Assembly (NCBI GenBank): GCA_027622665.1
Contig: JAQBYT010000008.1
Span: 32,001-96,000, forward strand
Reading direction: 5' to 3'
Origin: Verrucomicrobiota bacterium
GTDB lineage: Bacteria > Verrucomicrobiota > Verrucomicrobiia > Opitutales > Seribacteraceae
Length of the DNA: 64,000 bases
A program made the position numbers and the translations under genes. Shown here in pieces: positions 1-64,000 of this stretch (positions are counted from its first letter, which is position 1; each line of letters begins with the position of its first letter). Under the pieces are notes generated by a model. The model did no database searches. It was given only the letters and a program-made list of their open reading frames with translations, and had not been told where the DNA came from.

Positions 1-669
1 AAGCACCGAGGCATCATACGGGACGGGGTCATGCTTGTGGAAACCCTAGACGGCAAGGGCATCGGCGAGCTGAAACGCGTCGTCCGCAAGAGTCCCACGC
101 TGGGAGCCAAGCCACCCAAGGGCGCGGTCGTCCTCTTCGACGGAAAGACGCATGGGGCCGACCTGTGGAAGGGTGGACGGCAAACCGAGGATGGTCTTCT
201 CATGCAGGGCTGCACCAGTAAGCAAACCTTTGGCGACTTCAAAATTCACATCGAGTTTCGCACACCCTACAAGCCCAAGGCTCGCGGACAAGGTCGCGGG
301 AACAGCGGTTTCTATGCCCACGGACGCTACGAGGTGCAAGTGCTTGATTCCTTTGCCCTCGACGGCAATCACAACGAGTGCGGCGGCATCTACTCCACCA
401 AACCTCCCCTCCTCAATATGTGCTACCCGCCACTCACATGGCAGACCTACGACGTCGATTTTACGGCCGCCAAGTTCAAGGACGGCAAGAAGACGGCAAA
501 CGCATTCATGACCGTGCAACACAACGGTGTCCTGATCCATGACAAGACCGTCTGTGACCACGCCACTACCGCTTCCCCGATGAGAGAAGGCCCTGAACCC
601 GGCCCGGTATACTTTCAGGACCATGGTAACCCCGTCCGTTATCGTAACGTATGGGTGGAGAAGAAGTGA
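1..669 (+). CDS. DUF1080 (3-keto-disaccharide hydrolase-like) domain protein, 5'-truncated by window edge
   Basis: Frame is open from base 1. Motifs LFDG, HIEF, RGNSG, YEVQVLDS, WQTYDV and C-terminal FQDHGNPVRYRNVW are typical of DUF1080. Confidence 0.85.
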   Translation, partial: KHRGIIRDGVMLVETLDGKGIGELKRVVRKSPTLGAKPPKGAVVLFDGKTHGADLWKGGRQTEDGLLMQGCTSKQTFGDFKIHIEFRTPYKPKARGQGRGNSGFYAHGRYEVQVLDSFALDGNHNECGGIYSTKPPLLNMCYPPLTWQTYDVDFTAAKFKDGKKTANAFMTVQHNGVLIHDKTVCDHATTASPMREGPEPGPVYFQDHGNPVRYRNVWVEKK

Positions 670-1670
670 CTTTTCTTAAACGGACAAATCCCTGCCTTTG
701 CGCACTGGCTCTTCTTTTGGCCGCGGGCTGCGGAAAGAAGGAGCCGGAAGAAACTCCACCCACCCCCGACGAGAGTTCGGCTGCCAAAGCTCCCATTGAC
801 GAGACACCTCCTGCCGCAACCGGTAAGCTTCCGGTCCCGCCCGCCCCTCCTGATTTTACGCCACCTCCGCCTCCGACAGGCGTCCCGCTCGGCTTGGATG
901 GGCCTTCCAGTCCGAAAGTGGCGGAGTTGCAAGCTATTCTCCGAAAAGCCAATCCTGCGTACCAAGGACAAGGCAAGTTTCGCGAGGAAAACGGAGAAAT
1001 TGTCGCTGCCGAGCTTGCGAACTGCAACTTGAGCGACCTCTCGCCCTTGAAAGGCTTGAGCCTGTTCGGCATGGATATCAGTGGAAACCCCGTTCGAGAA
1101 ATACGTCACCTCAAGGGAATGCCCCTCCGAAACTTGTTCATGGAAAACACACTTGTGACCGACCTTTCACCACTGAAAGGGGCTCCCATCGTAGAACTTC
1201 GCTTGAACGGAACGCCTCTTCAGTCGCTAAAAGGCCTGGAAGGCATGCCCGTGGAAAATTTGTATATGCTTGGAACGAAAGTGACCGACATCTCAGCTTT
1301 GGCCGGCTCCAAGTTAAGGCAACTTTGGCTGAACGAGACACCCATCTCCGACTTGGAGCCTCTGGCAGGCGCTCCGATCGTCAGTCTAACGCTTCATCGC
1401 ACGCAGGTTTCCGATCTCTCCTTTATTCGAAACTTGCCCGTCATTCAGCGTCTGCACATTGCCGAGACCCCCGTAACCGACCTCACGCCACTCAAGGGGG
1501 TGCCCTTGACGAGACTGGTCTTTACTCCCGCCAAAATCGAAAAAGGTCTTGAAGTTGCACGTCAACTTTTTGGACTGCGCGAGATCGGCACCCGTTTCGA
1601 CGACCAAAGTCGCGACCTTATGCCGCCCGATCAGTTCTGGAGCCGTTTCGACAACGGCGAATTCCGCTAA
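666..1670 (+). CDS. Leucine-rich-repeat lipoprotein with Pro-rich linker
   Basis: GTG at 666 overlaps the upstream TGA (GTGA). Lipobox LAAGC, Pro-rich segment, about 8 internalin-like repeats (LxxLxLxxTxVxDLSPLKG). Confidence 0.85.
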   Translation: MTFLKRTNPCLCALALLLAAGCGKKEPEETPPTPDESSAAKAPIDETPPAATGKLPVPPAPPDFTPPPPPTGVPLGLDGPSSPKVAELQAILRKANPAYQGQGKFREENGEIVAAELANCNLSDLSPLKGLSLFGMDISGNPVREIRHLKGMPLRNLFMENTLVTDLSPLKGAPIVELRLNGTPLQSLKGLEGMPVENLYMLGTKVTDISALAGSKLRQLWLNETPISDLEPLAGAPIVSLTLHRTQVSDLSFIRNLPVIQRLHIAETPVTDLTPLKGVPLTRLVFTPAKIEKGLEVARQLFGLREIGTRFDDQSRDLMPPDQFWSRFDNGEFR

Positions 1671-1706
1671 GGCGGATTTCTTATTTCGGCGTGAATGGAG
1701 AAATGC

Positions 1707-2528
1707 TTAGAATTTCTCAACCCCGAACATCTTAACGAGCTTCCCTACGAACTCTTTGTGGTCTGTGAGCTTGCAGGCCTTTTTCCAGTCCGCCAGACAG
1801 GTCGAAAAACTTCTAGGGGTCTTTGTCTTGTGAGTATTCAGATAAGCGAGGGCACCCCAGTTTTCTGGCCGTTTCTCGAAAAAAGGTAGTAGTTTTGTGG
1901 CAATCGTCGTGTTTTTTGCTCGATCGGTGGGATTCTCCTTAAGCTTCACTTTGTTCCGCTCATACCACTCGGCAACAGTCAGGGAATCGGGCCAGGCGTG
2001 CGTGTCCAGACGTTCCTGCGCATAACTCTCCAAACTCGGGGAATAACCCCTCCAGTTAGGGTAGGGTGGTTCGTTATCCCATTCCTTCCGCATACTTCTC
2101 ATGGCAAACAGTGACGCGGTCTCGCACAAGCTTTCCTCGAACCATAGGTTGTCTCTGGCTCCCGCTTTGTATCCGCAAAGGATGTGACAGAACTCATGGG
2201 AAAACTGAAAGGCGTACTGGCACCAAAACGTCTTATGTGTATCCAGCCTTACGATATATTGCCCCTCGTTTCCCCTCCGAAACAAGACGATCGGCCCCGT
2301 GCGGGAGCGATCCACTATGATGGGCTTTAGTTGTTCCTGCGAAGCATGCGGCCAAAGTTGCCTTGCCGAGGAGTTCAGCACTTTTTCGATATCGCGAATG
2401 GAGGCTCCGCCCCAATCGGCGTTGGAAACTCGTATCTCGGGTAGTGGACCTTTTGCGGGTTCCTTCGCCCAATGATTCGCACCGACAAGGCAGAATGCTA
2501 TGGGAAGGAAGAGATTTCTTAGATTCAT
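1707..2528 (-). CDS. Secreted hypothetical protein, putative gluzincin-type metallopeptidase
   Basis: N-terminal signal-like peptide. HEFCH (HExxH) is followed ~13 aa later by WFEESLCE. ATGA overlap with upstream hydrolase. Confidence 0.6.
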   Translation of the reverse strand: MNLRNLFLPIAFCLVGANHWAKEPAKGPLPEIRVSNADWGGASIRDIEKVLNSSARQLWPHASQEQLKPIIVDRSRTGPIVLFRRGNEGQYIVRLDTHKTFWCQYAFQFSHEFCHILCGYKAGARDNLWFEESLCETASLFAMRSMRKEWDNEPPYPNWRGYSPSLESYAQERLDTHAWPDSLTVAEWYERNKVKLKENPTDRAKNTTIATKLLPFFEKRPENWGALAYLNTHKTKTPRSFSTCLADWKKACKLTDHKEFVGKLVKMFGVEKF

Positions 2529-3409
2529 GGAACCTTTATCGTGGGTTTACCCTCCAACCAGCCAAGGGAGATCAGAAACTTATCCATTTCCAGAACCGTT
2601 TTTTCGTAATAATTTCCCTGTTTCCCCTTGTTGAAGAAGCCGTGCGGTTGTCCGGCGTAGACGTGAAGGTCCGACCGACTCCCCGCTTTTTCCATCAGGG
2701 CCTTGTATTTCTCGGCCGTGGAAACTGGAATCAGCTTGTCTTGGTCACCTAGGAAGACGATGGCCGGTGGCGTACCCTTGCGGATGTTGTCGATGGGCGA
2801 AATCTCCTTGTAGCGATCCTTTACTCGATCATGGCCATAGCCCTTGGGCCCGTTGTCGTATACGGGATTGAAAAGAGCCAAGGCATTCGGCTTGGACGAT
2901 ACCGACAGGTCTTCGCCTTCCTCCTCCAGTCCCGGCACCGTGCCGGTGGCCGCGGCTACGTGCCCTCCGGCTGATCCTCCGCCCGCAGCCAAGCGTTCCG
3001 GGTCGATCCCCAGTTTCTTTGCGTTTTGGCGAATCCAGCGAACGGCCGACTTCCCGTCCTTCACGCACTCGAAGGGTGGGGTGCCTTGCCGAGATCTCAC
3101 CCGATAGTCGGCGCTCATCGCGACCATCCCGCGAGATGCGAGATATTCGCAATGCGGGCCGAACTGAGCGGGGGTGCCGCCACTCCAGCCGCCACCGAAG
3201 AAAAACACGATCGCAGGCCGCTTGTCCTTCTTCGGGTCATGCCCTTCGGGATAAAAGACGTTCAGGATCAACTTAGCCCCGCTCGCCTCCTTGTAGACGA
3301 GGTGCACCGCTCCCTCGATCGGGGAGGCGACCTTGCCCTCCTTGGCCAATGCTGACGTAATCCAGAGGAAGCTCGCTAAAAGAGTTAGGAGCATTAACTT
3401 TATTTTCAT
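2525..3409 (-). CDS. Secreted alpha/beta hydrolase (HSL-like acetyl esterase)
   Basis: FGGGW oxyanion motif, GGSAGG nucleophile elbow, GDQD and HGFF triad motifs. Signal peptide runs from the ATG at 3409. Confidence 0.85.
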   Translation of the reverse strand: MKIKLMLLTLLASFLWITSALAKEGKVASPIEGAVHLVYKEASGAKLILNVFYPEGHDPKKDKRPAIVFFFGGGWSGGTPAQFGPHCEYLASRGMVAMSADYRVRSRQGTPPFECVKDGKSAVRWIRQNAKKLGIDPERLAAGGGSAGGHVAAATGTVPGLEEEGEDLSVSSKPNALALFNPVYDNGPKGYGHDRVKDRYKEISPIDNIRKGTPPAIVFLGDQDKLIPVSTAEKYKALMEKAGSRSDLHVYAGQPHGFFNKGKQGNYYEKTVLEMDKFLISLGWLEGKPTIKVP

Positions 3410-3561
3410 GCATCCAAATTTGCAAGGCACTGGATTAAAGAGCGAGAGCAAATACCCTTTAATGCACCACAATCTTTCTTGGGTTATCCTTATCTCGAAA
3501 CTTGATTGAAGATTACTTCTTGCGCTATAAGAAAAATGTTCCAGCCCATTAAAACCATTAT

Positions 3562-4848
3562 ATGATGTATTTGACCTTCGCCAAAAGAATTTTAGTCACT
3601 GCCGTGGCCTTGTCGTTCATGCAAGTCGGGCTTCGGGCCGAGTCGCTTGAGATGTGGATCAGTTCCCATCAGGACCAGGTCTATTACGAAAAGATGGCGG
3701 AACTTTTCCGCAAGAAGACCAAGAAGGATCTGACCGTGTCGGTGAGTGCCTACGGTTTCCGGGAAATGCCGGACAAGCTGGGCGTGGCCTTTCGGACGGG
3801 AAAGGGCATGCCCGACCTCGTGCAACTGGACGAAACCTTCTTCGGGGTGTTTCTCGGTCCCAAGTCTCCCTTCGTCGACCTGACCAAACGGGTAAAGGAG
3901 TCGGGCTTGGACAAAGATCTCCATTCGAGGCGACTGGAAGTGTTCACCTACAAGGGTCAGGTATTGGGCGTTCCCCAATCATTGAGTGCCATGGTGCTCT
4001 ACTACCGGAAAGATTTGTTCAAGGAGCTCGGGGTGAACCCGGACGACTTGGCGACCTGGGAGGGAGTGGAGACAGTGGGGGAGCATCTTCAAAAGAAGCA
4101 CGGTCAGCGGCTCATGGCAATCGACGGTACTCTTTTCGACGTGTTGCTTCGGCAACGCGGGAGCGACCTTTTCGACGCCAAGGGCAAACTGCTTCCGGAC
4201 TTCGAGTTGGCGGTGGAATTGCTTGAGAAATTATCGGACCTCTCTGAGAGGCAGATCACCGTATTGCCCGACCGTGGCACGATTTTCGACCCCGTCTTTT
4301 TCAGTGGCGACTTGGAGACCGGCGAGGTGCTCTGCGTACCTGGGGCCGATTGGTACGGGCTCGACCTCTTCCAGCAGTTCGCCCCCGATATGAAGGGAAT
4401 GTGGGGCATGCTACCCCTTCCCGCGTGGAAGGACGAGAAGGGTGAACTGGGCCCCAGAACAGCCACTTTTGCTGGCCAAGGTCTCATGATTTGCAAGGGC
4501 AGCAAGAAACAGGACGCGGCGTGGGAGTTCATTGATTTCGTGATGAAAGATCCCGATGCCAACGCCGAACGTTTCCTGCAGGGAAACAGCTTTCCCGCCT
4601 ACAAGCCCGCCTGGAAGGACAAACGCCTCCTGAAGAAGCACGAGTACTTCGACCAGTCCATGGGCAAACTTCTTATCGAACTGGAAAAGGAAATTCCTCC
4701 CGTGAACGTAAACCCCAAGCGACCGCAGGCGATCTTCCTCATGCAGGAAAACTACTTCGGTGCCATCATGTTCCAAGCCCTCGAGGCCCGCAAGGCACTG
4801 GAAGAGTACAGGGACGCCATCGAGGCGAAGGACGGCAACCGCAGGTAA
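3562..4848 (+). CDS. Carbohydrate ABC transporter substrate-binding protein
   Basis: Signal peptide, PDLVQL and LYYRKDLF motifs, adjacent to two permeases. Confidence 0.85.
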   Translation: MMYLTFAKRILVTAVALSFMQVGLRAESLEMWISSHQDQVYYEKMAELFRKKTKKDLTVSVSAYGFREMPDKLGVAFRTGKGMPDLVQLDETFFGVFLGPKSPFVDLTKRVKESGLDKDLHSRRLEVFTYKGQVLGVPQSLSAMVLYYRKDLFKELGVNPDDLATWEGVETVGEHLQKKHGQRLMAIDGTLFDVLLRQRGSDLFDAKGKLLPDFELAVELLEKLSDLSERQITVLPDRGTIFDPVFFSGDLETGEVLCVPGADWYGLDLFQQFAPDMKGMWGMLPLPAWKDEKGELGPRTATFAGQGLMICKGSKKQDAAWEFIDFVMKDPDANAERFLQGNSFPAYKPAWKDKRLLKKHEYFDQSMGKLLIELEKEIPPVNVNPKRPQAIFLMQENYFGAIMFQALEARKALEEYRDAIEAKDGNRR

Positions 4849-4858
4849 ATAGTTTGTT

Positions 4859-5884
4859 TTGCCTAGTCTTTTGCAAACGCATCGTACAGGGCTGTTTTCT
4901 CTCATACTCTTTATCGGCCCGTTCTTCGGCCTATTGCTCTTATTTTGGGCAGTGCCGCTCGGACTGAGCGTCGATCTGGCTCTGCAACACCCCGATTACG
5001 TTCCTGGTTACCGCGAGGATGCCGCACCGCAAGGAGGGGAGGGCGGGGGCTCGGCAACCTCGGGTTCCGCGGATTGGTTGAATGTTTCCTGGGAACCTGA
5101 AGAAGAAGCAGCGAATGAACCGGTCGAGAAGTACGTCGGCTTCGGCAACTTCTCCTATGTTCTCGGCGACCCCAAGTTTCACAAGGCTCTGGGAAACACT
5201 GCCCTCTACGTCTTGGGCACGATTGGCATCGCGCTTCCCCTTGCCTTCTTTCTTGCCCATTTCCTGCGGCAGGTTCCGGGGCGGATGCGGCCTGTCCTTA
5301 GTTTTCTGCTTCTTCTTCCCGGGCTTTGCCTGTCGGGAGTGCTGGCTACGCTCTTTCAACTGTTTTTTCACGGGCGAGAGGGGGCCCTCAACCAGTGGTT
5401 CGTCGTGCCTATGGGGTTCGAGCCGATAAACTGGTTGCTTGACCCGTCCTTCGTGTTGCCTGCCCTCGTCCTTCAGGCGGTATGGAGGTGGACGGGGTTT
5501 ATTGTTCTTTTCTTCCTTTGCGGCATGGAGGCCATACCCAAGGCCTATTACGAGGCGGCTAGGGTGGAGGGAGCCGGTGCATGGCGGGTGCTAAGAACCA
5601 TAACCTTTCCCGCCGTCCGACATGTGACGGTATTCGCCGCCGTGTTCCTTGTCATCGACGGTTTCGCCTCCTTTTCGGGAGCCTACAACCTGCTCGGTGG
5701 TTCGGGCGGGATTCTGGACTCCGGCCTCCTGCTGGTCACCTACTTGTATCAGGTTGCCTTTCCGGGAGGTTCCGGACAGTTCGACTTTCCTGCTGCTGCC
5801 GCCATGAGCTTGCTGGTGGTGCCTCTTACCGCACTGGTTCTGTTTCTCGTCTTGTTCGGTAGAAATCGATTCTCACGTACATGA
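4859..5884 (+). CDS. Carbohydrate ABC transporter permease (MalF/UgpA-like)
   Basis: Multiple TM helices, VGFGNF, EAA loop YEAARVEGA. TTG start is uncertain. Confidence 0.88.
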   Translation: MPSLLQTHRTGLFSLILFIGPFFGLLLLFWAVPLGLSVDLALQHPDYVPGYREDAAPQGGEGGGSATSGSADWLNVSWEPEEEAANEPVEKYVGFGNFSYVLGDPKFHKALGNTALYVLGTIGIALPLAFFLAHFLRQVPGRMRPVLSFLLLLPGLCLSGVLATLFQLFFHGREGALNQWFVVPMGFEPINWLLDPSFVLPALVLQAVWRWTGFIVLFFLCGMEAIPKAYYEAARVEGAGAWRVLRTITFPAVRHVTVFAAVFLVIDGFASFSGAYNLLGGSGGILDSGLLLVTYLYQVAFPGGSGQFDFPAAAAMSLLVVPLTALVLFLVLFGRNRFSRT

Positions 5885-6705
5885 ATTCTAGTTCTGCAAG
5901 ATACTTTTCTCCCGCCGTGCTCGTCTCCTTGCTTGCGGGACTGGTCTTTTCCTATCCCTTTCTGTGGATGTTTCTTTCCGCGTTCAAGACCAACAAGGAA
6001 ATCTATCAACCCTTGCTCCTGTTTCCCGCCGACTACGAATGGGATGCCTTTGCTGCCCTGTTTTCGGGGAAGTACCTCGATTTCACCAGCTTCTTTCTCA
6101 ATTCCGTTTTCATTTCCTGTATGCAGGCCCTGTTTGCCACTGCCGTTACAGCCTGCGCCGGATTCGCGTTTGCCAAACTGAATTTCCGGTTCAAGGGAGC
6201 ATTCTTCCTGTTGGCGGTATTGGTCATTCTGGTACCGAAGCAAGCCTTGGCCATTCCGCTTTTCGAATGGTTGACTTGGCTGGAACTGAACGGAAGCCGA
6301 TGGGCGGTGATCCTGCCCGGGATAGCCAGCGGGCTCGGCATCGTGTTCTTCACCCAAATCTTTAGCCGGATTCCGAACGAATTGATCGATCTCGCAAGGG
6401 TGGAGGGGGCATCGCTGCCCCGAACCTTTCTCGCAATCCTCCCGCTGGTGGCTCCGGCCCTCGTTACCTATGGCTTGATCCACTTCATCCTGGCGTGGCA
6501 GGAACACTTGTTTCCCTTGCTCCTGCTTTCCGATGCCAACCAAACCTTGCCCTTGGGGCTCGCCAAGCTGCGCGACTCCAGTCACCGAATTCCCGAAGCC
6601 GTAGCCATGGCGGCCGCCACCTTTACGCTCGTTCCTGTGGTCGCCTTGTTCGCCGTCTTTTATGGGAAGATGCGAACGGCTCTGGCCGAACTGACCCTAC
6701 ACTGA
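5881..6705 (+). CDS. Carbohydrate ABC transporter permease (MalG/UgpE-like)
   Basis: PFLWMFLSAFK, IPNELIDLARVEGA loop, TLPLGL. ATGA overlap with the previous gene. Confidence 0.88.
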   Translation: MNSSSARYFSPAVLVSLLAGLVFSYPFLWMFLSAFKTNKEIYQPLLLFPADYEWDAFAALFSGKYLDFTSFFLNSVFISCMQALFATAVTACAGFAFAKLNFRFKGAFFLLAVLVILVPKQALAIPLFEWLTWLELNGSRWAVILPGIASGLGIVFFTQIFSRIPNELIDLARVEGASLPRTFLAILPLVAPALVTYGLIHFILAWQEHLFPLLLLSDANQTLPLGLAKLRDSSHRIPEAVAMAAATFTLVPVVALFAVFYGKMRTALAELTLH

Positions 6706-7791
6706 GAGGTTTTTCCCTGTCTCCGGGTCGAACAGGTGACACCGTTCGGAATCTACGGTCAAGCTAACCTTGGAACCGATTTCCACTTCCGGTCGTTCCG
6801 TCACCTTTGCCACCAACAGGCTGTTGGCTACGCGAACATGCAGCAAGCGAGCCTCGCCGACATCCTCCAGCATTTCGAGCATTCCTTCCAACAAACCATA
6901 TTGGGAATCTTTGACATTCCCAGTTGCTAGGCTGAAATCTTCGGGCCTTGCTCCGAGTATGGTTTTACCTGCGGGAATGTTCTTAAGCTCCTCACTTAGG
7001 GGGAGAGTGCAATCGCCCATGGCGAAGCACGCATCGCCGGCCTCTTCTGTTTTTTCGCCTTCCAGAAAATTCATTGATGGGGAACCTATAAATTCGCCGA
7101 CAAACCGATCGACCGGATGATCGTAGACTTCCTTTGGAGTACCGACTTGGCGGATCAAGCCCTCATTCATGACGCAGACGCGGTCGCCGAGGGTCATGGC
7201 TTCCACTTGATCGTGGGTGACGTAGATCGTGGTGGTGCCCAGTTCACGGTGCAGGAGCGCCAGTTCTCGTCGCATGGTAACCCGGAGACGCGCATCGAGG
7301 TTGCTTAATGGCTCGTCCATGAGAAAGACGGCGGGCCTTCGGGCAATGGCTCGTCCAAAGGCGACTCTTTGGCGTTGTCCACCCGAGAGAGCTCCCGGCT
7401 TTCGATCGAGTAATTCGTCCAATCCCAGTTTCTCGGCGACTTCCAATACCCGTGTCTTCACTTCCGATTCGGGAGTCTTTCTAGCTCGCAGACCGAACGC
7501 CATGTTGTCGAAGGCCTTCATGTGAGGATACAGGGCGTAGTTTTGGAATACCATGGCGACGTCTCGGTCTTTCGGTTCCATGTCGTTTGCCAACTTTCCG
7601 CCGATTCGAAGGGAACCTGAGGTGATTTCCTCCAATCCGGCGATCATTCGAAGAGTCGTCGTCTTTCCGCAACCCGAGGGTCCAACCAAAACCAAAAACT
7701 CGCCATCCGATGCGGTCAGGCTTACGTTGTCCACGGCCTTTACGTTCTTGGGGTAGATTTTACTAACGGAATCTAATTCGACTTCAGCCAT
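6697..7791 (-). CDS. Sugar ABC transporter ATP-binding protein (MalK/UgpC family)
   Basis: Walker A GPSGCGKT, VFQNYALYPHM, LSGGQRQR signature, MDEPLSNLD, YVTHDQ, C-terminal TOBE-like region. Confidence 0.93.
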   Translation of the reverse strand: MAEVELDSVSKIYPKNVKAVDNVSLTASDGEFLVLVGPSGCGKTTTLRMIAGLEEITSGSLRIGGKLANDMEPKDRDVAMVFQNYALYPHMKAFDNMAFGLRARKTPESEVKTRVLEVAEKLGLDELLDRKPGALSGGQRQRVAFGRAIARRPAVFLMDEPLSNLDARLRVTMRRELALLHRELGTTTIYVTHDQVEAMTLGDRVCVMNEGLIRQVGTPKEVYDHPVDRFVGEFIGSPSMNFLEGEKTEEAGDACFAMGDCTLPLSEELKNIPAGKTILGARPEDFSLATGNVKDSQYGLLEGMLEMLEDVGEARLLHVRVANSLLVAKVTERPEVEIGSKVSLTVDSERCHLFDPETGKNLSV

Positions 7792-7887
7792 TTCTCGGTA
7801 ATCTTTTACACGTTGAGCCAGGAGAGTGAAGAAGAAAGGGGATCATTCACGCTTGTCGGAAACGTACAGTGGACTAGATTGTGGGGC

Positions 7888-8610
7888 GTGAAGAAAATCT
7901 TCGACTGCAAACTTGGGCTTTGGCCCATCGTCTTTTGGGCGGCACTCACTGGATGCCAAACCGACTCTTGGGAAAGCCCTCCATCGGATAGCTCGCGGCG
8001 ACCGGAGGCAATCGTGGCCGAGTGCACCCTGTGCCACAGCACGCAGGAGGCGCAGCGGGGTCCCATTCTGCACGGCATGGACAACTGGTACTTGCTGGAC
8101 CAAATACAGAAATTTCATTCGGGTGTGCGCGGACGAGATTCGGACAACCGTTCGGAATACCTGATGGGCTCGGCAGTGAAGAAAATTCGCAGCGACTATG
8201 AAATGGCCTTGGCCGCGAATTGGTTTTCTCAACAGGCTCCTCTTCCGGCCATTCGCACCGTTTCCGGAGACTTGGAAGCGGGAGCGGTGCTATACGCTTC
8301 CCGGTGCGCATCCTGTCACGGCGAAAAGGCCGAAGGGAAGCGGGAAACCCTCTCACCTTCGCTCACCCGCTTGGAGGGATGGTACTTTTTCGATCAAATG
8401 AAGAAGTTTCGTTCCGGCGATCGTGGCAGCAACCTCGCCGACTTGGGCGGAAAAGCGATGTCCGCCGCCGTCAACGGCATGAGCAACCGACAATTCAAGG
8501 ACGTGGTCGCCTACGTCGTCGAAACCTTCGGCCCGCCCGAGGCTCTCTCGCTCAGGGAAAAAATGCTGCAACGGGTCTCCGAAGGCAAGGATGCCAACGC
8601 CACTCACTAG
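7888..8610 (+). CDS. Di-heme c-type cytochrome (c4/c553-like), probable lipoprotein
   Basis: Two CxxCH motifs (CTLCH, CASCH), each followed by a YxxDQxxxFxxGxR segment and a distal Met. Lipobox-like ALTGC. GTG start at 7888 preferred over 7813. Confidence 0.85.
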   Translation: MKKIFDCKLGLWPIVFWAALTGCQTDSWESPPSDSSRRPEAIVAECTLCHSTQEAQRGPILHGMDNWYLLDQIQKFHSGVRGRDSDNRSEYLMGSAVKKIRSDYEMALAANWFSQQAPLPAIRTVSGDLEAGAVLYASRCASCHGEKAEGKRETLSPSLTRLEGWYFFDQMKKFRSGDRGSNLADLGGKAMSAAVNGMSNRQFKDVVAYVVETFGPPEALSLREKMLQRVSEGKDANATH

Positions 8611-9275
8611 GCAACGCTCGCACGAATGGCTTCCAGTCGCTCGGGCGTGCCTACGTCGTCCCAATTGCCCTTATGGAGGGCTCCACACACGCGATTGCCT
8701 GCTATCGCGGCCCTGAGGCGAGGCACGATCGAGAATTTTTCGACCTTGGCCCCGGCCAGAATTCTGGGGTGGTACAGTGCAATGCCGGCGTAGAGAAGCT
8801 GGGGGGCGTCGTCCTCGACAACTCGACCTTTGTCGGTAAGGGCGAAATCTCCTCGCTCCCGCCATGCAGGTTTCGGTACGAGATACAGCATGGCATCGTC
8901 TTCGGGAGGAAGTTGCTTCGGAATCTCGGTAAAGTCCATGTCGCACCAGACGTCGCCATTGACTACGAGGAAGGGGGCTGCTCCCAAAAGAGGCAGGGCC
9001 TTGGCTAAGCCGCCTCCCGTTTCAAGTGGATCGGGCCCTTCGTCGGAATAGACGATTTTCATGCCCCATTCGGTGCCATCCCCCAAGGTGTCGGGGATTT
9101 TTGACCCTAGGTGCCCGAGGTTGATGACTGCTTCCGTAAAGCCCGCAGAGCTCAACTTTTCCAGATGGTGGACAATCATCGGCTTGCCCCCAATCTCGAC
9201 AAGCGGCTTGGGTGTGTGATCTGTCAGTGGTCGTAGGCGTTTGCCGTAACCTGCGGCGAGAATCATTACTTTCAT
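8607..9275 (-). CDS. murU: N-acetylmuramate alpha-1-phosphate uridylyltransferase
   Basis: MILAAGxGxRLRPLTDHTPKPL, LETGGG, NGDV, WDDVGTPERL; directly downstream of the amgK-like kinase. Confidence 0.85.
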   Translation of the reverse strand: MKVMILAAGYGKRLRPLTDHTPKPLVEIGGKPMIVHHLEKLSSAGFTEAVINLGHLGSKIPDTLGDGTEWGMKIVYSDEGPDPLETGGGLAKALPLLGAAPFLVVNGDVWCDMDFTEIPKQLPPEDDAMLYLVPKPAWRERGDFALTDKGRVVEDDAPQLLYAGIALYHPRILAGAKVEKFSIVPRLRAAIAGNRVCGALHKGNWDDVGTPERLEAIRASVA

Positions 9276-9284
9276 GGATCAGAA

Positions 9285-10259
9285 TTAGGCAAGGAGTTTA
9301 GCTTGTTCGACGATTGAGCGGAGAGGCTCCAGTTCCGGCCAACGAGAAAGCACAGTCTTCGCATAGCGCAAAACTCTGGGCACGTCGGCGAGGTAACTGC
9401 CCTTGCCGTCTCGCAACTTTAGGCGGTGAAAGATGCCGATGCACTTGAGGTGTCGTTGCAGGCCCGTGAAGTCGAACCAACGTAGGAAAGCTTCATCGCT
9501 CAGCTCGTCCGGCAATACGCCGGACTCAACGAGTCCCGACTTGTGGGCCAGAGCCTTGGAGGTGATCCAATCCTCGGCGTTGTCGACGTAACAGTCGCGG
9601 AGCAGTGACACCGGATCATAGGTAATCGGCCCGTGAAGAGCACCTTGGAAATCGATGACTCCGGGGTTCCCGTCCGGCAATACGAGCAGGTTGCGACAAT
9701 GAAAATCGCGGTGAACGAAAACACGTGGTTGCTCGAGGAACGTATCGACTAGGAGGGTCGTGACTTTGCCGTACTTCTCTTGTGGGCAGTCGGGCAAGCA
9801 CCATTCACGAAAAATTTCCAGTTCCATGCGAACCCAGTCCTCATCGTAATCCTTCAAGGCTTTGGCTTCTTCCCTAAGTCCAGTCTGGATTTTTAGGATT
9901 TCACCCAGAGCCAGCTCGTATAGGCTGTCTCGACCGTCACCTTCGATGGCTTCCTGATAATGGAGGTCGCCGAAATCGGAAAGGACTAGAAATCCATTAT
10001 CCAGATCTTGGGCGAGAATTTCGGGTGCGCGAACTCCTGCTTGAAGAAGTACCTCTGCAATTTTTACGAAGGGTTCGCACGGTTCCTTGTCGGGCGGGGC
10101 ATCCATGACGACATAGGAGCGCCCCTTGAGCGTCCACCGGAAGTAACGACGAAAACTGGCGTCAGCCGAGGCAATCGCCAATTCGCCACCGGCAAAATCA
10201 GGTATGCTTTCTAGCCAAGCTAGAACCTCGTCACGTCTGGAATCCACCACAACTGCCAT
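9285..10259 (-). CDS. amgK: Anomeric MurNAc/GlcNAc kinase (APH-like phosphotransferase)
   Basis: ASADASFRRYFR, MDAPP, HRDFHCRNL, IDFQGAL, QRHLKxxGIFxRL; paired with murU. Start ATG 10259. Confidence 0.85.
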   Translation of the reverse strand: MAVVVDSRRDEVLAWLESIPDFAGGELAIASADASFRRYFRWTLKGRSYVVMDAPPDKEPCEPFVKIAEVLLQAGVRAPEILAQDLDNGFLVLSDFGDLHYQEAIEGDGRDSLYELALGEILKIQTGLREEAKALKDYDEDWVRMELEIFREWCLPDCPQEKYGKVTTLLVDTFLEQPRVFVHRDFHCRNLLVLPDGNPGVIDFQGALHGPITYDPVSLLRDCYVDNAEDWITSKALAHKSGLVESGVLPDELSDEAFLRWFDFTGLQRHLKCIGIFHRLKLRDGKGSYLADVPRVLRYAKTVLSRWPELEPLRSIVEQAKLLA

Positions 10260-10277
10260 AAGCAAACCCTTGGTTTC

Positions 10278-10338
10278 CGTGAACGTGGAGCATGAGCGAT
10301 GGCGCGTTAGCGACATTGCTCACTGCGATTGGTTATGG
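10278..10338 (-). other. attC recombination site 1 (integron cassette)
   Basis: Minus strand reads CCATAAC-CAATC-GCAGTGAG-CAATGTCGCTAACGCGCCATCG-CTCATGC-TCCAC-GTTCACG. This gives R'' (overlapping the stop codon), 5-bp spacers, an 8-bp L'' with one extra base versus the 7-bp L', a central hairpin and R' GTT. Confidence 0.85.
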
Positions 10339-10785
10339 CTTGAGGGTTGAGTATGTAAAATCATGTAAGCCATCTCTAAGTGATTCCGAAAAATAGCATA
10401 TTCTTTCGTAATAGGGTAGTTCGAAATACCCTTGTTTAAAATACTCAAAATCTTTCGATGCGTAAGTCTGGTTCAAGAGTGCAATCTCAGCTTTTGTCTC
10501 TTCCGTGATCTCCACCAAGTCTTGGATTCCCTCAGCTTCGCATTGAGATATCGCTTCAACCAAATTGTGACCAATTTTTCTTAATTCTTTCAGGTTTTTT
10601 CCTTTTGCTCGTAGGTAAGATTTCAATAAGAGCTCGATCGAGTGCGATACCAAATAATAAGCAGTCGTTGGGGCATGATGATCTAAGAGATGATCCGGCT
10701 TCCTTGGATCTTTTATTTTCTCTCCTGCATCGAGGAAGTCTCGCCCATATCTCCATAGGCCAAATGGTTTTACTCTTTCTTCCAT
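10333..10785 (-). CDS. HEPN-like domain protein, integron cassette ORF
   Basis: SHSIELLLKSYL and GHNL motifs resemble HEPN helices. AT-richer than flanks. ATG lies within R' of attC2 and TAA within R'' of attC1. Confidence 0.7.
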   Translation of the reverse strand: MEERVKPFGLWRYGRDFLDAGEKIKDPRKPDHLLDHHAPTTAYYLVSHSIELLLKSYLRAKGKNLKELRKIGHNLVEAISQCEAEGIQDLVEITEETKAEIALLNQTYASKDFEYFKQGYFELPYYERICYFSESLRDGLHDFTYSTLKP

Positions 10786-10837
10786 AACGTCGAGGTAGAT
10801 CACGGCGATAGCCGTTGATCTCACCGCCTTGTTCGAT
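10782..10837 (-). other. attC recombination site 2 (integron cassette)
   Basis: Minus strand reads ATCGAAC-AAGGC-GGTGAGAT-CAACGGC-TATC-GCCGTG-ATCTACC-TCGAC-GTTATGG. Canonical R''/L''/L'/R' spacing with two unpaired bases. Confidence 0.9.
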
Positions 10838-10840
10838 TCT

Positions 10841-11080
10841 TTATTTTTTAATTAGCGCAACAATCGAAACGCATAACGCCAAAACTGACAAACTAATCGT
10901 AATCCATGAACGTATCTCCTGCCATTTATTCTTTCTTCTCTCTATTTCGTATTTTCCAACGAAAACATCGAGACACTCCGAACGCTTACCTGCAATCCAC
11001 TCAAGCAGAAATCCGTCGCTCATACTTTGAACTTCACGAAGCGACTTCTCGCCCTCTGACTGTTGATGATTTGGATTCAT
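10841..11080 (-). CDS. Small hypothetical protein (79 aa) with C-terminal TM helix, integron cassette ORF
   Basis: ATG preceded by GAGA, stop just before attC2, hydrophobic tail WITISLSVLALCVSIVALIKK, AT-rich. Confidence 0.65.
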   Translation of the reverse strand: MNPNHQQSEGEKSLREVQSMSDGFLLEWIAGKRSECLDVFVGKYEIERRKNKWQEIRSWITISLSVLALCVSIVALIKK

Positions 11081-11211
11081 TGTTATCTCGTGTTAGTAGG
11101 TTACAGTCTGTATGGGGAGGACCAATCGATGATCTTTCGGAAATCGGCTTATTAATTGCGGTTGAAATGCCTAGATTGATACTTGCTATAAAAAATTCCT
11201 TATCGAACAAG

Positions 11212-11234
11212 GGCGTTCGTCAACGAAGAACGCC
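11212..11234 (-). terminator. Stem-loop downstream of DUF3500 gene, possible weak terminator
   Basis: GGCGTTC-N9-GAACGCC perfect 7-bp stem 13 bp after the stop. Only CTTGTT follows on the minus strand, so the U-tract is poor. Confidence 0.35.
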
Positions 11235-11247
11235 AAAAAGTAAGGTT

Positions 11248-12222
11248 TTAGGCCTCGATATTCGCCCAAACGTGAACATGGGGCTTGCCCCTGAAATACC
11301 ATACCATCTTGGGGCCTTCGACTTGCCATACGTCCCAGACGCCATCATCGCCGATATCCTCCTTCTTGTAGTAGGAGAGGTGGAGCTTGTTGAGGTCGTT
11401 GGCCTCGATGAGCTTCATGGCCTCGTCAGCGTCTTTCTTGCGGAAGGGTGCGAGGAGGTCTCCAAGTACCTTGCCCAAGAGCCCCTTCTGGTCTGCGGAA
11501 AGCTCGGAGGCCGGCAACCCCTCCAATCCTTCGGTAGAACCCTTGGTCTGGATTGTCTTGTTGCCGCGTTCCCCACGGCTGCGTTTATCGAGAAGGGCGA
11601 CCTTGCGTTGCTTGCCGTCGAGGGCTTGGTAGAGCTCGTTGGCCCGCTTAGCCTGGAACCAGTAGGCGTTGCCGGGATGATCGGCAGCTTCGTTAAATCC
11701 TTTGGCTGAGTGACCGTAGAAGATCGGGCCTCCGAAGGCGGCGCCTTCCACGGAGTCGCCGTCGCAGCGCCGGGTGCAGTGGCGACCAGTGTAGACGAAC
11801 TCGAACTTGCCCGAACCCGGCTTCCCGAAAAGGGCTATGGAACCTTTGCCGAAGCCACCGTCATGCTCCACTTGGTCATAAACCTTATCTGCGTAGTGGG
11901 GGCTGTGAAGCTTGAGGAAGATTTCCCGAACCATGGCCTGCTGATCCTTGGTGAACTGGCTGACGCGGGTCTTGTTGATGTGCCAATTGTTGTCCACCTT
12001 GGAGCGGAGTTCGTGATCAAAGGGAAGGCAGATGGCCTCGCGTTGCTCATCGGTCAGGCTTTTGTGGAGGGTGGCGACGAGGGTTTCGGACTGTGGTCCC
12101 TTTAATACATCTGTCTTCGCGAAGGCAGTCTTGGAATCAAGCAGGAGAGAGCCTGTAGAGGCGAGGGCGGCGGCACCCACAAATTTGCGACGGGAGAGGG
12201 AGAAAGTTTTTTTGTCTATCAT
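11248..12222 (-). CDS. DUF3500 domain protein, Tat-exported
   Basis: SRRKFV twin-arginine signal; GRHCT, GPIFYG, and C-terminal FRGKPHVHVW. Confidence 0.75.
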   Translation of the reverse strand: MIDKKTFSLSRRKFVGAAALASTGSLLLDSKTAFAKTDVLKGPQSETLVATLHKSLTDEQREAICLPFDHELRSKVDNNWHINKTRVSQFTKDQQAMVREIFLKLHSPHYADKVYDQVEHDGGFGKGSIALFGKPGSGKFEFVYTGRHCTRRCDGDSVEGAAFGGPIFYGHSAKGFNEAADHPGNAYWFQAKRANELYQALDGKQRKVALLDKRSRGERGNKTIQTKGSTEGLEGLPASELSADQKGLLGKVLGDLLAPFRKKDADEAMKLIEANDLNKLHLSYYKKEDIGDDGVWDVWQVEGPKMVWYFRGKPHVHVWANIEA

Positions 12223-12255
12223 GATGGTGGCGGATTTGGCGTTTAGGTTTTCAGT

Positions 12256-13707
12256 TCAGGCAAGAATATCATGTACTACTTTGGCTCCTTCAACGCCAGT
12301 AAGGCGTTGATCGAGACCGAGGTAGCGATAAGTGAAGCGTTCGTGATCGATGCCAAGGCAATGCAGCACGGTGGCGTTGAGGTCGTTTACGTGAACCGGG
12401 TTTTCCAGAATGTTGTATGCAAAGTCGTCGGTTTTGCCGTATTCGAGCCCTGCCTTGATGCCGCCACCTGCCATCCACATGCTGAATGCCCGTCCGTGGT
12501 GATCTCGCCCGTGGTTGTCCTTGGTAAGTTTCCCTTGTGAATAAATCGTGCGGCCGAATTCGCCTCCGCAAACAACTAGGGTGTCTTCCAATAGACCGCG
12601 TTGCTTGAGGTCGAGTACTAATGCGGCGGCAGGTTGGTCTATATCCTCGCACTGTTGGCGAATCTTGGAGGGGAGGGCCCCGTGTTGGTCCCAACCCCGA
12701 TGGAACAACTGGACGTAGGGAACGCCACGTTCGGCTAGGCGACGAGCTACTATGCAATTGTGGGCGAAACTTCCTTTTTTGCGGGCATCCTTGCCATAAA
12801 GATCAAGCACATGGGCGGGTTCGTCCTTCATATCCACGAGTTCGGGTACGCTGGATTGCATGCGAAATGCCATCTCATACTGCGCTATGCGGGCGTCGAT
12901 CTCCGGATCGCCGGTTTCCTGCTTCTTGGCTTGGTTGATCTTGGCGATGCCGTCTAGCATCGAGCGGCGTACGTCGCGAGTGACGCCGGGAGGGTTCGAC
13001 AGGTAGAGGACAGGATCGCCCGCGCTGCGAAACTTAACGCCTTGGTGTTTGGACGGAAGGAAACCACTGCCCCATAAGCGGTCGTAAAGGGCTTGGGATT
13101 GACCGCGTCCCTTGGAAATCATTACGACGTAACCCGGCAAATTATGATTCGGGCTGCCCATACCCCAACTGAGCCATGCCCCAAGAGAGGGTTTTCCGGG
13201 TTGTTGGACGCCGGTATTGATGGCGGTGATGGCGGGATCGTGGTTTATGGCCTCGGTGTGGACGGACTTAATGAGAGTGATCTCATCAGCGATGCCTCCG
13301 ATTTTCGGAACGATTTCGCTGAACCAGCTCCCATTTTGCCCATGGCGAGAAAACTTGAACATCGGAGCCACGCAAGGAAATGATTTCTGCCCCGAGGTCA
13401 TTCCCGTGATGCGCTGACCTTGGCGAATTGAGTCAGGCAGTTCGATACCGTGGATATCTCGCATTGCGGGGTGGTAGTCGTACATATCGATGTGCGACGG
13501 ACCGCCGGAGAAGAATAAATAAATTACCCGCTTTGCTTTAGGACGAAAATGAATGCCTCCAAGCGTGCCTCCAAGGCCATCGGCAGTAATTCCTGCCGTA
13601 AGCGCAGGATTAAGAAGATTTGCTGCGCCAAGGGCTCCAAGCCCTCGGGCACCTAGGTTGAGAAGCTTTCGGCGAGTGAGAGCCGGATTGATATCGTAGG
13701 AATTCAT
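12256..13707 (-). CDS. DUF1501 domain protein (sulfatase-like fold), Tat-exported
   Basis: TRRKLL signal; [46 protein letters not shown]. Confidence 0.92.
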
Positions 13708-13729
13708 GGCGATACTATTAGTGAAAGCA

Positions 13730-16700
13730 TTATTCTCGATTGAGAGTTTCGTCGAGATTCAGAATCATGGAGGCAAGCAGGGTCCAAGTGGCATGTTCCA
13801 CCGGATCTATCGATGCGTCCGGCTTTGAATCTCCCACCGCAATAAGTTGTTTGGCTCTTTCGGGTTCCTTTTTGAAAAGGGCCAGTTGCTCCTCGTAAGT
13901 CGATTTCAGAACATTGCGACGCAGATCATCAGACGGTCTTGAGGTGGCCAGTTCAAAGGCGTAGTCGAGGCGATCCTGGAAGTCGGTTCGACCACTCTTC
14001 AGGATGCGCTCGGCGAATACGCGTGAAGCTTCTACGAACTGCTCGTCGTTTAGGGTTATCAGGGCCTGCATCGGCGTATTCGTTCGCTGGCGTTTTAGGA
14101 CGCATTTCTCACGACTGGGGGTATCGAAAGCCATCAGAGCCGGTTGCGGGGATGAGCGCTTCCAGTATGTGTACATGCTCCGGCGGTAAAGCTTTTCCGC
14201 CTTGTCGGCGACGAACCTGCGACCTCCGCTCAAGGATACCTCAACCCAGAGTCCCGGGGGTTGATAGGGTTTTACGCCGGGACCACCGAACTGTTTGTTC
14301 AAGAGACCGCTTATGGATAGAGCGTTGTCGCGCACAAATTCCCCCATAAGGCGAAACCTGGGAGCTCGAGCCAAGAACTGGTTTAAGGGATCCAACTCCT
14401 TGTGCTTGGAAGAGGTGGTCGATGACTGTCGATAAGTGGCCGACATAACCATCTGCTTGATCGCTCGCTTGACGTTCCATCCATTGTCTCGGAGGTCGGC
14501 GGCGAGCCAATCGAGTAAGTCGGGGTGAGTCGGCCGGTTTCCTTGGGAACCAAAGTCACTCGGAGTATCTACCAGTCCTTGGGAGAAAATGGTTTGCCAG
14601 TGACGATTTGCGGTAACCCTAGCGGTGAGTGGGTGGGCAGGATCCATCAGCCATTTGGCCATGCCTAGGCGGTTCTTGGGCAAACCCTTTGACATTTCAG
14701 GTAAAAAGACAGGGGTTCCGGGCTCGATTTCCTTGTCTTTTTTTGGGGAACTGTACTGGCCTCGCATGAGGAGATAAGTAGCCCGCCGTTTTGCATTGTC
14801 GCCCATCACCATGGAGGTAATTTTCGTCTTTTTCAGCCCGGCCAGTTGGGTGTCGAGCTTACGGCGTTGGTCGACGAGGCCTTTGTAAGGTTTGTCCAAG
14901 GAATTGAGGTAGTGCTCGAAGAGGGTTTTGGTTTGGGCCGGCGTGCGATCTGCGGAGGCAATTCCAAGAAGGGGACCGATAGGGTCTGACCCGGAAAGAG
15001 TTTTCACTTCGGCATCGGTCAACTCTCGATCATAGAAGCGAACATCGTCGATTTCCAGGCCATTGGCCTGCGCGGAATTGAAACGGCGACCTAGCCGCAA
15101 GGGCTTGTCGGTTACGATAGAGGCGTTCAATCCATCCGCTTCAACGGTATGGTCTAGCTTTTCCCCGTTGAGGTAAACACTTGTTCCGCCGGCTGAACCG
15201 GAACCGTTGTAGGTTACGAAAATATGCTGCCACTTCTTAGCTGCAATTTTCTTTTTCCCGACGACTTTTACCGCATTGTCTTGCCATTTGTTAATGATGT
15301 GAGCTCCCGGGGCGCCTCCCTGTAGCCAAAGATCATATCCGCGAAAGTCTTTGCCTTCATCCATCTTGCCCAAGATGCATCCGTTCTGGTTGTCGTTTGG
15401 AGCCTTCACCCAGCAACCGTAACTGAACGGTCGGTTCCATTCGAAGTCGCCGAATCCTTTTACTTCCACGAAACCGTTTCCCTCGATCTTCAGCCCGCCA
15501 CCGAACTTGCCTGAGGGAATCGCTTTTGCCTTCCCTTGCAATCGGTTTTCACCTTTTTCGCGGACAAGGTCGCGAGTCAGATTCTTTTCGAAGGAGTCAA
15601 GGGGGAGATGAGCGACAAGTCCGCCCGGCTCGATTGGCTTCTTCTCCCCTTTATCGACGACTTCGAGGAATTGTTCCTCGGTCCATTGCTCGAAGGGCGC
15701 TTTGGCGCCTTTCTTTCGGGAATCCAGCTTTATTGCTAGTTCTTTGTGCTGTTTCTCTATCTCCGCTTTCTTTTTTTGCTCATCTTGCGACACGACTTCT
15801 ACGACAGGAGCTTGGTTGCCTCCACGAGTCTGCATCCCCGGATCGGCGTTGTTGTTGTAAAAGGCGTAGAATTGGTAGTACTCCTCTTGGGAAATAGGAT
15901 CGTACTTGTGTGAATGACATTGAGCGCATTCGAGGGTGAGCCCCATCCAGACGTTTCCCGTAGTTTTAACGCGGTCCACTACATATTCCACCCGATACTC
16001 CTCGGCTATGGCTCCGCCCTCATCGGTGGTCGCATGGTTGCGGTTAAAGCCGGAAGCTATCTTTTGATTCAGGGTAGCTTCGGGGAGTAAGTCACCTGCC
16101 AGTTGCTCGATGGTGAATTGGTCGAAAGGCATGTTGTCCCTGTAGGCATTTAGAACCCAGTCTCGCCAAGGCCACATGCTTCGAGGGCCATCATCATGAA
16201 AGACGGAAGTGTCGCCATAGCGAGCTGCATCCATCCAGACCAGAGTCATTCGCTCGGCGTATTCCTCGGAAGCGAGCAAGCGGTCTACAAGCTTTTCGTA
16301 AGCCTTTTCGGACTTATCGTTCAGATACGCCTGTACTTCTTCAAGAGTGGGAGGAAGCCCTGTGAGGTCAAAGCTAAGACGTCGAATAAGAGTTCTTCCA
16401 TCTGGCTCAGGGGATGGATGCATTCCTTTCGCTTCAAGCTTGGCCAAAATAAACCGGTCTATGGGGTTGCTCGACCAACTGTCATTTGTCACTGCGGGCA
16501 ATCCAGGCTTTCCAAGGGAAACGAAGGACCAATGCCCCTCCCATTCGGCTCCCTGCTCGATCCACTTCTTCAGGATGGCGATCTCGTCTGCGGACAATTC
16601 TTTCTTACTTTCGGGAGGTGGCATCACTTCGTCTGCATCGCCGGTGTTTACTCGATGCCAAAGCTCGCTCGCCTTTAGGTCGCCTGCCACAATGGCCCGC

Positions 16701-16948
16701 ACTCCATCGCGTTCGGCGAAGGGTGATTCCTGCTCGTCGAACCGAAGTTTCGCCTTTCTCGATTCCTCCTCCGGTCCGTGGCATTGGTAGCATTTACTCG
16801 AGAGGATGGGCTGAACGTCGCGATTAAATTTCACGACTTCCGGAACATTTGCCGATAATCCCAAACTGAGCAGCGAGATGACGAAAAACTGGACCGGCAA
16901 GGGTTTCACTCTCAAAGGGTAACCTGTCTTGATTTGGAAAATGCTCAT
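13730..16948 (-). CDS. PSD1/planctomycete cytochrome c domain protein (PSCyt1 + DUF1549 + LamG-like insert + DUF1553)
   Basis: [47 protein letters not shown], LamG-like [10 protein letters not shown]...[20 protein letters not shown]. Start may be GTG 16909. Confidence 0.92.
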
Positions 16949-17073
16949 TCTTTAATTTCGTGAAGTGTCTTCCAGCTATCAAACTCGATCTTTATTTGTA
17001 GCGCAAGCTGTTTGCGGGTTTCGTCTGAGGTTTTTTTTAGAACGAAGGGCTTGAACGAGTTGGCCTCATTCAT

Positions 17074-17592
17074 TTATTCGGAAGTATCCGAAAAAAGGTC
17101 GAAAGACCAGTCTTCCGGAGTGCCGATGACGTGTTGATCCGCCAGACTTGCCTTCAGTTCCTTGAAGCTCTTACGAAGGACAGGATGAAGGATTTCCGGT
17201 GCAAGGTCACACAAGGGGAGCAGTACGAAATCGCGTTCGGCAATACCCGGGTGTGGCAGGATCAGTTCCTCGGAGTCGATTACGTGATCCCCGTGCACGA
17301 GCAGGTCGAGATCTATTATCCGAGGACCATTTTCCCGGATCACCTTCTTTCCAAGCGCTTGTTCCACTGTTCGCAGTTCGCGGAGCAAGGCCAAGGCTTC
17401 GAGATCGGTCTTCAGCTTGGCGACTGCGTTCACGAAATCCGGTTGATCCGGAAAACCAAAAGGCGCCGAGCGATAAAGACGAGAACCGGCGACCACTTCA
17501 GCGAAACTTGAAATCAACCCCAGGGCTTCCTCGAAAGTTTTCCGAGGATTTCCGAGGTTCGCCCCGAGACCAACGTAGGTTTCAGAGCTCAA
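17074..17592 (-). CDS. folK: 2-amino-4-hydroxy-6-hydroxymethyldihydropteridine diphosphokinase
   Basis: YVGLGANLG, QPDFVNAV, GPRIIDLDLL, LPHP, RDFVLLPL. TTG start at 17592 (alternative 17610). Confidence 0.93.
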   Translation of the reverse strand: MSSETYVGLGANLGNPRKTFEEALGLISSFAEVVAGSRLYRSAPFGFPDQPDFVNAVAKLKTDLEALALLRELRTVEQALGKKVIRENGPRIIDLDLLVHGDHVIDSEELILPHPGIAERDFVLLPLCDLAPEILHPVLRKSFKELKASLADQHVIGTPEDWSFDLFSDTSE

Positions 17593-17932
17593 CCTGTACC
17601 CGAATTTCACGCAGTCCCAATTTGCCGGTGTAACGGGGCTTGTCCACGCAGAGGCTTATCTTGCTTACGGGAAACGCATCCTTCAAGCTTTCGGCGAGCA
17701 CTTGAGCGAATCGCTCCAGCATCTTCCCATCGTAAGCAGCGGCAAACTTCTTTACGAAAGCAATCACTTCGCGATAGTCGATGCCGTCCGACAATTCGTC
17801 GGTTTTACGTACCATCTCGAAATCGTACTCAAGGTCGACCGTGACGAAGAGGTGCTGTGGGGCGAGTAACTCCTCCTCCAACAGGCCAATCCGCGCCATG
17901 ACCTCGATGCCTTCCAAATGAATGCTGCCCAT
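17582..17932 (-). CDS. folB: Dihydroneopterin aldolase
   Basis: IGxxxEE, IDY, LE and KP motifs; 116 aa; lies between folP and folK. Confidence 0.88.
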   Translation of the reverse strand: MGSIHLEGIEVMARIGLLEEELLAPQHLFVTVDLEYDFEMVRKTDELSDGIDYREVIAFVKKFAAAYDGKMLERFAQVLAESLKDAFPVSKISLCVDKPRYTGKLGLREIRVQVEL

Positions 17933-17998
17933 ATCTTGTAGCTAAAAGACTAATCGAAGAAGGGGAAGGCAAAAGGTGTTCCTACCGCAATGCTCAAC

Positions 17999-18817
17999 TC
18001 AACTCAACTGCTCCATGACCTCCAATGCCTGCACGGTTTCGCGGACGTCGTGGGCTCTTATGATTTCGGCGCCTTGACGAGCAGCTTCTATGGCGGCGGC
18101 GAGGGAACCGCCCAAGCGATGCTCGGGGCTGGGTGCGCCGCAGAGCTTGTCGATCCATGACTTTCGGGACGCTCCGAGAAGGATGCCCCAGCGATCGTCG
18201 CGGAGGTTGCCGAGGTTGTGCATGAGGGCGAGGTTGTGCTCGAGGGTCTTTCCAAAGCCGATTCCGGGATCCATCCAGATCCTGGGTAGGTTTCTTTCGG
18301 CGAGACCTTTCGCTTGCTCGTCGAAGAAGGATAGAACCTCGCTCACCACGTCGTCGTAGGCGGGAGCGTCCTGCATGGTCTTGGGGAAACCTTGGGCGTG
18401 CATCAGGACAAATCCTGCTTGGTGGCGTTCAGCGAGGTCGAAGAGGGTGGAGTCGGTTCCACCCGAGACGTCGTTGACGACATGGGCTCCCGCCTCGAGG
18501 GCAGCTTGGGCGACATCCGGTTTAGTGGTGTCTATGGAGATGACGCACTCGTCCGAGGGCAGAGCTTCGATCACGGGCAGGACGCGGCGAAGTTCCTCGT
18601 CAACGGATACCGGATCACTGCCGGGTCGGGTGCTCTCACCGCCGACGTCGATGAACTGGGCGCCTTCCTCAAGCATTTGCCGGACTCGATCGACTGCCTT
18701 GGCAACCTCTAGGTGCAGACCACCGTCACTAAAGGAATCCGGCGTCACGTTCAGGATTCCCATGACGGCGGGGTAGCGAAGGCGGAAGGCTTGGCCGTTG
18801 AAATTATGTTCGGTCAT
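17999..18817 (-). CDS. folP: Dihydropteroate synthase
   Basis: MGILNVTPDSFSDGG, DVGGESTRPG, DPGIGFGK, SRKS, RAHDV. Confidence 0.97.
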   Translation of the reverse strand: MTEHNFNGQAFRLRYPAVMGILNVTPDSFSDGGLHLEVAKAVDRVRQMLEEGAQFIDVGGESTRPGSDPVSVDEELRRVLPVIEALPSDECVISIDTTKPDVAQAALEAGAHVVNDVSGGTDSTLFDLAERHQAGFVLMHAQGFPKTMQDAPAYDDVVSEVLSFFDEQAKGLAERNLPRIWMDPGIGFGKTLEHNLALMHNLGNLRDDRWGILLGASRKSWIDKLCGAPSPEHRLGGSLAAAIEAARQGAEIIRAHDVRETVQALEVMEQLS

Positions 18818-19596
18818 GCTTGAACTTTAACTGTTTCGTAGGTTTTTCGGAGTTTCAATAAGGTTTTTTCGGAAGAGCGTTGCCAACCGACTTCGGGAAT
18901 GGTTGCGAGAGAGACGACCTCGCGACCGGAACCACAGAGAATGATTTCATCGAAGGTGACGAGTTCGTCGAGAGTTGGTGAACGTCGATCGATCTCGAAG
19001 ACGTTTATATTGGAAAGAAGTCTGGACAGTACGATGCCGGGGAGAATGTCTTCCTCGGGAACAACGAGATGGTTGTCTTGGGCGAAGAGGAGGTTGGAGG
19101 TCGCGCTTTCTAGGACTCGGTCGTCAGTCGGATGAACGATTAGAAAATCTTCCATGCCAATGTCTAGTTCACCGAGGCGTCCGTACAATTCCTTGTCGAA
19201 GGTCGACTTTGCCTCGGGCACTGGCCGAAGGTGACGGAGGATTCTCGCGGAGAGCTCGGGGCTGGTCGGGTTGGCCGGTCGGACGTAGAGCGCGAGGCAA
19301 TCCTCGAGGAGACAAACGCGAACGAGGAATGGCACGGGAATTTGTGTCGAGGAAAGGAAGGTCGTTATCCGTTCGCGAATCTGGACTTGGGACACGATGG
19401 CTTTTACCTCGAGCAGGCGAGCGGATTCCTCCAAGCGAGCGAGATGAGTATTTAGGAAGAGAGGGCTGGGCGGGGTGCCTTCCACTCGAATGGTAGTGAA
19501 GGCTCCCTTGCCACCCCATGGTTCCGGAGGGGGGACGGAAGCGCCGTCCCTATCCCATGCAATAGTGGATGACGTTGGCGAGAATGGCGTGACCAT
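18814..19596 (-). CDS. pabC: Class IV aminotransferase family protein, probable aminodeoxychorismate lyase
   Basis: GAFTT, HLARL, EAKS (putative PLP Lys), ESATSNL, ILPGI; located between pabA and folP. Confidence 0.7.
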   Translation of the reverse strand: MVTPFSPTSSTIAWDRDGASVPPPEPWGGKGAFTTIRVEGTPPSPLFLNTHLARLEESARLLEVKAIVSQVQIRERITTFLSSTQIPVPFLVRVCLLEDCLALYVRPANPTSPELSARILRHLRPVPEAKSTFDKELYGRLGELDIGMEDFLIVHPTDDRVLESATSNLLFAQDNHLVVPEEDILPGIVLSRLLSNINVFEIDRRSPTLDELVTFDEIILCGSGREVVSLATIPEVGWQRSSEKTLLKLRKTYETVKVQA

Positions 19597-20131
19597 GATT
19601 AGAAAGAAAAGATTCGGGATGGTATTGCATGCCGAAGAGGCGTCTTTCGCAATCTTCGAAGGATAGCGGGACGTTGCGGATGCGATCGCGAGCAGTGGTC
19701 CTAATGCCGGTCGGCAGGTGTGAAAGGCTTGAGGATTCGACTTGAAGCGAGTGGTAGCGACCGACCTTTACGGGGGGCTCGATGCCGGCATAGGTGACGG
19801 ATTCGGGATCTGTTTCGATTTCGGTTTCCACTCCATGGAGGACTTGCGGTTGTCGAACGATGCGGGCCCCTTCCTCTTCAAGCATAAGCTGAAAGCCCAG
19901 ACAAACGCCAAGGATTGGTTTCTTACCACGCAGTTGGTGATAAAGCGCCTGAGTTTCCGGATAGTCCGCCGGCTTTCCGGGGCCAGGTGAAAAGACGACC
20001 ATCCGAGATTCTTCTGAATTTGCGACTTCGGTAGCCTCGAGACGATCGAGCACCACGACTTCCTCAAAGTCTGAAAGTAGATGTTCGAGGTTTCTGGTGA
20101 AGGAGTCTTTGTGGTCAACGAGGAGGATCAT
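19550..20131 (-). CDS. pabA: Aminodeoxychorismate synthase glutamine amidotransferase component
   Basis: MILLVDHKDSFT, SPGPG, GVCLG, RYHSL, QYHPES. ATG at 20131 overlaps the pabB stop (ATGA). Confidence 0.88.
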   Translation of the reverse strand: MILLVDHKDSFTRNLEHLLSDFEEVVVLDRLEATEVANSEESRMVVFSPGPGKPADYPETQALYHQLRGKKPILGVCLGFQLMLEEEGARIVRQPQVLHGVETEIETDPESVTYAGIEPPVKVGRYHSLQVESSSLSHLPTGIRTTARDRIRNVPLSFEDCERRLFGMQYHPESFLSNHGHAILANVIHYCMG

Positions 20132-21363
20132 CGCAACAGGTCGAGCAAGGCGCGGGCCTTTACTCCGTTTTCGTTGTATTCGTATTCGGGAGAGGAATTC
20201 ACGACTATGCCGCCGCCCGCTTGGGCAAAGCAACGGTCTTCTAGAATCAAGAGGGCCCGAATGATGAGGTTGAGGCGGATCGAACCATCGTCTCCGATAG
20301 TGCCGAAGCTTCCTGTGTATGGCCCTCGAAAGCAGGGTTCGAGCGAGTCGATGATCTCGATGGTACGGATCTTTGGGCAACCTGTGATGGTGCCTCCCGG
20401 AAGCATGGATCGAAGGATGCCTGCAAGATCACAATCAGAACGAAGCCGTCCCTCGATCGTGGACACGAGGTGAAAGAGGTGGGCATAGGTCTCCACTTCT
20501 CGAAACCGAGCTATCCGAACGCTTCCCAATTCACAGACGGCGGAAAGGTCGTTTCGTTCGAGGTCGACCAGCATGTTGTGCTCGGTTACCTCCTTGGGAT
20601 CGCCAAGAAAACGGGCGATTGCTTCGCTGTCGCCAATACCGGATCGCCGTTCGTGAGTTCCGCCGATGGGGCGAGTTACGATTTTTTCGCCCGTTTTATC
20701 GATTACCGTTTCCGGGGAACAACTGACGATGGCAAAGTCGGGTTGGCGAATCAGGAAAGCTTCGGGAGAAGGATTGGCGGCATGAAGACGGCGAAAGGCG
20801 TCGATGGGGTCGATCGAGATTCGGGCTTCGTGACGCTGGGAAATCTTTATCTGGTAGGTCTCCCCGTCGAGAATGGCTTCTCGAGCAGTGGCGAATACCT
20901 TCTCATAATCTTCGAAGGAAAGGTTGCAAATGATCTCTACGGGATTCGCCAAGGGTTTCGGAACCACAGGATCCACCAAACTGGCGGCGAGTTCCTCTTC
21001 GCGATCAGGGAGAGTGGATTCGATGGATAGTAGACTCTCCCTCAATCGCAGGATCGTTTGCGGACGGCCGAAAAAACCTTCCGGAACCGAAATGTCGCGG
21101 TTAGCCCTAAGCTGAACACCTGCATGTTTGGCTAGGAATTCGTATCCGAAGAATCCCACCCAACCGGAAAAGGAAAGCCCCGAGGGCGAAACCGTTTCAG
21201 CCAGCTTGCCGATTTGCTCCGAACTATTGATCGAATCCAGGGTCAAGGTTTCTGCGAAGTCGAGATAGGCGACGTACCCTCCTCCTCGATCGGTGCCCAC
21301 CATCAACGACCCATCCAGATGGGATAAGCTAGCCAGCGCATCAAGAACCTCAATCTCCTTCAT
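20128..21363 (-). CDS. pabB: Aminodeoxychorismate synthase component I (chorismate-binding)
   Basis: GETYQ, SPE, EHNMLVDLERNDL, HLVS, PGGTITGCPK, RGPYTG, AGGGIV; folate operon context. ATG 21363 overlaps the HAD stop. Confidence 0.85.
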   Translation of the reverse strand: MKEIEVLDALASLSHLDGSLMVGTDRGGGYVAYLDFAETLTLDSINSSEQIGKLAETVSPSGLSFSGWVGFFGYEFLAKHAGVQLRANRDISVPEGFFGRPQTILRLRESLLSIESTLPDREEELAASLVDPVVPKPLANPVEIICNLSFEDYEKVFATAREAILDGETYQIKISQRHEARISIDPIDAFRRLHAANPSPEAFLIRQPDFAIVSCSPETVIDKTGEKIVTRPIGGTHERRSGIGDSEAIARFLGDPKEVTEHNMLVDLERNDLSAVCELGSVRIARFREVETYAHLFHLVSTIEGRLRSDCDLAGILRSMLPGGTITGCPKIRTIEIIDSLEPCFRGPYTGSFGTIGDDGSIRLNLIIRALLILEDRCFAQAGGGIVVNSSPEYEYNENGVKARALLDLLR

Positions 21364-22043
21364 GGCAAAAGGTCGAGAAGTTCTCGAAAACTCTCTATCC
21401 TTGATATGTTCTCGGGCGATGCACACGCCTTCTCAGAGTAAAGCGCGGTGTGCCAACCTGCTGACAATGCCCCTTGCACGTCCCTTGAATAGCTGTCTCC
21501 GAGATGAAACATATCCTTGGGGGTGGTTCCTAGTATTCGTTCCACTTCTTGAAAAATTTCCGGCGAAGGTTTTTCAAAACCAATCTCGGAGGAAATGAAC
21601 AGTGCTTCAAATAGTCCGCTTACACCGAGGTCGCGAAGAACGGGACGAAGACGGGAATCGTTGTTCGAAAGTACCGCCAGACGATAGCCACGCGTTCCTA
21701 GAACTTGGAGGGTGTCGACAGCTCCGTCGGCAAGCCGCCAGCATTTTCCCTCGGCAAAAGTTTCCCAGAGTTCCTCGAAGAGGGAATCGTGAATTTCTTT
21801 TGGGCAGAATCCCTCGAATGTGCGCCCCACGATCATACGCCAGAAACCCCGTTCGTCTCCCTCGAACGTCACCTTGGTGGACTGCGTCTCGGAAAAAACG
21901 CGATAGAATCGCTCGTTTATCTCGCTGTCTTCGGTTGCATAACCTCGGCATCGAGCGGCGTCCGCATAGACGTTCCCTACAGAAGGCCAAGGCCGCATGA
22001 GCGTGCCTGCGGCATCAAAAGTGATGGCTCGTACAGTCGACAT
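21360..22043 (-). CDS. HAD-IA family hydrolase (REG-2/HDHD3-like)
   Basis: FDAAGTL motif I, LSNND motif II, EKP motif III, HLGDSYSRDVQGA motif IV. Confidence 0.9.
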   Translation of the reverse strand: MSTVRAITFDAAGTLMRPWPSVGNVYADAARCRGYATEDSEINERFYRVFSETQSTKVTFEGDERGFWRMIVGRTFEGFCPKEIHDSLFEELWETFAEGKCWRLADGAVDTLQVLGTRGYRLAVLSNNDSRLRPVLRDLGVSGLFEALFISSEIGFEKPSPEIFQEVERILGTTPKDMFHLGDSYSRDVQGALSAGWHTALYSEKACASPENISRIESFRELLDLLP

Positions 22044-22142
22044 TGTTAAATGTGAATGAAAATTGTAATCCTTTTCGCGATTGGTAGAAACGCAAAATTG
22101 CGCAAGAAAGGGGATGGCATCAAAAACAGGAAATCGTAAATC

Positions 22143-23147
22143 ATGCGAGTCTTTCCCAAAGGACAGGGTTTCACCATCGGGCTTCTAGGAGCCTTGGCTA
22201 TGGCTTGGTATTGGCCCGCGGGTGGGGAACCGGATGGGCCGTTGAAGCCCGAAATTACCACAAAGGCAGCCGTGGCGCTAATCTTCCTATTGCAAGGCCT
22301 GAATTTGCCTTTGGGCCAATTGCGGCAAGGATTAGGTGACTGGCGTCTCCACCTTTTCATACAGATTTTTTCCTTCGTCTTGTTTCCTTTAGCGACCTTG
22401 GGGTTAGTCGTCTCGGGGATGATTCCACTTCCATGGGCTCCCGGATTCCTATTCCTCGCCATCCTCCCCACAACCATTTCGACCGCCATAGTCTATACCT
22501 CGGTCTCGGGTGGAGATTCGGTCTCCGCTACCTTCAACGCCACGCTTTCCAATCTCCTCGCCATACTAGCGGTGCCCTTGTGGTGTGCCTTTTTTGTTTT
22601 CCCGATGGAGGGCATTGCCATGGCGGAAACATCGTCCGATAGTTTTTTTAGCGAATTCCTCGCGAAGTTGCTCGGACTCATAGTGACCCCGCTTTGCGTA
22701 GGTCTGGGGTTTCGCCGAATCCTCGGCAATGAAGACTCTGCCCGCCGCAAACGATCCTTCCGCAATCTCTCCTATGGTGGTGTACTCTTCATCGCCTATG
22801 CGGGTTTCTGCCAAGGCTTCCTCGGGTCAGGCAAGGACTCGGGGGCGATTTGGTGGGAGGCGCTTGTGTGGGCGGCTATATTGCTTGCTTTTGCTAAGTG
22901 CTTTACATGGGGATTTGGGGGACTATTGGGATTTGAACGAAACAGGCGACTCCCCGCTTTCTTTTGCGCCTCGCAAAAATCCTTGGCCGTGGGCTTACCC
23001 ATGGGGCAGTTGCTGTTTGGGCTCGAACACCCTAAACTGTTTTTCCTGCTGTTGCCGTTAATCCTCTATCACATGTTGCAGCTCTTGGTTGGAGCCATCC
23101 TTTTGGGCCGTTGGCAGGACAATGAATCCCCAACCTTTCGGTCGTAA
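22143..23147 (+). CDS. Bile acid:sodium symporter family (SBF-like/YfeH-like) protein
   Basis: IFLLQGL, LPTTIST, SNLL, FCASQKSLAVGLPM, PLILYH; about 10 TM helices. Confidence 0.88.
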   Translation: MRVFPKGQGFTIGLLGALAMAWYWPAGGEPDGPLKPEITTKAAVALIFLLQGLNLPLGQLRQGLGDWRLHLFIQIFSFVLFPLATLGLVVSGMIPLPWAPGFLFLAILPTTISTAIVYTSVSGGDSVSATFNATLSNLLAILAVPLWCAFFVFPMEGIAMAETSSDSFFSEFLAKLLGLIVTPLCVGLGFRRILGNEDSARRKRSFRNLSYGGVLFIAYAGFCQGFLGSGKDSGAIWWEALVWAAILLAFAKCFTWGFGGLLGFERNRRLPAFFCASQKSLAVGLPMGQLLFGLEHPKLFFLLLPLILYHMLQLLVGAILLGRWQDNESPTFRS

Positions 23148-23199
23148 TATTCCCTTTAGTATTGCTCGGTTGTGTTTTTACCGTGTTTTAACGAATCCT

Positions 23200-24009
23200 G
23201 TGATCTGCAAGACTTTTAAGCAAAAGGAAAAAATGCGCCAAGCCGGGCGGGCGGCAGCCACTGTGTTGCACAAATTGTGCGCCATGGTGGAAGCGGGGAT
23301 TTCCACTTTGGACTTGGATGAGGCCGGAGGAAAACTGATGGAGGAACTGGGCGTCACCAGTGCCTGCAGGGGATATCGAGCCGGTTCCAAGGTTTTCCCT
23401 GGTTACACCTGCCTGTCCGTGAACGAGGAAATTGTTCATGGCATTGGCTTGCCCGAAAGGAAGCTGATGTCGGGGGACATTATCTCCGTGGACGTGTGCA
23501 TCTCTTGTGACGGTTACATCGGTGACAATTGTCGCACAGTGCCCGTTGGCAAAGTTTCCCCTGAGGTAGAACGTTTGCTGCGAATCACTGAAGAGTCCCT
23601 TTTCCTCGGGATCGAGCAAGCCGTTCACAAAAATAGGGTGGGGGACGTTTCCAGGGCAGTCCAGAGCCATGTCGAAGATGCAGGCTTTGCGGTAATAACA
23701 AATTTCGTGGGCCACGGGGTCGGCAAGACCCTTCACGAAGACCCTCAAATTCCAAACTATGGCCAAGCCGGTTCCGGTCCCAGATTGAAAAAGGGCATGG
23801 CGGTATGTATCGAGCCCATGGTGAACACCAAAAGCTCAAAGGTTAAGATGGCTGAAGACGGATGGACCGCTTTGGCGGTAGACGGTATGCCATCGGCTCA
23901 CTTCGAACACACTTTGCTCGTCGATGAAGAGAGGGCGGAAATAATTACAATTCCCGAAGGTTTCGAAAAGGCTGAGCCTTTTTTCGCTGCCGCAACGGCT
24001 ATAGCCTAA
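23200..24009 (+). CDS. map: Type I methionyl aminopeptidase
   Basis: SVNEEIVHG, VD...GYIGD, GHGVG..LHEDP, IEPM, SAHFEHT. GTG start 23200. Confidence 0.95.
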   Translation: MICKTFKQKEKMRQAGRAAATVLHKLCAMVEAGISTLDLDEAGGKLMEELGVTSACRGYRAGSKVFPGYTCLSVNEEIVHGIGLPERKLMSGDIISVDVCISCDGYIGDNCRTVPVGKVSPEVERLLRITEESLFLGIEQAVHKNRVGDVSRAVQSHVEDAGFAVITNFVGHGVGKTLHEDPQIPNYGQAGSGPRLKKGMAVCIEPMVNTKSSKVKMAEDGWTALAVDGMPSAHFEHTLLVDEERAEIITIPEGFEKAEPFFAAATAIA

Positions 24010-24034
24010 CAACGCTCGAAAGGACAATCATCCC

Positions 24035-24913
24035 ATGCTGAAAAATATCACCGACTCGGTTTTCTCCTTTGACGTGGAGTGGATTCCTGACCCAAAGGCG
24101 GGCGAAATCCTTTATGATGCCGCTCCCGCCGATGGTCCCGGGGAGGATGCCAGAGCGGCCTGCGAGACCCTTTGGGCCGCAGCCAGAGAGAGAGCGGGCA
24201 GTAAGGATCCGAACTTACAACCGTACTTGAAGACCATTCTATGCCGGATCGTGTCCTTGGCCGGAATTCTTCGAGAAAGCCCGCCGGGGGGAGAACCCAC
24301 CCTGAAACTGGTTTCCCTGCCTGCGGATTGCTCGGATGCGAGCAAGGTGGAGGAGAAATCCATTCTCATTGCCTTTATGAAGTCCGTAGGTCGAAGAAAG
24401 CCACAACTTGTCGGCTATAACTCGGCCCAAGCAGATGTTCCGATCATCGTTCAACGCGCCATTGTAAACGGCTTGCCCGGATTCGGCTTTTCGGATCGGC
24501 CGAGCAAACCATGGGAGGGCGTGGACTACTTTGATGCAAGAAACAGTACTTACAGCGTCGATCTGGCTGATTCTCTCGGGCAGTATCGTGATCGTCCCTC
24601 ACTGCATCAAGCTGCGACTCTCAGTGGGATTCCGGGTAAAATTGACGTCAGTGGAGGATCCGTTGCCGACATGTGGCTGGAGGGACGTTTGCCGGAAATC
24701 GTCGAGTATAACGAATTCGACGCCTTCACCACCCACTTGCTTTGGGCTAGGGTGGCTCACTTCTCGGGACTGCTTTCAAGCGATGCTTATGTTCGCGAGC
24801 AAAACCTTGTTCGTGAGCTTCTTGAGGAGGAAATCGCCGGAGGCAAAGCCCATCTGGAGCGATTCGTAGGCGACTGGGATCGCCTCTTGGCAATCACGGG
24901 GCAAAGCTACTAA
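24035..24913 (+). CDS. Stand-alone PolB-like 3'-5' exonuclease (DEDDy)
   Basis: Exo I FDVEW, Exo II GYNSAQADVP, GIPGK, Exo III YNEFD. Confidence 0.8.
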   Translation: MLKNITDSVFSFDVEWIPDPKAGEILYDAAPADGPGEDARAACETLWAAARERAGSKDPNLQPYLKTILCRIVSLAGILRESPPGGEPTLKLVSLPADCSDASKVEEKSILIAFMKSVGRRKPQLVGYNSAQADVPIIVQRAIVNGLPGFGFSDRPSKPWEGVDYFDARNSTYSVDLADSLGQYRDRPSLHQAATLSGIPGKIDVSGGSVADMWLEGRLPEIVEYNEFDAFTTHLLWARVAHFSGLLSSDAYVREQNLVRELLEEEIAGGKAHLERFVGDWDRLLAITGQSY

Positions 24914-25013
24914 GGTGGATCTCAAGCTATTTTAGGTTTGTAGCTTCCGGGGAATTCCGGCGCAAAGGCTTATCTAATTCTTTAACCTGACAACTATTCG
25001 TAGTTTTGAATAA

Positions 25014-26015
25014 ATGATCGATTCAGCAACTGCCGAGACCGCACTTAAACGCCTGAAGGAAACGCACCAACGCCTCCTTGATGAGATTCACAAGGTGATC
25101 GTTGGGCAAGACGGTGTCATCGAGCAGCTCCTGGTAAGCCTTTTGGCACGCGGTCACTGCCTCTTGACGGGTATCCCAGGACTGGGGAAGACGTTACTGG
25201 TCAAGACCGTGGCCAATGCCTTGGATCTTTCCTTCAAGCGAATTCAGTTCACGCCCGACTTGATGCCCGCCGACGTCGTGGGGTCGGAGATCATGGACGA
25301 GGATCCCGAAACCGGAAAAAAAGCCTTTCGTTTTTCTCTGGGGCCCATTTTCGCCAACGTGGTGCTGGCCGACGAAATAAACCGTACCCCTCCCAAGACC
25401 CAGGCATCCTTGCTCGAGGCTATGGAAGAGAGGCAAGTCACGGTGTCAGGTACGACTAGGCCTCTGGAGCAGCCTTTCTTCGTTCTGGCTACGCAAAATC
25501 CAATTGAACTCGAAGGTACCTATCCCTTGCCGGAAGCCCAGCTTGATCGTTTCCTTCTCAATCCGGTTATCGATTACCTGCCGATCGATGAAGAAATTCG
25601 CATGGTTTCTGACACGACGGGCACACCGAAAGAAGGCGCTGAAGTCATTCTCAACGGGGACGACATCCAAATCTTGCAAGCCCTCACTCGTGAATTGCCG
25701 GCATCTAAGAACGTTGTTTCCTACGCCGTACGCCTAGCCGCTGCATCACGTCCGACTTTGGCGGACACGGACGAATGGGTGAAGAAGCGCGTGAAGTGGG
25801 GAGCGGGTTCCCGTGGTTCGCAAGCCTTGATCCTTGCGGGGAAGGCACGAGCACTGCTCGCGGAACGACCCAACGTATCTTGCGAAGACGTACGAGTAAT
25901 GGCGAAACCGGCGCTCCGGCACCGAGTCTTGACCAGCTTTCTAGCTGAATCCGAAGGCATCAGTTCAGACGACGTCATCGATCGTTTGCTCGAACAAGTT
26001 CCCGAATCCGTCTAG
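25014..26015 (+). CDS. MoxR family AAA+ ATPase
   Basis: GIPGLGKT, RIQFTPDLMPAD, LADEINRTPPKTQ, ATQNPIE, LPEAQLDRF. Confidence 0.96.
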   Translation: MIDSATAETALKRLKETHQRLLDEIHKVIVGQDGVIEQLLVSLLARGHCLLTGIPGLGKTLLVKTVANALDLSFKRIQFTPDLMPADVVGSEIMDEDPETGKKAFRFSLGPIFANVVLADEINRTPPKTQASLLEAMEERQVTVSGTTRPLEQPFFVLATQNPIELEGTYPLPEAQLDRFLLNPVIDYLPIDEEIRMVSDTTGTPKEGAEVILNGDDIQILQALTRELPASKNVVSYAVRLAAASRPTLADTDEWVKKRVKWGAGSRGSQALILAGKARALLAERPNVSCEDVRVMAKPALRHRVLTSFLAESEGISSDDVIDRLLEQVPESV

Positions 26016-26020
26016 CCCGG

Positions 26021-26920
26021 ATGCCCGTCGAGACGGAACTGCTGGACCCCGTCCATCTGGCGTCCATCGAGGATTACTCCTTGCTTACCCGTATCGTGGT
26101 GGACGGAGCCTTGCCGGGCATCCACCGCAGCCAACGGCACGGTCGCGGCAGCGAATTCTTTCAGTATCGCGAATACGCATCCGGAGACGACTTGAAACTG
26201 GTTGATTGGAAGGTCTACGCCAAACGCGGTGAGCTTGTTTCCAAAAGCTTTCAAGAGGACACCAACCTAACTTGTTATCTCGTGCTTGATACAAGTGCAT
26301 CGATGGGGTACCAAGGCTCGAGGTCTTCCTGCAGTAAACTTCGCTACGCCTGCATGTTGGCCGCTTGCTTTGCCTACATCGCCAACAGGCAAGGGGATCG
26401 CGTGGGCCTTTTCGCTTATTCCGATGAGGCGAAAGCATGGATTCAACCCAGAAGCGGCCGCGGACACCTCAATCGAATTTTCACCGCGCTCGCGGGCCTT
26501 GAAGCGGAAGGCGCAAACGATCACCGAAGCAGTTGGAATACCCTTTCCACAGGCCTGCCGGGAAAGAGCCTCGTTGTCTTTTTGTCTGATTTTCTGGAAG
26601 CGGAAGAGGAATTACCCGAGCATTTGCGATTCGCCACTTCCGCCCGTTATGAATGTCTTTGTCTGCAAACCCTCGATCCCGATGAGCTCGACCTTCCTGA
26701 TTCTGAGGCTCTTCGATTTTCCGAGATGGAGGGGACGCATGAAATCTCTACCTCTCCGCCAGCCATACGAGAGGATTATAAGGCTGGCATGAACGACTTT
26801 CTCGATCGCCTGAAAGACAATCTCGCCTTAGTCAACGTGGAGTTCGAAAGCCTCACGACGGATGCGCATCTCGGACACGCCCTCCATCGTTTCCTCGGCA
26901 TGCGCTACGGATCACTTTGA
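26021..26920 (+). CDS. DUF58 domain protein with vWA-like MIDAS
   Basis: GIHRS..G...EF..YREY..GDD...DWK..A, DTSAS, DRVGL, SDF. Confidence 0.92.
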   Translation: MPVETELLDPVHLASIEDYSLLTRIVVDGALPGIHRSQRHGRGSEFFQYREYASGDDLKLVDWKVYAKRGELVSKSFQEDTNLTCYLVLDTSASMGYQGSRSSCSKLRYACMLAACFAYIANRQGDRVGLFAYSDEAKAWIQPRSGRGHLNRIFTALAGLEAEGANDHRSSWNTLSTGLPGKSLVVFLSDFLEAEEELPEHLRFATSARYECLCLQTLDPDELDLPDSEALRFSEMEGTHEISTSPPAIREDYKAGMNDFLDRLKDNLALVNVEFESLTTDAHLGHALHRFLGMRYGSL

Positions 26921-26998
26921 GCGCAAAGAGGTTGGCATGAAGGCAAAATACGAGCTCGACCACGCTTACCATTTGAAGGTGCTTAACCTTTTTCTCAT

Positions 26999-29002
26999 AT
27001 GCTGACCTTCGTGCAACCAATGGCTCTTTGGGCTTTTGCTGCCTTGGCCTTGCCCGTCATTGCTCACATGGCGTATAGGCAGGTCACGAATCGATACCTC
27101 TTTCCCTCCCTCCGTTTCATAAAGCCTGCTCGCATTCCCAGAACAGGTCGCAAAATACCTACCGATTGGCTGCTGTTACTCGCTAGGATCATGCTTTTTG
27201 CCGTATTGGCCTGCCTCTTTGCCGATCCCTACTGGAAAGAACCCTCTCCACCCGAGGCCACCAAAGTAGGGCGTGAAACAGTAATCGCTCTGGACCTGTC
27301 TCCGAGCATGTCTGGTTGGGCCGGCCTATCCGAGGCAAAGAAAAGGATCGATGGACTTCTCGAGAAAATCGAGGGGCAGGTAGGTTACGTCGGTTTCGGT
27401 TCCGGCGTATTGGCGGAAATCGCCCCGACCGATGAGGTCGGCCTTGTGCGAAGTGCCATTGCACAGGCCACCACCGGCTACGGGAGTGGCAACCCGCAGA
27501 CAGGCATTGATCGAGCGGCAAAACTCTTTTCTTCCGGGGCGAAGGAACGAAATTTGGTTGTATTATCCGACTTTCAACGTTCGGACTGGCAGGCCACCTA
27601 CCGTCGTCTCGACGAGGAAGGGATCACCGTAGATCTCCGCCCGGTCGGTCATTCCCGAAAGGTGGGGGGGAAACGCGAGGGCAACCTGTCGCTCGCCGAG
27701 GCCAAGGCTGCTCCCGCCGGTCCCGGCAAAGTGAGAGCATGGGCCGTGGTTCGCAATTCTTCCAATGAACCGGTTGAAACCACTATTTCAATCGAAGCCG
27801 GCGGTGAAATTCGTGAAGAAAAGCCCATCATGGTTCCTGCGAATGGGGCAACCCAAGCGCAATTCATTCTACCCGAAGGAGATTTCGCCTCGGCCATCCT
27901 TAAACTAATGGATGAAGATGAGCTAGCCGTGGACAACGTACGCCATCTTTGGCTGAAAGCTCCTCCGCCCAGGAGATTCGGATTTTGGAGTTCGACGAAC
28001 GAGACCGAAGAAACTATCGAGGAACGTGAATTCCTTAAAGTGGCCATCGAGAGCGCGGGAGACAATGGGTGGAACCGCTGGCTTTCCGTCCAAGAAAATG
28101 CCGATGGCCTCCGAATTGGTGACCTGACGAGCGAACTGGACTTACTCATCGTCACCGGAATCGGATCATGGTTTGCCGAGGAAAAGCTTGAGGAAACAAT
28201 GAAGACCTACCTCAAAGGTGGCGGCTTTGTCATCGTGACCCCTTCGGAGCCTTTTGCCGCTTCTGTTTCGACATTACGTAATTCCGATCTTCTCGACCTC
28301 GGTTTCGTTCGGGTGGTAGGTGGCGCCGGCGCCACTCGCGAACCGTTCCGGATTTCGGCCTTAGAACCTGGTTCCCACCTTGCCAAAACCTTTTCTGGGA
28401 AAGCCGCTCGCGACCTTTATTTGACTGGTATTTACAGGTACGGTCTCGTCCGACCTGCGGAGGCTGAGGGAGTATCCACGCCACTTCAATCCACGGAAGG
28501 CAACCCCTTTGTTGTTCAGCGCATTTTCCCCGAGGGCGGGAAACTGACCTTCTTCCCTTATCGCCTAAACGCAAGGTGGACGGACCTTCCCATGAGAAAT
28601 AGTTTTCTTCCGCTTATCATGGAGCTCGTTCGTGGTTCAAAGGGTGTGATCGACCGATCTTGGCCGCGCTTGGAATCCGGTGAAACCTTGGTGGACGGCG
28701 AGGAGACTTTTCGAGCTGAAAAGCCGGGGACTTTTCGTTTTCGGGATCGCTTTGTGGAAGTGGCTCTCGCCCCCTCCGAAAGCATTGCCGAGGTCATTGA
28801 ACCGGCGGAAACCAGAGAAAGCCTTGGAGCCGGATCCATCCTAGGCAAGGTGAACACCTCCGGCGAAGACCTCGACGAAGAAGAGAGCAAGTCCCTGTGG
28901 TTGTGGTTTGCAATAGCGGCGGTGATTCTTTTTATTACTGAAAACCTTTGGTCTAGGCCACGCAGGACAACAGTACTTGAAAAGGAAACGGTAAATGCCT
29001 GA
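26999..29002 (+). CDS. BatA N-terminal double-TM + vWA domain protein
   Basis: MLTFVQP...ALPVIAH...FPSLRF, DLSPS MIDAS, SDFQ, DN, LPMRNSFLPL, C-terminal TM helix. Confidence 0.85.
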   Translation: MLTFVQPMALWAFAALALPVIAHMAYRQVTNRYLFPSLRFIKPARIPRTGRKIPTDWLLLLARIMLFAVLACLFADPYWKEPSPPEATKVGRETVIALDLSPSMSGWAGLSEAKKRIDGLLEKIEGQVGYVGFGSGVLAEIAPTDEVGLVRSAIAQATTGYGSGNPQTGIDRAAKLFSSGAKERNLVVLSDFQRSDWQATYRRLDEEGITVDLRPVGHSRKVGGKREGNLSLAEAKAAPAGPGKVRAWAVVRNSSNEPVETTISIEAGGEIREEKPIMVPANGATQAQFILPEGDFASAILKLMDEDELAVDNVRHLWLKAPPPRRFGFWSSTNETEETIEEREFLKVAIESAGDNGWNRWLSVQENADGLRIGDLTSELDLLIVTGIGSWFAEEKLEETMKTYLKGGGFVIVTPSEPFAASVSTLRNSDLLDLGFVRVVGGAGATREPFRISALEPGSHLAKTFSGKAARDLYLTGIYRYGLVRPAEAEGVSTPLQSTEGNPFVVQRIFPEGGKLTFFPYRLNARWTDLPMRNSFLPLIMELVRGSKGVIDRSWPRLESGETLVDGEETFRAEKPGTFRFRDRFVEVALAPSESIAEVIEPAETRESLGAGSILGKVNTSGEDLDEEESKSLWLWFAIAAVILFITENLWSRPRRTTVLEKETVNA

Positions 29003-32000
29003 ATTTCTTAACATCCTTCGCAGGGAAGCCCGACTAGTGGCTTTCTCCAGAATGGCCGTGGCCTTGGCCGCGGCATTCGTGACGTGGCCGGGGTTGGCTC
29101 TTTTGCTCGATGCTTACGATGCGGCTTTTCCTATTCTTGAATCCCAAGCGGTCAAATACGTCTTCGTTGCCCTTGGGGTAACTGCTTTAGTTTTTCTACT
29201 TCTGGCATGGCGGGCTTGGGCTGCTCGGCCAAATCCTGAGCAGGTAGCGATCGAAGTGGAGAAGGGTAACCCTCAACTGATGGATCTCCTCAACTGCGCC
29301 GTAGACCTTCACGACCGTGAGCGTGAAGAGTATACCTTCATGGAGCGGCGGGTCTTGGAGAAGGCGGAGCAACGGGCGGAAACGATATCTTGGGAACGCG
29401 GAGCCCGTCCGGGTGGTCGTTTTTGGAGCGCAGTGGTGGCAGGTTTGCTGGCGGGCAGCCTTCTTACGGCATGGAGCTTTGAGCGAAGCCCCCTGCAAAA
29501 GACCTTCGACTCTTTGCTGGATGAACCGGGACTTTCGGTCTTCACCACGAAAACGGGCGAGACCAGAGCCAAGGAACATCCTGCTTCCTACGAGTTTTCT
29601 CGTGGTACCGACATCTCCGTGTTTGCCGACGTAACCCGGGGGCATAGGGGCAAAAAGAACGCATTCATCGAGTTCGAGGAGAACGGCAAGGTCGAGCGGC
29701 TTGAAATGCTCGAGACTACCACTCTTGGCCGGTTCGAATACGTCGTTCCGGGTTTGGCGGAACCTTTTGTTTACAGGATAGTTACCCTCTCGATTGAGGG
29801 AAATTGGCAAAAGCTCAATCCGTACGACCCTCCCGTATTGGAAGAGGCTCGCTGGGACATTATTCCTCCCTCCTACTCGGGGTTGGTTGCTTTCGAGCAA
29901 GTCGGATTCGGTCATCGGCGAGTACCCGAGGGCAGTCGCATCGAATTGTCCTTGCAGGTTGCCGCCACCCCGCCGCACGTTGTCGCTCACATTCTCTCGG
30001 AAGCCAATTCCAGCAATGAGTTAGCTCGCAATGACGAAGGTTTTTTCGAACTCAACCGAGTGCTCCGCAAGGATTGGTCCGGACGTCTTGCCTTGAAGGA
30101 TTCCGATTTCCCTCAGCGTGATGCCGTGGAATATGAAGAATTCGTCTTCTCCGTTATTCCCGACAAACCTCCCGTAGTAGAGATCACCGAGCCTGCCAAG
30201 GATCTTGAAGTTCCCTCCGACGGCCAGTTGCTCTTGGAGATTTTTGCCGCCGACGATTACGGAGTCGCCAAAGCCGAGGTCATTGTTTCCCACGGTGGAA
30301 AAAAAGAAGCGGTCAACGTCTTTCCGGATCCCGTGGAGAGGGAAAAGACCTTGTCTCACATTATTGACCTGAGCGAATTGAGCTTGGCTGTCGGCGACGT
30401 GGTTTCCTATCACGCCATCGTTACCGACAACAAAGAGCCGGAGGGGCAACAAGCACGGTCCGAAATTTACTTTATCGAGATTTTGCCTCCCGAAGGTGAG
30501 GAAATCGAAGGCGATGGCGGAGACATGGCGGCCGAGCAAAAGGAAATCCCCATTCGCGACTTCATTAACCAAACCAAGCAAATCATTCGTTCCACTTACG
30601 ATGCCCTAGGCGAGGAAGGGGAAGAACGGGACCGACGAGCCATTGCCATTTCCGCAGATGCGCTCGGGCTCAAGCATGGCATGACAAAGGTTTATGACGA
30701 AAACGATGGGGAATTCCCTTCTGTCGACGGCATCGACTTAGGAGAACTCCTGAACGAGGCTACCTTTCACATCGAGCAGACGGAAATCTTCGCAGGAGAC
30801 AACGAACTGGAGAAATCGCTCGAGCCTTCCGAGGAAACTCTTCGCAAACTCGTCTTGATGTACGCGCTCATTCGCAAGGAACAAAAGATGAAGAGCAAAG
30901 GGAAAGGCAAAAAAGGTGACAAACAAGAGGAAACCGCGGAGAAGCAGGAACCCTCTGAAGAACAAGGTGAACCATCCGATCCTGCAGAGGAGTTGAAAAA
31001 GTTGGGCGAAGCCCTCGAACAGGCGCGAGACCTCCAGGAACGTCAAAACGAATTGAATTCGAAAATCGGGAGAGCTTCCCGCAATGGACGAAAAGGCGAA
31101 CCGAATCGTGAACTGGCCAAGGAACAAGATGAAATACAAGAAGACACCGAAGGATTGCGTGACGACGTCTACGGGAAGTCGGGTCGTATCGGCGACGTTC
31201 GTTCCTTCGACCGAGCCGGTGAGGAAATGCAGGACTCCAAAGGTGAGCTTTCCAAAGACGATCCCCAGAAAGCCAAACCACATGGCGACTTGGCTGCCGA
31301 GGCATTGAGCGATGCGATCAGTGAGATCGAAGGCAAAATGTCCGCCATCGCCGCAGATATGCTGGGCCAACTCGAAAGCCAAGGAAAGGGCTTGGCCAAA
31401 CGCCAACGTGAAAACGCTGAAAAGACAGAAGGTGCCGGAGCCGGAAGCGGCGAACCCCTTAAAGGCGAGCAGGACGGAATCAACGAGGAAGCAAAAGATT
31501 TGTTGTCGAAGATCGAGCAAGCGGGCATGGCCCTGCGCGACCTCAGCGAAAACGCTACCGAAGATCTTTTCCGCTCCGCTCGCGAGGCTCGCGGCAAGGG
31601 CATCGAAAAATCCGGAAAAAGAGCCTCCAACGCCTTGCTTTACGAAGCTTTCCCACAAGCCAAGCGCGAGGAGGATAAGGTTGCCGGTGAACTAGAGGAT
31701 GTGGCCGAAGACCTTGCGGACGTTAAGAGAAAACTCCAAAATCAAGGCAACGCAGCTCTCGCCGAACTGGCGAAGAAACTTCGAGAAACCCAACAACAAC
31801 TACCCGGCATGGGAGATGAGCAACTCAAGGAACGGAGCGATGAACTCGCCAAGGCTATAGGTAATTTGCCCGGAGGTGAATCCGATGAACGCGTAAGAAA
31901 CCTCACTCAGTTTTTCGAGCAAGTCGCCATTGATGAAAACCCTAGCCAAGCTCGTTCCGCTGCTTCCGAAGCGGTAGCTCAAGCTTTGGAACTGGTCGAG

Positions 32001-32123
32001 CAATTCTTCTGGAAGGAAGCCGTCGAGGAACGCCTGCGCCGCAACCACGAAACGACTGCCGCTCCGCGCAAGTACAAACGGCAAGTCGAAGAATACTTCC
32101 GTCGAATCGCGGAAGGGAATTAA
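28995..32123 (+). CDS. Large membrane-anchored DUF4175-like coiled-coil protein
   Basis: Three N-terminal TM segments, PPSY, PDKPPVV, DDYG, TDN, long acidic/Gln-rich helical region, terminal YKRQVEEYFRRI. Confidence 0.75.
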   Translation: MPEFLNILRREARLVAFSRMAVALAAAFVTWPGLALLLDAYDAAFPILESQAVKYVFVALGVTALVFLLLAWRAWAARPNPEQVAIEVEKGNPQLMDLLNCAVDLHDREREEYTFMERRVLEKAEQRAETISWERGARPGGRFWSAVVAGLLAGSLLTAWSFERSPLQKTFDSLLDEPGLSVFTTKTGETRAKEHPASYEFSRGTDISVFADVTRGHRGKKNAFIEFEENGKVERLEMLETTTLGRFEYVVPGLAEPFVYRIVTLSIEGNWQKLNPYDPPVLEEARWDIIPPSYSGLVAFEQVGFGHRRVPEGSRIELSLQVAATPPHVVAHILSEANSSNELARNDEGFFELNRVLRKDWSGRLALKDSDFPQRDAVEYEEFVFSVIPDKPPVVEITEPAKDLEVPSDGQLLLEIFAADDYGVAKAEVIVSHGGKKEAVNVFPDPVEREKTLSHIIDLSELSLAVGDVVSYHAIVTDNKEPEGQQARSEIYFIEILPPEGEEIEGDGGDMAAEQKEIPIRDFINQTKQIIRSTYDALGEEGEERDRRAIAISADALGLKHGMTKVYDENDGEFPSVDGIDLGELLNEATFHIEQTEIFAGDNELEKSLEPSEETLRKLVLMYALIRKEQKMKSKGKGKKGDKQEETAEKQEPSEEQGEPSDPAEELKKLGEALEQARDLQERQNELNSKIGRASRNGRKGEPNRELAKEQDEIQEDTEGLRDDVYGKSGRIGDVRSFDRAGEEMQDSKGELSKDDPQKAKPHGDLAAEALSDAISEIEGKMSAIAADMLGQLESQGKGLAKRQRENAEKTEGAGAGSGEPLKGEQDGINEEAKDLLSKIEQAGMALRDLSENATEDLFRSAREARGKGIEKSGKRASNALLYEAFPQAKREEDKVAGELEDVAEDLADVKRKLQNQGNAALAELAKKLRETQQQLPGMGDEQLKERSDELAKAIGNLPGGESDERVRNLTQFFEQVAIDENPSQARSAASEAVAQALELVEQFFWKEAVEERLRRNHETTAAPRKYKRQVEEYFRRIAEGN

Positions 32124-32124
32124 G

Positions 32125-34284
32125 ATGGGTTTCGATTGGCCCGCTCCTCCCGAGTGGTTGGGTATTGCCGGCATTCTACTGCTTGCCGCCGCCATCTACC
32201 ATTTCTCCGGATTACGTGCGTCCGCTCCGGACCCGACCCGACGAATGGTCATTGCCCTGCGTTCGGTCGCCTTGGCCTTGTTTGCATTTCTTCTCCTGAG
32301 ACCGTACTGGGAAACTACTTCTCCTGATGCGGAACGCTATCGTTTGGTCGCCTTGGCCGATCTTTCCGGAAGTATGCTCACGAAGGACGTTAAGGATGGA
32401 CCCTCTCGGGCGGATCAAATCAAATCGGCGTTGGATGCTTCTTCACCTGACAGCTGGATTTCCCAAGCCCGCCAGCGACACGAAAAGGTGGAGGCGTTCG
32501 GTTTCGACGAAAGAACCGACACTCTCCGTCCCTCGGCTTGGAAACGTCCCGAGGCAGGTAATAAGACTGCCCTAGGCGAAGCCCTCCGCGAAACTCTTGC
32601 CAAAGCCAACGCCACCGAGGCTCCGGCGGCTGTCATTGTGTTTTCCGATGGTCGCAACAACCAAGGCAGCTCGTCTCTGGAGGTGGCCAAGGATTTTCGA
32701 ACTCGTGGAATTCCCGTAAACGTCGTTGGAGTCGGTGAAGCTCGTGCCGCGGGCGACGTCTCCGTTAGTTTTGCCGACCGCCTTCCCCGAGCCATCGCGA
32801 AGGAGGAGCTGAAGCTGAGTGCTTTGGTTCGTAATGATTTCGGCAAGAAAACAACAACTCAAGTACGCCTACTGGAAGGTGAAAAGCAACTTTTGGAAAC
32901 CACGGTCAGTCTAGATCCCGGTGAGGAAAAACGTTTGGACTTCGCCCCATTGATTCCCGAGGCGGCAGGCCCTGCTCGATATCGATTAACGGTGGAACCG
33001 CCATTGGGCGATCGCGACCCTTCGAATGATTCGGATTCGCTTCTGGTACTCGTGCAGCCACCCGAGGTCGTGACCACCTTATACTTTTCAAATAGGGTCC
33101 ATCCGCTTTATCCTTTCCTCAAGAGAACTTTGGCGTCCGACGAGCGTTTCGACTTTCGAGCCCTTATTCGAATGAGCGAGAAAACTTTTCATGCCTTTGG
33201 GGAAAACCTTAAACCCGAACTGCCCGAAGATCCCGAGTTCTGGATGGACTTCGACACCGTCATTCTGGACGCCTCCGTTTTCAGCGATTTGAATGACACT
33301 GTGGTGGAAGGCTTGAAGCGATTTGTCCACAGGCGGGGTGGGGGACTCTTGTTGTTCGGACCTGCGAAATTGGCTCGCGAAAAGCTTGGGGGCGTCGCAC
33401 CGGTTCGCGAAGTGGAGGAATTCCTCGGCAAAGAGGACCGCTCCCTCGTTGCCTTGGAGGAACCGATTTTTGCTCCCGAGGACGAGGCTGGGAAGATGAA
33501 ACCGTTTCTGCCAGGTCGCCTTCCCGGCTTTTTCGTGACCGAGAAGAATCCAGCCGCCCGGGGCGTTGTTATTTCAAGAGCCAATGGGAAGGCTGTGCTC
33601 GTCCTGCAAGCGTATGGTGCGGGGCGGGTAGGGTACTGGGGTTCGCCTCACGACTGGCGAAGACCTCTGCGTGACGAGAGGGACGGCAAGGAGTTTCGGA
33701 AGTTCTGGACTGCCCTTGCGGAATGGCTTGGTTCCGGCGGCGAGGACAGATTGCGGATCGAAGACGAAAACCGCCCGCGGGAAAGAGGGAAGTCCGTCAA
33801 CCTTGCGGTCGAAACATTGGGGTCGGACTTCGAGCCTTCCCACGACGCCTTGGTCGAGGCCAAGGTGGAAGGCCCTGACGGTTACGAGCGCACCCTCCAC
33901 TTGTATCCCGAAGGTGCCGTGGCAGGTCGATACGCGAGCTCCTTTCTGCCCGGGTCGCCAGGGGAGTACAAGGTGACTTACTCTCTCTCGTTTCCAGACG
34001 GAGAAGCCTTGGAAAGAGAGAACTTTTTGCGAGTGGCTGAAACGGGGGAGGAAAGCATAGACGTATCCTACAACGAACGCGACCTTCGCATGCTAGCGAA
34101 ATTGACGGGAGGCGATTACTTGAAAATCGATGAACTTGATTCCGGTTGGGAACCCAAAATGGCCAAGGACCTTCCCTTGCGGGTGGAACGAGTCAGTCTC
34201 GCCGATAACTGGGTTTTCTTCCTTGTTCTCTTTCTTACCGCAGGTCTAGAATGGGTATTCCGCAGACAGGCGGGACTACAATGA
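32125..34284 (+). CDS. Membrane-anchored vWA + glutamine-amidotransferase-like domain protein
   Basis: Two N-terminal TMs, DLSGS MIDAS, T, FSDG, Ig-like segment ending ND, FVxxRGGGLL, YGAGRV, LAKLTGG, terminal TM + EWVFRR. Confidence 0.8.
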   Translation: MGFDWPAPPEWLGIAGILLLAAAIYHFSGLRASAPDPTRRMVIALRSVALALFAFLLLRPYWETTSPDAERYRLVALADLSGSMLTKDVKDGPSRADQIKSALDASSPDSWISQARQRHEKVEAFGFDERTDTLRPSAWKRPEAGNKTALGEALRETLAKANATEAPAAVIVFSDGRNNQGSSSLEVAKDFRTRGIPVNVVGVGEARAAGDVSVSFADRLPRAIAKEELKLSALVRNDFGKKTTTQVRLLEGEKQLLETTVSLDPGEEKRLDFAPLIPEAAGPARYRLTVEPPLGDRDPSNDSDSLLVLVQPPEVVTTLYFSNRVHPLYPFLKRTLASDERFDFRALIRMSEKTFHAFGENLKPELPEDPEFWMDFDTVILDASVFSDLNDTVVEGLKRFVHRRGGGLLLFGPAKLAREKLGGVAPVREVEEFLGKEDRSLVALEEPIFAPEDEAGKMKPFLPGRLPGFFVTEKNPAARGVVISRANGKAVLVLQAYGAGRVGYWGSPHDWRRPLRDERDGKEFRKFWTALAEWLGSGGEDRLRIEDENRPRERGKSVNLAVETLGSDFEPSHDALVEAKVEGPDGYERTLHLYPEGAVAGRYASSFLPGSPGEYKVTYSLSFPDGEALERENFLRVAETGEESIDVSYNERDLRMLAKLTGGDYLKIDELDSGWEPKMAKDLPLRVERVSLADNWVFFLVLFLTAGLEWVFRRQAGLQ

Positions 34285-35900
34285 GCGAATGGCTAATAAA
34301 AGGGTTTGTTTTTGCAGCATTGCTTCCTCTCGGTCAAGCGATGGCTTGGCAGGCGCCTGTTCGGGTTTCACCAAACCTAAGCGTCGTTCCCCTCTCGGAT
34401 GAGAATGTTTCCGTAGTTGCCGAGGCGAACGCCAGCGTGACACCCAAGCCGGTTCGATCTTCCACGCAGGAAACCATTAATCAAGCTGGACTCGACTTGC
34501 GGCATGTCGAGGAAAATGTTCGTTCCGGAGCTGCCAGACTATTAGGCAAGTATCCCAGTCCGGCTTCCGCAGCGTACCTGACCTTTGCTCTGGACGACAG
34601 GATTGCTCGCGTGAGGAGAGCTGCCATCGTCTCGTTGGCCGAGCTTTATCTGAACGGTTTTTACATCTACGAAAAGCCTCTCGTCGAAAAAATTCTGTCC
34701 AAGCTGGGTGATCCCGACGTTGAAGTCCGACGCGAAGTTTCGGCCCTGATTCCCAGGCTTTCCATCGGACTCTTCAGGTCTTCCTTTGAGATCGTAGAAA
34801 TTAATGGTCGTCGCGTGGCTCGAGCTGCTCCGGCTACCTTGAGGGCGGATTTGATGGAGATCGCAAGAAAGGCTTTTTTCGATCCCGATGCCATCGTTAG
34901 GCAGAACATACTTAAATATCATTATGCGCTGAGACTTCCTTTGTCGGCTCAAGTTCTCGATCGTTTGTTGTCCGACTCCGATCTCGGGGTTCTTCTCACT
35001 GCTTTGAATCGTGTGCCGAGTTCCACGCCTTCCGAGACGGTGGTTCGTCGCGTTGAGAAACTTTCGCGTCATCCGGACGTAGGCGTCCGCAAAAAAGTCG
35101 TATCCGTGGCCCGAGACTCCAATCGCAGGCACCCCGGTTATCGAGCGATTCTTCGCAAGATGACGATGGACGAGGAACCCGCAGTCTTGTCGATGGCCGC
35201 CGTAGAACTTGCTCGTCTCGGAGAAAAAGTTGATCCCAAAGTCATTCAAGCAGTGGGCGACTACCTACTCGGCGTGGCCGGCGCCTCAACGCAGGTCATG
35301 ACTATTCTATATGCCGTTTCTGCCTTTGGCGATGAAGCCATCGAAATCTACAGTGAGTTGACCGAACACACCAGTTCCCAAATCCGCACGATTGCTTGGC
35401 AACGCCTACTGACCTTCGACAATGGGTGGGGGCGACCCGATGTCTGGTTGCCCGCCCTTGCAGACCGCGACAAGACTGTCCGTCGAGCCGTCGTCGCTAA
35501 CTTGAGCGCACGATCTCGAAACTTCGACCTCAAGACTATGGAGCAGCTCGTTGCCAGCGATTTCGTGGATGTGAGAACCTTTGCGGCCAGTTCTCTCTAC
35601 ACCGCTCGTCAGGATGCGGCGGAAGAAGTGGCTTTCGATCTTCTGATCGATGAAGACAACGACGTGCGAGCCCAAACCATTCGCGCCCTTGCCTCGCGTC
35701 GAACCCCGGGTTGGCTGAAAATAATGTCCAACTCCCTGCTCGACGAGGAGTACGTCATCAAGCGCGCTGCCTTGGATGGTTTACTCGGTGACCCTGTTCA
35801 GGGAGTGAAAACGATCCGCAAATTCGTGAGCGAACACCCGACCGATCCGATCACACCGCTTGCCTTGGCCGAACTGAAGAGCAGAGGAATAACCCAATGA
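34281..35900 (+). CDS. Secreted HEAT-repeat protein
   Basis: Signal peptide from ATG 34281 (ATGA overlap); many D.D..VR..A repeats. Confidence 0.8.
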   Translation: MSEWLIKGFVFAALLPLGQAMAWQAPVRVSPNLSVVPLSDENVSVVAEANASVTPKPVRSSTQETINQAGLDLRHVEENVRSGAARLLGKYPSPASAAYLTFALDDRIARVRRAAIVSLAELYLNGFYIYEKPLVEKILSKLGDPDVEVRREVSALIPRLSIGLFRSSFEIVEINGRRVARAAPATLRADLMEIARKAFFDPDAIVRQNILKYHYALRLPLSAQVLDRLLSDSDLGVLLTALNRVPSSTPSETVVRRVEKLSRHPDVGVRKKVVSVARDSNRRHPGYRAILRKMTMDEEPAVLSMAAVELARLGEKVDPKVIQAVGDYLLGVAGASTQVMTILYAVSAFGDEAIEIYSELTEHTSSQIRTIAWQRLLTFDNGWGRPDVWLPALADRDKTVRRAVVANLSARSRNFDLKTMEQLVASDFVDVRTFAASSLYTARQDAAEEVAFDLLIDEDNDVRAQTIRALASRRTPGWLKIMSNSLLDEEYVIKRAALDGLLGDPVQGVKTIRKFVSEHPTDPITPLALAELKSRGITQ

Positions 35901-36886
35901 GACTCGCCGTTTACCTGTTTATAGCGCTTGCGGCATCCTTCGGATTGCCCGACCTACAAGCCGCTCCGCCTGCTCGCGATGCCATTCGCATCGTTCAACT
36001 CCTTCGTAGCGATAACGTCTTGCGTCGCTACCCTGATGCGTTGCCTAGCTTGCTCAGGCACATGAACGAGGAAACCACAGCCAAATTCGATACGGACCCT
36101 CTCTTCATACAATCCCTCGAAGACGAGCAACTTTTGCAAAATCCCATCCTCTATATCAACTGTGATGAACAGCCCAATCTCGAGTTTTCCGACGGCGAAA
36201 AGCAAGCCCTTCGCGAGTACTTGGAGAGAGGCGGTTTTCTCTACCTCGATGCGGGAATCAAAGCCTCCTTTCTCGGCAGTGATCTTGGTCACAGTTACGC
36301 AGCTTGGGAAGAACGACCCGAGGTCAAGGAACTCTTTGCCAATATCTTTCCTGAAAAGGTTTTCGTTCCGCTACAAAGGGATCACGAGCTCTTCCGCAGT
36401 TTCTACAAGGGTCTTCCCGACAACAAGGACCTCAAGATTCAAGCCAACCAGAAAAAGTTGCCCGAAACCGTCTTAAGCTTTGTCGAACGGGAGAAATGGC
36501 CGCAGGGAACTTATTCCTTCGTCGGTTTGCGGATCAAGGAGCGTATCGCGGTTCTGGCCTCTCCCATTTGCGCGATGGGGTGGGGGAAGGATGAATTCGG
36601 GGCGTGGATTCCTCCCATTTCCTTTCGTATCCGTGAATCTTCCGAGGGTTTCAACGAAAAGCTAAAACTGGCTTCCTTCAAAGGTGGTACCTATGAAGTA
36701 AAGCGGGAGGACGGCCTAAAAGACATTCTTTATTCCGAGCCGGGGCAAAGACCTTTGTGGGTTCAGGAACCGACTGGGAAGTGGCGAATATTCAAATATT
36801 ATTCGGGCGAGGAAATCAGCAATTTCGCTCATGCTTTTTATACCCGAATCGGTGCCAACGTATTGATGTTCGCTCTCACCAACTAA
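35897..36886 (+). CDS. DUF4159 domain protein
   Basis: Signal peptide, PDAL, PILY, LREYLERGGFL, IFPE...L..DHELF, IGANV. Confidence 0.8.
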   Translation: MRLAVYLFIALAASFGLPDLQAAPPARDAIRIVQLLRSDNVLRRYPDALPSLLRHMNEETTAKFDTDPLFIQSLEDEQLLQNPILYINCDEQPNLEFSDGEKQALREYLERGGFLYLDAGIKASFLGSDLGHSYAAWEERPEVKELFANIFPEKVFVPLQRDHELFRSFYKGLPDNKDLKIQANQKKLPETVLSFVEREKWPQGTYSFVGLRIKERIAVLASPICAMGWGKDEFGAWIPPISFRIRESSEGFNEKLKLASFKGGTYEVKREDGLKDILYSEPGQRPLWVQEPTGKWRIFKYYSGEEISNFAHAFYTRIGANVLMFALTN

Positions 36887-36900
36887 TAACCACACGAATC

Positions 36901-37314
36901 ATGGCCGACGACAAGTTTCCTGCCCCACCCGAACCCACGGGCGACTTCCCCGCAGCGCGTTCCTCACTCCCGCCTTTCGTTTGGTGGATTGTCGCAGCCA
37001 TAGCGGTCATTACCTTCATTTTCTTTCTTCCTAGCCAGTGCGGCTTGGAAAACATCGAAACACCCAGCCCCGCCGTTACCGACCCTAATGAGCAACCCGT
37101 GGCGGATCAGGAAACCGAAATGGAGCTAAGGAAAGACCAACTGTGGTACAAGATCGACGCAGAGAAGCCCTTCACCGGAGCCGCAATCGAGAAGCACCCA
37201 AACGGTAAAATGAAGTCTCGCACCCTCATGAAGGATGGAATTTCCTTCGGATTGATCGAAGAGTGGGACGTCAACGGTTCAGTCGTCGGGCCAAAATTCA
37301 AGGACGAGTTGTGA
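36901..37314 (+). CDS. Single-TM hypothetical protein with MORN-variant (YwqK-like) repeat
   Basis: ATG 36901; TM WWIVAAIAVITFIFFL; KPFTG...HPNG...KDG..G...EWD.NG. Confidence 0.65.
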   Translation: MADDKFPAPPEPTGDFPAARSSLPPFVWWIVAAIAVITFIFFLPSQCGLENIETPSPAVTDPNEQPVADQETEMELRKDQLWYKIDAEKPFTGAAIEKHPNGKMKSRTLMKDGISFGLIEEWDVNGSVVGPKFKDEL

Positions 37315-38075
37315 AAAGTATACCTTTGTTGGTTCTCGCCCTTTTCATCATGGTGTTTTCGAGTCTCGCCCTAGCCGAGCACCCGGTTCCTTCCGCCGAA
37401 TTGCAGGCAATCGAAAAAAAGTACAAAGAGGCGGAAAAGGCGAACAACGCTCGCATCGCAGATCAGCCGAAAGCCATAGACGCCTATTCACGAAGAGGAG
37501 ATGCCAGACTTTTCCTTGGCAAATTCAAGGGATCAGCCGAAGACTACGAAAAAATGATCGAGCTGGACCCTTCTCTAGACGTATCCCACTGGCGGCTTGG
37601 CATCGCCTACTATTACCTGAACCGATTCGACAAGGCGGCCCATCAGTTCGAAATCTATCACAACCATGACAACGTGGACCGTGAAAACGGCATCTGGCGA
37701 TTCATGTCGCAAACGCGCCTAAAAAATATGGAGGTAGCCCGCAAAGGCTTACTCAAATACGAAAAGACGGATCGCCCACCGTATCCGTGGGTATACTCCC
37801 TCTATGCAGGCGACATAAAACCAGAGGACGTCTACCGCAAAATCGACGAGGGGGGCTTCCCCGATCGCTACAAGGAACGTGTACTTTTTCACGCCCAATT
37901 GTACGTCGGCATCTTTCACGAATTGCACGGCAGGGATAAGGAAGCCTTGAAGCACCTTAGAGCCGCAGCAGCCAACGAATACGGTCGTGCCACCGGTACC
38001 TACATGTGGCAAGTAGCTCGTGTTCATTACGATCTCCTACAAACCAAGCTTTCATCCAAGAATCGGGAGAAATAA
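37311..38075 (+). CDS. Secreted tetratricopeptide-repeat protein (NlpI-like)
   Basis: GTG 37311 overlaps the upstream TGA; signal peptide; AYSRRG...A..DY...IELDP TPRs; DRENGIW. Confidence 0.8.
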   Translation: MKSIPLLVLALFIMVFSSLALAEHPVPSAELQAIEKKYKEAEKANNARIADQPKAIDAYSRRGDARLFLGKFKGSAEDYEKMIELDPSLDVSHWRLGIAYYYLNRFDKAAHQFEIYHNHDNVDRENGIWRFMSQTRLKNMEVARKGLLKYEKTDRPPYPWVYSLYAGDIKPEDVYRKIDEGGFPDRYKERVLFHAQLYVGIFHELHGRDKEALKHLRAAAANEYGRATGTYMWQVARVHYDLLQTKLSSKNREK

Positions 38076-38136
38076 GCCTAGTTTCTTAGGGAGTTGATGC
38101 TTATTCAGGGGAGCGGGGCTTTCTCTCAGAACGCTT

Positions 38137-38335
38137 AATCCGGCGACACGGGATTTTATTGCTTACTCCACCGAGCCGGTGGCGTAATTATCAAAATAGG
38201 CTCGCCCATCCTTTCGCCTCAGGAAGGAGAGCGAATCATGAGTGCTTGCTCGGAAGACATAGCAATAGCTACACGGGTCGGGCCAGAACTAACGCTGTAC
38301 CTAGCATGACTTGTTGCACTTTTCCTTAGGGGCAA
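38137..38335. ncRNA. Candidate structured RNA / palindromic element
   Basis: Two small hairpins (38137-38155, 38163-38187) and a long imperfect rod (38213-38335) lie in an ORF-free gap between convergent 3' ends. No family recognised. Confidence 0.3.
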
Positions 38336-38358
38336 CCGAAAGTCTTTCTATGAGGTAC

Positions 38359-39316
38359 TCAATTCGAGCTGTTTGAATCTACCTGATTCTTGATTAGGTG
38401 CCAGAGGCAGGCTAGTCCGAGAAGTAAGAACGCAAAACCACCTCCGACTGAACCGTTACCGCAAGTCCACACGCTCATCAGCAAGAACAAGGTTCCTGGA
38501 ATTACGCGACAACCGGAACAGCCTTTTTTTCCTTCGGTGGTTTTTTACGCGATTTTTTCTTCGAATTGTTGGACACTATTGTCCATCCCATCCAAGTCCT
38601 TTTGCACGCGGCTAGGTTTTGTGGAATCAGTAGCAATTGTTGCGGATTTCTTGTATTCGGGCCAACAGCAGGTTCAGCAAATCATTTTCCCCGACATCGG
38701 TTCTAGCGGGCCATGTCCTTTGGGTAGGTTTTTACCTCGGGGTCCTCTTCAGGAATATTGTCCGAAGAGGAAAGACTTGGTGGCAGCGGCGGTGGAGGCG
38801 CTACATGGGCGGGGATACCCGATTTCTGTCTCTGGAGAGGGTGCCTCATGCTCCGAGGTGTCCGTGGGGTGGGGTGTTTCCTTAGGTTCGGGTAGCAGGA
38901 TTTCATCAGACTGAGAAATAAAAGGAGGTTCGTCCGCAGTCGATAACGCTGGAAGTGCTTCAGGTTCTTCGGTGACTTTTTTCTGTTCTTCGGAAACTGG
39001 AGTTGGGGCTAGCAACTGTCCGAAGGTGGCTCTTTGGTAAAGGTCGTCGAAGTCGAGTACGGTAAGCTTGCCTCGCTCTCAATTCTGCGGATGAGGGTGT
39101 GACCATCGTCGTAAACGGGATCGAAAGGGTTGCCGAATGTGCGGGAAGCGGAAACGAATGCGAGGGGGAGAGTGTAGGTTTTCCCAGTAAAGGGTGCGAG
39201 TGCTGACTTGGCTTCGCCTGACAGTAGACGGTTGTTCTTTAGGTTGGTGAGAGTCGCAAGTAGGGCGGGGGAGATTATTTGGGATAACTTCTCATATATA
39301 GATGACTTTCCGCCAT
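38359..39316 (-). pseudogene. Fragmented membrane-protein gene (several frameshifts and an in-frame stop)
   Basis: Protein-like pieces in changing frames: MAESHLY / EKLSQIISPALL...DDGHTLI / KLTVLDFDDLYQRATFGQLL + Pro/Glu linker / ...EEKIA*KTTEG + two TM helices ending TGA at 38359. Confidence 0.65.
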
Positions 39317-39363
39317 TGTGATTTTTACCCGATTGTCGAACAGGGGCTGCTCGAGCCAGGGAA

Positions 39364-41514
39364 TCAGTAGTAATAGTACATCATGAAGATGGCCAGGGCT
39401 GCGAGAAGTCCGGCCCAGAATCGGTCTTCGGAGAATAGGCTGATGGGCTTACCGGACACATGAGAGCGAACCACCGCAACGAAGGCTAACTCGGCAAAGA
39501 CAAACCATGTCCAGATTGCCGCCACGGTGCCCGCCACTATAGGTGAGGTCCATCCTCCGACCATGGCTAGAGCAAGAACGAGATAGAGTCCCAATGTGAG
39601 CAAGAGCTTGATGCCTGCTTTCCTGAGGACGGAGGGGTCGTGTCCGCCGAGTTCCGTCCAAGTGAGCTTTCCTTTCTCCTTGTCGGGCTGTGTGTTGAGA
39701 CTGACCACGATATGAAGCACAAAAGCGATGATGGACGCGAGGAAGGCGGCGTGAAAGAAATTCAGCTTCGGACCGAACATCTCGACTATCCAAGGAATGT
39801 TGGCGAAGGTGAGTTCGTAGAGGGAAGACCAAGGCGCTCCTTGGGGCGGGGCGAAGGCAAAGGAGAAGAAGAGTCCGCTGAGGATTGCGGTAATGCCTCC
39901 TGCTCCGGTCGCCCGCTTCCAGAACATTCCGACCAAGAAGGCTACCACCAAGCCGGATACCAGTTTCATCTGGTTGGCCGCCACGTAGATGAAGAAAGGA
40001 GACTTGGAGTTCGGGTCCATGATCAGAATGGAGACTAGTCCGGCGATAACGATAAAGATGGCGATCCATATGCGACCGACCCAAATCAGTTTCCTTTCGT
40101 CGGCGTTGGGATTGATATATTTCTTGTAGATGTCGAAGGTGATGATTGTCGCGGCGGAATTGAGCATTGAGTCGACGGTGGAGAGGATTGCGCCGATCAG
40201 CCCCGCCGCGACCAGACCCAATACACCGAAACCAATGGGCTTAACGTACTGCGTGAGCAAAGTGATGAAGACGTCGTCGGAAGCCACGTTCATGTTCTGT
40301 TTCTTAAACAAATAGTATGCGGCGATGCCGACCCCGATGGAAAAGAAAGGGATGAGCAACTTGAAGAAGCCGGCCGTTATAATCCCGATGCGGGCTTCCT
40401 TGTCGGTGCGAGCCGACAAGGCTCGTTGCACGATGAACTGATTGGTACCCCAATAAAAGAAGTGAAGCACCATGAGACCGCTCAGCATGCCTGTCCAGGG
40501 GAGGCTAGGGTGGTCGCTAGGTTCGTAGAGGTGCATTTTTTGGGCATCCGCCGCTGCTGCTGCGTCCATGGCCCGCATGCCCGACCACCCCCCGACCTCG
40601 GGTAAGCCGAATACGATGAAAGCCACGGTAAGCCCACCGATCAGCATAAGGATGGACTGTATGACGTCGGTCACGATGACCGCGCGTAGCCCGCCGAATA
40701 TGACGTAGGCTCCTGTCACAAGCGCCATGATGATGATGCCGAGCATGTAGTATTGGGGATCGACGTCGCCGGGAGCGATGTCCGGGTTATTCGAATTCCC
40801 TCCCTGAATCAGAACGGTGGGCGGAGTGGTCGCGTTGTACTCGGACCCGTTTGCGGAAAGAGTAATGGAGCTGACCCAACCATCCTCGGATATGACCGCA
40901 GTGGCCTCCGCATCAACACCCTTGTAATCCTCGGGACCCTGAATGGTAACCTTCGGTGTCGATGAGTACTTTCTGCCGGGGGAAGTGATCTTTATCTCGG
41001 AGAGGGATCCATTGGTGTCGACGACCGCTTCCGCTACAGCTTTGCGGCCCGTGTCGCCCTGGAGTAGTCTGTTGACTGAACGCGAGCCGTAGTAAAATCC
41101 GGGTACCATCTGAACGACCACCATGATGACGATCATGACGATGGCGAAAGCCATGCGACTACGGTCGTCGTAGCGTCTCCCCAAGTATTCGCTCAGGGTG
41201 TAGACGTTCATCTTTCGATAAACGGGCAGGAAACCGTAGCAAAGCAGCAGCAGTCCGGCGATGGCGGTGATCTCGAATTGACTCTGTGCAAAGCCAACGA
41301 GGTAACCTACGCCCATCATGCCGGCGATGTGGTTGGCGGATACATTGGATCCGAATATGGAGCCTGCCACTCCCCACCATCGCGTGGTTCGACCGGCGAG
41401 GAAGTAATCCTCGGAACTTTCACCCCGTCGGCTGGCCCAGAGACCAATGCCCATGACGGCAGCGAGTGAACCAAAGAAGATGAACAGATCGGCGGTGGAG
41501 AGGAAACTTTCCAT
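39364..41514 (-). CDS. Sodium:solute symporter (SSS/SLC5) with inserted soluble domain
   Basis: EDYFLAGR, SNVSANH, TLSEYLGRRY, GGLRAVIVTDVIQ, YWGTNQFIVQRAL, STVDSMLNS. Confidence 0.93.
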   Translation of the reverse strand: MESFLSTADLFIFFGSLAAVMGIGLWASRRGESSEDYFLAGRTTRWWGVAGSIFGSNVSANHIAGMMGVGYLVGFAQSQFEITAIAGLLLLCYGFLPVYRKMNVYTLSEYLGRRYDDRSRMAFAIVMIVIMVVVQMVPGFYYGSRSVNRLLQGDTGRKAVAEAVVDTNGSLSEIKITSPGRKYSSTPKVTIQGPEDYKGVDAEATAVISEDGWVSSITLSANGSEYNATTPPTVLIQGGNSNNPDIAPGDVDPQYYMLGIIIMALVTGAYVIFGGLRAVIVTDVIQSILMLIGGLTVAFIVFGLPEVGGWSGMRAMDAAAAADAQKMHLYEPSDHPSLPWTGMLSGLMVLHFFYWGTNQFIVQRALSARTDKEARIGIITAGFFKLLIPFFSIGVGIAAYYLFKKQNMNVASDDVFITLLTQYVKPIGFGVLGLVAAGLIGAILSTVDSMLNSAATIITFDIYKKYINPNADERKLIWVGRIWIAIFIVIAGLVSILIMDPNSKSPFFIYVAANQMKLVSGLVVAFLVGMFWKRATGAGGITAILSGLFFSFAFAPPQGAPWSSLYELTFANIPWIVEMFGPKLNFFHAAFLASIIAFVLHIVVSLNTQPDKEKGKLTWTELGGHDPSVLRKAGIKLLLTLGLYLVLALAMVGGWTSPIVAGTVAAIWTWFVFAELAFVAVVRSHVSGKPISLFSEDRFWAGLLAALAIFMMYYYY

Positions 41515-41591
41515 AATTTGCAGTGTAAACGCTGTAGTCCCTACAAGGGAAACGCAAAATTCACCTTTGAGAAGAAGCGATGCGGAAGGCT

Positions 41592-43148
41592 TTACGCTTT
41601 TGCGCCAAGTGGGAGACGACCGCTGGCCTTGGCTTGCTCCCTAAGATAGGTCGCAGTTTCTCCAGACAGGGAAGTCAGTTGCTCGTCGGTCATTCGCCAA
41701 GACCAGTTGCCGAATGCGTGACCCGGACGATTCAATCGAGCTTGCGCGCCGAGGGAGAGTATATCCTGCATGGGGACGACACAAAGGTTGGAGACGCTAC
41801 GATAGGCCGCTCGCAAAAGATCCCACGGGACGTCTTCTCCCGAGACGCTGAGGTAACTCCGGAAGTTGCCTCGAACTTCCTCGTCGGACGATTCGTACCA
41901 TCCCCTTGAGGTGTCGTTGTCATGCGTCCCCGTATAAAGAACCAAGTCATTGGACAGGTTGTGAGGCAAATAAAGATTGGCGGCATCGCCATCGAAAGCG
42001 AACTGAAGCACGGCCATTCCGGGCAGGTTCGTTGACTTGCGGAGAGCATGTACTCCGTCATTCAACAATCCGAGATCCTCCGCTAGAAAGGGGAGGGCGG
42101 GAAAACGCTTGAGTACGGCTTCGAAAAATTCGCTGCCCGGACCCGACTTCCAAACGCCTTCACGAGCGTCATCGTGGTCGGCAGGAATGCTCCAGTAATC
42201 GTGAAACCCACGAAAATGGTCGATTCTAGTGACGTCGAACAGGTCGTTTTGGGCTACCAACCGTTCCAACCACCATGTATAGCCTTCGGCTTGGTGGACA
42301 GGCCAGTCATAGAGAGGGTTTCCCCATAGTTGTCCGGTGGGGTTGAAGTAATCCGGCGGGACTCCGGCCACGGCAGTGGGCAATCCAGTGGTTATGTCTA
42401 ATAGAAAAAGATCCGGACGTTGCCAAACGTCTGCACAATCGGGTGCCACGTAGATGGGAAGGTCTCCAAGCATGGATATTTTCCGAGAAGAAGCGTAGGC
42501 GCGCAGGGCTTTCCACTGACCGAAAAAGAGGTATTGTAGGAAATAATGCAGGTTTATCTCTTCCACAAGTTCTGGATCGCTCAATCGGTGACAGGCTTTG
42601 TCGAAGGTACGCAGCTCTTCGGGCCATAGCCACCATGGCCTTTTCTCATTTTCGGCCTTAAGAGCGCAAAAAAGGGCATAAGATTCGATCCATGACCTCT
42701 TTTCTGCAATGAATTCCTGATATGAGCCGTACATTGACTCAAGTTCCTCTTGATTGCTTTCGAAGCGAAGAGCGGCTTTTTTCGCCACGAGCCAAAATCT
42801 TTCGTATAAATCACCGTAATCAACGAAATCCCAAGGTAGAGCACGCAAGGCAGACAGGTCGTCTTCGTCCACCAGACCGACCTCCAGAAGAGGATTCCAG
42901 TCTAGGAAGTATGGATTTCCCGCAAAGGACGAAAAGGATTGGTAGGGTGAATCGCCAAAGCTGGTCGGTCCGACGGGGCATATCTGCCAATGACCGAACC
43001 CCGCCTCCGATAGAAAGTCGATCAGTACGCGGGAAGGTTTTCCAATATTTCCAATTCCGAACTCTCCGGGGAGGGACGACAAGTGCAGAAGTAGACCAGT
43101 CGAGCGCTTCCTTAGCCAGTCAGGTATTTCGGGGAGGGATGCACCCAT
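41592..43148 (-). CDS. malQ: 4-alpha-glucanotransferase (amylomaltase, GH77)
   Basis: GLLLHLSSLP, SPYQSFSSFAGN, GDLPIYV, GVPPDYF..TGQLWGNP, RIDHFRG, AEDLG, YTGTHDNDT. Start ATG 43148 (alternative 43172). Confidence 0.96.
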   Translation of the reverse strand: MGASLPEIPDWLRKRSTGLLLHLSSLPGEFGIGNIGKPSRVLIDFLSEAGFGHWQICPVGPTSFGDSPYQSFSSFAGNPYFLDWNPLLEVGLVDEDDLSALRALPWDFVDYGDLYERFWLVAKKAALRFESNQEELESMYGSYQEFIAEKRSWIESYALFCALKAENEKRPWWLWPEELRTFDKACHRLSDPELVEEINLHYFLQYLFFGQWKALRAYASSRKISMLGDLPIYVAPDCADVWQRPDLFLLDITTGLPTAVAGVPPDYFNPTGQLWGNPLYDWPVHQAEGYTWWLERLVAQNDLFDVTRIDHFRGFHDYWSIPADHDDAREGVWKSGPGSEFFEAVLKRFPALPFLAEDLGLLNDGVHALRKSTNLPGMAVLQFAFDGDAANLYLPHNLSNDLVLYTGTHDNDTSRGWYESSDEEVRGNFRSYLSVSGEDVPWDLLRAAYRSVSNLCVVPMQDILSLGAQARLNRPGHAFGNWSWRMTDEQLTSLSGETATYLREQAKASGRLPLGAKA

Positions 43149-43208
43149 TAAAACTTCAGTTCCCAAAGCCAAAAGCGATACGATTTACCCTGATTGGACA
43201 TAATACAT

Positions 43209-43260
43209 ATTGTGCGAACCATGAACCCTTAAGCAATTATAGCACAATAACTTGCACAAT
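43209..43260 (-). promoter_or_regulatory. Extended -10 promoter for malQ with repeated ATTGTGC boxes
   Basis: Minus strand TGcTATAAT at 43244-43236. GCACAAT at 43242-43248 and 43254-43260, with an inverted copy at 43209-43215. Confidence 0.5.
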
Positions 43261-43331
43261 TAAACAATTCGGTACTATTTCTCAAAACGATTAATATCTA
43301 GTCTTGGTTTTCGAGAAATCCGTCGATTCGT

Positions 43332-44741
43332 TTATTTCGAAAGTCCCCAATGATTGGTGAACGGATAATAGACAAATAACGCCCGACCCACGATTTGTTG
43401 TTCAGGTACGAAACCCCACATCCGACCATCCAGACTGTTTGGAGAATTGTCACCCATTGCTAAGTAGAAGTTTTGTCCGGTTGGATTTGTGGAACGATCT
43501 GTTTTCTTAGGAACGCGAAGTGGAGATTTGTTGGAAAGCAAGCCATCAGCTCGATATCCTGGATATTTTGTGGTGTTTTCCGCCTGTGGGTTTTGGGCGA
43601 GGTTTTCGACGCGCTCTCGATTCATCCTGAACGCGTCCACGCCCTCGATTGGTTTTCCGTTCCTGTACAGAATCCCGGGCGTGCCGCCGCGAAGATCTGT
43701 TCCATTCGTAAATATGGTATCGGGTACGCGGATCTCCATTTCATCGCCGGGTTCCCCGACAAGTCTCTTGATGTAGTATTTGTCTTCACCAATTGAAGAT
43801 CGAGTCGGAATATCTAATTGTCTATTAACCTCGTCTATTCCCTTGGTTTTGAATACGGCGGGATCCCCGGAACTGGGGCGAATGAAGTTGTAACTCATCC
43901 GGTCCACGAAAAGCGCATCGCCGAGCAGGATGTCAAAAGCAAGCACGACGTCGCCGGCCTTGAACGAATTTTCGCTCAGCCTTAACCTGCCTGAGTTGTA
44001 CAAACCCGGCGGTTGCGGAATGATTTGCGGAAGTCCTCTCAAGTCGTCGATTCCGGCAAATTTTTTGGCCAGAATGGTATCAAGGTCGAACTCCGAGGGA
44101 ACGTTCAGCACATGCTTCTTTCCGCCGATTTCAAAAACATATTCCCTAATGGGACTGGGAAATACGAAGAATTTTCCATTTGGAAAATTTTCCGTGGAAA
44201 AGCGAAAACTGCCGTTGTCTTGAAGAACCAGAACCAACTCTCCATTCGATTGAGCCTCTAGGCGATGATGAGATGCTCCAAGCGTTAATTTGTCGAGGAT
44301 TCGACTCCCCATGCCCGGCAGTTCGTCATCTTCTTCGTATAGGTTGGGTTGCATCCCGTTGTAGGTAGGGTACATCGAGTTCGTGGGGATGATGAAGGGC
44401 TGAATGAAAAAACTACGGATTCCAATAACCACAATGGCAGCAACGAGCAGCATCTCGATGTTTTCGACCCAGCTTTTCTTGTGGTAATAGTCTCCTCCGC
44501 ACTTGTCCGAGATCTCGTAGAGGTCTGTTGCTTTTTCTTCCAATTCTGCAGTCGTGACGGTCTTTTCACGAATCGCTTTGTCGAGTCCGACCAGTCGGTT
44601 TTCGAACTTCTCGACATCTTCGTCGGGCAATAGGTCTCGTCTGTAATCAAAGGCTTTCTGGGCCAATCTGAGGATTTCCTTAGCTCCCTTCCTCATCGAT
44701 CTGGTCACGGGTTTGTTTTCTGGATTAGAAGGTTTTGTCAT
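43332..44741 (-). CDS. lepB: Signal peptidase I (long form)
   Basis: IRSFFIQPFIIPTNSMYPT (Ser), GDALFVDR, YIKRLVG (Lys), MGDNSPNSLDGRMWGFVP; downstream of lepA. Confidence 0.93.
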   Translation of the reverse strand: MTKPSNPENKPVTRSMRKGAKEILRLAQKAFDYRRDLLPDEDVEKFENRLVGLDKAIREKTVTTAELEEKATDLYEISDKCGGDYYHKKSWVENIEMLLVAAIVVIGIRSFFIQPFIIPTNSMYPTYNGMQPNLYEEDDELPGMGSRILDKLTLGASHHRLEAQSNGELVLVLQDNGSFRFSTENFPNGKFFVFPSPIREYVFEIGGKKHVLNVPSEFDLDTILAKKFAGIDDLRGLPQIIPQPPGLYNSGRLRLSENSFKAGDVVLAFDILLGDALFVDRMSYNFIRPSSGDPAVFKTKGIDEVNRQLDIPTRSSIGEDKYYIKRLVGEPGDEMEIRVPDTIFTNGTDLRGGTPGILYRNGKPIEGVDAFRMNRERVENLAQNPQAENTTKYPGYRADGLLSNKSPLRVPKKTDRSTNPTGQNFYLAMGDNSPNSLDGRMWGFVPEQQIVGRALFVYYPFTNHWGLSK

Positions 44742-44767
44742 ATCAAAGTGGTATTTGCAGAAGTAGT

Positions 44768-46567
44768 TCAGTTTCCGCTCTTGAGAATTTGTACAAATGC
44801 TTCTTGCGGGATACTGACGTTGCCGATTTGCTTCATTCGCTTTTTCCCCTTTTTTTGTTTCTCGAGGAGCTTTTTCTTGCGTGAAATGTCACCGCCGTAG
44901 CATTTTGCGGTAACGTCTTTGCGCATAGCCGATATGGTTTCTCTGGCAATGATTTGTCCACCCACCGAGGCCTGCAGGGCAACTTTAAACATTTGTCTGG
45001 GCAGAATTTCCTTCAGTTTTTCGCAAAGTACGCGCCCACGAACTTCGGCTTTTTCGCGATGAACGATTGTTGAAAAAGCATCCACGATTTCGGAGTTCAC
45101 CATGATTTCCATGCGTTGTAGGCTCGACGTCTGGTATTCCGCCATGTCGTAGTCCATGGAACCGTAACCGTGGGTGATGCTCTTGAGGCGGTCGTTGAAG
45201 TCCACCAATATTTCGTTCAAGGGCAAGGAACAGATGAGCATGACGCGGGTTTCGTCGATGGTTTCCGTATTGTTGCAGATCCCACGCTTTTCGCTCACGA
45301 GAGCGAGTATGTCCCCGATGCTGTCGTTTGGAGCCAGAATTCGAGCCAGAATCGTAGGTTCTTCGATATGGGATATTTCCGTAACTTCCGGAAGTTCCAA
45401 TGGGTTGTCTATCTCCTTGAGTGTTCCATCGGTAAGGCAGACTCGATAGACGACGCTCGGATAAGTCGAGATCAAGTCCAGATCATATTCTCGCCGCAAA
45501 CGCTCCTGGATTATTTCCATGTGCAGGAGACCGAGAAACCCGCAGCGGAAACCAAAACCGAGAGCCGCAGAAGTTTCCGACTGAAAAGTGAAGGCGGCAT
45601 CGTTCAGACGCAACTTAGCAACGCTTTTCTTCAGCTTTTCGTAGTCGTTGGTATCGAGCGGATAAAGACCGCTGAACACCATGGGCCGAACTTCCTTGTA
45701 CCCCGGCAGCATTTCGGTGGCCGGATCTTGAGCGGAAGTAATGGTGTCCCCGATCTTGATGTCGGCTACGTCTCGGATACCGGTTACGATGTAGCCCACT
45801 TCGCCTTCTCTCAACTGTTCAGTAGGCACGGGCTGTGGACAAAAACGTCCGATTTCCTTTACCTCCGTCTTCCTCCCGTCACTCATGAGCACTATAGAGG
45901 AATTTCGAGCGATACTGCCCGAAAATACGCGAACGTAACATATGACTCCCTTGTAGGAATCGTACTGGCTATCGAACACAAGCGCCCTACTCTGCTTGCT
46001 TCCCGTCCAGCGAGGTGCAGGTAAGCGCCGGACTACGGCTTCCAATATTGCCTCGACTCCCAATCCGCTTTTCCCGCTTGCGAGCAAGGCATCCTCGGCC
46101 GGAATAGCCAGAACGTCCTCAATTTGCCGAGAAACGCGATCCACGTCGGCGCTGGGCAAGTCCACCTTGTTGATGACGGGGATGACTTTCAGACCTTGGG
46201 CATCTGCCAATTGCGCGTTGGCCAAGGTCTGAGCTTCCACTCCCTGCGAGGCGTCGACCAAAAGCAAGGCCCCTTCACAGGCAGCAAGACTCCGTGAAAC
46301 TTCGTAGGAAAAATCAACGTGACCGGGTGTGTCGATGAGGTTGAAGAGGTATTCGTCTCCTTTGGCATCCCGATAGGTCATGGAGACGGGATGACTCTTT
46401 ATCGTAATACCCCGCTCCCGCTCCAAATCCATGGAATCGAGCAGCTGTTCCTTCATCTCTCTCTTCAACACCGTCTTGGTGCTTTCGAGCAGCCGATCGG
46501 ACAAAGTTGTCTTGCCGTGATCGACATGAGCTATGATGCAGAAATTTCGAATCCTTTTGACGTCCAC
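44768..46567 (-). CDS. lepA: Elongation factor 4
   Basis: IRNFCIIAHVDHGKT, ERERGITIK, DTPGHVDF, GFRCGFLGLLH, KCYGGDISRKKKLL. GTG start 46567. Confidence 0.98.
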   Translation of the reverse strand: MDVKRIRNFCIIAHVDHGKTTLSDRLLESTKTVLKREMKEQLLDSMDLERERGITIKSHPVSMTYRDAKGDEYLFNLIDTPGHVDFSYEVSRSLAACEGALLLVDASQGVEAQTLANAQLADAQGLKVIPVINKVDLPSADVDRVSRQIEDVLAIPAEDALLASGKSGLGVEAILEAVVRRLPAPRWTGSKQSRALVFDSQYDSYKGVICYVRVFSGSIARNSSIVLMSDGRKTEVKEIGRFCPQPVPTEQLREGEVGYIVTGIRDVADIKIGDTITSAQDPATEMLPGYKEVRPMVFSGLYPLDTNDYEKLKKSVAKLRLNDAAFTFQSETSAALGFGFRCGFLGLLHMEIIQERLRREYDLDLISTYPSVVYRVCLTDGTLKEIDNPLELPEVTEISHIEEPTILARILAPNDSIGDILALVSEKRGICNNTETIDETRVMLICSLPLNEILVDFNDRLKSITHGYGSMDYDMAEYQTSSLQRMEIMVNSEIVDAFSTIVHREKAEVRGRVLCEKLKEILPRQMFKVALQASVGGQIIARETISAMRKDVTAKCYGGDISRKKKLLEKQKKGKKRMKQIGNVSIPQEAFVQILKSGN

Positions 46568-46659
46568 TATGAAAAGAGTTGACCAAGCAAAATTTCCTGC
46601 CGAAAAGAGCAAGACAATTGCGGGTATTAAAAAAAACTAATTTTTAAGATTTATTAAGA

Positions 46660-47550
46660 ATGGACAAGAATCGACTTAAGGGAACACACACAGCTCTCAT
46701 CTCGCCGATGTTGGATGGGAAAGTGAACTTTGCCGATCTCGAGCGTCATGTCGAACGGCAAATCGCTTCCGGCATAAACGGACTGGTGCCCTGCGGCACC
46801 ACGGGGGAATCCCCTACCCTGTCATCCGAGGAACACCTACGGGTCGTGGAGGTAATCGTGAAAGCCTCGGCAGGCCGAACGCCCGTCATTGCCGGGACCG
46901 GAGCCAATTCAACCGCCGAGGCACTGCATCTTACTAAAGCTGCCGACAAAGCCGGGGCGGACGCCTTCCTCCTAGTGGCTCCCTATTACAACAAGCCGAG
47001 TCAGGAAGGCCTCCTCGCTCATTTCGGTGCTATCGCCGAAATCACAGAAAAGCCAATCGTGCTGTACTCAATTCCTTCCAGGTGTGGTATCGAGATATCC
47101 ACTTCCACCGTTGCTCGTCTTTACGAAAAGCATCCGCACATCTGCGCTCTCAAGGAAGCGGGCGGACGATCCGCGAAGGTTTCGGATACCGCGGTCGCCC
47201 TCGGGTCTGACTATGTTATCCTTTCCGGCGACGATGCTCTCACCCTGCCCTTCATGGCTTGCGGCGCCTCGGGCGTAATTAGCGTCGCCTCTAACATCTA
47301 CCCGGCTACAGTCGCCAAAATGGTCGACCTCGCCGAAGCCAACGACTTCGATGCTGCCCGCAAAATCCATCTCGAGTACCTTCGCGTTTTCGGCGAACTC
47401 TTCATCGAGCCGAATCCCGTCCCCGCCAAGTTCGTCATGAAGTCTTTTGGAATGATTGAGTCCGACGAAGTTCGCTTGCCCTTGTGCAACCTCCAGCCGG
47501 AAAATAGCGAGCGCCTAGCTCAGCTCGTCAAAGATTTTCCCTTGGACTAG
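46660..47550 (+). CDS. dapA: 4-hydroxy-tetrahydrodipicolinate synthase
   Basis: GTTGESPTL, GTGANST, PYYNKP, LYSIPSR, LKEA, SGDD, NPVPAK. Confidence 0.96.
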   Translation: MDKNRLKGTHTALISPMLDGKVNFADLERHVERQIASGINGLVPCGTTGESPTLSSEEHLRVVEVIVKASAGRTPVIAGTGANSTAEALHLTKAADKAGADAFLLVAPYYNKPSQEGLLAHFGAIAEITEKPIVLYSIPSRCGIEISTSTVARLYEKHPHICALKEAGGRSAKVSDTAVALGSDYVILSGDDALTLPFMACGASGVISVASNIYPATVAKMVDLAEANDFDAARKIHLEYLRVFGELFIEPNPVPAKFVMKSFGMIESDEVRLPLCNLQPENSERLAQLVKDFPLD

Positions 47551-47591
47551 CAACATATCGAATTCCCGCTTATCTTTTACCTTCCTGTAAA

Positions 47592-48332
47592 ATGTCATTA
47601 AAAATCATGCTAAACGGAGCTCGGGGTCGAATGGGTCGGGCCATTGCCTCCATCGCCGACGAAAAGGATTGTCAAATCGTAGCTGGCGTCGACTTGGGCG
47701 ACGACCCTGCTGCCGTAATCGATGATTGTGACGTCGTGATCGACTTCAGCTTGCAAGAGGCCACCTTGCCCGTAGCCAAGTTGACCGCCGATCGCGGCAA
47801 GCCCATCGTGATCGGCACCACCGGCCAATCCGCCGAGGATCGCGAAGCCATCACCGCCCTATCCTCTCGCATACCCATGGTCTGGGCGGGAAACTTCTCA
47901 ACCGGCGTCAATCTCCTCTTCTACCTCACCCAAAAGGCGGCCGAAATCCTCGATGCCGAATCCGATTTCGATCCCGAAGTCATAGAAATGCACCACCGTC
48001 ACAAGCAGGATGCCCCGAGTGGGACGGCCGAACGCCTTTTGGACATTCTAAAGGAATCACGAAATTTGGTAGATACCGATGTCGCCCACGGTCGCCAAGG
48101 GATCACTGGCGAGCGTCCCGCTGCTCAAATCGGCTCCCATTCCCTCCGCGGGGGCGATGTTGTGGGCGATCACCTCGTCATGTTCGCAGGAATCGGCGAA
48201 CGCCTGGAACTCACCCACCGGGCGACCGACCGCGTGATTTTCGCCGCAGGAGCCCTTCGTGCCGCCAAATGGGCGGTTACTCAGCCCGCAGGTTTGTACT
48301 CCATGCAAGACGTTCTGGGACTCACCGCATGA
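47592..48332 (+). CDS. dapB: 4-hydroxy-tetrahydrodipicolinate reductase
   Basis: GARGRMG, IDFS, IGTTG, NFSTGVN, EMHHRHKQDAPSGTA, RGGDVVGDH. Confidence 0.97.
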   Translation: MSLKIMLNGARGRMGRAIASIADEKDCQIVAGVDLGDDPAAVIDDCDVVIDFSLQEATLPVAKLTADRGKPIVIGTTGQSAEDREAITALSSRIPMVWAGNFSTGVNLLFYLTQKAAEILDAESDFDPEVIEMHHRHKQDAPSGTAERLLDILKESRNLVDTDVAHGRQGITGERPAAQIGSHSLRGGDVVGDHLVMFAGIGERLELTHRATDRVIFAAGALRAAKWAVTQPAGLYSMQDVLGLTA

Positions 48333-48384
48333 ACCCGCTTCCTTCGTCCCAATTATTTATTTCCTTTTTCTTAGCTTTTTTCTG

Positions 48385-48987
48385 ATGATAGCCACCATTC
48401 GCGGAATCCTCTTGGAGTGCCAAACAAACCTTGCGGTCATCGAAGTCGGAGGCATTGGCTACGAAGTAAACGTCCCGCTCACAACCTCGGAAAAGCTTCC
48501 CGCCCTAGGCAAGGAAATCAAGCTCCACACGCATGCCTCCTATCGTGAGGACGCTCAGACCCTGTACGGTTTCGCCGATCGCGAATCTCGCGACTTCTTT
48601 CGCCTCATCGTCGACAAGGTTTCCGGCATCGGTCCCCGAATCGCGATAAACCTGCTGGGCTCGCTATCCCTTCCCACTCTCAAGAGCGCGATTGCGGCAG
48701 GAGATATCGGGCTCCTCTCCAAAGCTCCCGGTCTCGGCAAAAAGACCGCCGAGCGCATCGTGGTCGAGCTAAAGGACAAGGTGCTGCCTGCAGGCTCGAT
48801 GATCGCCGCTCCCGCCGGAACCACTGCCCCACCCTCTTCGCCCGGAGCCTATCAGGACGCCCTGACCGCACTTCTTACCCTCGGATACAAGGCAACCGAC
48901 GCCGACAAAGCCGTCAGGCAGGCTGCCGACGCCCTAGGCGCCGAAGTCAGTACAGAGGAACTGATCCGAAAGGCCCTCGGTCGCTAA
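48385..48987 (+). CDS. ruvA: Holliday junction branch migration protein RuvA
   Basis: MIATIRG, GIGYEV, REDAQTLYGF, VSGIGPR, PGLGKKTAERIVVELKDK, ALLTLGY. ATG 48385. Confidence 0.96.
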   Translation: MIATIRGILLECQTNLAVIEVGGIGYEVNVPLTTSEKLPALGKEIKLHTHASYREDAQTLYGFADRESRDFFRLIVDKVSGIGPRIAINLLGSLSLPTLKSAIAAGDIGLLSKAPGLGKKTAERIVVELKDKVLPAGSMIAAPAGTTAPPSSPGAYQDALTALLTLGYKATDADKAVRQAADALGAEVSTEELIRKALGR

Positions 48988-49090
48988 ATTCCATTTGACG
49001 AACAATTTCCCGCCCATTCTTCAGAGGAAGGCCTTTCCATGCGCTTGACTGCGAATATTCAGGGACAGGATCTGATACTGGAATTCTCGT

Positions 49091-49235
49091 GCTGGCCAAG
49101 GCTTACTCGTAGTACCCGATCGCCTTGTCGTATTCGCCCTTGCAGAAGTAGGCTGAACCGATGTTGTTGTAGTTGGTGGTGACGGAGGGATGCTCCGCCC
49201 CAAGCGTCTTCAGAGAGATAGCCGAGTCTTTCAAG
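49091..49235 (-). pseudogene. Remnant of a kinesin-light-chain-like TPR gene
   Basis: AISLKTLGAEHPSVTTNYNNIGSAYFCKGEYDKAIGYYE*ALA is one TPR unit with TAA where K of EKALA is expected. No intact start or continuation. Confidence 0.7.
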
Positions 49236-49433
49236 TTTGGATTATGTACTAGCTCGATGCAACAGTTTTGCCCACGGTGCAAACTTGGGAACTTTTTATG
49301 TCGGAGCAAATAGACTGTGAGTGAATGTGAAATCGTGGCAAAAGAGATTATTCGTCATAACTTGTTTGCTTGTGAAAGACGGGATGAAGGGAGTAGAGTC
49401 CAATAACTAACTTTTTCTTTGATTCTGTTTTTT

Positions 49434-50714
49434 ATGAAAAGCCCAATATTGTTTGTTTCCATTTGGGTTAGCACCGCTGCTATCGCCTTCTGGCTGGGTA
49501 CATGGTTTTCAAATAAAGATACTGCCTCCATTCAGGTTTCCGAGCGACAAACAGCCTCTAATTCACAAGTATCAGGAGATGGCGACTCCCTGAATTCCTC
49601 GAACATCGCTCCTTCCGGACTTGCCGTTGAAGCTGAAAACTCGATTTCTTCCGCAGCAGAAAATTCGGCTCAAACCGAAAAGGTGATCGCCTTGCCGCCT
49701 AACTTGCGAAGGGCCATGAAGGCAAGTGGGTTGGTGGAGCGCTTGGGTGCTTATCTTGATGCCGTCCGAGCCATGGACGCAGGGAATGCGAAGTTGGTAA
49801 TCGCCGCATTTGAGGCTCTTCCTACAGGATATGGTCGGCATCTTGAGATGAAACTGCTTATGCGCAGTTGGGCGACCTTCGATCCCGTTGGAGCCCTCGC
49901 TTATGCAAATGAAAAATTAGACGCCAAGAGCGAACGGCGCTTTGCCGTTGCGGAAGCTCTGGCGGAATGGGCTTCCCTTGATTCGCAGGCCGCTTTCGAG
50001 TGGGCCAAGAACAACAATGACAATCAAACTGGTGACAACCCCCTACTTGCAGGAGTAATTAAAGGCGTGGCCGAAAAAGACTTGGAAGCGGCGACCGCTA
50101 TGTTTTTCGAACTTCCGAATGGGAACGCTCGCTGGCAAGCCTCCAATCATCTCGTCCAGAAGTACGTCGAGCTTGGAGTGGACGAAGCCATCGCTTGGGC
50201 CGACCAAATTCCGCGAGACGAACAGAATTTCCGTGAGGTTCTGTTGGGCCAAATCGGTTCTCAAATTGCAAGAAAGGACCCCGGACGGGCGGCGGAATGG
50301 TCCGACACGATGGAAGCGGGAGACGGACGCAACAGGATAATCAACACCGTTCTCGGACAATGGGTCGGAAAGGATGCGAAAGCTGCAGCGGACTGGAGCG
50401 CCAAGATCGAAGACGTTGGCACCCGTCAGCATGCAATGACCCAGTTGACGAACTATTGGGCCGTTCGTGATCCTGTGGCCACGGCTCAATGGCTAAACGA
50501 CTTTCCGCGATCAACTGAAATGGATCCCGTGGTTGGCACATTCGTATCGCGCATTTCGGGACGAGATCCTGCGGGGGCCGTGGATTGGGCTCGATCGATC
50601 GTGGATCAGAAGAAACAGGATACGGCTCTCCGGCAAGCCCTCACCGCTTGGCGTCGCATAGACAAGGTTGCTGCAGAGAACTGGACCAACGCAAACGCCC
50701 CTCACTTAAAGTAG
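49434..50714 (+). CDS. Membrane-anchored hypothetical protein with W-xxx-DP-xx-A-xx-W helical repeats
   Basis: N-terminal TM, Ser-rich linker, about 8 repeats such as WATFDPVGALAY, WAVRDPVATAQW, RDPAGAVDW. Confidence 0.75.
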   Translation: MKSPILFVSIWVSTAAIAFWLGTWFSNKDTASIQVSERQTASNSQVSGDGDSLNSSNIAPSGLAVEAENSISSAAENSAQTEKVIALPPNLRRAMKASGLVERLGAYLDAVRAMDAGNAKLVIAAFEALPTGYGRHLEMKLLMRSWATFDPVGALAYANEKLDAKSERRFAVAEALAEWASLDSQAAFEWAKNNNDNQTGDNPLLAGVIKGVAEKDLEAATAMFFELPNGNARWQASNHLVQKYVELGVDEAIAWADQIPRDEQNFREVLLGQIGSQIARKDPGRAAEWSDTMEAGDGRNRIINTVLGQWVGKDAKAAADWSAKIEDVGTRQHAMTQLTNYWAVRDPVATAQWLNDFPRSTEMDPVVGTFVSRISGRDPAGAVDWARSIVDQKKQDTALRQALTAWRRIDKVAAENWTNANAPHLK

Positions 50715-50758
50715 GCCCCGCTTCCGATAAAAGGTAGTGGAGGTTAAGTTTTCGGCAA

Positions 50759-53011
50759 TTAACTCAGGCTAACGGCATCGACGTCGAGAACATCGATGAT
50801 GTCCTTGTCCATCGGGAATTCTTCTCGGAGTTTCTTCAGTACGGGAACCAATCGAGTGACCGATTCGGTAAAGTACCAAAGATGGAAACGGTAGCGCCCC
50901 TTCATCTTTTCGATCGGAGCGGGAGCAGGACCTCGAGTTTCAACGTCGGACGGAAGCTTGCCTTCAATGTGCCGCACCCATTGCTCGGCGAAAAAGAAGG
51001 TTTTGTCATCGTTGCGACCGCGAAAAAGGTGCCGAATCAGATGCCGGTAGGGAGGGTAAGAGAATTCCTTTCGCTGCTCCAGTTCATCTTCCAGAAACCC
51101 TTTCAGGTCAGATCTGCGAGCGTACTGAATGCTAGGGGCATGAGGAGCAAAAGACTGAACGAAGACCTCCCCTGCACGATCACCTCTACCTGCCCGGCCT
51201 GCCACTTGAACAAGTAATTGAAAGGCCCTTTCCGATGCCCGGAAATCCTCCATGCGGAGAGGCAGGTCGGCGTCGACAACCCCAACCAGCGTGACGTTTG
51301 GAAAGTCTAAGCCCTTGGCAATCATCTGGGTGCCCACAAGGACGTCGATCCTACCCTTTCGGAAATCGGCGAGAATTTTGCGGAAGAGATTTTTGCGGGT
51401 CATCACGTCGGCGTCGATTCGAACGACGACGGCATTACGGGGAAGCATGTCTCGGGCAATATCCTCGATTCGCTGCGTGCCGTGCCCCTTTCGAATGATT
51501 TCCGGGGATTGGCACGATGGGCAAACTCTGGGAGCATCCCGTTGGTGTCCGCAGAGATGGCAGCGGAGACGACTGTCGGTCCGATGGAAGGTCAAGGAAA
51601 TGCTGCAGTGCTTGCATTGCTCGACATGCCCGCATTCGGGGCAGAGCATGGTGGTGTTGAACCCTCGCCGGTTTAGAAAGAGAATACTTTGTTCGCGGGC
51701 GGCGCAGCGCTGTCGCAGGGCTTCCACGAGTGGTCGTGAAAGCACGGAATTTGAATCCCTTCTAAGAGCTTCGCGACGCATGTCCACGATGTGCACGACA
51801 GGGAGTTCCCGACCATCTATGCGATGAGTGAGTTCGATTATGCCGTATTTGCCGGACCGAACGTTTCGAACAGACTCTAGCGATGGAGTGGCGGAACCGA
51901 GCACGCAAGTGGCACCGGCCAGCATTGAACGGTATACCGCGACGTCCCTACCGTGATAACGCGGGGTCTCATCTTGTTTGTAGGCGGGCTCGTGCTCCTC
52001 GTCGACTATCACCAGGCGCAGGTTTCGCAATGGAGCGAAAACAGCGGATCTCGCCCCCACGACGATACGGGCTCGTCCTGACGCGACGGAGCTCCAAGCA
52101 TCAAGACGTTCACCGGCGGAAAGGTGACTGTGCCAGACGACGACCTCCGTGTCGTCTTCCGAAAAACGGCCGCGCAATCGAGCCACGGTTTGTGGAGCCA
52201 AGGCCACCTCGGGGAGTAGAAAGAGAACGGACCCGCCCGACAGCAGAGCATCCTCCATGGCAGCAAAGTAGACCTCCGTCTTGCCCGAACCGGTGATTCC
52301 TTGTAATAGGCGAACCGCAAATTTCTTGGATTTTACGCAGGCTCGCAGTTCCTCGGCGGCGACGGTTTGCTCATCGGTGAGCTTGGGAGCTTCACGTGCA
52401 ACTTTTTCTCCTGTATCAAACTCATCGTCATAGGCGACTCGATTCACTTTTTCTCGATTTTCCAAGACCAGCCCCTTCTCGACAAGTCCGTCGCAGGTGC
52501 CCGCACCTACGCCAAGTGCTTGCAATGTAGCTTCACGGGGAGCCGGATTACTTTGCTTTCTCAGAAATGCGAGTAGCTCGGCTTGCTTGGGAGCTCGAGA
52601 CACTAGAGCGGTCGCTTCTTTCTCGGGGATTTTACGATTAATTTCAATCAGTCGACGAGTCTTTTCCTTGGCTCCATCACGAACGGCGGCGGGAATCATG
52701 GCTTCGAGGACGGTTTCCTGCTTGGCGGCGTAATAGTCGGCCAACCAGCGGGCCAGAGAAATGAGATCGGGAGTGAGGACGGGTTCTTCTCGAGCAAGGG
52801 TTATGAGAAACTTCAACTTTGACGCTTCCGGTTTCACCTTTGGGATTAGGCTTGTGACGATGCCCATCACTTGCCTCCTGCCAAGAGGAATTCGAACCAA
52901 TGAACCGATCGCCAATCTTCCGCAAAAGGGAAGAGGCACGGCATAGGTGAGAGATTGGTCGAAACCGGACAGAGGCAAAACCTCGACCAGTTCGTCGCGA
53001 GGTGTAGTCAT
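50759..53011 (-). CDS. priA: Primosomal protein N'
   Basis: GITGSGKTEVY, PEVAL, GARSA, DEEHE, SATPS, LNRRG, four CxxC pairs, GTQMIAKGLDFP, QVAGRAGR. True start is ATG 53011. Confidence 0.97.
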   Translation of the reverse strand: MTTPRDELVEVLPLSGFDQSLTYAVPLPFCGRLAIGSLVRIPLGRRQVMGIVTSLIPKVKPEASKLKFLITLAREEPVLTPDLISLARWLADYYAAKQETVLEAMIPAAVRDGAKEKTRRLIEINRKIPEKEATALVSRAPKQAELLAFLRKQSNPAPREATLQALGVGAGTCDGLVEKGLVLENREKVNRVAYDDEFDTGEKVAREAPKLTDEQTVAAEELRACVKSKKFAVRLLQGITGSGKTEVYFAAMEDALLSGGSVLFLLPEVALAPQTVARLRGRFSEDDTEVVVWHSHLSAGERLDAWSSVASGRARIVVGARSAVFAPLRNLRLVIVDEEHEPAYKQDETPRYHGRDVAVYRSMLAGATCVLGSATPSLESVRNVRSGKYGIIELTHRIDGRELPVVHIVDMRREALRRDSNSVLSRPLVEALRQRCAAREQSILFLNRRGFNTTMLCPECGHVEQCKHCSISLTFHRTDSRLRCHLCGHQRDAPRVCPSCQSPEIIRKGHGTQRIEDIARDMLPRNAVVVRIDADVMTRKNLFRKILADFRKGRIDVLVGTQMIAKGLDFPNVTLVGVVDADLPLRMEDFRASERAFQLLVQVAGRAGRGDRAGEVFVQSFAPHAPSIQYARRSDLKGFLEDELEQRKEFSYPPYRHLIRHLFRGRNDDKTFFFAEQWVRHIEGKLPSDVETRGPAPAPIEKMKGRYRFHLWYFTESVTRLVPVLKKLREEFPMDKDIIDVLDVDAVSLS

Positions 53012-53018
53012 TGTTTCC

Positions 53019-54428
53019 TCAATTTTTGCGCAGGTCGTAGCAAAGGATACGGGTCGGGGTGTTGGACATGCGATCAGTGTCGTTCTGCATAACGTAAAGA
53101 AGTCCTCGAGAAACCGCAGGGAGAGTCCATGTGCCCGAAGCAAAGAAAAGTTGGGCTTTGGAGAGAATCTTCCAACCCTTTGGAGACAGATCAAGCCATA
53201 GGAGACTGCCCAATTCTGAAAGACATAAGTAATGCCCGTCGGCACGAAGAAGCGAGGCGCGAAAGGCTTCGAGAGGAAGCTTTCGACCCTGAACTTCTTG
53301 CTCCCATGCAATGCGGTTTCTCCATACCTCCTTGCCCGTGTCCACTTCAACGCAAACCATCTCAGCTCCTTGCTGATGCCTGCCGCTCACTCCATAAAGA
53401 TGGCCGTCGAAAAGTATGGGGGTCATCCAGTGAATATTGAAGTCGGGCTTCTTCCATAGCACCTTGGCGACGAACTTTTCGTTGAACTCGACGAGTACGC
53501 CACCTAATTCGTAGCACTCGGAAAGGAACACCCGGTTCTTGCCAACAGGCACGGGTGGCACAGCATTGGCAGACTCGTATTTATCCGCCCGCCATGGGAA
53601 ACGAGCGAGTTTCTCGCCTGTTTTGGGATCAAGAACCAAGAGCCCTCCTTTGGGTGGACGACTTTTTCCTCCGGTTAATACGAGACAGACCTCTTTGCCA
53701 TGGATCCTTGCCAGAGTGGGAGAAGAGTAGCTAGCACCCCAGGAATCTTTTGCGATCCACGCCTGTTTGCCTGTCTTCTTGTCAAAGGCCACGACGCACC
53801 GATCTTCCGAACCGCCTATGTTAAGGATCAACTTGTCACCCGCAACGATCGGGTTTGACCCTTTTCCAAAGAAGTATTCGGGAACGGCGAATTCCTCGGC
53901 CAAGTTTCGATTCCAGATGAGTTTTCCCGTCTCGAGGTTTAGGCAGGTCAACCAAGCGGTTACTCCGTGCAGGTACACGTGCTCCCCATCAATGACAGGG
54001 CTAGTGCGGGGACCGTTTGAATAACCGTAGCGATCCCTGTATTCTACGGGGTATTCGTAACTCCAATAGCGCTTGCCGCTCTCGGGATGAAGGCACTCCA
54101 CCGTTTCCTTTCCATTCAGTCGGTGAAAAAGGACTAGCCGTTCTCCCTTGATTCCCGGCGAGGCGTACCCTTCGCCTTTTTCTGCCTCCCAGAGGAGAGT
54201 GGGTCCTGCGGGCAACCATTTCTTAATCAAGGGTTTTTCGGTCGAAACGGCATTGTCTGCAGGTCCGTTGAAACGAGGCCAGTCATTCGTAACGGCTCCT
54301 TTCCCCAAGGGTTCGGGACCTTTATGAAAGGTGAGCCGGTCGAAAGGCAGAGGCGATGTCAGTTCATCGCCGGAAAGCCCAGATGACGTTAATAAGTAGA
54401 ATAGAAAAAGAAAGGAAAAGCACTGCAT
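53019..54428 (-). CDS. PQQ-binding-like beta-propeller repeat protein
   Basis: Signal peptide, DWPRFNGP, GYASP, GPRTSP, C....TGK..W repeats, SYSSP, terminal CYDL. Confidence 0.88.
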   Translation of the reverse strand: MQCFSFLFLFYLLTSSGLSGDELTSPLPFDRLTFHKGPEPLGKGAVTNDWPRFNGPADNAVSTEKPLIKKWLPAGPTLLWEAEKGEGYASPGIKGERLVLFHRLNGKETVECLHPESGKRYWSYEYPVEYRDRYGYSNGPRTSPVIDGEHVYLHGVTAWLTCLNLETGKLIWNRNLAEEFAVPEYFFGKGSNPIVAGDKLILNIGGSEDRCVVAFDKKTGKQAWIAKDSWGASYSSPTLARIHGKEVCLVLTGGKSRPPKGGLLVLDPKTGEKLARFPWRADKYESANAVPPVPVGKNRVFLSECYELGGVLVEFNEKFVAKVLWKKPDFNIHWMTPILFDGHLYGVSGRHQQGAEMVCVEVDTGKEVWRNRIAWEQEVQGRKLPLEAFRASLLRADGHYLCLSELGSLLWLDLSPKGWKILSKAQLFFASGTWTLPAVSRGLLYVMQNDTDRMSNTPTRILCYDLRKN

Positions 54429-54567
54429 TCAATCAAAAGTTGGTGCACCCTTCCCTTCCAAGCAATCCGAAATGCATAAAAAGGAAATCATTCCGTACTT
54501 GTAATGCATCCACTAGATCTTCTATTTAGGGATGATTAAATCGTCTTTCTGATCACACCTTTCTTTT

Positions 54568-56274
54568 GTGAAGAACATCGTTCATTCGATTCCAAGCGTT
54601 TTTAAGCATCGCAACAAAACGCGCAACGCCTCGCGCATTTTTTGGTTCGTCCTAATTCTGCTTTTCTTTGTGTCTGTCCATATGGCGGTCTACAGGCACT
54701 TGATGTCGGCGGAACTGCTTGTAATTGGAGAAACCCGAGACATAAACCTCGTGGAAAGTTTTTATTGGGTGCTGACCACAATGTCCACCCTGGGTTACGG
54801 CGACATTCACTTTGTCGGAGACGGTGGTCGAATTTTCTCGATGGTAGTTATGTTTACGGGCGTCATCTACCTATTCATTGTCCTTCCGTTTTTCTTCATG
54901 GAGTTTCTGTATAAGCCCTTCATGGAGTATCAAACCGGAGCTCGCGTACCTCGAAAGTTTGACCCAGTCGAGAAACCGCATGTAATCCTGACTCACTATG
55001 ATTCCGTAAGCCACGCGTTAATGGAAAAGCTCCGGCAATTCGGCTACCCCTTCGTTATCATTGTGGAAAAGCTGAATGAGGCTCTTGATATTCACGATAT
55101 GGGCATGCCCGTTATGCTCGGGAGTTTGGATGAAATCGAAACTTTTAATAAAGCCTCTATTCACAATGCCGCCATGGTCGTCGCGACCGACGACGACATC
55201 CGCAACGTCAACATTGCATTTCGGGCCAAAGACGCCGCCCCCGACGTTACTGTCGCCGCCCATTGTTCCCGTGCCGGCTCCGAGGACGTACTGACCCTTG
55301 CCGGGGCTGATCACGTGATTCGCAACGCCAAGCAGATGGGCACATTTCTTGCCCGCCGTATTTCCTGTACAGATACGCGTACCCACGTAATCGGCTCTTT
55401 CGACGAAGTTCTTATCGCAGAAGCAACCATTCACGGCACTCCACTGGTCGGTCTTACACTCAAGGAAACAAAGCTTCGCGAGGACTTCGGTGTCAATGTC
55501 GTAGGTATGTGGGAACGTGGACACTTCGACAACCCCGATCCTGATGCCGTATTGACAAATCACACCGTTATCCTTCTCGCCGGAACGGAAAGCAACTTCT
55601 CGAGTTATGACGAAAAATTCTGCCACTACGAGACCAACAACTCACCGGTCATCATTATCGGCGCAGGACGCGTGGGCCGTGCCACGGCCTCTGCCCTAGA
55701 AGAAACCAAAGTGCCTTATCGCGTCGTCGAGACTGACGAGGTGAAGGCCAGTAAAGTCAAGGATGCCATACTTGGGGACGCTGCCGAGCGCTCTGTCCTC
55801 GAGCGAGCCGGGATAAACAAGGCTCCCGCCGTCGTGATCACCAGTCACAGTGACGCAATCAACATCTATCTCACGATATACTGCCGGAAACTTCGTCCGG
55901 ACATTCAAATCATCACGCGAGCTTTCCTTCACCGAAACGTGGAACCTCTGCACCGAGCGGGAGCTGACTACGTCATGTCGCAGGACCACATGGGTGCAAA
56001 CACCTTTTTCAACCTCCTCAACCGTGCCGAAATCCTCATGGTCACGGAAGGTCTAGACGTATTCAGCCAGAAGACGCCTCCCGCCCTCGTCGGCGTCTCC
56101 GTAAAGGATTGCAATATACGCGAAAAGACCGGTTGCAGCATTGTTGCCATTAAGCACGTGGCAAAAACCATCATCACCCCTTCCCCGAACGATACCTTCT
56201 CAGAAGACGGCGAGATCATCCTCATCGGCGACGAAGCAGCTGAAAAAGAGTTCGAAGAAAAGTTCGGTAGCTGA
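54568..56274 (+). CDS. 2-TM potassium channel with two tandem TrkA_N/TrkA_C (RCK) modules
   Basis: Pore TTMSTLGYGD; second RCK has GAGRVG and GDA; first RCK has a degenerate Rossmann motif (THYDSVS). Confidence 0.9.
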   Translation: MKNIVHSIPSVFKHRNKTRNASRIFWFVLILLFFVSVHMAVYRHLMSAELLVIGETRDINLVESFYWVLTTMSTLGYGDIHFVGDGGRIFSMVVMFTGVIYLFIVLPFFFMEFLYKPFMEYQTGARVPRKFDPVEKPHVILTHYDSVSHALMEKLRQFGYPFVIIVEKLNEALDIHDMGMPVMLGSLDEIETFNKASIHNAAMVVATDDDIRNVNIAFRAKDAAPDVTVAAHCSRAGSEDVLTLAGADHVIRNAKQMGTFLARRISCTDTRTHVIGSFDEVLIAEATIHGTPLVGLTLKETKLREDFGVNVVGMWERGHFDNPDPDAVLTNHTVILLAGTESNFSSYDEKFCHYETNNSPVIIIGAGRVGRATASALEETKVPYRVVETDEVKASKVKDAILGDAAERSVLERAGINKAPAVVITSHSDAINIYLTIYCRKLRPDIQIITRAFLHRNVEPLHRAGADYVMSQDHMGANTFFNLLNRAEILMVTEGLDVFSQKTPPALVGVSVKDCNIREKTGCSIVAIKHVAKTIITPSPNDTFSEDGEIILIGDEAAEKEFEEKFGS

Positions 56275-56293
56275 TGTTTTCTCTTGAATCGTC

Positions 56294-57601
56294 TCAATTC
56301 CAACTTGCAGAAGTTTCCGCCAGAAGCCATTCGGCGTTGGTCAAGGCATCGTAGGCAGCTTCAATCCAAGCATGGTGATTTTCTGAACCCGAGAAACGAA
56401 CACGAGAGTCGGGAGCGAATATTTCGGGAAAGCGCTCGGGGTCTTTCATCATGCCGCGAACGGCCCGATCGGAAAGATAAATAAGCGTGGCCAGAGGTTC
56501 GCATACTCCCGCTTTCCACGGTTCCCGCCAATATTCCACTGCGGTTGACATGATTACGGGGAAGCGTCCTTTCCGCATCCAATCCGCACCTACGGCGGCA
56601 TTGTCATAGCCAAGTTGAGCGATCTCTCCGTTACGATTGATCGGTGTCGTAAGTTGACCGAGGAAACCACTTGAGTTTTCATCTCGTCGCCGTTGGAGAA
56701 TGGTGCGACCTATGTCACGGAGGAGGGCCGTAGCATATGCGAATGATGGGTTCTCACCGACCTCGAGCGCCATGGTCTTGGCCACGCAAGCTCCGCAATA
56801 GGCTCGCATCCAGTAGTCCTTCTCTTTGAGACCGTATAGGTCGAGATCGGAGTGGGACACTTCGTTCTTGAGAATCATTTCCGCTACGCGTCTCACTTCG
56901 GAATGTCCGCCACGAGTAAGGGCTTCATCAATGGAATGGCAGGGATCAAAAAAACCGTAAAAGGAACGGTTTCCGAGTTTCATGACTTGGGCGGCAAAAG
57001 ACGGGTGATTCCTAGCGAGTTCACCGAGGCGACGAGCCGATTCCTCGAGAGAAAAGGGCTTGTCGAGAGTTCTCCTCAGTCGCCGATTTAGGTCGGTCCC
57101 CGAGGAGAGACGTCTCCCCTGCCCCACAACTTCCTCGATTTCGGGAGCACGACTGAAGTACGACTCCGAACCTACCGTACTTGATTGACCCGCCCATTTT
57201 GTGATTTCTTGATTAAGGAGCGAACGAGCATGGAGTTCCGACTCGTGAAAGGCACGTTCCACTTGGGCTAAGAGTTCGCGTGGTTCGGCAACCTTGTTAA
57301 CAAAAGCAAAAGCGTGCCTGATCATAGCTTCTCGGGCTACTTCGGGGTTGGCCTTTGCCGTATGGACGATGACCCGCAACTCGCTCCATCTGTGGAGGAG
57401 GGCGGGAATGAGTTCGAGCACGTCCATGTCTTCCAGATGCAAACCCACGATAGCAACAACCGGGGATTTGATTTCCTTTCGATCCAGAACTTCTGCGGCT
57501 GTTCCGTAAGAGACCGAAGCAAAGCCCTCCGCGTCAAGTTGACGCGAAACAAAACTGCAAACGTCGGGGTTGGCGTCCACTATGAGAATCGGCGTTTTCA
57601 T
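56294..57601 (-). CDS. Receiver-like + HDOD domain protein
   Basis: ILIVD...VIVHT...AFVNK receiver fold; HPSFAAQVMKLGN..FYG, SIDEAL..., YW, ALLRDIGR, E...LGYDNAAVG, FP. Start 57601 or 57613. Confidence 0.8.
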   Translation of the reverse strand: MKTPILIVDANPDVCSFVSRQLDAEGFASVSYGTAAEVLDRKEIKSPVVAIVGLHLEDMDVLELIPALLHRWSELRVIVHTAKANPEVAREAMIRHAFAFVNKVAEPRELLAQVERAFHESELHARSLLNQEITKWAGQSSTVGSESYFSRAPEIEEVVGQGRRLSSGTDLNRRLRRTLDKPFSLEESARRLGELARNHPSFAAQVMKLGNRSFYGFFDPCHSIDEALTRGGHSEVRRVAEMILKNEVSHSDLDLYGLKEKDYWMRAYCGACVAKTMALEVGENPSFAYATALLRDIGRTILQRRRDENSSGFLGQLTTPINRNGEIAQLGYDNAAVGADWMRKGRFPVIMSTAVEYWREPWKAGVCEPLATLIYLSDRAVRGMMKDPERFPEIFAPDSRVRFSGSENHHAWIEAAYDALTNAEWLLAETSASWN

Positions 57602-57727
57602 GATAGGATTCAACTAGGTCAACTGTTGAGTCCCCATTTGTCATGACTCGGTTATCTTGCTTCTGCAAACGCATCGGGTATTTTCTTTAACAAAATTTCA
57701 TGTAGACTCTCGATTTTAAACTTTCGC

Positions 57728-58960
57728 ATGAACAAAAAAGAACAAGAAAAACCAAATGATGGAGCGGCTCGACTTACCTTCCGGTACGATTTGCTTCGGA
57801 GCACGATGACGGGTGTTCTGGAAACAGGCTTTTCCACTTTCGGGTTACTGGTTGCCATCAGAGCCTTCGAATCTTCGGAAACTTGGAAAAGCCTGCTTTC
57901 GGGAGCGGTATCGGCAGGTTTGTTGGTTGTTCCTTGGGTAATGGGGATTGCCGCTCGGTCTCGTATGAACGTGACCACCTTCGGGGCGTGCCTAATGGTT
58001 TTGTGCGCAGGTTCCATAGCCGGTGCGGTTGTTGCCGAAGGCGCGGTTAGCTTTACGTTCTTTCTTGTGGCGGCTCAACTCTGCGTGGCTCAATTACCAA
58101 GCTTGATGATTCATGTCTACAGTCTCAACTACGCTCCTGAAGAGCGAGGTAGACGCTTGTCTTGGAATATTATCGTATCCGCTCTCATCGGCATGACGAT
58201 TTCTTACGGTTTTGGTGTGTACCTTGACCGAAATCCGGAAAATTATTCATGGATTTTTGCGGGAATGGCCTTGGTGGCGCTTGCTTCCGCGGCGACCTTA
58301 CTTCCCATTCCTTCCCTACCACTGGACCTGCCGAAGAAAACACAGGTGTCCTTTTTCTCAGGGTTTTCCATCGCATGGGAGGACAAACTCTTCGGACGGA
58401 TGCTCTGTGGGTGGATGGTCATGGGGTTTGGGGTACTGATGACTTTGCCACTGCGTGTTGAGTATCTTGCCGGCGAAGGAGGATTGGGAATGAGTAACGA
58501 GGAAGTGACTTTAGTTGCCGTGGTCGTGTTTTCCATCGCTAGAATCTTGAGTGCCCGCCTCTGGGGGGGGTTGTTCGATCACCTCCACTTCATCGGATTT
58601 CGTCTATTGCTGAACATATTCCTGCTTCTCGCTTCACTTGTCTATTTCAACGCCGAGAGTTTCATCGGAGTTTGCATAGGAGCAACATTAGCCGGAATTG
58701 GAACTGGTGGTTCTTCGATCGCGTGGAGTTTGTGGGTGACGAAACTAGCCCCCAAAGGACGTGAAGCCGAGTACATGGGAGCTCATGTCGCTTTTACGGG
58801 AGTAAGGGGCGTGCTGGCTCCTTTTCTGGGTTACTGGGTGTTGTCGAAGGCAGGCTTTTCGGGAGTGGCTTGGATCTCGGCATCACTCATCTTGGCATCT
58901 TCGTTTATGTTTGCCGCAGTTTTGCGGCACCCACGATTTCGGCTCGATAGTTCCAATTAA
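57728..58960 (+). CDS. MFS transporter
   Basis: About 12 TM helices; Y...ERGR, LWGGLFD, AP......YM......TGVRG. Confidence 0.85.
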   Translation: MNKKEQEKPNDGAARLTFRYDLLRSTMTGVLETGFSTFGLLVAIRAFESSETWKSLLSGAVSAGLLVVPWVMGIAARSRMNVTTFGACLMVLCAGSIAGAVVAEGAVSFTFFLVAAQLCVAQLPSLMIHVYSLNYAPEERGRRLSWNIIVSALIGMTISYGFGVYLDRNPENYSWIFAGMALVALASAATLLPIPSLPLDLPKKTQVSFFSGFSIAWEDKLFGRMLCGWMVMGFGVLMTLPLRVEYLAGEGGLGMSNEEVTLVAVVVFSIARILSARLWGGLFDHLHFIGFRLLLNIFLLLASLVYFNAESFIGVCIGATLAGIGTGGSSIAWSLWVTKLAPKGREAEYMGAHVAFTGVRGVLAPFLGYWVLSKAGFSGVAWISASLILASSFMFAAVLRHPRFRLDSSN

Positions 58961-59086
58961 GGTGAAATTCTCGCCGGATGGGTTTGCTGAATATCGAGCT
59001 GTTTTTTGGAAGCGAGATCGGAATTAGAACATTGTGCTAATGTAACGATTCGGCAATAATCTACTCTAATTAAAGCATTTATCGAC

Positions 59087-60979
59087 TTGAGCATGACCCC
59101 TCTTCACACTTTTTGCCAATGCTGCAACCGATTAGTCTTCGCGGTACTTTTATTATTTTGCGTAGCGAGTTGTAGAACAAGTGAGGTGGCAATCATGCCT
59201 TCGGAAAAGTCTCTCGACGACTTTTCGAATCCCAACCAGTTGGGGACATATGAACTCTGGCAAAAAGTCATCGAGGAAACGGAAATCGAGAAAAAAGCGA
59301 AACTTGTGCTTTTGGATCATGGGGATGAAGCTCTTGCTGCCCGCATCAACCTAATACGTTCCTCCACAAAAAGCGTCCGAATTCAGACCTTCAATTGGAA
59401 AACGGATGAAACTGGCCGTTTCGTCCTTTGGGAACTCTTGCGTGCAGTGAAGCAACGCGGGATTCAGGTGGAAATACTCATCGACCAGATGTTTGGGGAG
59501 CAGGATCCCCAGATGGTCGCCTTCCTCGCCTCTTTCGACCCCAATTTTCGTATTAAGTTCTATAACCCGACCTTCAACCAGCTGGACCCATCCACCATAG
59601 AACAACTTGCCGATTTAGCCTACGATTTTCACGCCTTTAACGTACGTCATCATAACAAGTTGTTCATTGTGGACGATCAACTCGTAATTACGGGAGGTCG
59701 CAACTACGCGAACCGTTATTTCGATCGTGCCATCGGTTTGAACTACAAGGATCGTGACGTCTTGGTCGTAACTCCGGATCCCGAAGCTGCCCTGAATTCC
59801 TTTCGCGAGTATTGGGAATCGGATTTATCCGTGTCCTCGAGAGATTTGGAGGATATTCGTGAACTGATAGAAGATCAAGATTTCCCATCTCTTCTTACCA
59901 AGGAAAACTTTCGGCTGAATCACCTCTTTGGCGAACTTGCGAAAAGGGCAAGTGAAGAAAATTACGTCACCGATATCTTCATCAAGCCAATGGCGTTTGT
60001 TGAGGAAATCAAATGGGTTTTCGATTCTCCCGACAAAACCGTTCAATCCCCCGAATCACAAGCCAGCGTTGCTCAAGAATTGGCAGAGCTAGTGGCGAAT
60101 GCCAAAAGAGAAATCTTCATACAATCCCCTTACGTCGTATTGAGCGAAAAAGCCATTGCTCTCTTCCGTGAGATCAAAGCCAAGAACCCCGATCTACGGA
60201 TTGTCGTATCAACAAATAGTCTAGCGGCAACGGACAGCTGGACCACCTATGCGGCCAATTACAAGGAAAAGCGGCTTTATTTGGAAGAACTTGGCTTCGA
60301 GATGTGGGAATTCAAGCCGATGCCGCCGGATATTCACAAGATGATGGCCTACGATGCCCTTCTCTCTCGCCGACCAACAAACGATGAAATTGTCAATTAC
60401 CGTAGGATTCCTTTCAAGATCGATAAATCCCTTCCGGCATTCCCGTTCAACTCAGAGGCTTCGGAAAAAACTATTTACCGACTCGATCGCCGAAACGACC
60501 ACCTGCGCACCCCTCCTTTTCTGTCAATGCATGCCAAATCTATGGTCATTGACGAAGAAGTCGCCTATGTGGGTTCCTTCAATTTTGACCCTCGCTCGGT
60601 CGACTACAATACCGAAGTCGGTCTTATCGTTAGGGACAAGGCATTCGCTGAAAAACTTCGCCAAAGCATCCAGTTGATTGCATCGCCCGCAAATAGTTAT
60701 CGGATTGCGATCCAGAAGGGATTTCCAGTAATTCGCACATTCAACAGAATTCTTAATCGAATTTCGGAAAGCTTACCCCTTCTAGATCCTTGGCCCTTTC
60801 GAATCTATTCCTCTTTTCGTCTTAGGCAAGGCATGGAACCGGTACTGCCATCCAGTCCCATGTTTTACGAGAATTGGGAGGACGTTGGCAATTTTCCACA
60901 ACTTGGTTTTTTTGCCCGCAAGAAGGTGGCGGCACGTCTTTTCAAGAGTGCTGCAATGATTCTAAAACCCTTGCTCTAG
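59087..60979 (+). CDS. Phospholipase D family protein (ClsC/YmdC-like), probable lipoprotein
   Basis: Two HKD motifs (HNKLFIVD..GGRN; HAKSMVID..GSFNFDPRS..YNTE), TNSLAATD, lipobox VASC. Confidence 0.9.
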   Translation: MSMTPLHTFCQCCNRLVFAVLLLFCVASCRTSEVAIMPSEKSLDDFSNPNQLGTYELWQKVIEETEIEKKAKLVLLDHGDEALAARINLIRSSTKSVRIQTFNWKTDETGRFVLWELLRAVKQRGIQVEILIDQMFGEQDPQMVAFLASFDPNFRIKFYNPTFNQLDPSTIEQLADLAYDFHAFNVRHHNKLFIVDDQLVITGGRNYANRYFDRAIGLNYKDRDVLVVTPDPEAALNSFREYWESDLSVSSRDLEDIRELIEDQDFPSLLTKENFRLNHLFGELAKRASEENYVTDIFIKPMAFVEEIKWVFDSPDKTVQSPESQASVAQELAELVANAKREIFIQSPYVVLSEKAIALFREIKAKNPDLRIVVSTNSLAATDSWTTYAANYKEKRLYLEELGFEMWEFKPMPPDIHKMMAYDALLSRRPTNDEIVNYRRIPFKIDKSLPAFPFNSEASEKTIYRLDRRNDHLRTPPFLSMHAKSMVIDEEVAYVGSFNFDPRSVDYNTEVGLIVRDKAFAEKLRQSIQLIASPANSYRIAIQKGFPVIRTFNRILNRISESLPLLDPWPFRIYSSFRLRQGMEPVLPSSPMFYENWEDVGNFPQLGFFARKKVAARLFKSAAMILKPLL

Positions 60980-61042
60980 AGGATTTGCAGACCATTTATT
61001 CGTTGACTATAAACCGCCGAGCTTGTTCTAGTATAATTCTAT

Positions 61043-61666
61043 ATGAAACAAGTATTCTTTAGTCATTTTCTTTGTTTCCTGTCTCTCTTCTGGTTTACTT
61101 CCGTATCCGCCAAGTCGCGTCTTGGAGAGTACTATCTGGGATTTGGATATTCCATGGCGGATGGAGACAAGCAATCGTCACATGATACTGGAGATATTCT
61201 CTCCATCATGGCAAACAGTCCTGCCACTCAGTCTGCCGATTGGCGTTTGGCGCTGGAATACGGAAACTACGATTTGGTTCCTGATGGAGACAAAACTTCT
61301 TGGGGGCTAACCTTGGATTACATAATGCATTACGATGACTATGTCTTTCAAAACGGTATGTTTCGTCCTTATTTTGGCATCGGTCTCGGTTACTTCAGTG
61401 ATGGTGCCAAAATTCATCTGAACGACAACGGCTTTAACTGGAGTCTAATGGTGGGTTCGGAAATGTTGTTTACTGATGATCTATCCATGTACTTCGGTGG
61501 TAGTTTCTACGGGATGTGGAGCGATTTCGGCGACAATGACTGGAAGTGGGACGTCGGATTCACTTGGTGGATCAACGATATTCATGGAATCTCGATCGAT
61601 TACCAACGTCCCGCCGAGAAAAACATGAACTTCATCGGTCTTAAATACCTCTACTCTTGGCAGTAG
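61043..61666 (+). CDS. Small outer-membrane beta-barrel protein
   Basis: Signal peptide, alternating aromatic strands, RPYFGIGLGY, C-terminal GLKYLYSWQ. Confidence 0.75.
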   Translation: MKQVFFSHFLCFLSLFWFTSVSAKSRLGEYYLGFGYSMADGDKQSSHDTGDILSIMANSPATQSADWRLALEYGNYDLVPDGDKTSWGLTLDYIMHYDDYVFQNGMFRPYFGIGLGYFSDGAKIHLNDNGFNWSLMVGSEMLFTDDLSMYFGGSFYGMWSDFGDNDWKWDVGFTWWINDIHGISIDYQRPAEKNMNFIGLKYLYSWQ

Positions 61667-61681
61667 TCCTGTTGGACTTGT

Positions 61682-64000
<2,319 letters not shown>

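Follow-up and report, generated by a model that had tools for sequence, protein, structure and literature searches.

The locus lies in the window, by which we mean the whole 64,000-nucleotide stretch of DNA analysed here. The window is part of contig C26 (135 kb) of a genome referred to below as G000, and the closest relatives of its amgK gene are found in Opitutales, in agreement with the PVC-type host suggested by the initial annotation. Read along the minus strand, a DUF3500 gene is followed by an AT-rich stretch of 924 bp (10284-11207), then by amgK and murU. The 924 bp consist of two gene cassettes, inserted with base precision at a single G/TT target between DUF3500 and amgK. The features of the locus are the following:

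11248-12222, minus strand: DUF3500 protein of 324 aa, the upstream host flank (Pfam PF12006, E 1e-17)
11212-11234, no strand assigned: conserved host inverted repeat GGCGTTC-N9-GAACGCC, overlapping the -35 box and seen in loci L008-L015
11218-11223, minus strand: predicted amgK promoter -35 box TTGACG, with the cassette crossover 10 bp downstream
11207/11208, minus strand: left crossover G/TT, where cassette 1 meets the host half-site, a breakpoint of the 924-bp indel
10788-11207, minus strand: cassette 1, 420 bp, starting with a 7/7 complement of the attC1 R''
10841-11080, minus strand: 79-aa ORF of cassette 1, with a hydrophobic C-terminal helix
10782-10837, minus strand: attC1, 56 bp, with two extrahelical bases (T-N6-C type), recognised by pattern, score, fold and covariance model
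10284-10787, minus strand: cassette 2, 504 bp, with the same start and R'' in loci L039, L041 and L042
10333-10785, minus strand: 150-aa HEPN-fold ORF of cassette 2, its ATG at cassette base 3
10278-10338, minus strand: attC2, 61 bp, with one extrahelical C, recognised by pattern, score, fold and compensatory changes
10283/10284, minus strand: right crossover G/TT, where attC2 meets the host half-site, a breakpoint of the 924-bp indel
9285-10259, minus strand: amgK-like kinase of 324 aa, peptidoglycan recycling (NF045759, E 2e-71, below the cut-off)
8607-9275, minus strand: murU, directly after amgK (NF045761, above the cut-off)

GC content of the insert is 0.415, compared with 0.573 and 0.540 in the 1-kb flanks, so the region is AT-richer than its surroundings, as had been noted. 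The initial annotation also described two palindromes of 56-61 bp with attC geometry, and each feature it listed is found in its place on the minus strand. Both sites consist of AAC, a 5-nt spacer, an 8-nt L'' paired to a 7-nt L' with one bulged base, another 5-nt spacer and GTT. The boxes are R'' ATCGAAC, L'' GGTGAGAT and L' ATCTACC in attC1, and R'' CCATAAC, L'' GCAGTGAG and L' CTCATGC in attC2. The proposed complementarity between the first bases of each cassette and its own R'' holds at 7/7 positions in both cassettes. The R boxes do depart from the RYYYAAC/GTTRRRY consensus, once in attC1 and twice in attC2, with pairing kept; the deviating CCATAAC R'' is common to the homologous HEPN cassettes. 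The core of attC1 resembles the attC of the first cassette in the complete integron of G012, another genome of the family. A contig of sequencing run X13 matches window positions 10282-10334 (attC2) with different sequence on both sides, suggesting that this attC type also serves another cassette.

Folded without constraints in their circle form, the bottom strands of both sites gave the textbook hairpin, in which the R box is complete and the L box carries a bulged C. The bottom strands were more stable than the top strands (-15.8 vs -14.1 kcal/mol for attC1 and -18.0 vs -12.1 kcal/mol for attC2). A second extrahelical base, T, is present in the attC1 fold six pairs away from the C. The attC2 fold has a G.T wobble in its place and hence a single bulged base; extrahelical bases are described as dispensable in some attC sites in the accessible part of PMC5027507. 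The same part of that source gives G as the usual extrahelical base. The first extrahelical base is C on the bottom strand of both sites, as the initial annotation had it, but the idea that this C marks a lineage-specific attC family did not survive comparison. Among 14 attC candidates of G000, read by hand, the bulged bottom-strand base is C in six, G in five, T in two and A in one, and in the homologous HEPN cassette of L039 and L041 it differs from that of attC2. C as the extrahelical base is also on record in attC dfrA1 and blaVIM-2, which recombine well according to the accessible text of PMC3053210.

The bare attC pattern is not selective and is weak evidence on its own: it had 37 matches in the genome and 20, 21 and 23 in three shuffled versions of it. 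The match at C5:46309 has no matching cassette start and was left out of the count. A score matrix trained on 12 other candidate sites of G000, with attC1 and attC2 held out, ranked these two third and sixth in the genome (37.2 and 35.8), the rest of the top 13 being the training sites; the best match in the reversed genome scored 29.1. A weak held-out covariance model with three pairs found attC1 as the best match in the window (E 0.0022) but did not detect attC2 (E 2.8). Covariance model R1 missed both sites genome-wide and had matches in at least 6 of 24 other genomes, counts that are lower bounds because the model has only three pairs and 150 candidates were scored per genome. The two attC sites had no match in Rfam. 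With about 21 pattern matches per shuffled genome, one could take the palindromes for chance structures in an AT-rich island, or the whole stretch for an assembly chimera. It is the comparison of loci, beyond any pattern scoring, that we consider decisive for the cassettes.

Neither cassette ORF occurs in any of the 21 relatives' amgK loci. The initial annotation would have been contradicted by conservation of both ORFs between DUF3500 and amgK, and both are absent there in relatives. DUF3500 adjoins amgK directly upstream in 9 of the 21 loci. In the four closest congeners (G003-G006, amgK 86-92% identical), the flanks align without gaps across the crossover and the site is empty. An empty allele was also found on a single 53.5-kb contig of run X14, which skips exactly 924 bases and differs from the filled allele at 8 of 3,077 flank bases (99.7% identity). 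Pieces of the cassettes occur in runs X12 and X13, which come from other studies than X14. The site is therefore polymorphic within the species, and since the congeners are empty, the empty allele is likely the ancestral state. No one-cassette intermediate was present in the contigs of four runs, contigs being prone to drop rare variants.

The empty allele sets the breakpoints independently, and these coincide with the predicted G/TT, which chance palindromes do not explain. As for a chimera, nine runs contain the filled stretch at 99-100% of its words; all nine were flagged as possible sources of the window DNA, and run X13, which was not flagged, bridges attC1. We regard chance and chimera as refuted by the filled/empty pair together with the recurring cassette ends, and as extremely improbable. 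The exact indel bears in the same way on the view that the cluster was left behind when a sedentary integron lost intI, or was carried here by a transposon as part of an array. Both routes have been proposed for CALINs (10.1101/030866, accessible part), and larger clusters on contig C65 of G000 do lie beside IS91-type and reverse-transcriptase fragments. At amgK, the indel comprises the two cassettes alone, with no attI, intI remnant, IS end or target duplication, and the family integron lies beside lpdA, not at amgK, in all three genomes inspected (G012, G024 and G014, loci L111-L113). The exact empty allele thus largely refutes the remnant or moved-piece reading, which we hold to be very unlikely. 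The IntI frame of the lpdA-side integron is open for about 400 aa and includes a long extension at the N-terminus.

The search for an integrase and further attC copies, suggested by the initial annotation, found no IntI over the cut-off in G000. TIGR02249 had six partial matches (best 105 bits, cut-off 265), and neither TIGR02249 nor any tyrosine recombinase was matched on C26. tblastn of G000 with IntI of three relatives gave only partial matches at 24-40% identity. IntI exceeded the cut-off in none of the 8 congeners and in 11 of the 75 family genomes. The G000 assembly is 93.5% complete and the relatives' genomes are incomplete assemblies as well; as integrons often break assemblies, we describe IntI as not found rather than absent. 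With two attC sites and no integron integrase on the 135-kb contig, the cluster is an integrase-free one (CALIN), as annotated, and not a complete integron, since no intI adjoins the array. No excised circle was seen.

In our opinion, the two cassettes were most probably inserted by an IntI acting in trans at a secondary, attG-type chromosomal GTT. The base-exact insert and the empty allele in congeners and in the same species bear out the original proposal that IntI-mobilised cassettes landed in the core chromosome. The integrase would bind the attC bottom strand in its folded form and cleave at G/TT; it may have come from a transient element or may be encoded in an unassembled part of the genome, and the cassettes could have arrived in one step or two. 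Alternatively, the insertion could have taken place in another strain or species and the filled allele could have entered by homologous recombination through the flanks, no integrase having ever acted in this lineage. The failure to find IntI in any of the nine genomes of the genus would fit such an allele entry, and a glgB cassette nearly identical in three congeners (see below) could reflect allele exchange. Nevertheless, no foreign tract is visible, as none of the listed flank differences is near the junctions; the filled amgK allele occurs in none of the congeners examined, and an IntI-type event is needed somewhere anyway. We consider allele entry unlikely.

The target could also be an orphan and dedicated attI-like site at which an integrase encoded elsewhere acts repeatedly, in which case the empty allele would perhaps result from excision. 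The left half-site of the cluster is conserved host DNA of the predicted promoter, and an inverted core (AAC, 6 bp, GTT), kept in the four closest congeners, spans the crossover. Yet none of the nine relatives that keep the gene order has a cassette there, and the GTT itself is lost in G001 and G007. The arrangement is also missing at two other insertion sites of the genus, those of C25 and glgB, of which the former is inside a coding sequence. A dedicated site is therefore, in our view, quite unlikely. Insertion at an attG-type target agrees with the core GTT, which conforms to the consensus 5'-GWT-3' of attG sites. Positions +6 to +9 do not match the hotspot motif CRGM, defined from six E. 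coli hotspots only (10.1101/2022.09.11.507474): CGGA is located at +5 to +8 here and CGCA in three congeners. A T at -2 of the targets (YTG/TT) was seen at several junctions and discarded as a rule after glgB, where the base is A in G005 and G008 and G in G000.

Insertion by IntI at this target would have consequences for expression. TTGAC (TTGAA in one case) is located about 22-34 nt before the amgK start in most loci of the family, and the distance is 34 in the empty allele. The crossover follows TTGAC at a distance of 10 bp, so amgK has been parted from its predicted -35 box by the insertion. Throughout G000, counts of TTGAC ahead of the first ATG of long ORFs rise to a peak at 28-35 nt (52 and 29, compared with 5-22 in other bins), while four unrelated control words are distributed evenly before start codons. 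This peak suggests that many G000 transcripts are leaderless or nearly so and that their -10 box is weak. The predicted amgK -35 box would thus have been separated from its -10 region and could now pair with the AT-rich hexamer AGGAAT of cassette 1 across a 17-bp spacer. The hybrid hexamer scores 2.73 and the native one 1.62 with a -10 matrix that is itself weak, having been trained on 116 sequences and being low in information (median of the training set 2.0; coding background, 90th percentile 2.08). A consensus promoter scan of 10200-12400 found no sigma-70 site. No terminator was called on the minus strand.

It is plausible that a hybrid promoter drives both cassettes and, behind them, amgK-murU. 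A single transcript would run through both cassettes into amgK-murU, and the promoterless cassettes would be expressed from it. RNA run X15 comes from a related strain with the empty junction and has no cassette cover; it was available as contigs, which cannot show expression. The inverted repeat at 11212-11234 is present whether or not the cassettes are and had no terminator call. It is more conserved than its own flanks across two genera and may possibly be a regulator site, the operator of amgK-murU.

Further attC clusters were found in G000 on contigs C25, C38, C58 and C65. The C25 locus (positions 3016-3900, L055) contains a single 885-bp cassette inserted exactly within the first codons of a host gene, and the site is empty in all three congeners having the locus (G003, G005 and G006). 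Judging from the sequence, the frame of the host ATG now continues into the cassette and ends at an ATGA that overlaps the likely start of the cassette gene, an arrangement that could provide translational coupling. A cassette of about 485 bp, nearly identical in G003 (L117:4700-5189), G005 (L118) and G008 (L125), is located behind glgB; at the corresponding site of G000 (C22:28073) it is absent to within one base. The C38 site is empty in relatives, with a diverged junction, and no clean empty site was mapped for C58 or for the larger C65 clusters.

The C58 cluster (19688-21696, L054) has two cassettes and an AT-rich left site, which diverges from relatives about 15 bp before the crossover; it may have been moved here as part of an array, together with an attI remnant. 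On C65, the larger clusters (28900-35500 and 37200-39400, L052) have cassettes in both orientations and include an AbiU2-type HEPN gene, a PIN gene and fragments of an IS91-type transposase and a reverse transcriptase. Another C65 cluster (3926-8020, L051) includes an apparently split gene for an OLD-family ATPase/TOPRIM protein. At C5:58029-61634 (L056, GC 0.32), a truncated tyrosine recombinase of 201 aa is divergent from cassette-like genes; the locus has a long attC-like site and one gene with a Por secretion tail, the latter pointing to a Bacteroidota origin. L056 is either a foreign integron-like fragment or a misassembly near a contig end.

More speculatively, and with considerable doubt, visiting integrases might scatter cassettes over the core chromosome in this Opitutales genus, which apparently lacks an integron of its own. 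The cassettes that persist would be those hijacking host expression signals, such as the predicted amgK -35 box or the C25 start codon with its ATGA overlap. If this were true, the chromosome itself would be a distributed, expressed cassette array.

The HEPN cassette was traced beyond the genus. Six other homologues of the HEPN protein are 65-75% identical to it (one of them, P0002, labelled Cerasicoccus fimbriatus). The three close homologue loci with DNA (L039 from genome G153, L041 and L042) start with G/TTATGG and end with CCATAAC, as cassette 2 does. Their upstream neighbours differ: a non-attC site in L039 and attC-like ends in L041 and L042. In the L stem of L039 and L041, four of the seven pairs are changed relative to attC2 and all seven are kept; this compensatory covariation is not circular, since the loci were found by protein similarity. 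Comparison of the loci shows the HEPN cassette to be mobile between contexts. In G153, which belongs to a different family, it heads another two-cassette cluster (L039:10292-11263), and two other contigs have IntI-like pieces at their ends. The cassette structure was not seen in eight more distant homologue loci, two of which have an attC candidate nearby. A further homologue locus, L040, is the window's own locus (99.6% identical) and does not count as independent. The HEPN gene was found in one of 400 other genomes of the order and, by word patterns, nowhere in the genome contig collection. Its frame is open backwards through attC1, with GTG codons at 10824 and 10803.

The predicted model of the 150-aa protein has a pLDDT of 96, and its best structural match is 4nqf (Z 12.8, rmsd 3.2, 131 residues aligned). 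The top six VIA-align matches are all HEPN domains at Z 9.8-12.8, values below about 13 being weak for helical bundles, and the top five Foldseek matches are of HEPN type (E 0.03-0.3). The Pfam HEPN match of the ORF is below the cut-off (E 0.0087). The protein family has 1,389 representatives at E<0.001; 36 of 127 members match PF05168 at E<0.01, and a PDB sequence search with the 127-member profile gave nothing below E 0.1. E50 and H72 are invariant in the alignment of these 127 members and K54 is conserved. The catalytic motif of HEPN RNase toxins is R-x4-6-H. The 150-aa protein does not have it; R68-x3-H72 is present instead, and R68 occurs in only 35% of members. PF05168-type HEPN proteins (4nqf, TT1696, sacsin HEPN and AF0298) share the predicted fold and differ in that our protein lacks R-x4-6-H, its cassette has no nucleotidyltransferase partner and identity to the top matches is 8-17%. 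PADLOC gave weak PDC-S19 matches only (query E 0.0099; the commonest model in 22 of 127 members), too weak to be counted as evidence of defence. From the fold and these weak matches, one may guess at a stress or anti-phage protein. The 79-aa ORF of cassette 1 has four other homologues (76-95% identity), no Pfam match below E 0.09 and no NCBIfam match, and its atlas matches are unnamed; cassette 1 was not found elsewhere in the genome contig collection.

Whether small CALINs originate by integrase loss or by off-site insertion has so far been debated on the basis of surveys and laboratory assays. The insertion route now has direct evidence from nature in a base-exact filled/empty pair of one wild species, with two more pairs in the genus, and these provide real targets to assay. 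Landing in a host promoter could moreover allow a promoterless cassette to be expressed in the absence of Pc. As the mechanism itself is known, the gain is one of confirmation and not of a new system. Our literature search, which covered few subscription journals, found no natural chromosomal filled/empty cassette pair, which does not imply absence from print. With an empty allele in the same species and a crossover in the predicted host promoter, the amgK cluster is likely an unusually clean natural case of already described off-target cassette insertion.

IntI has been shown to insert cassettes at 5'-GWT-3' attG sites, with expression near resident promoters, and such insertion was proposed as the origin of small CALINs (10.1101/2022.09.11.507474). 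As in that work (Loot et al.; Nat Microbiol 2024), the crossover here is at a GWT in ordinary chromosomal DNA, and expression is expected when a resident promoter is near. In contrast to the attG assays in E. coli and V. cholerae, the present case is natural, comes from a marine Opitutales and involves two cassettes, the CRGM motif is off by one base and the insertion is inside a predicted promoter spacer. Natural aadB insertions at secondary sites of plasmids RSF1010 and pRAY, known to us as cited in 10.1101/2022.09.11.507474, likewise placed an off-site cassette behind a resident promoter; judging from that citation, the amgK cluster differs in being chromosomal, environmental, free of resistance genes and polymorphic within a species. 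In Xanthomonas, small clusters apart from intI also occupy several chromosomal loci. Those outside the ilvD locus are conserved across species and read as ancient in the accessible part of 10.1101/2025.06.18.660453, unlike the amgK cluster, which is recent and strain-variable. Secondary-site insertion is among the origins proposed for CALINs in the accessible text of 10.1101/030866, and two-cassette CALINs are the commonest size, with 1362 of 2961 in a survey (10.1101/2022.09.11.507474). The amgK cluster resembles surveyed CALINs in having two attC sites, no nearby intI and promoterless cassettes in one orientation. Those were classed by attC detection only, whereas the origin of the amgK cluster is pinned by an empty allele from the same species.
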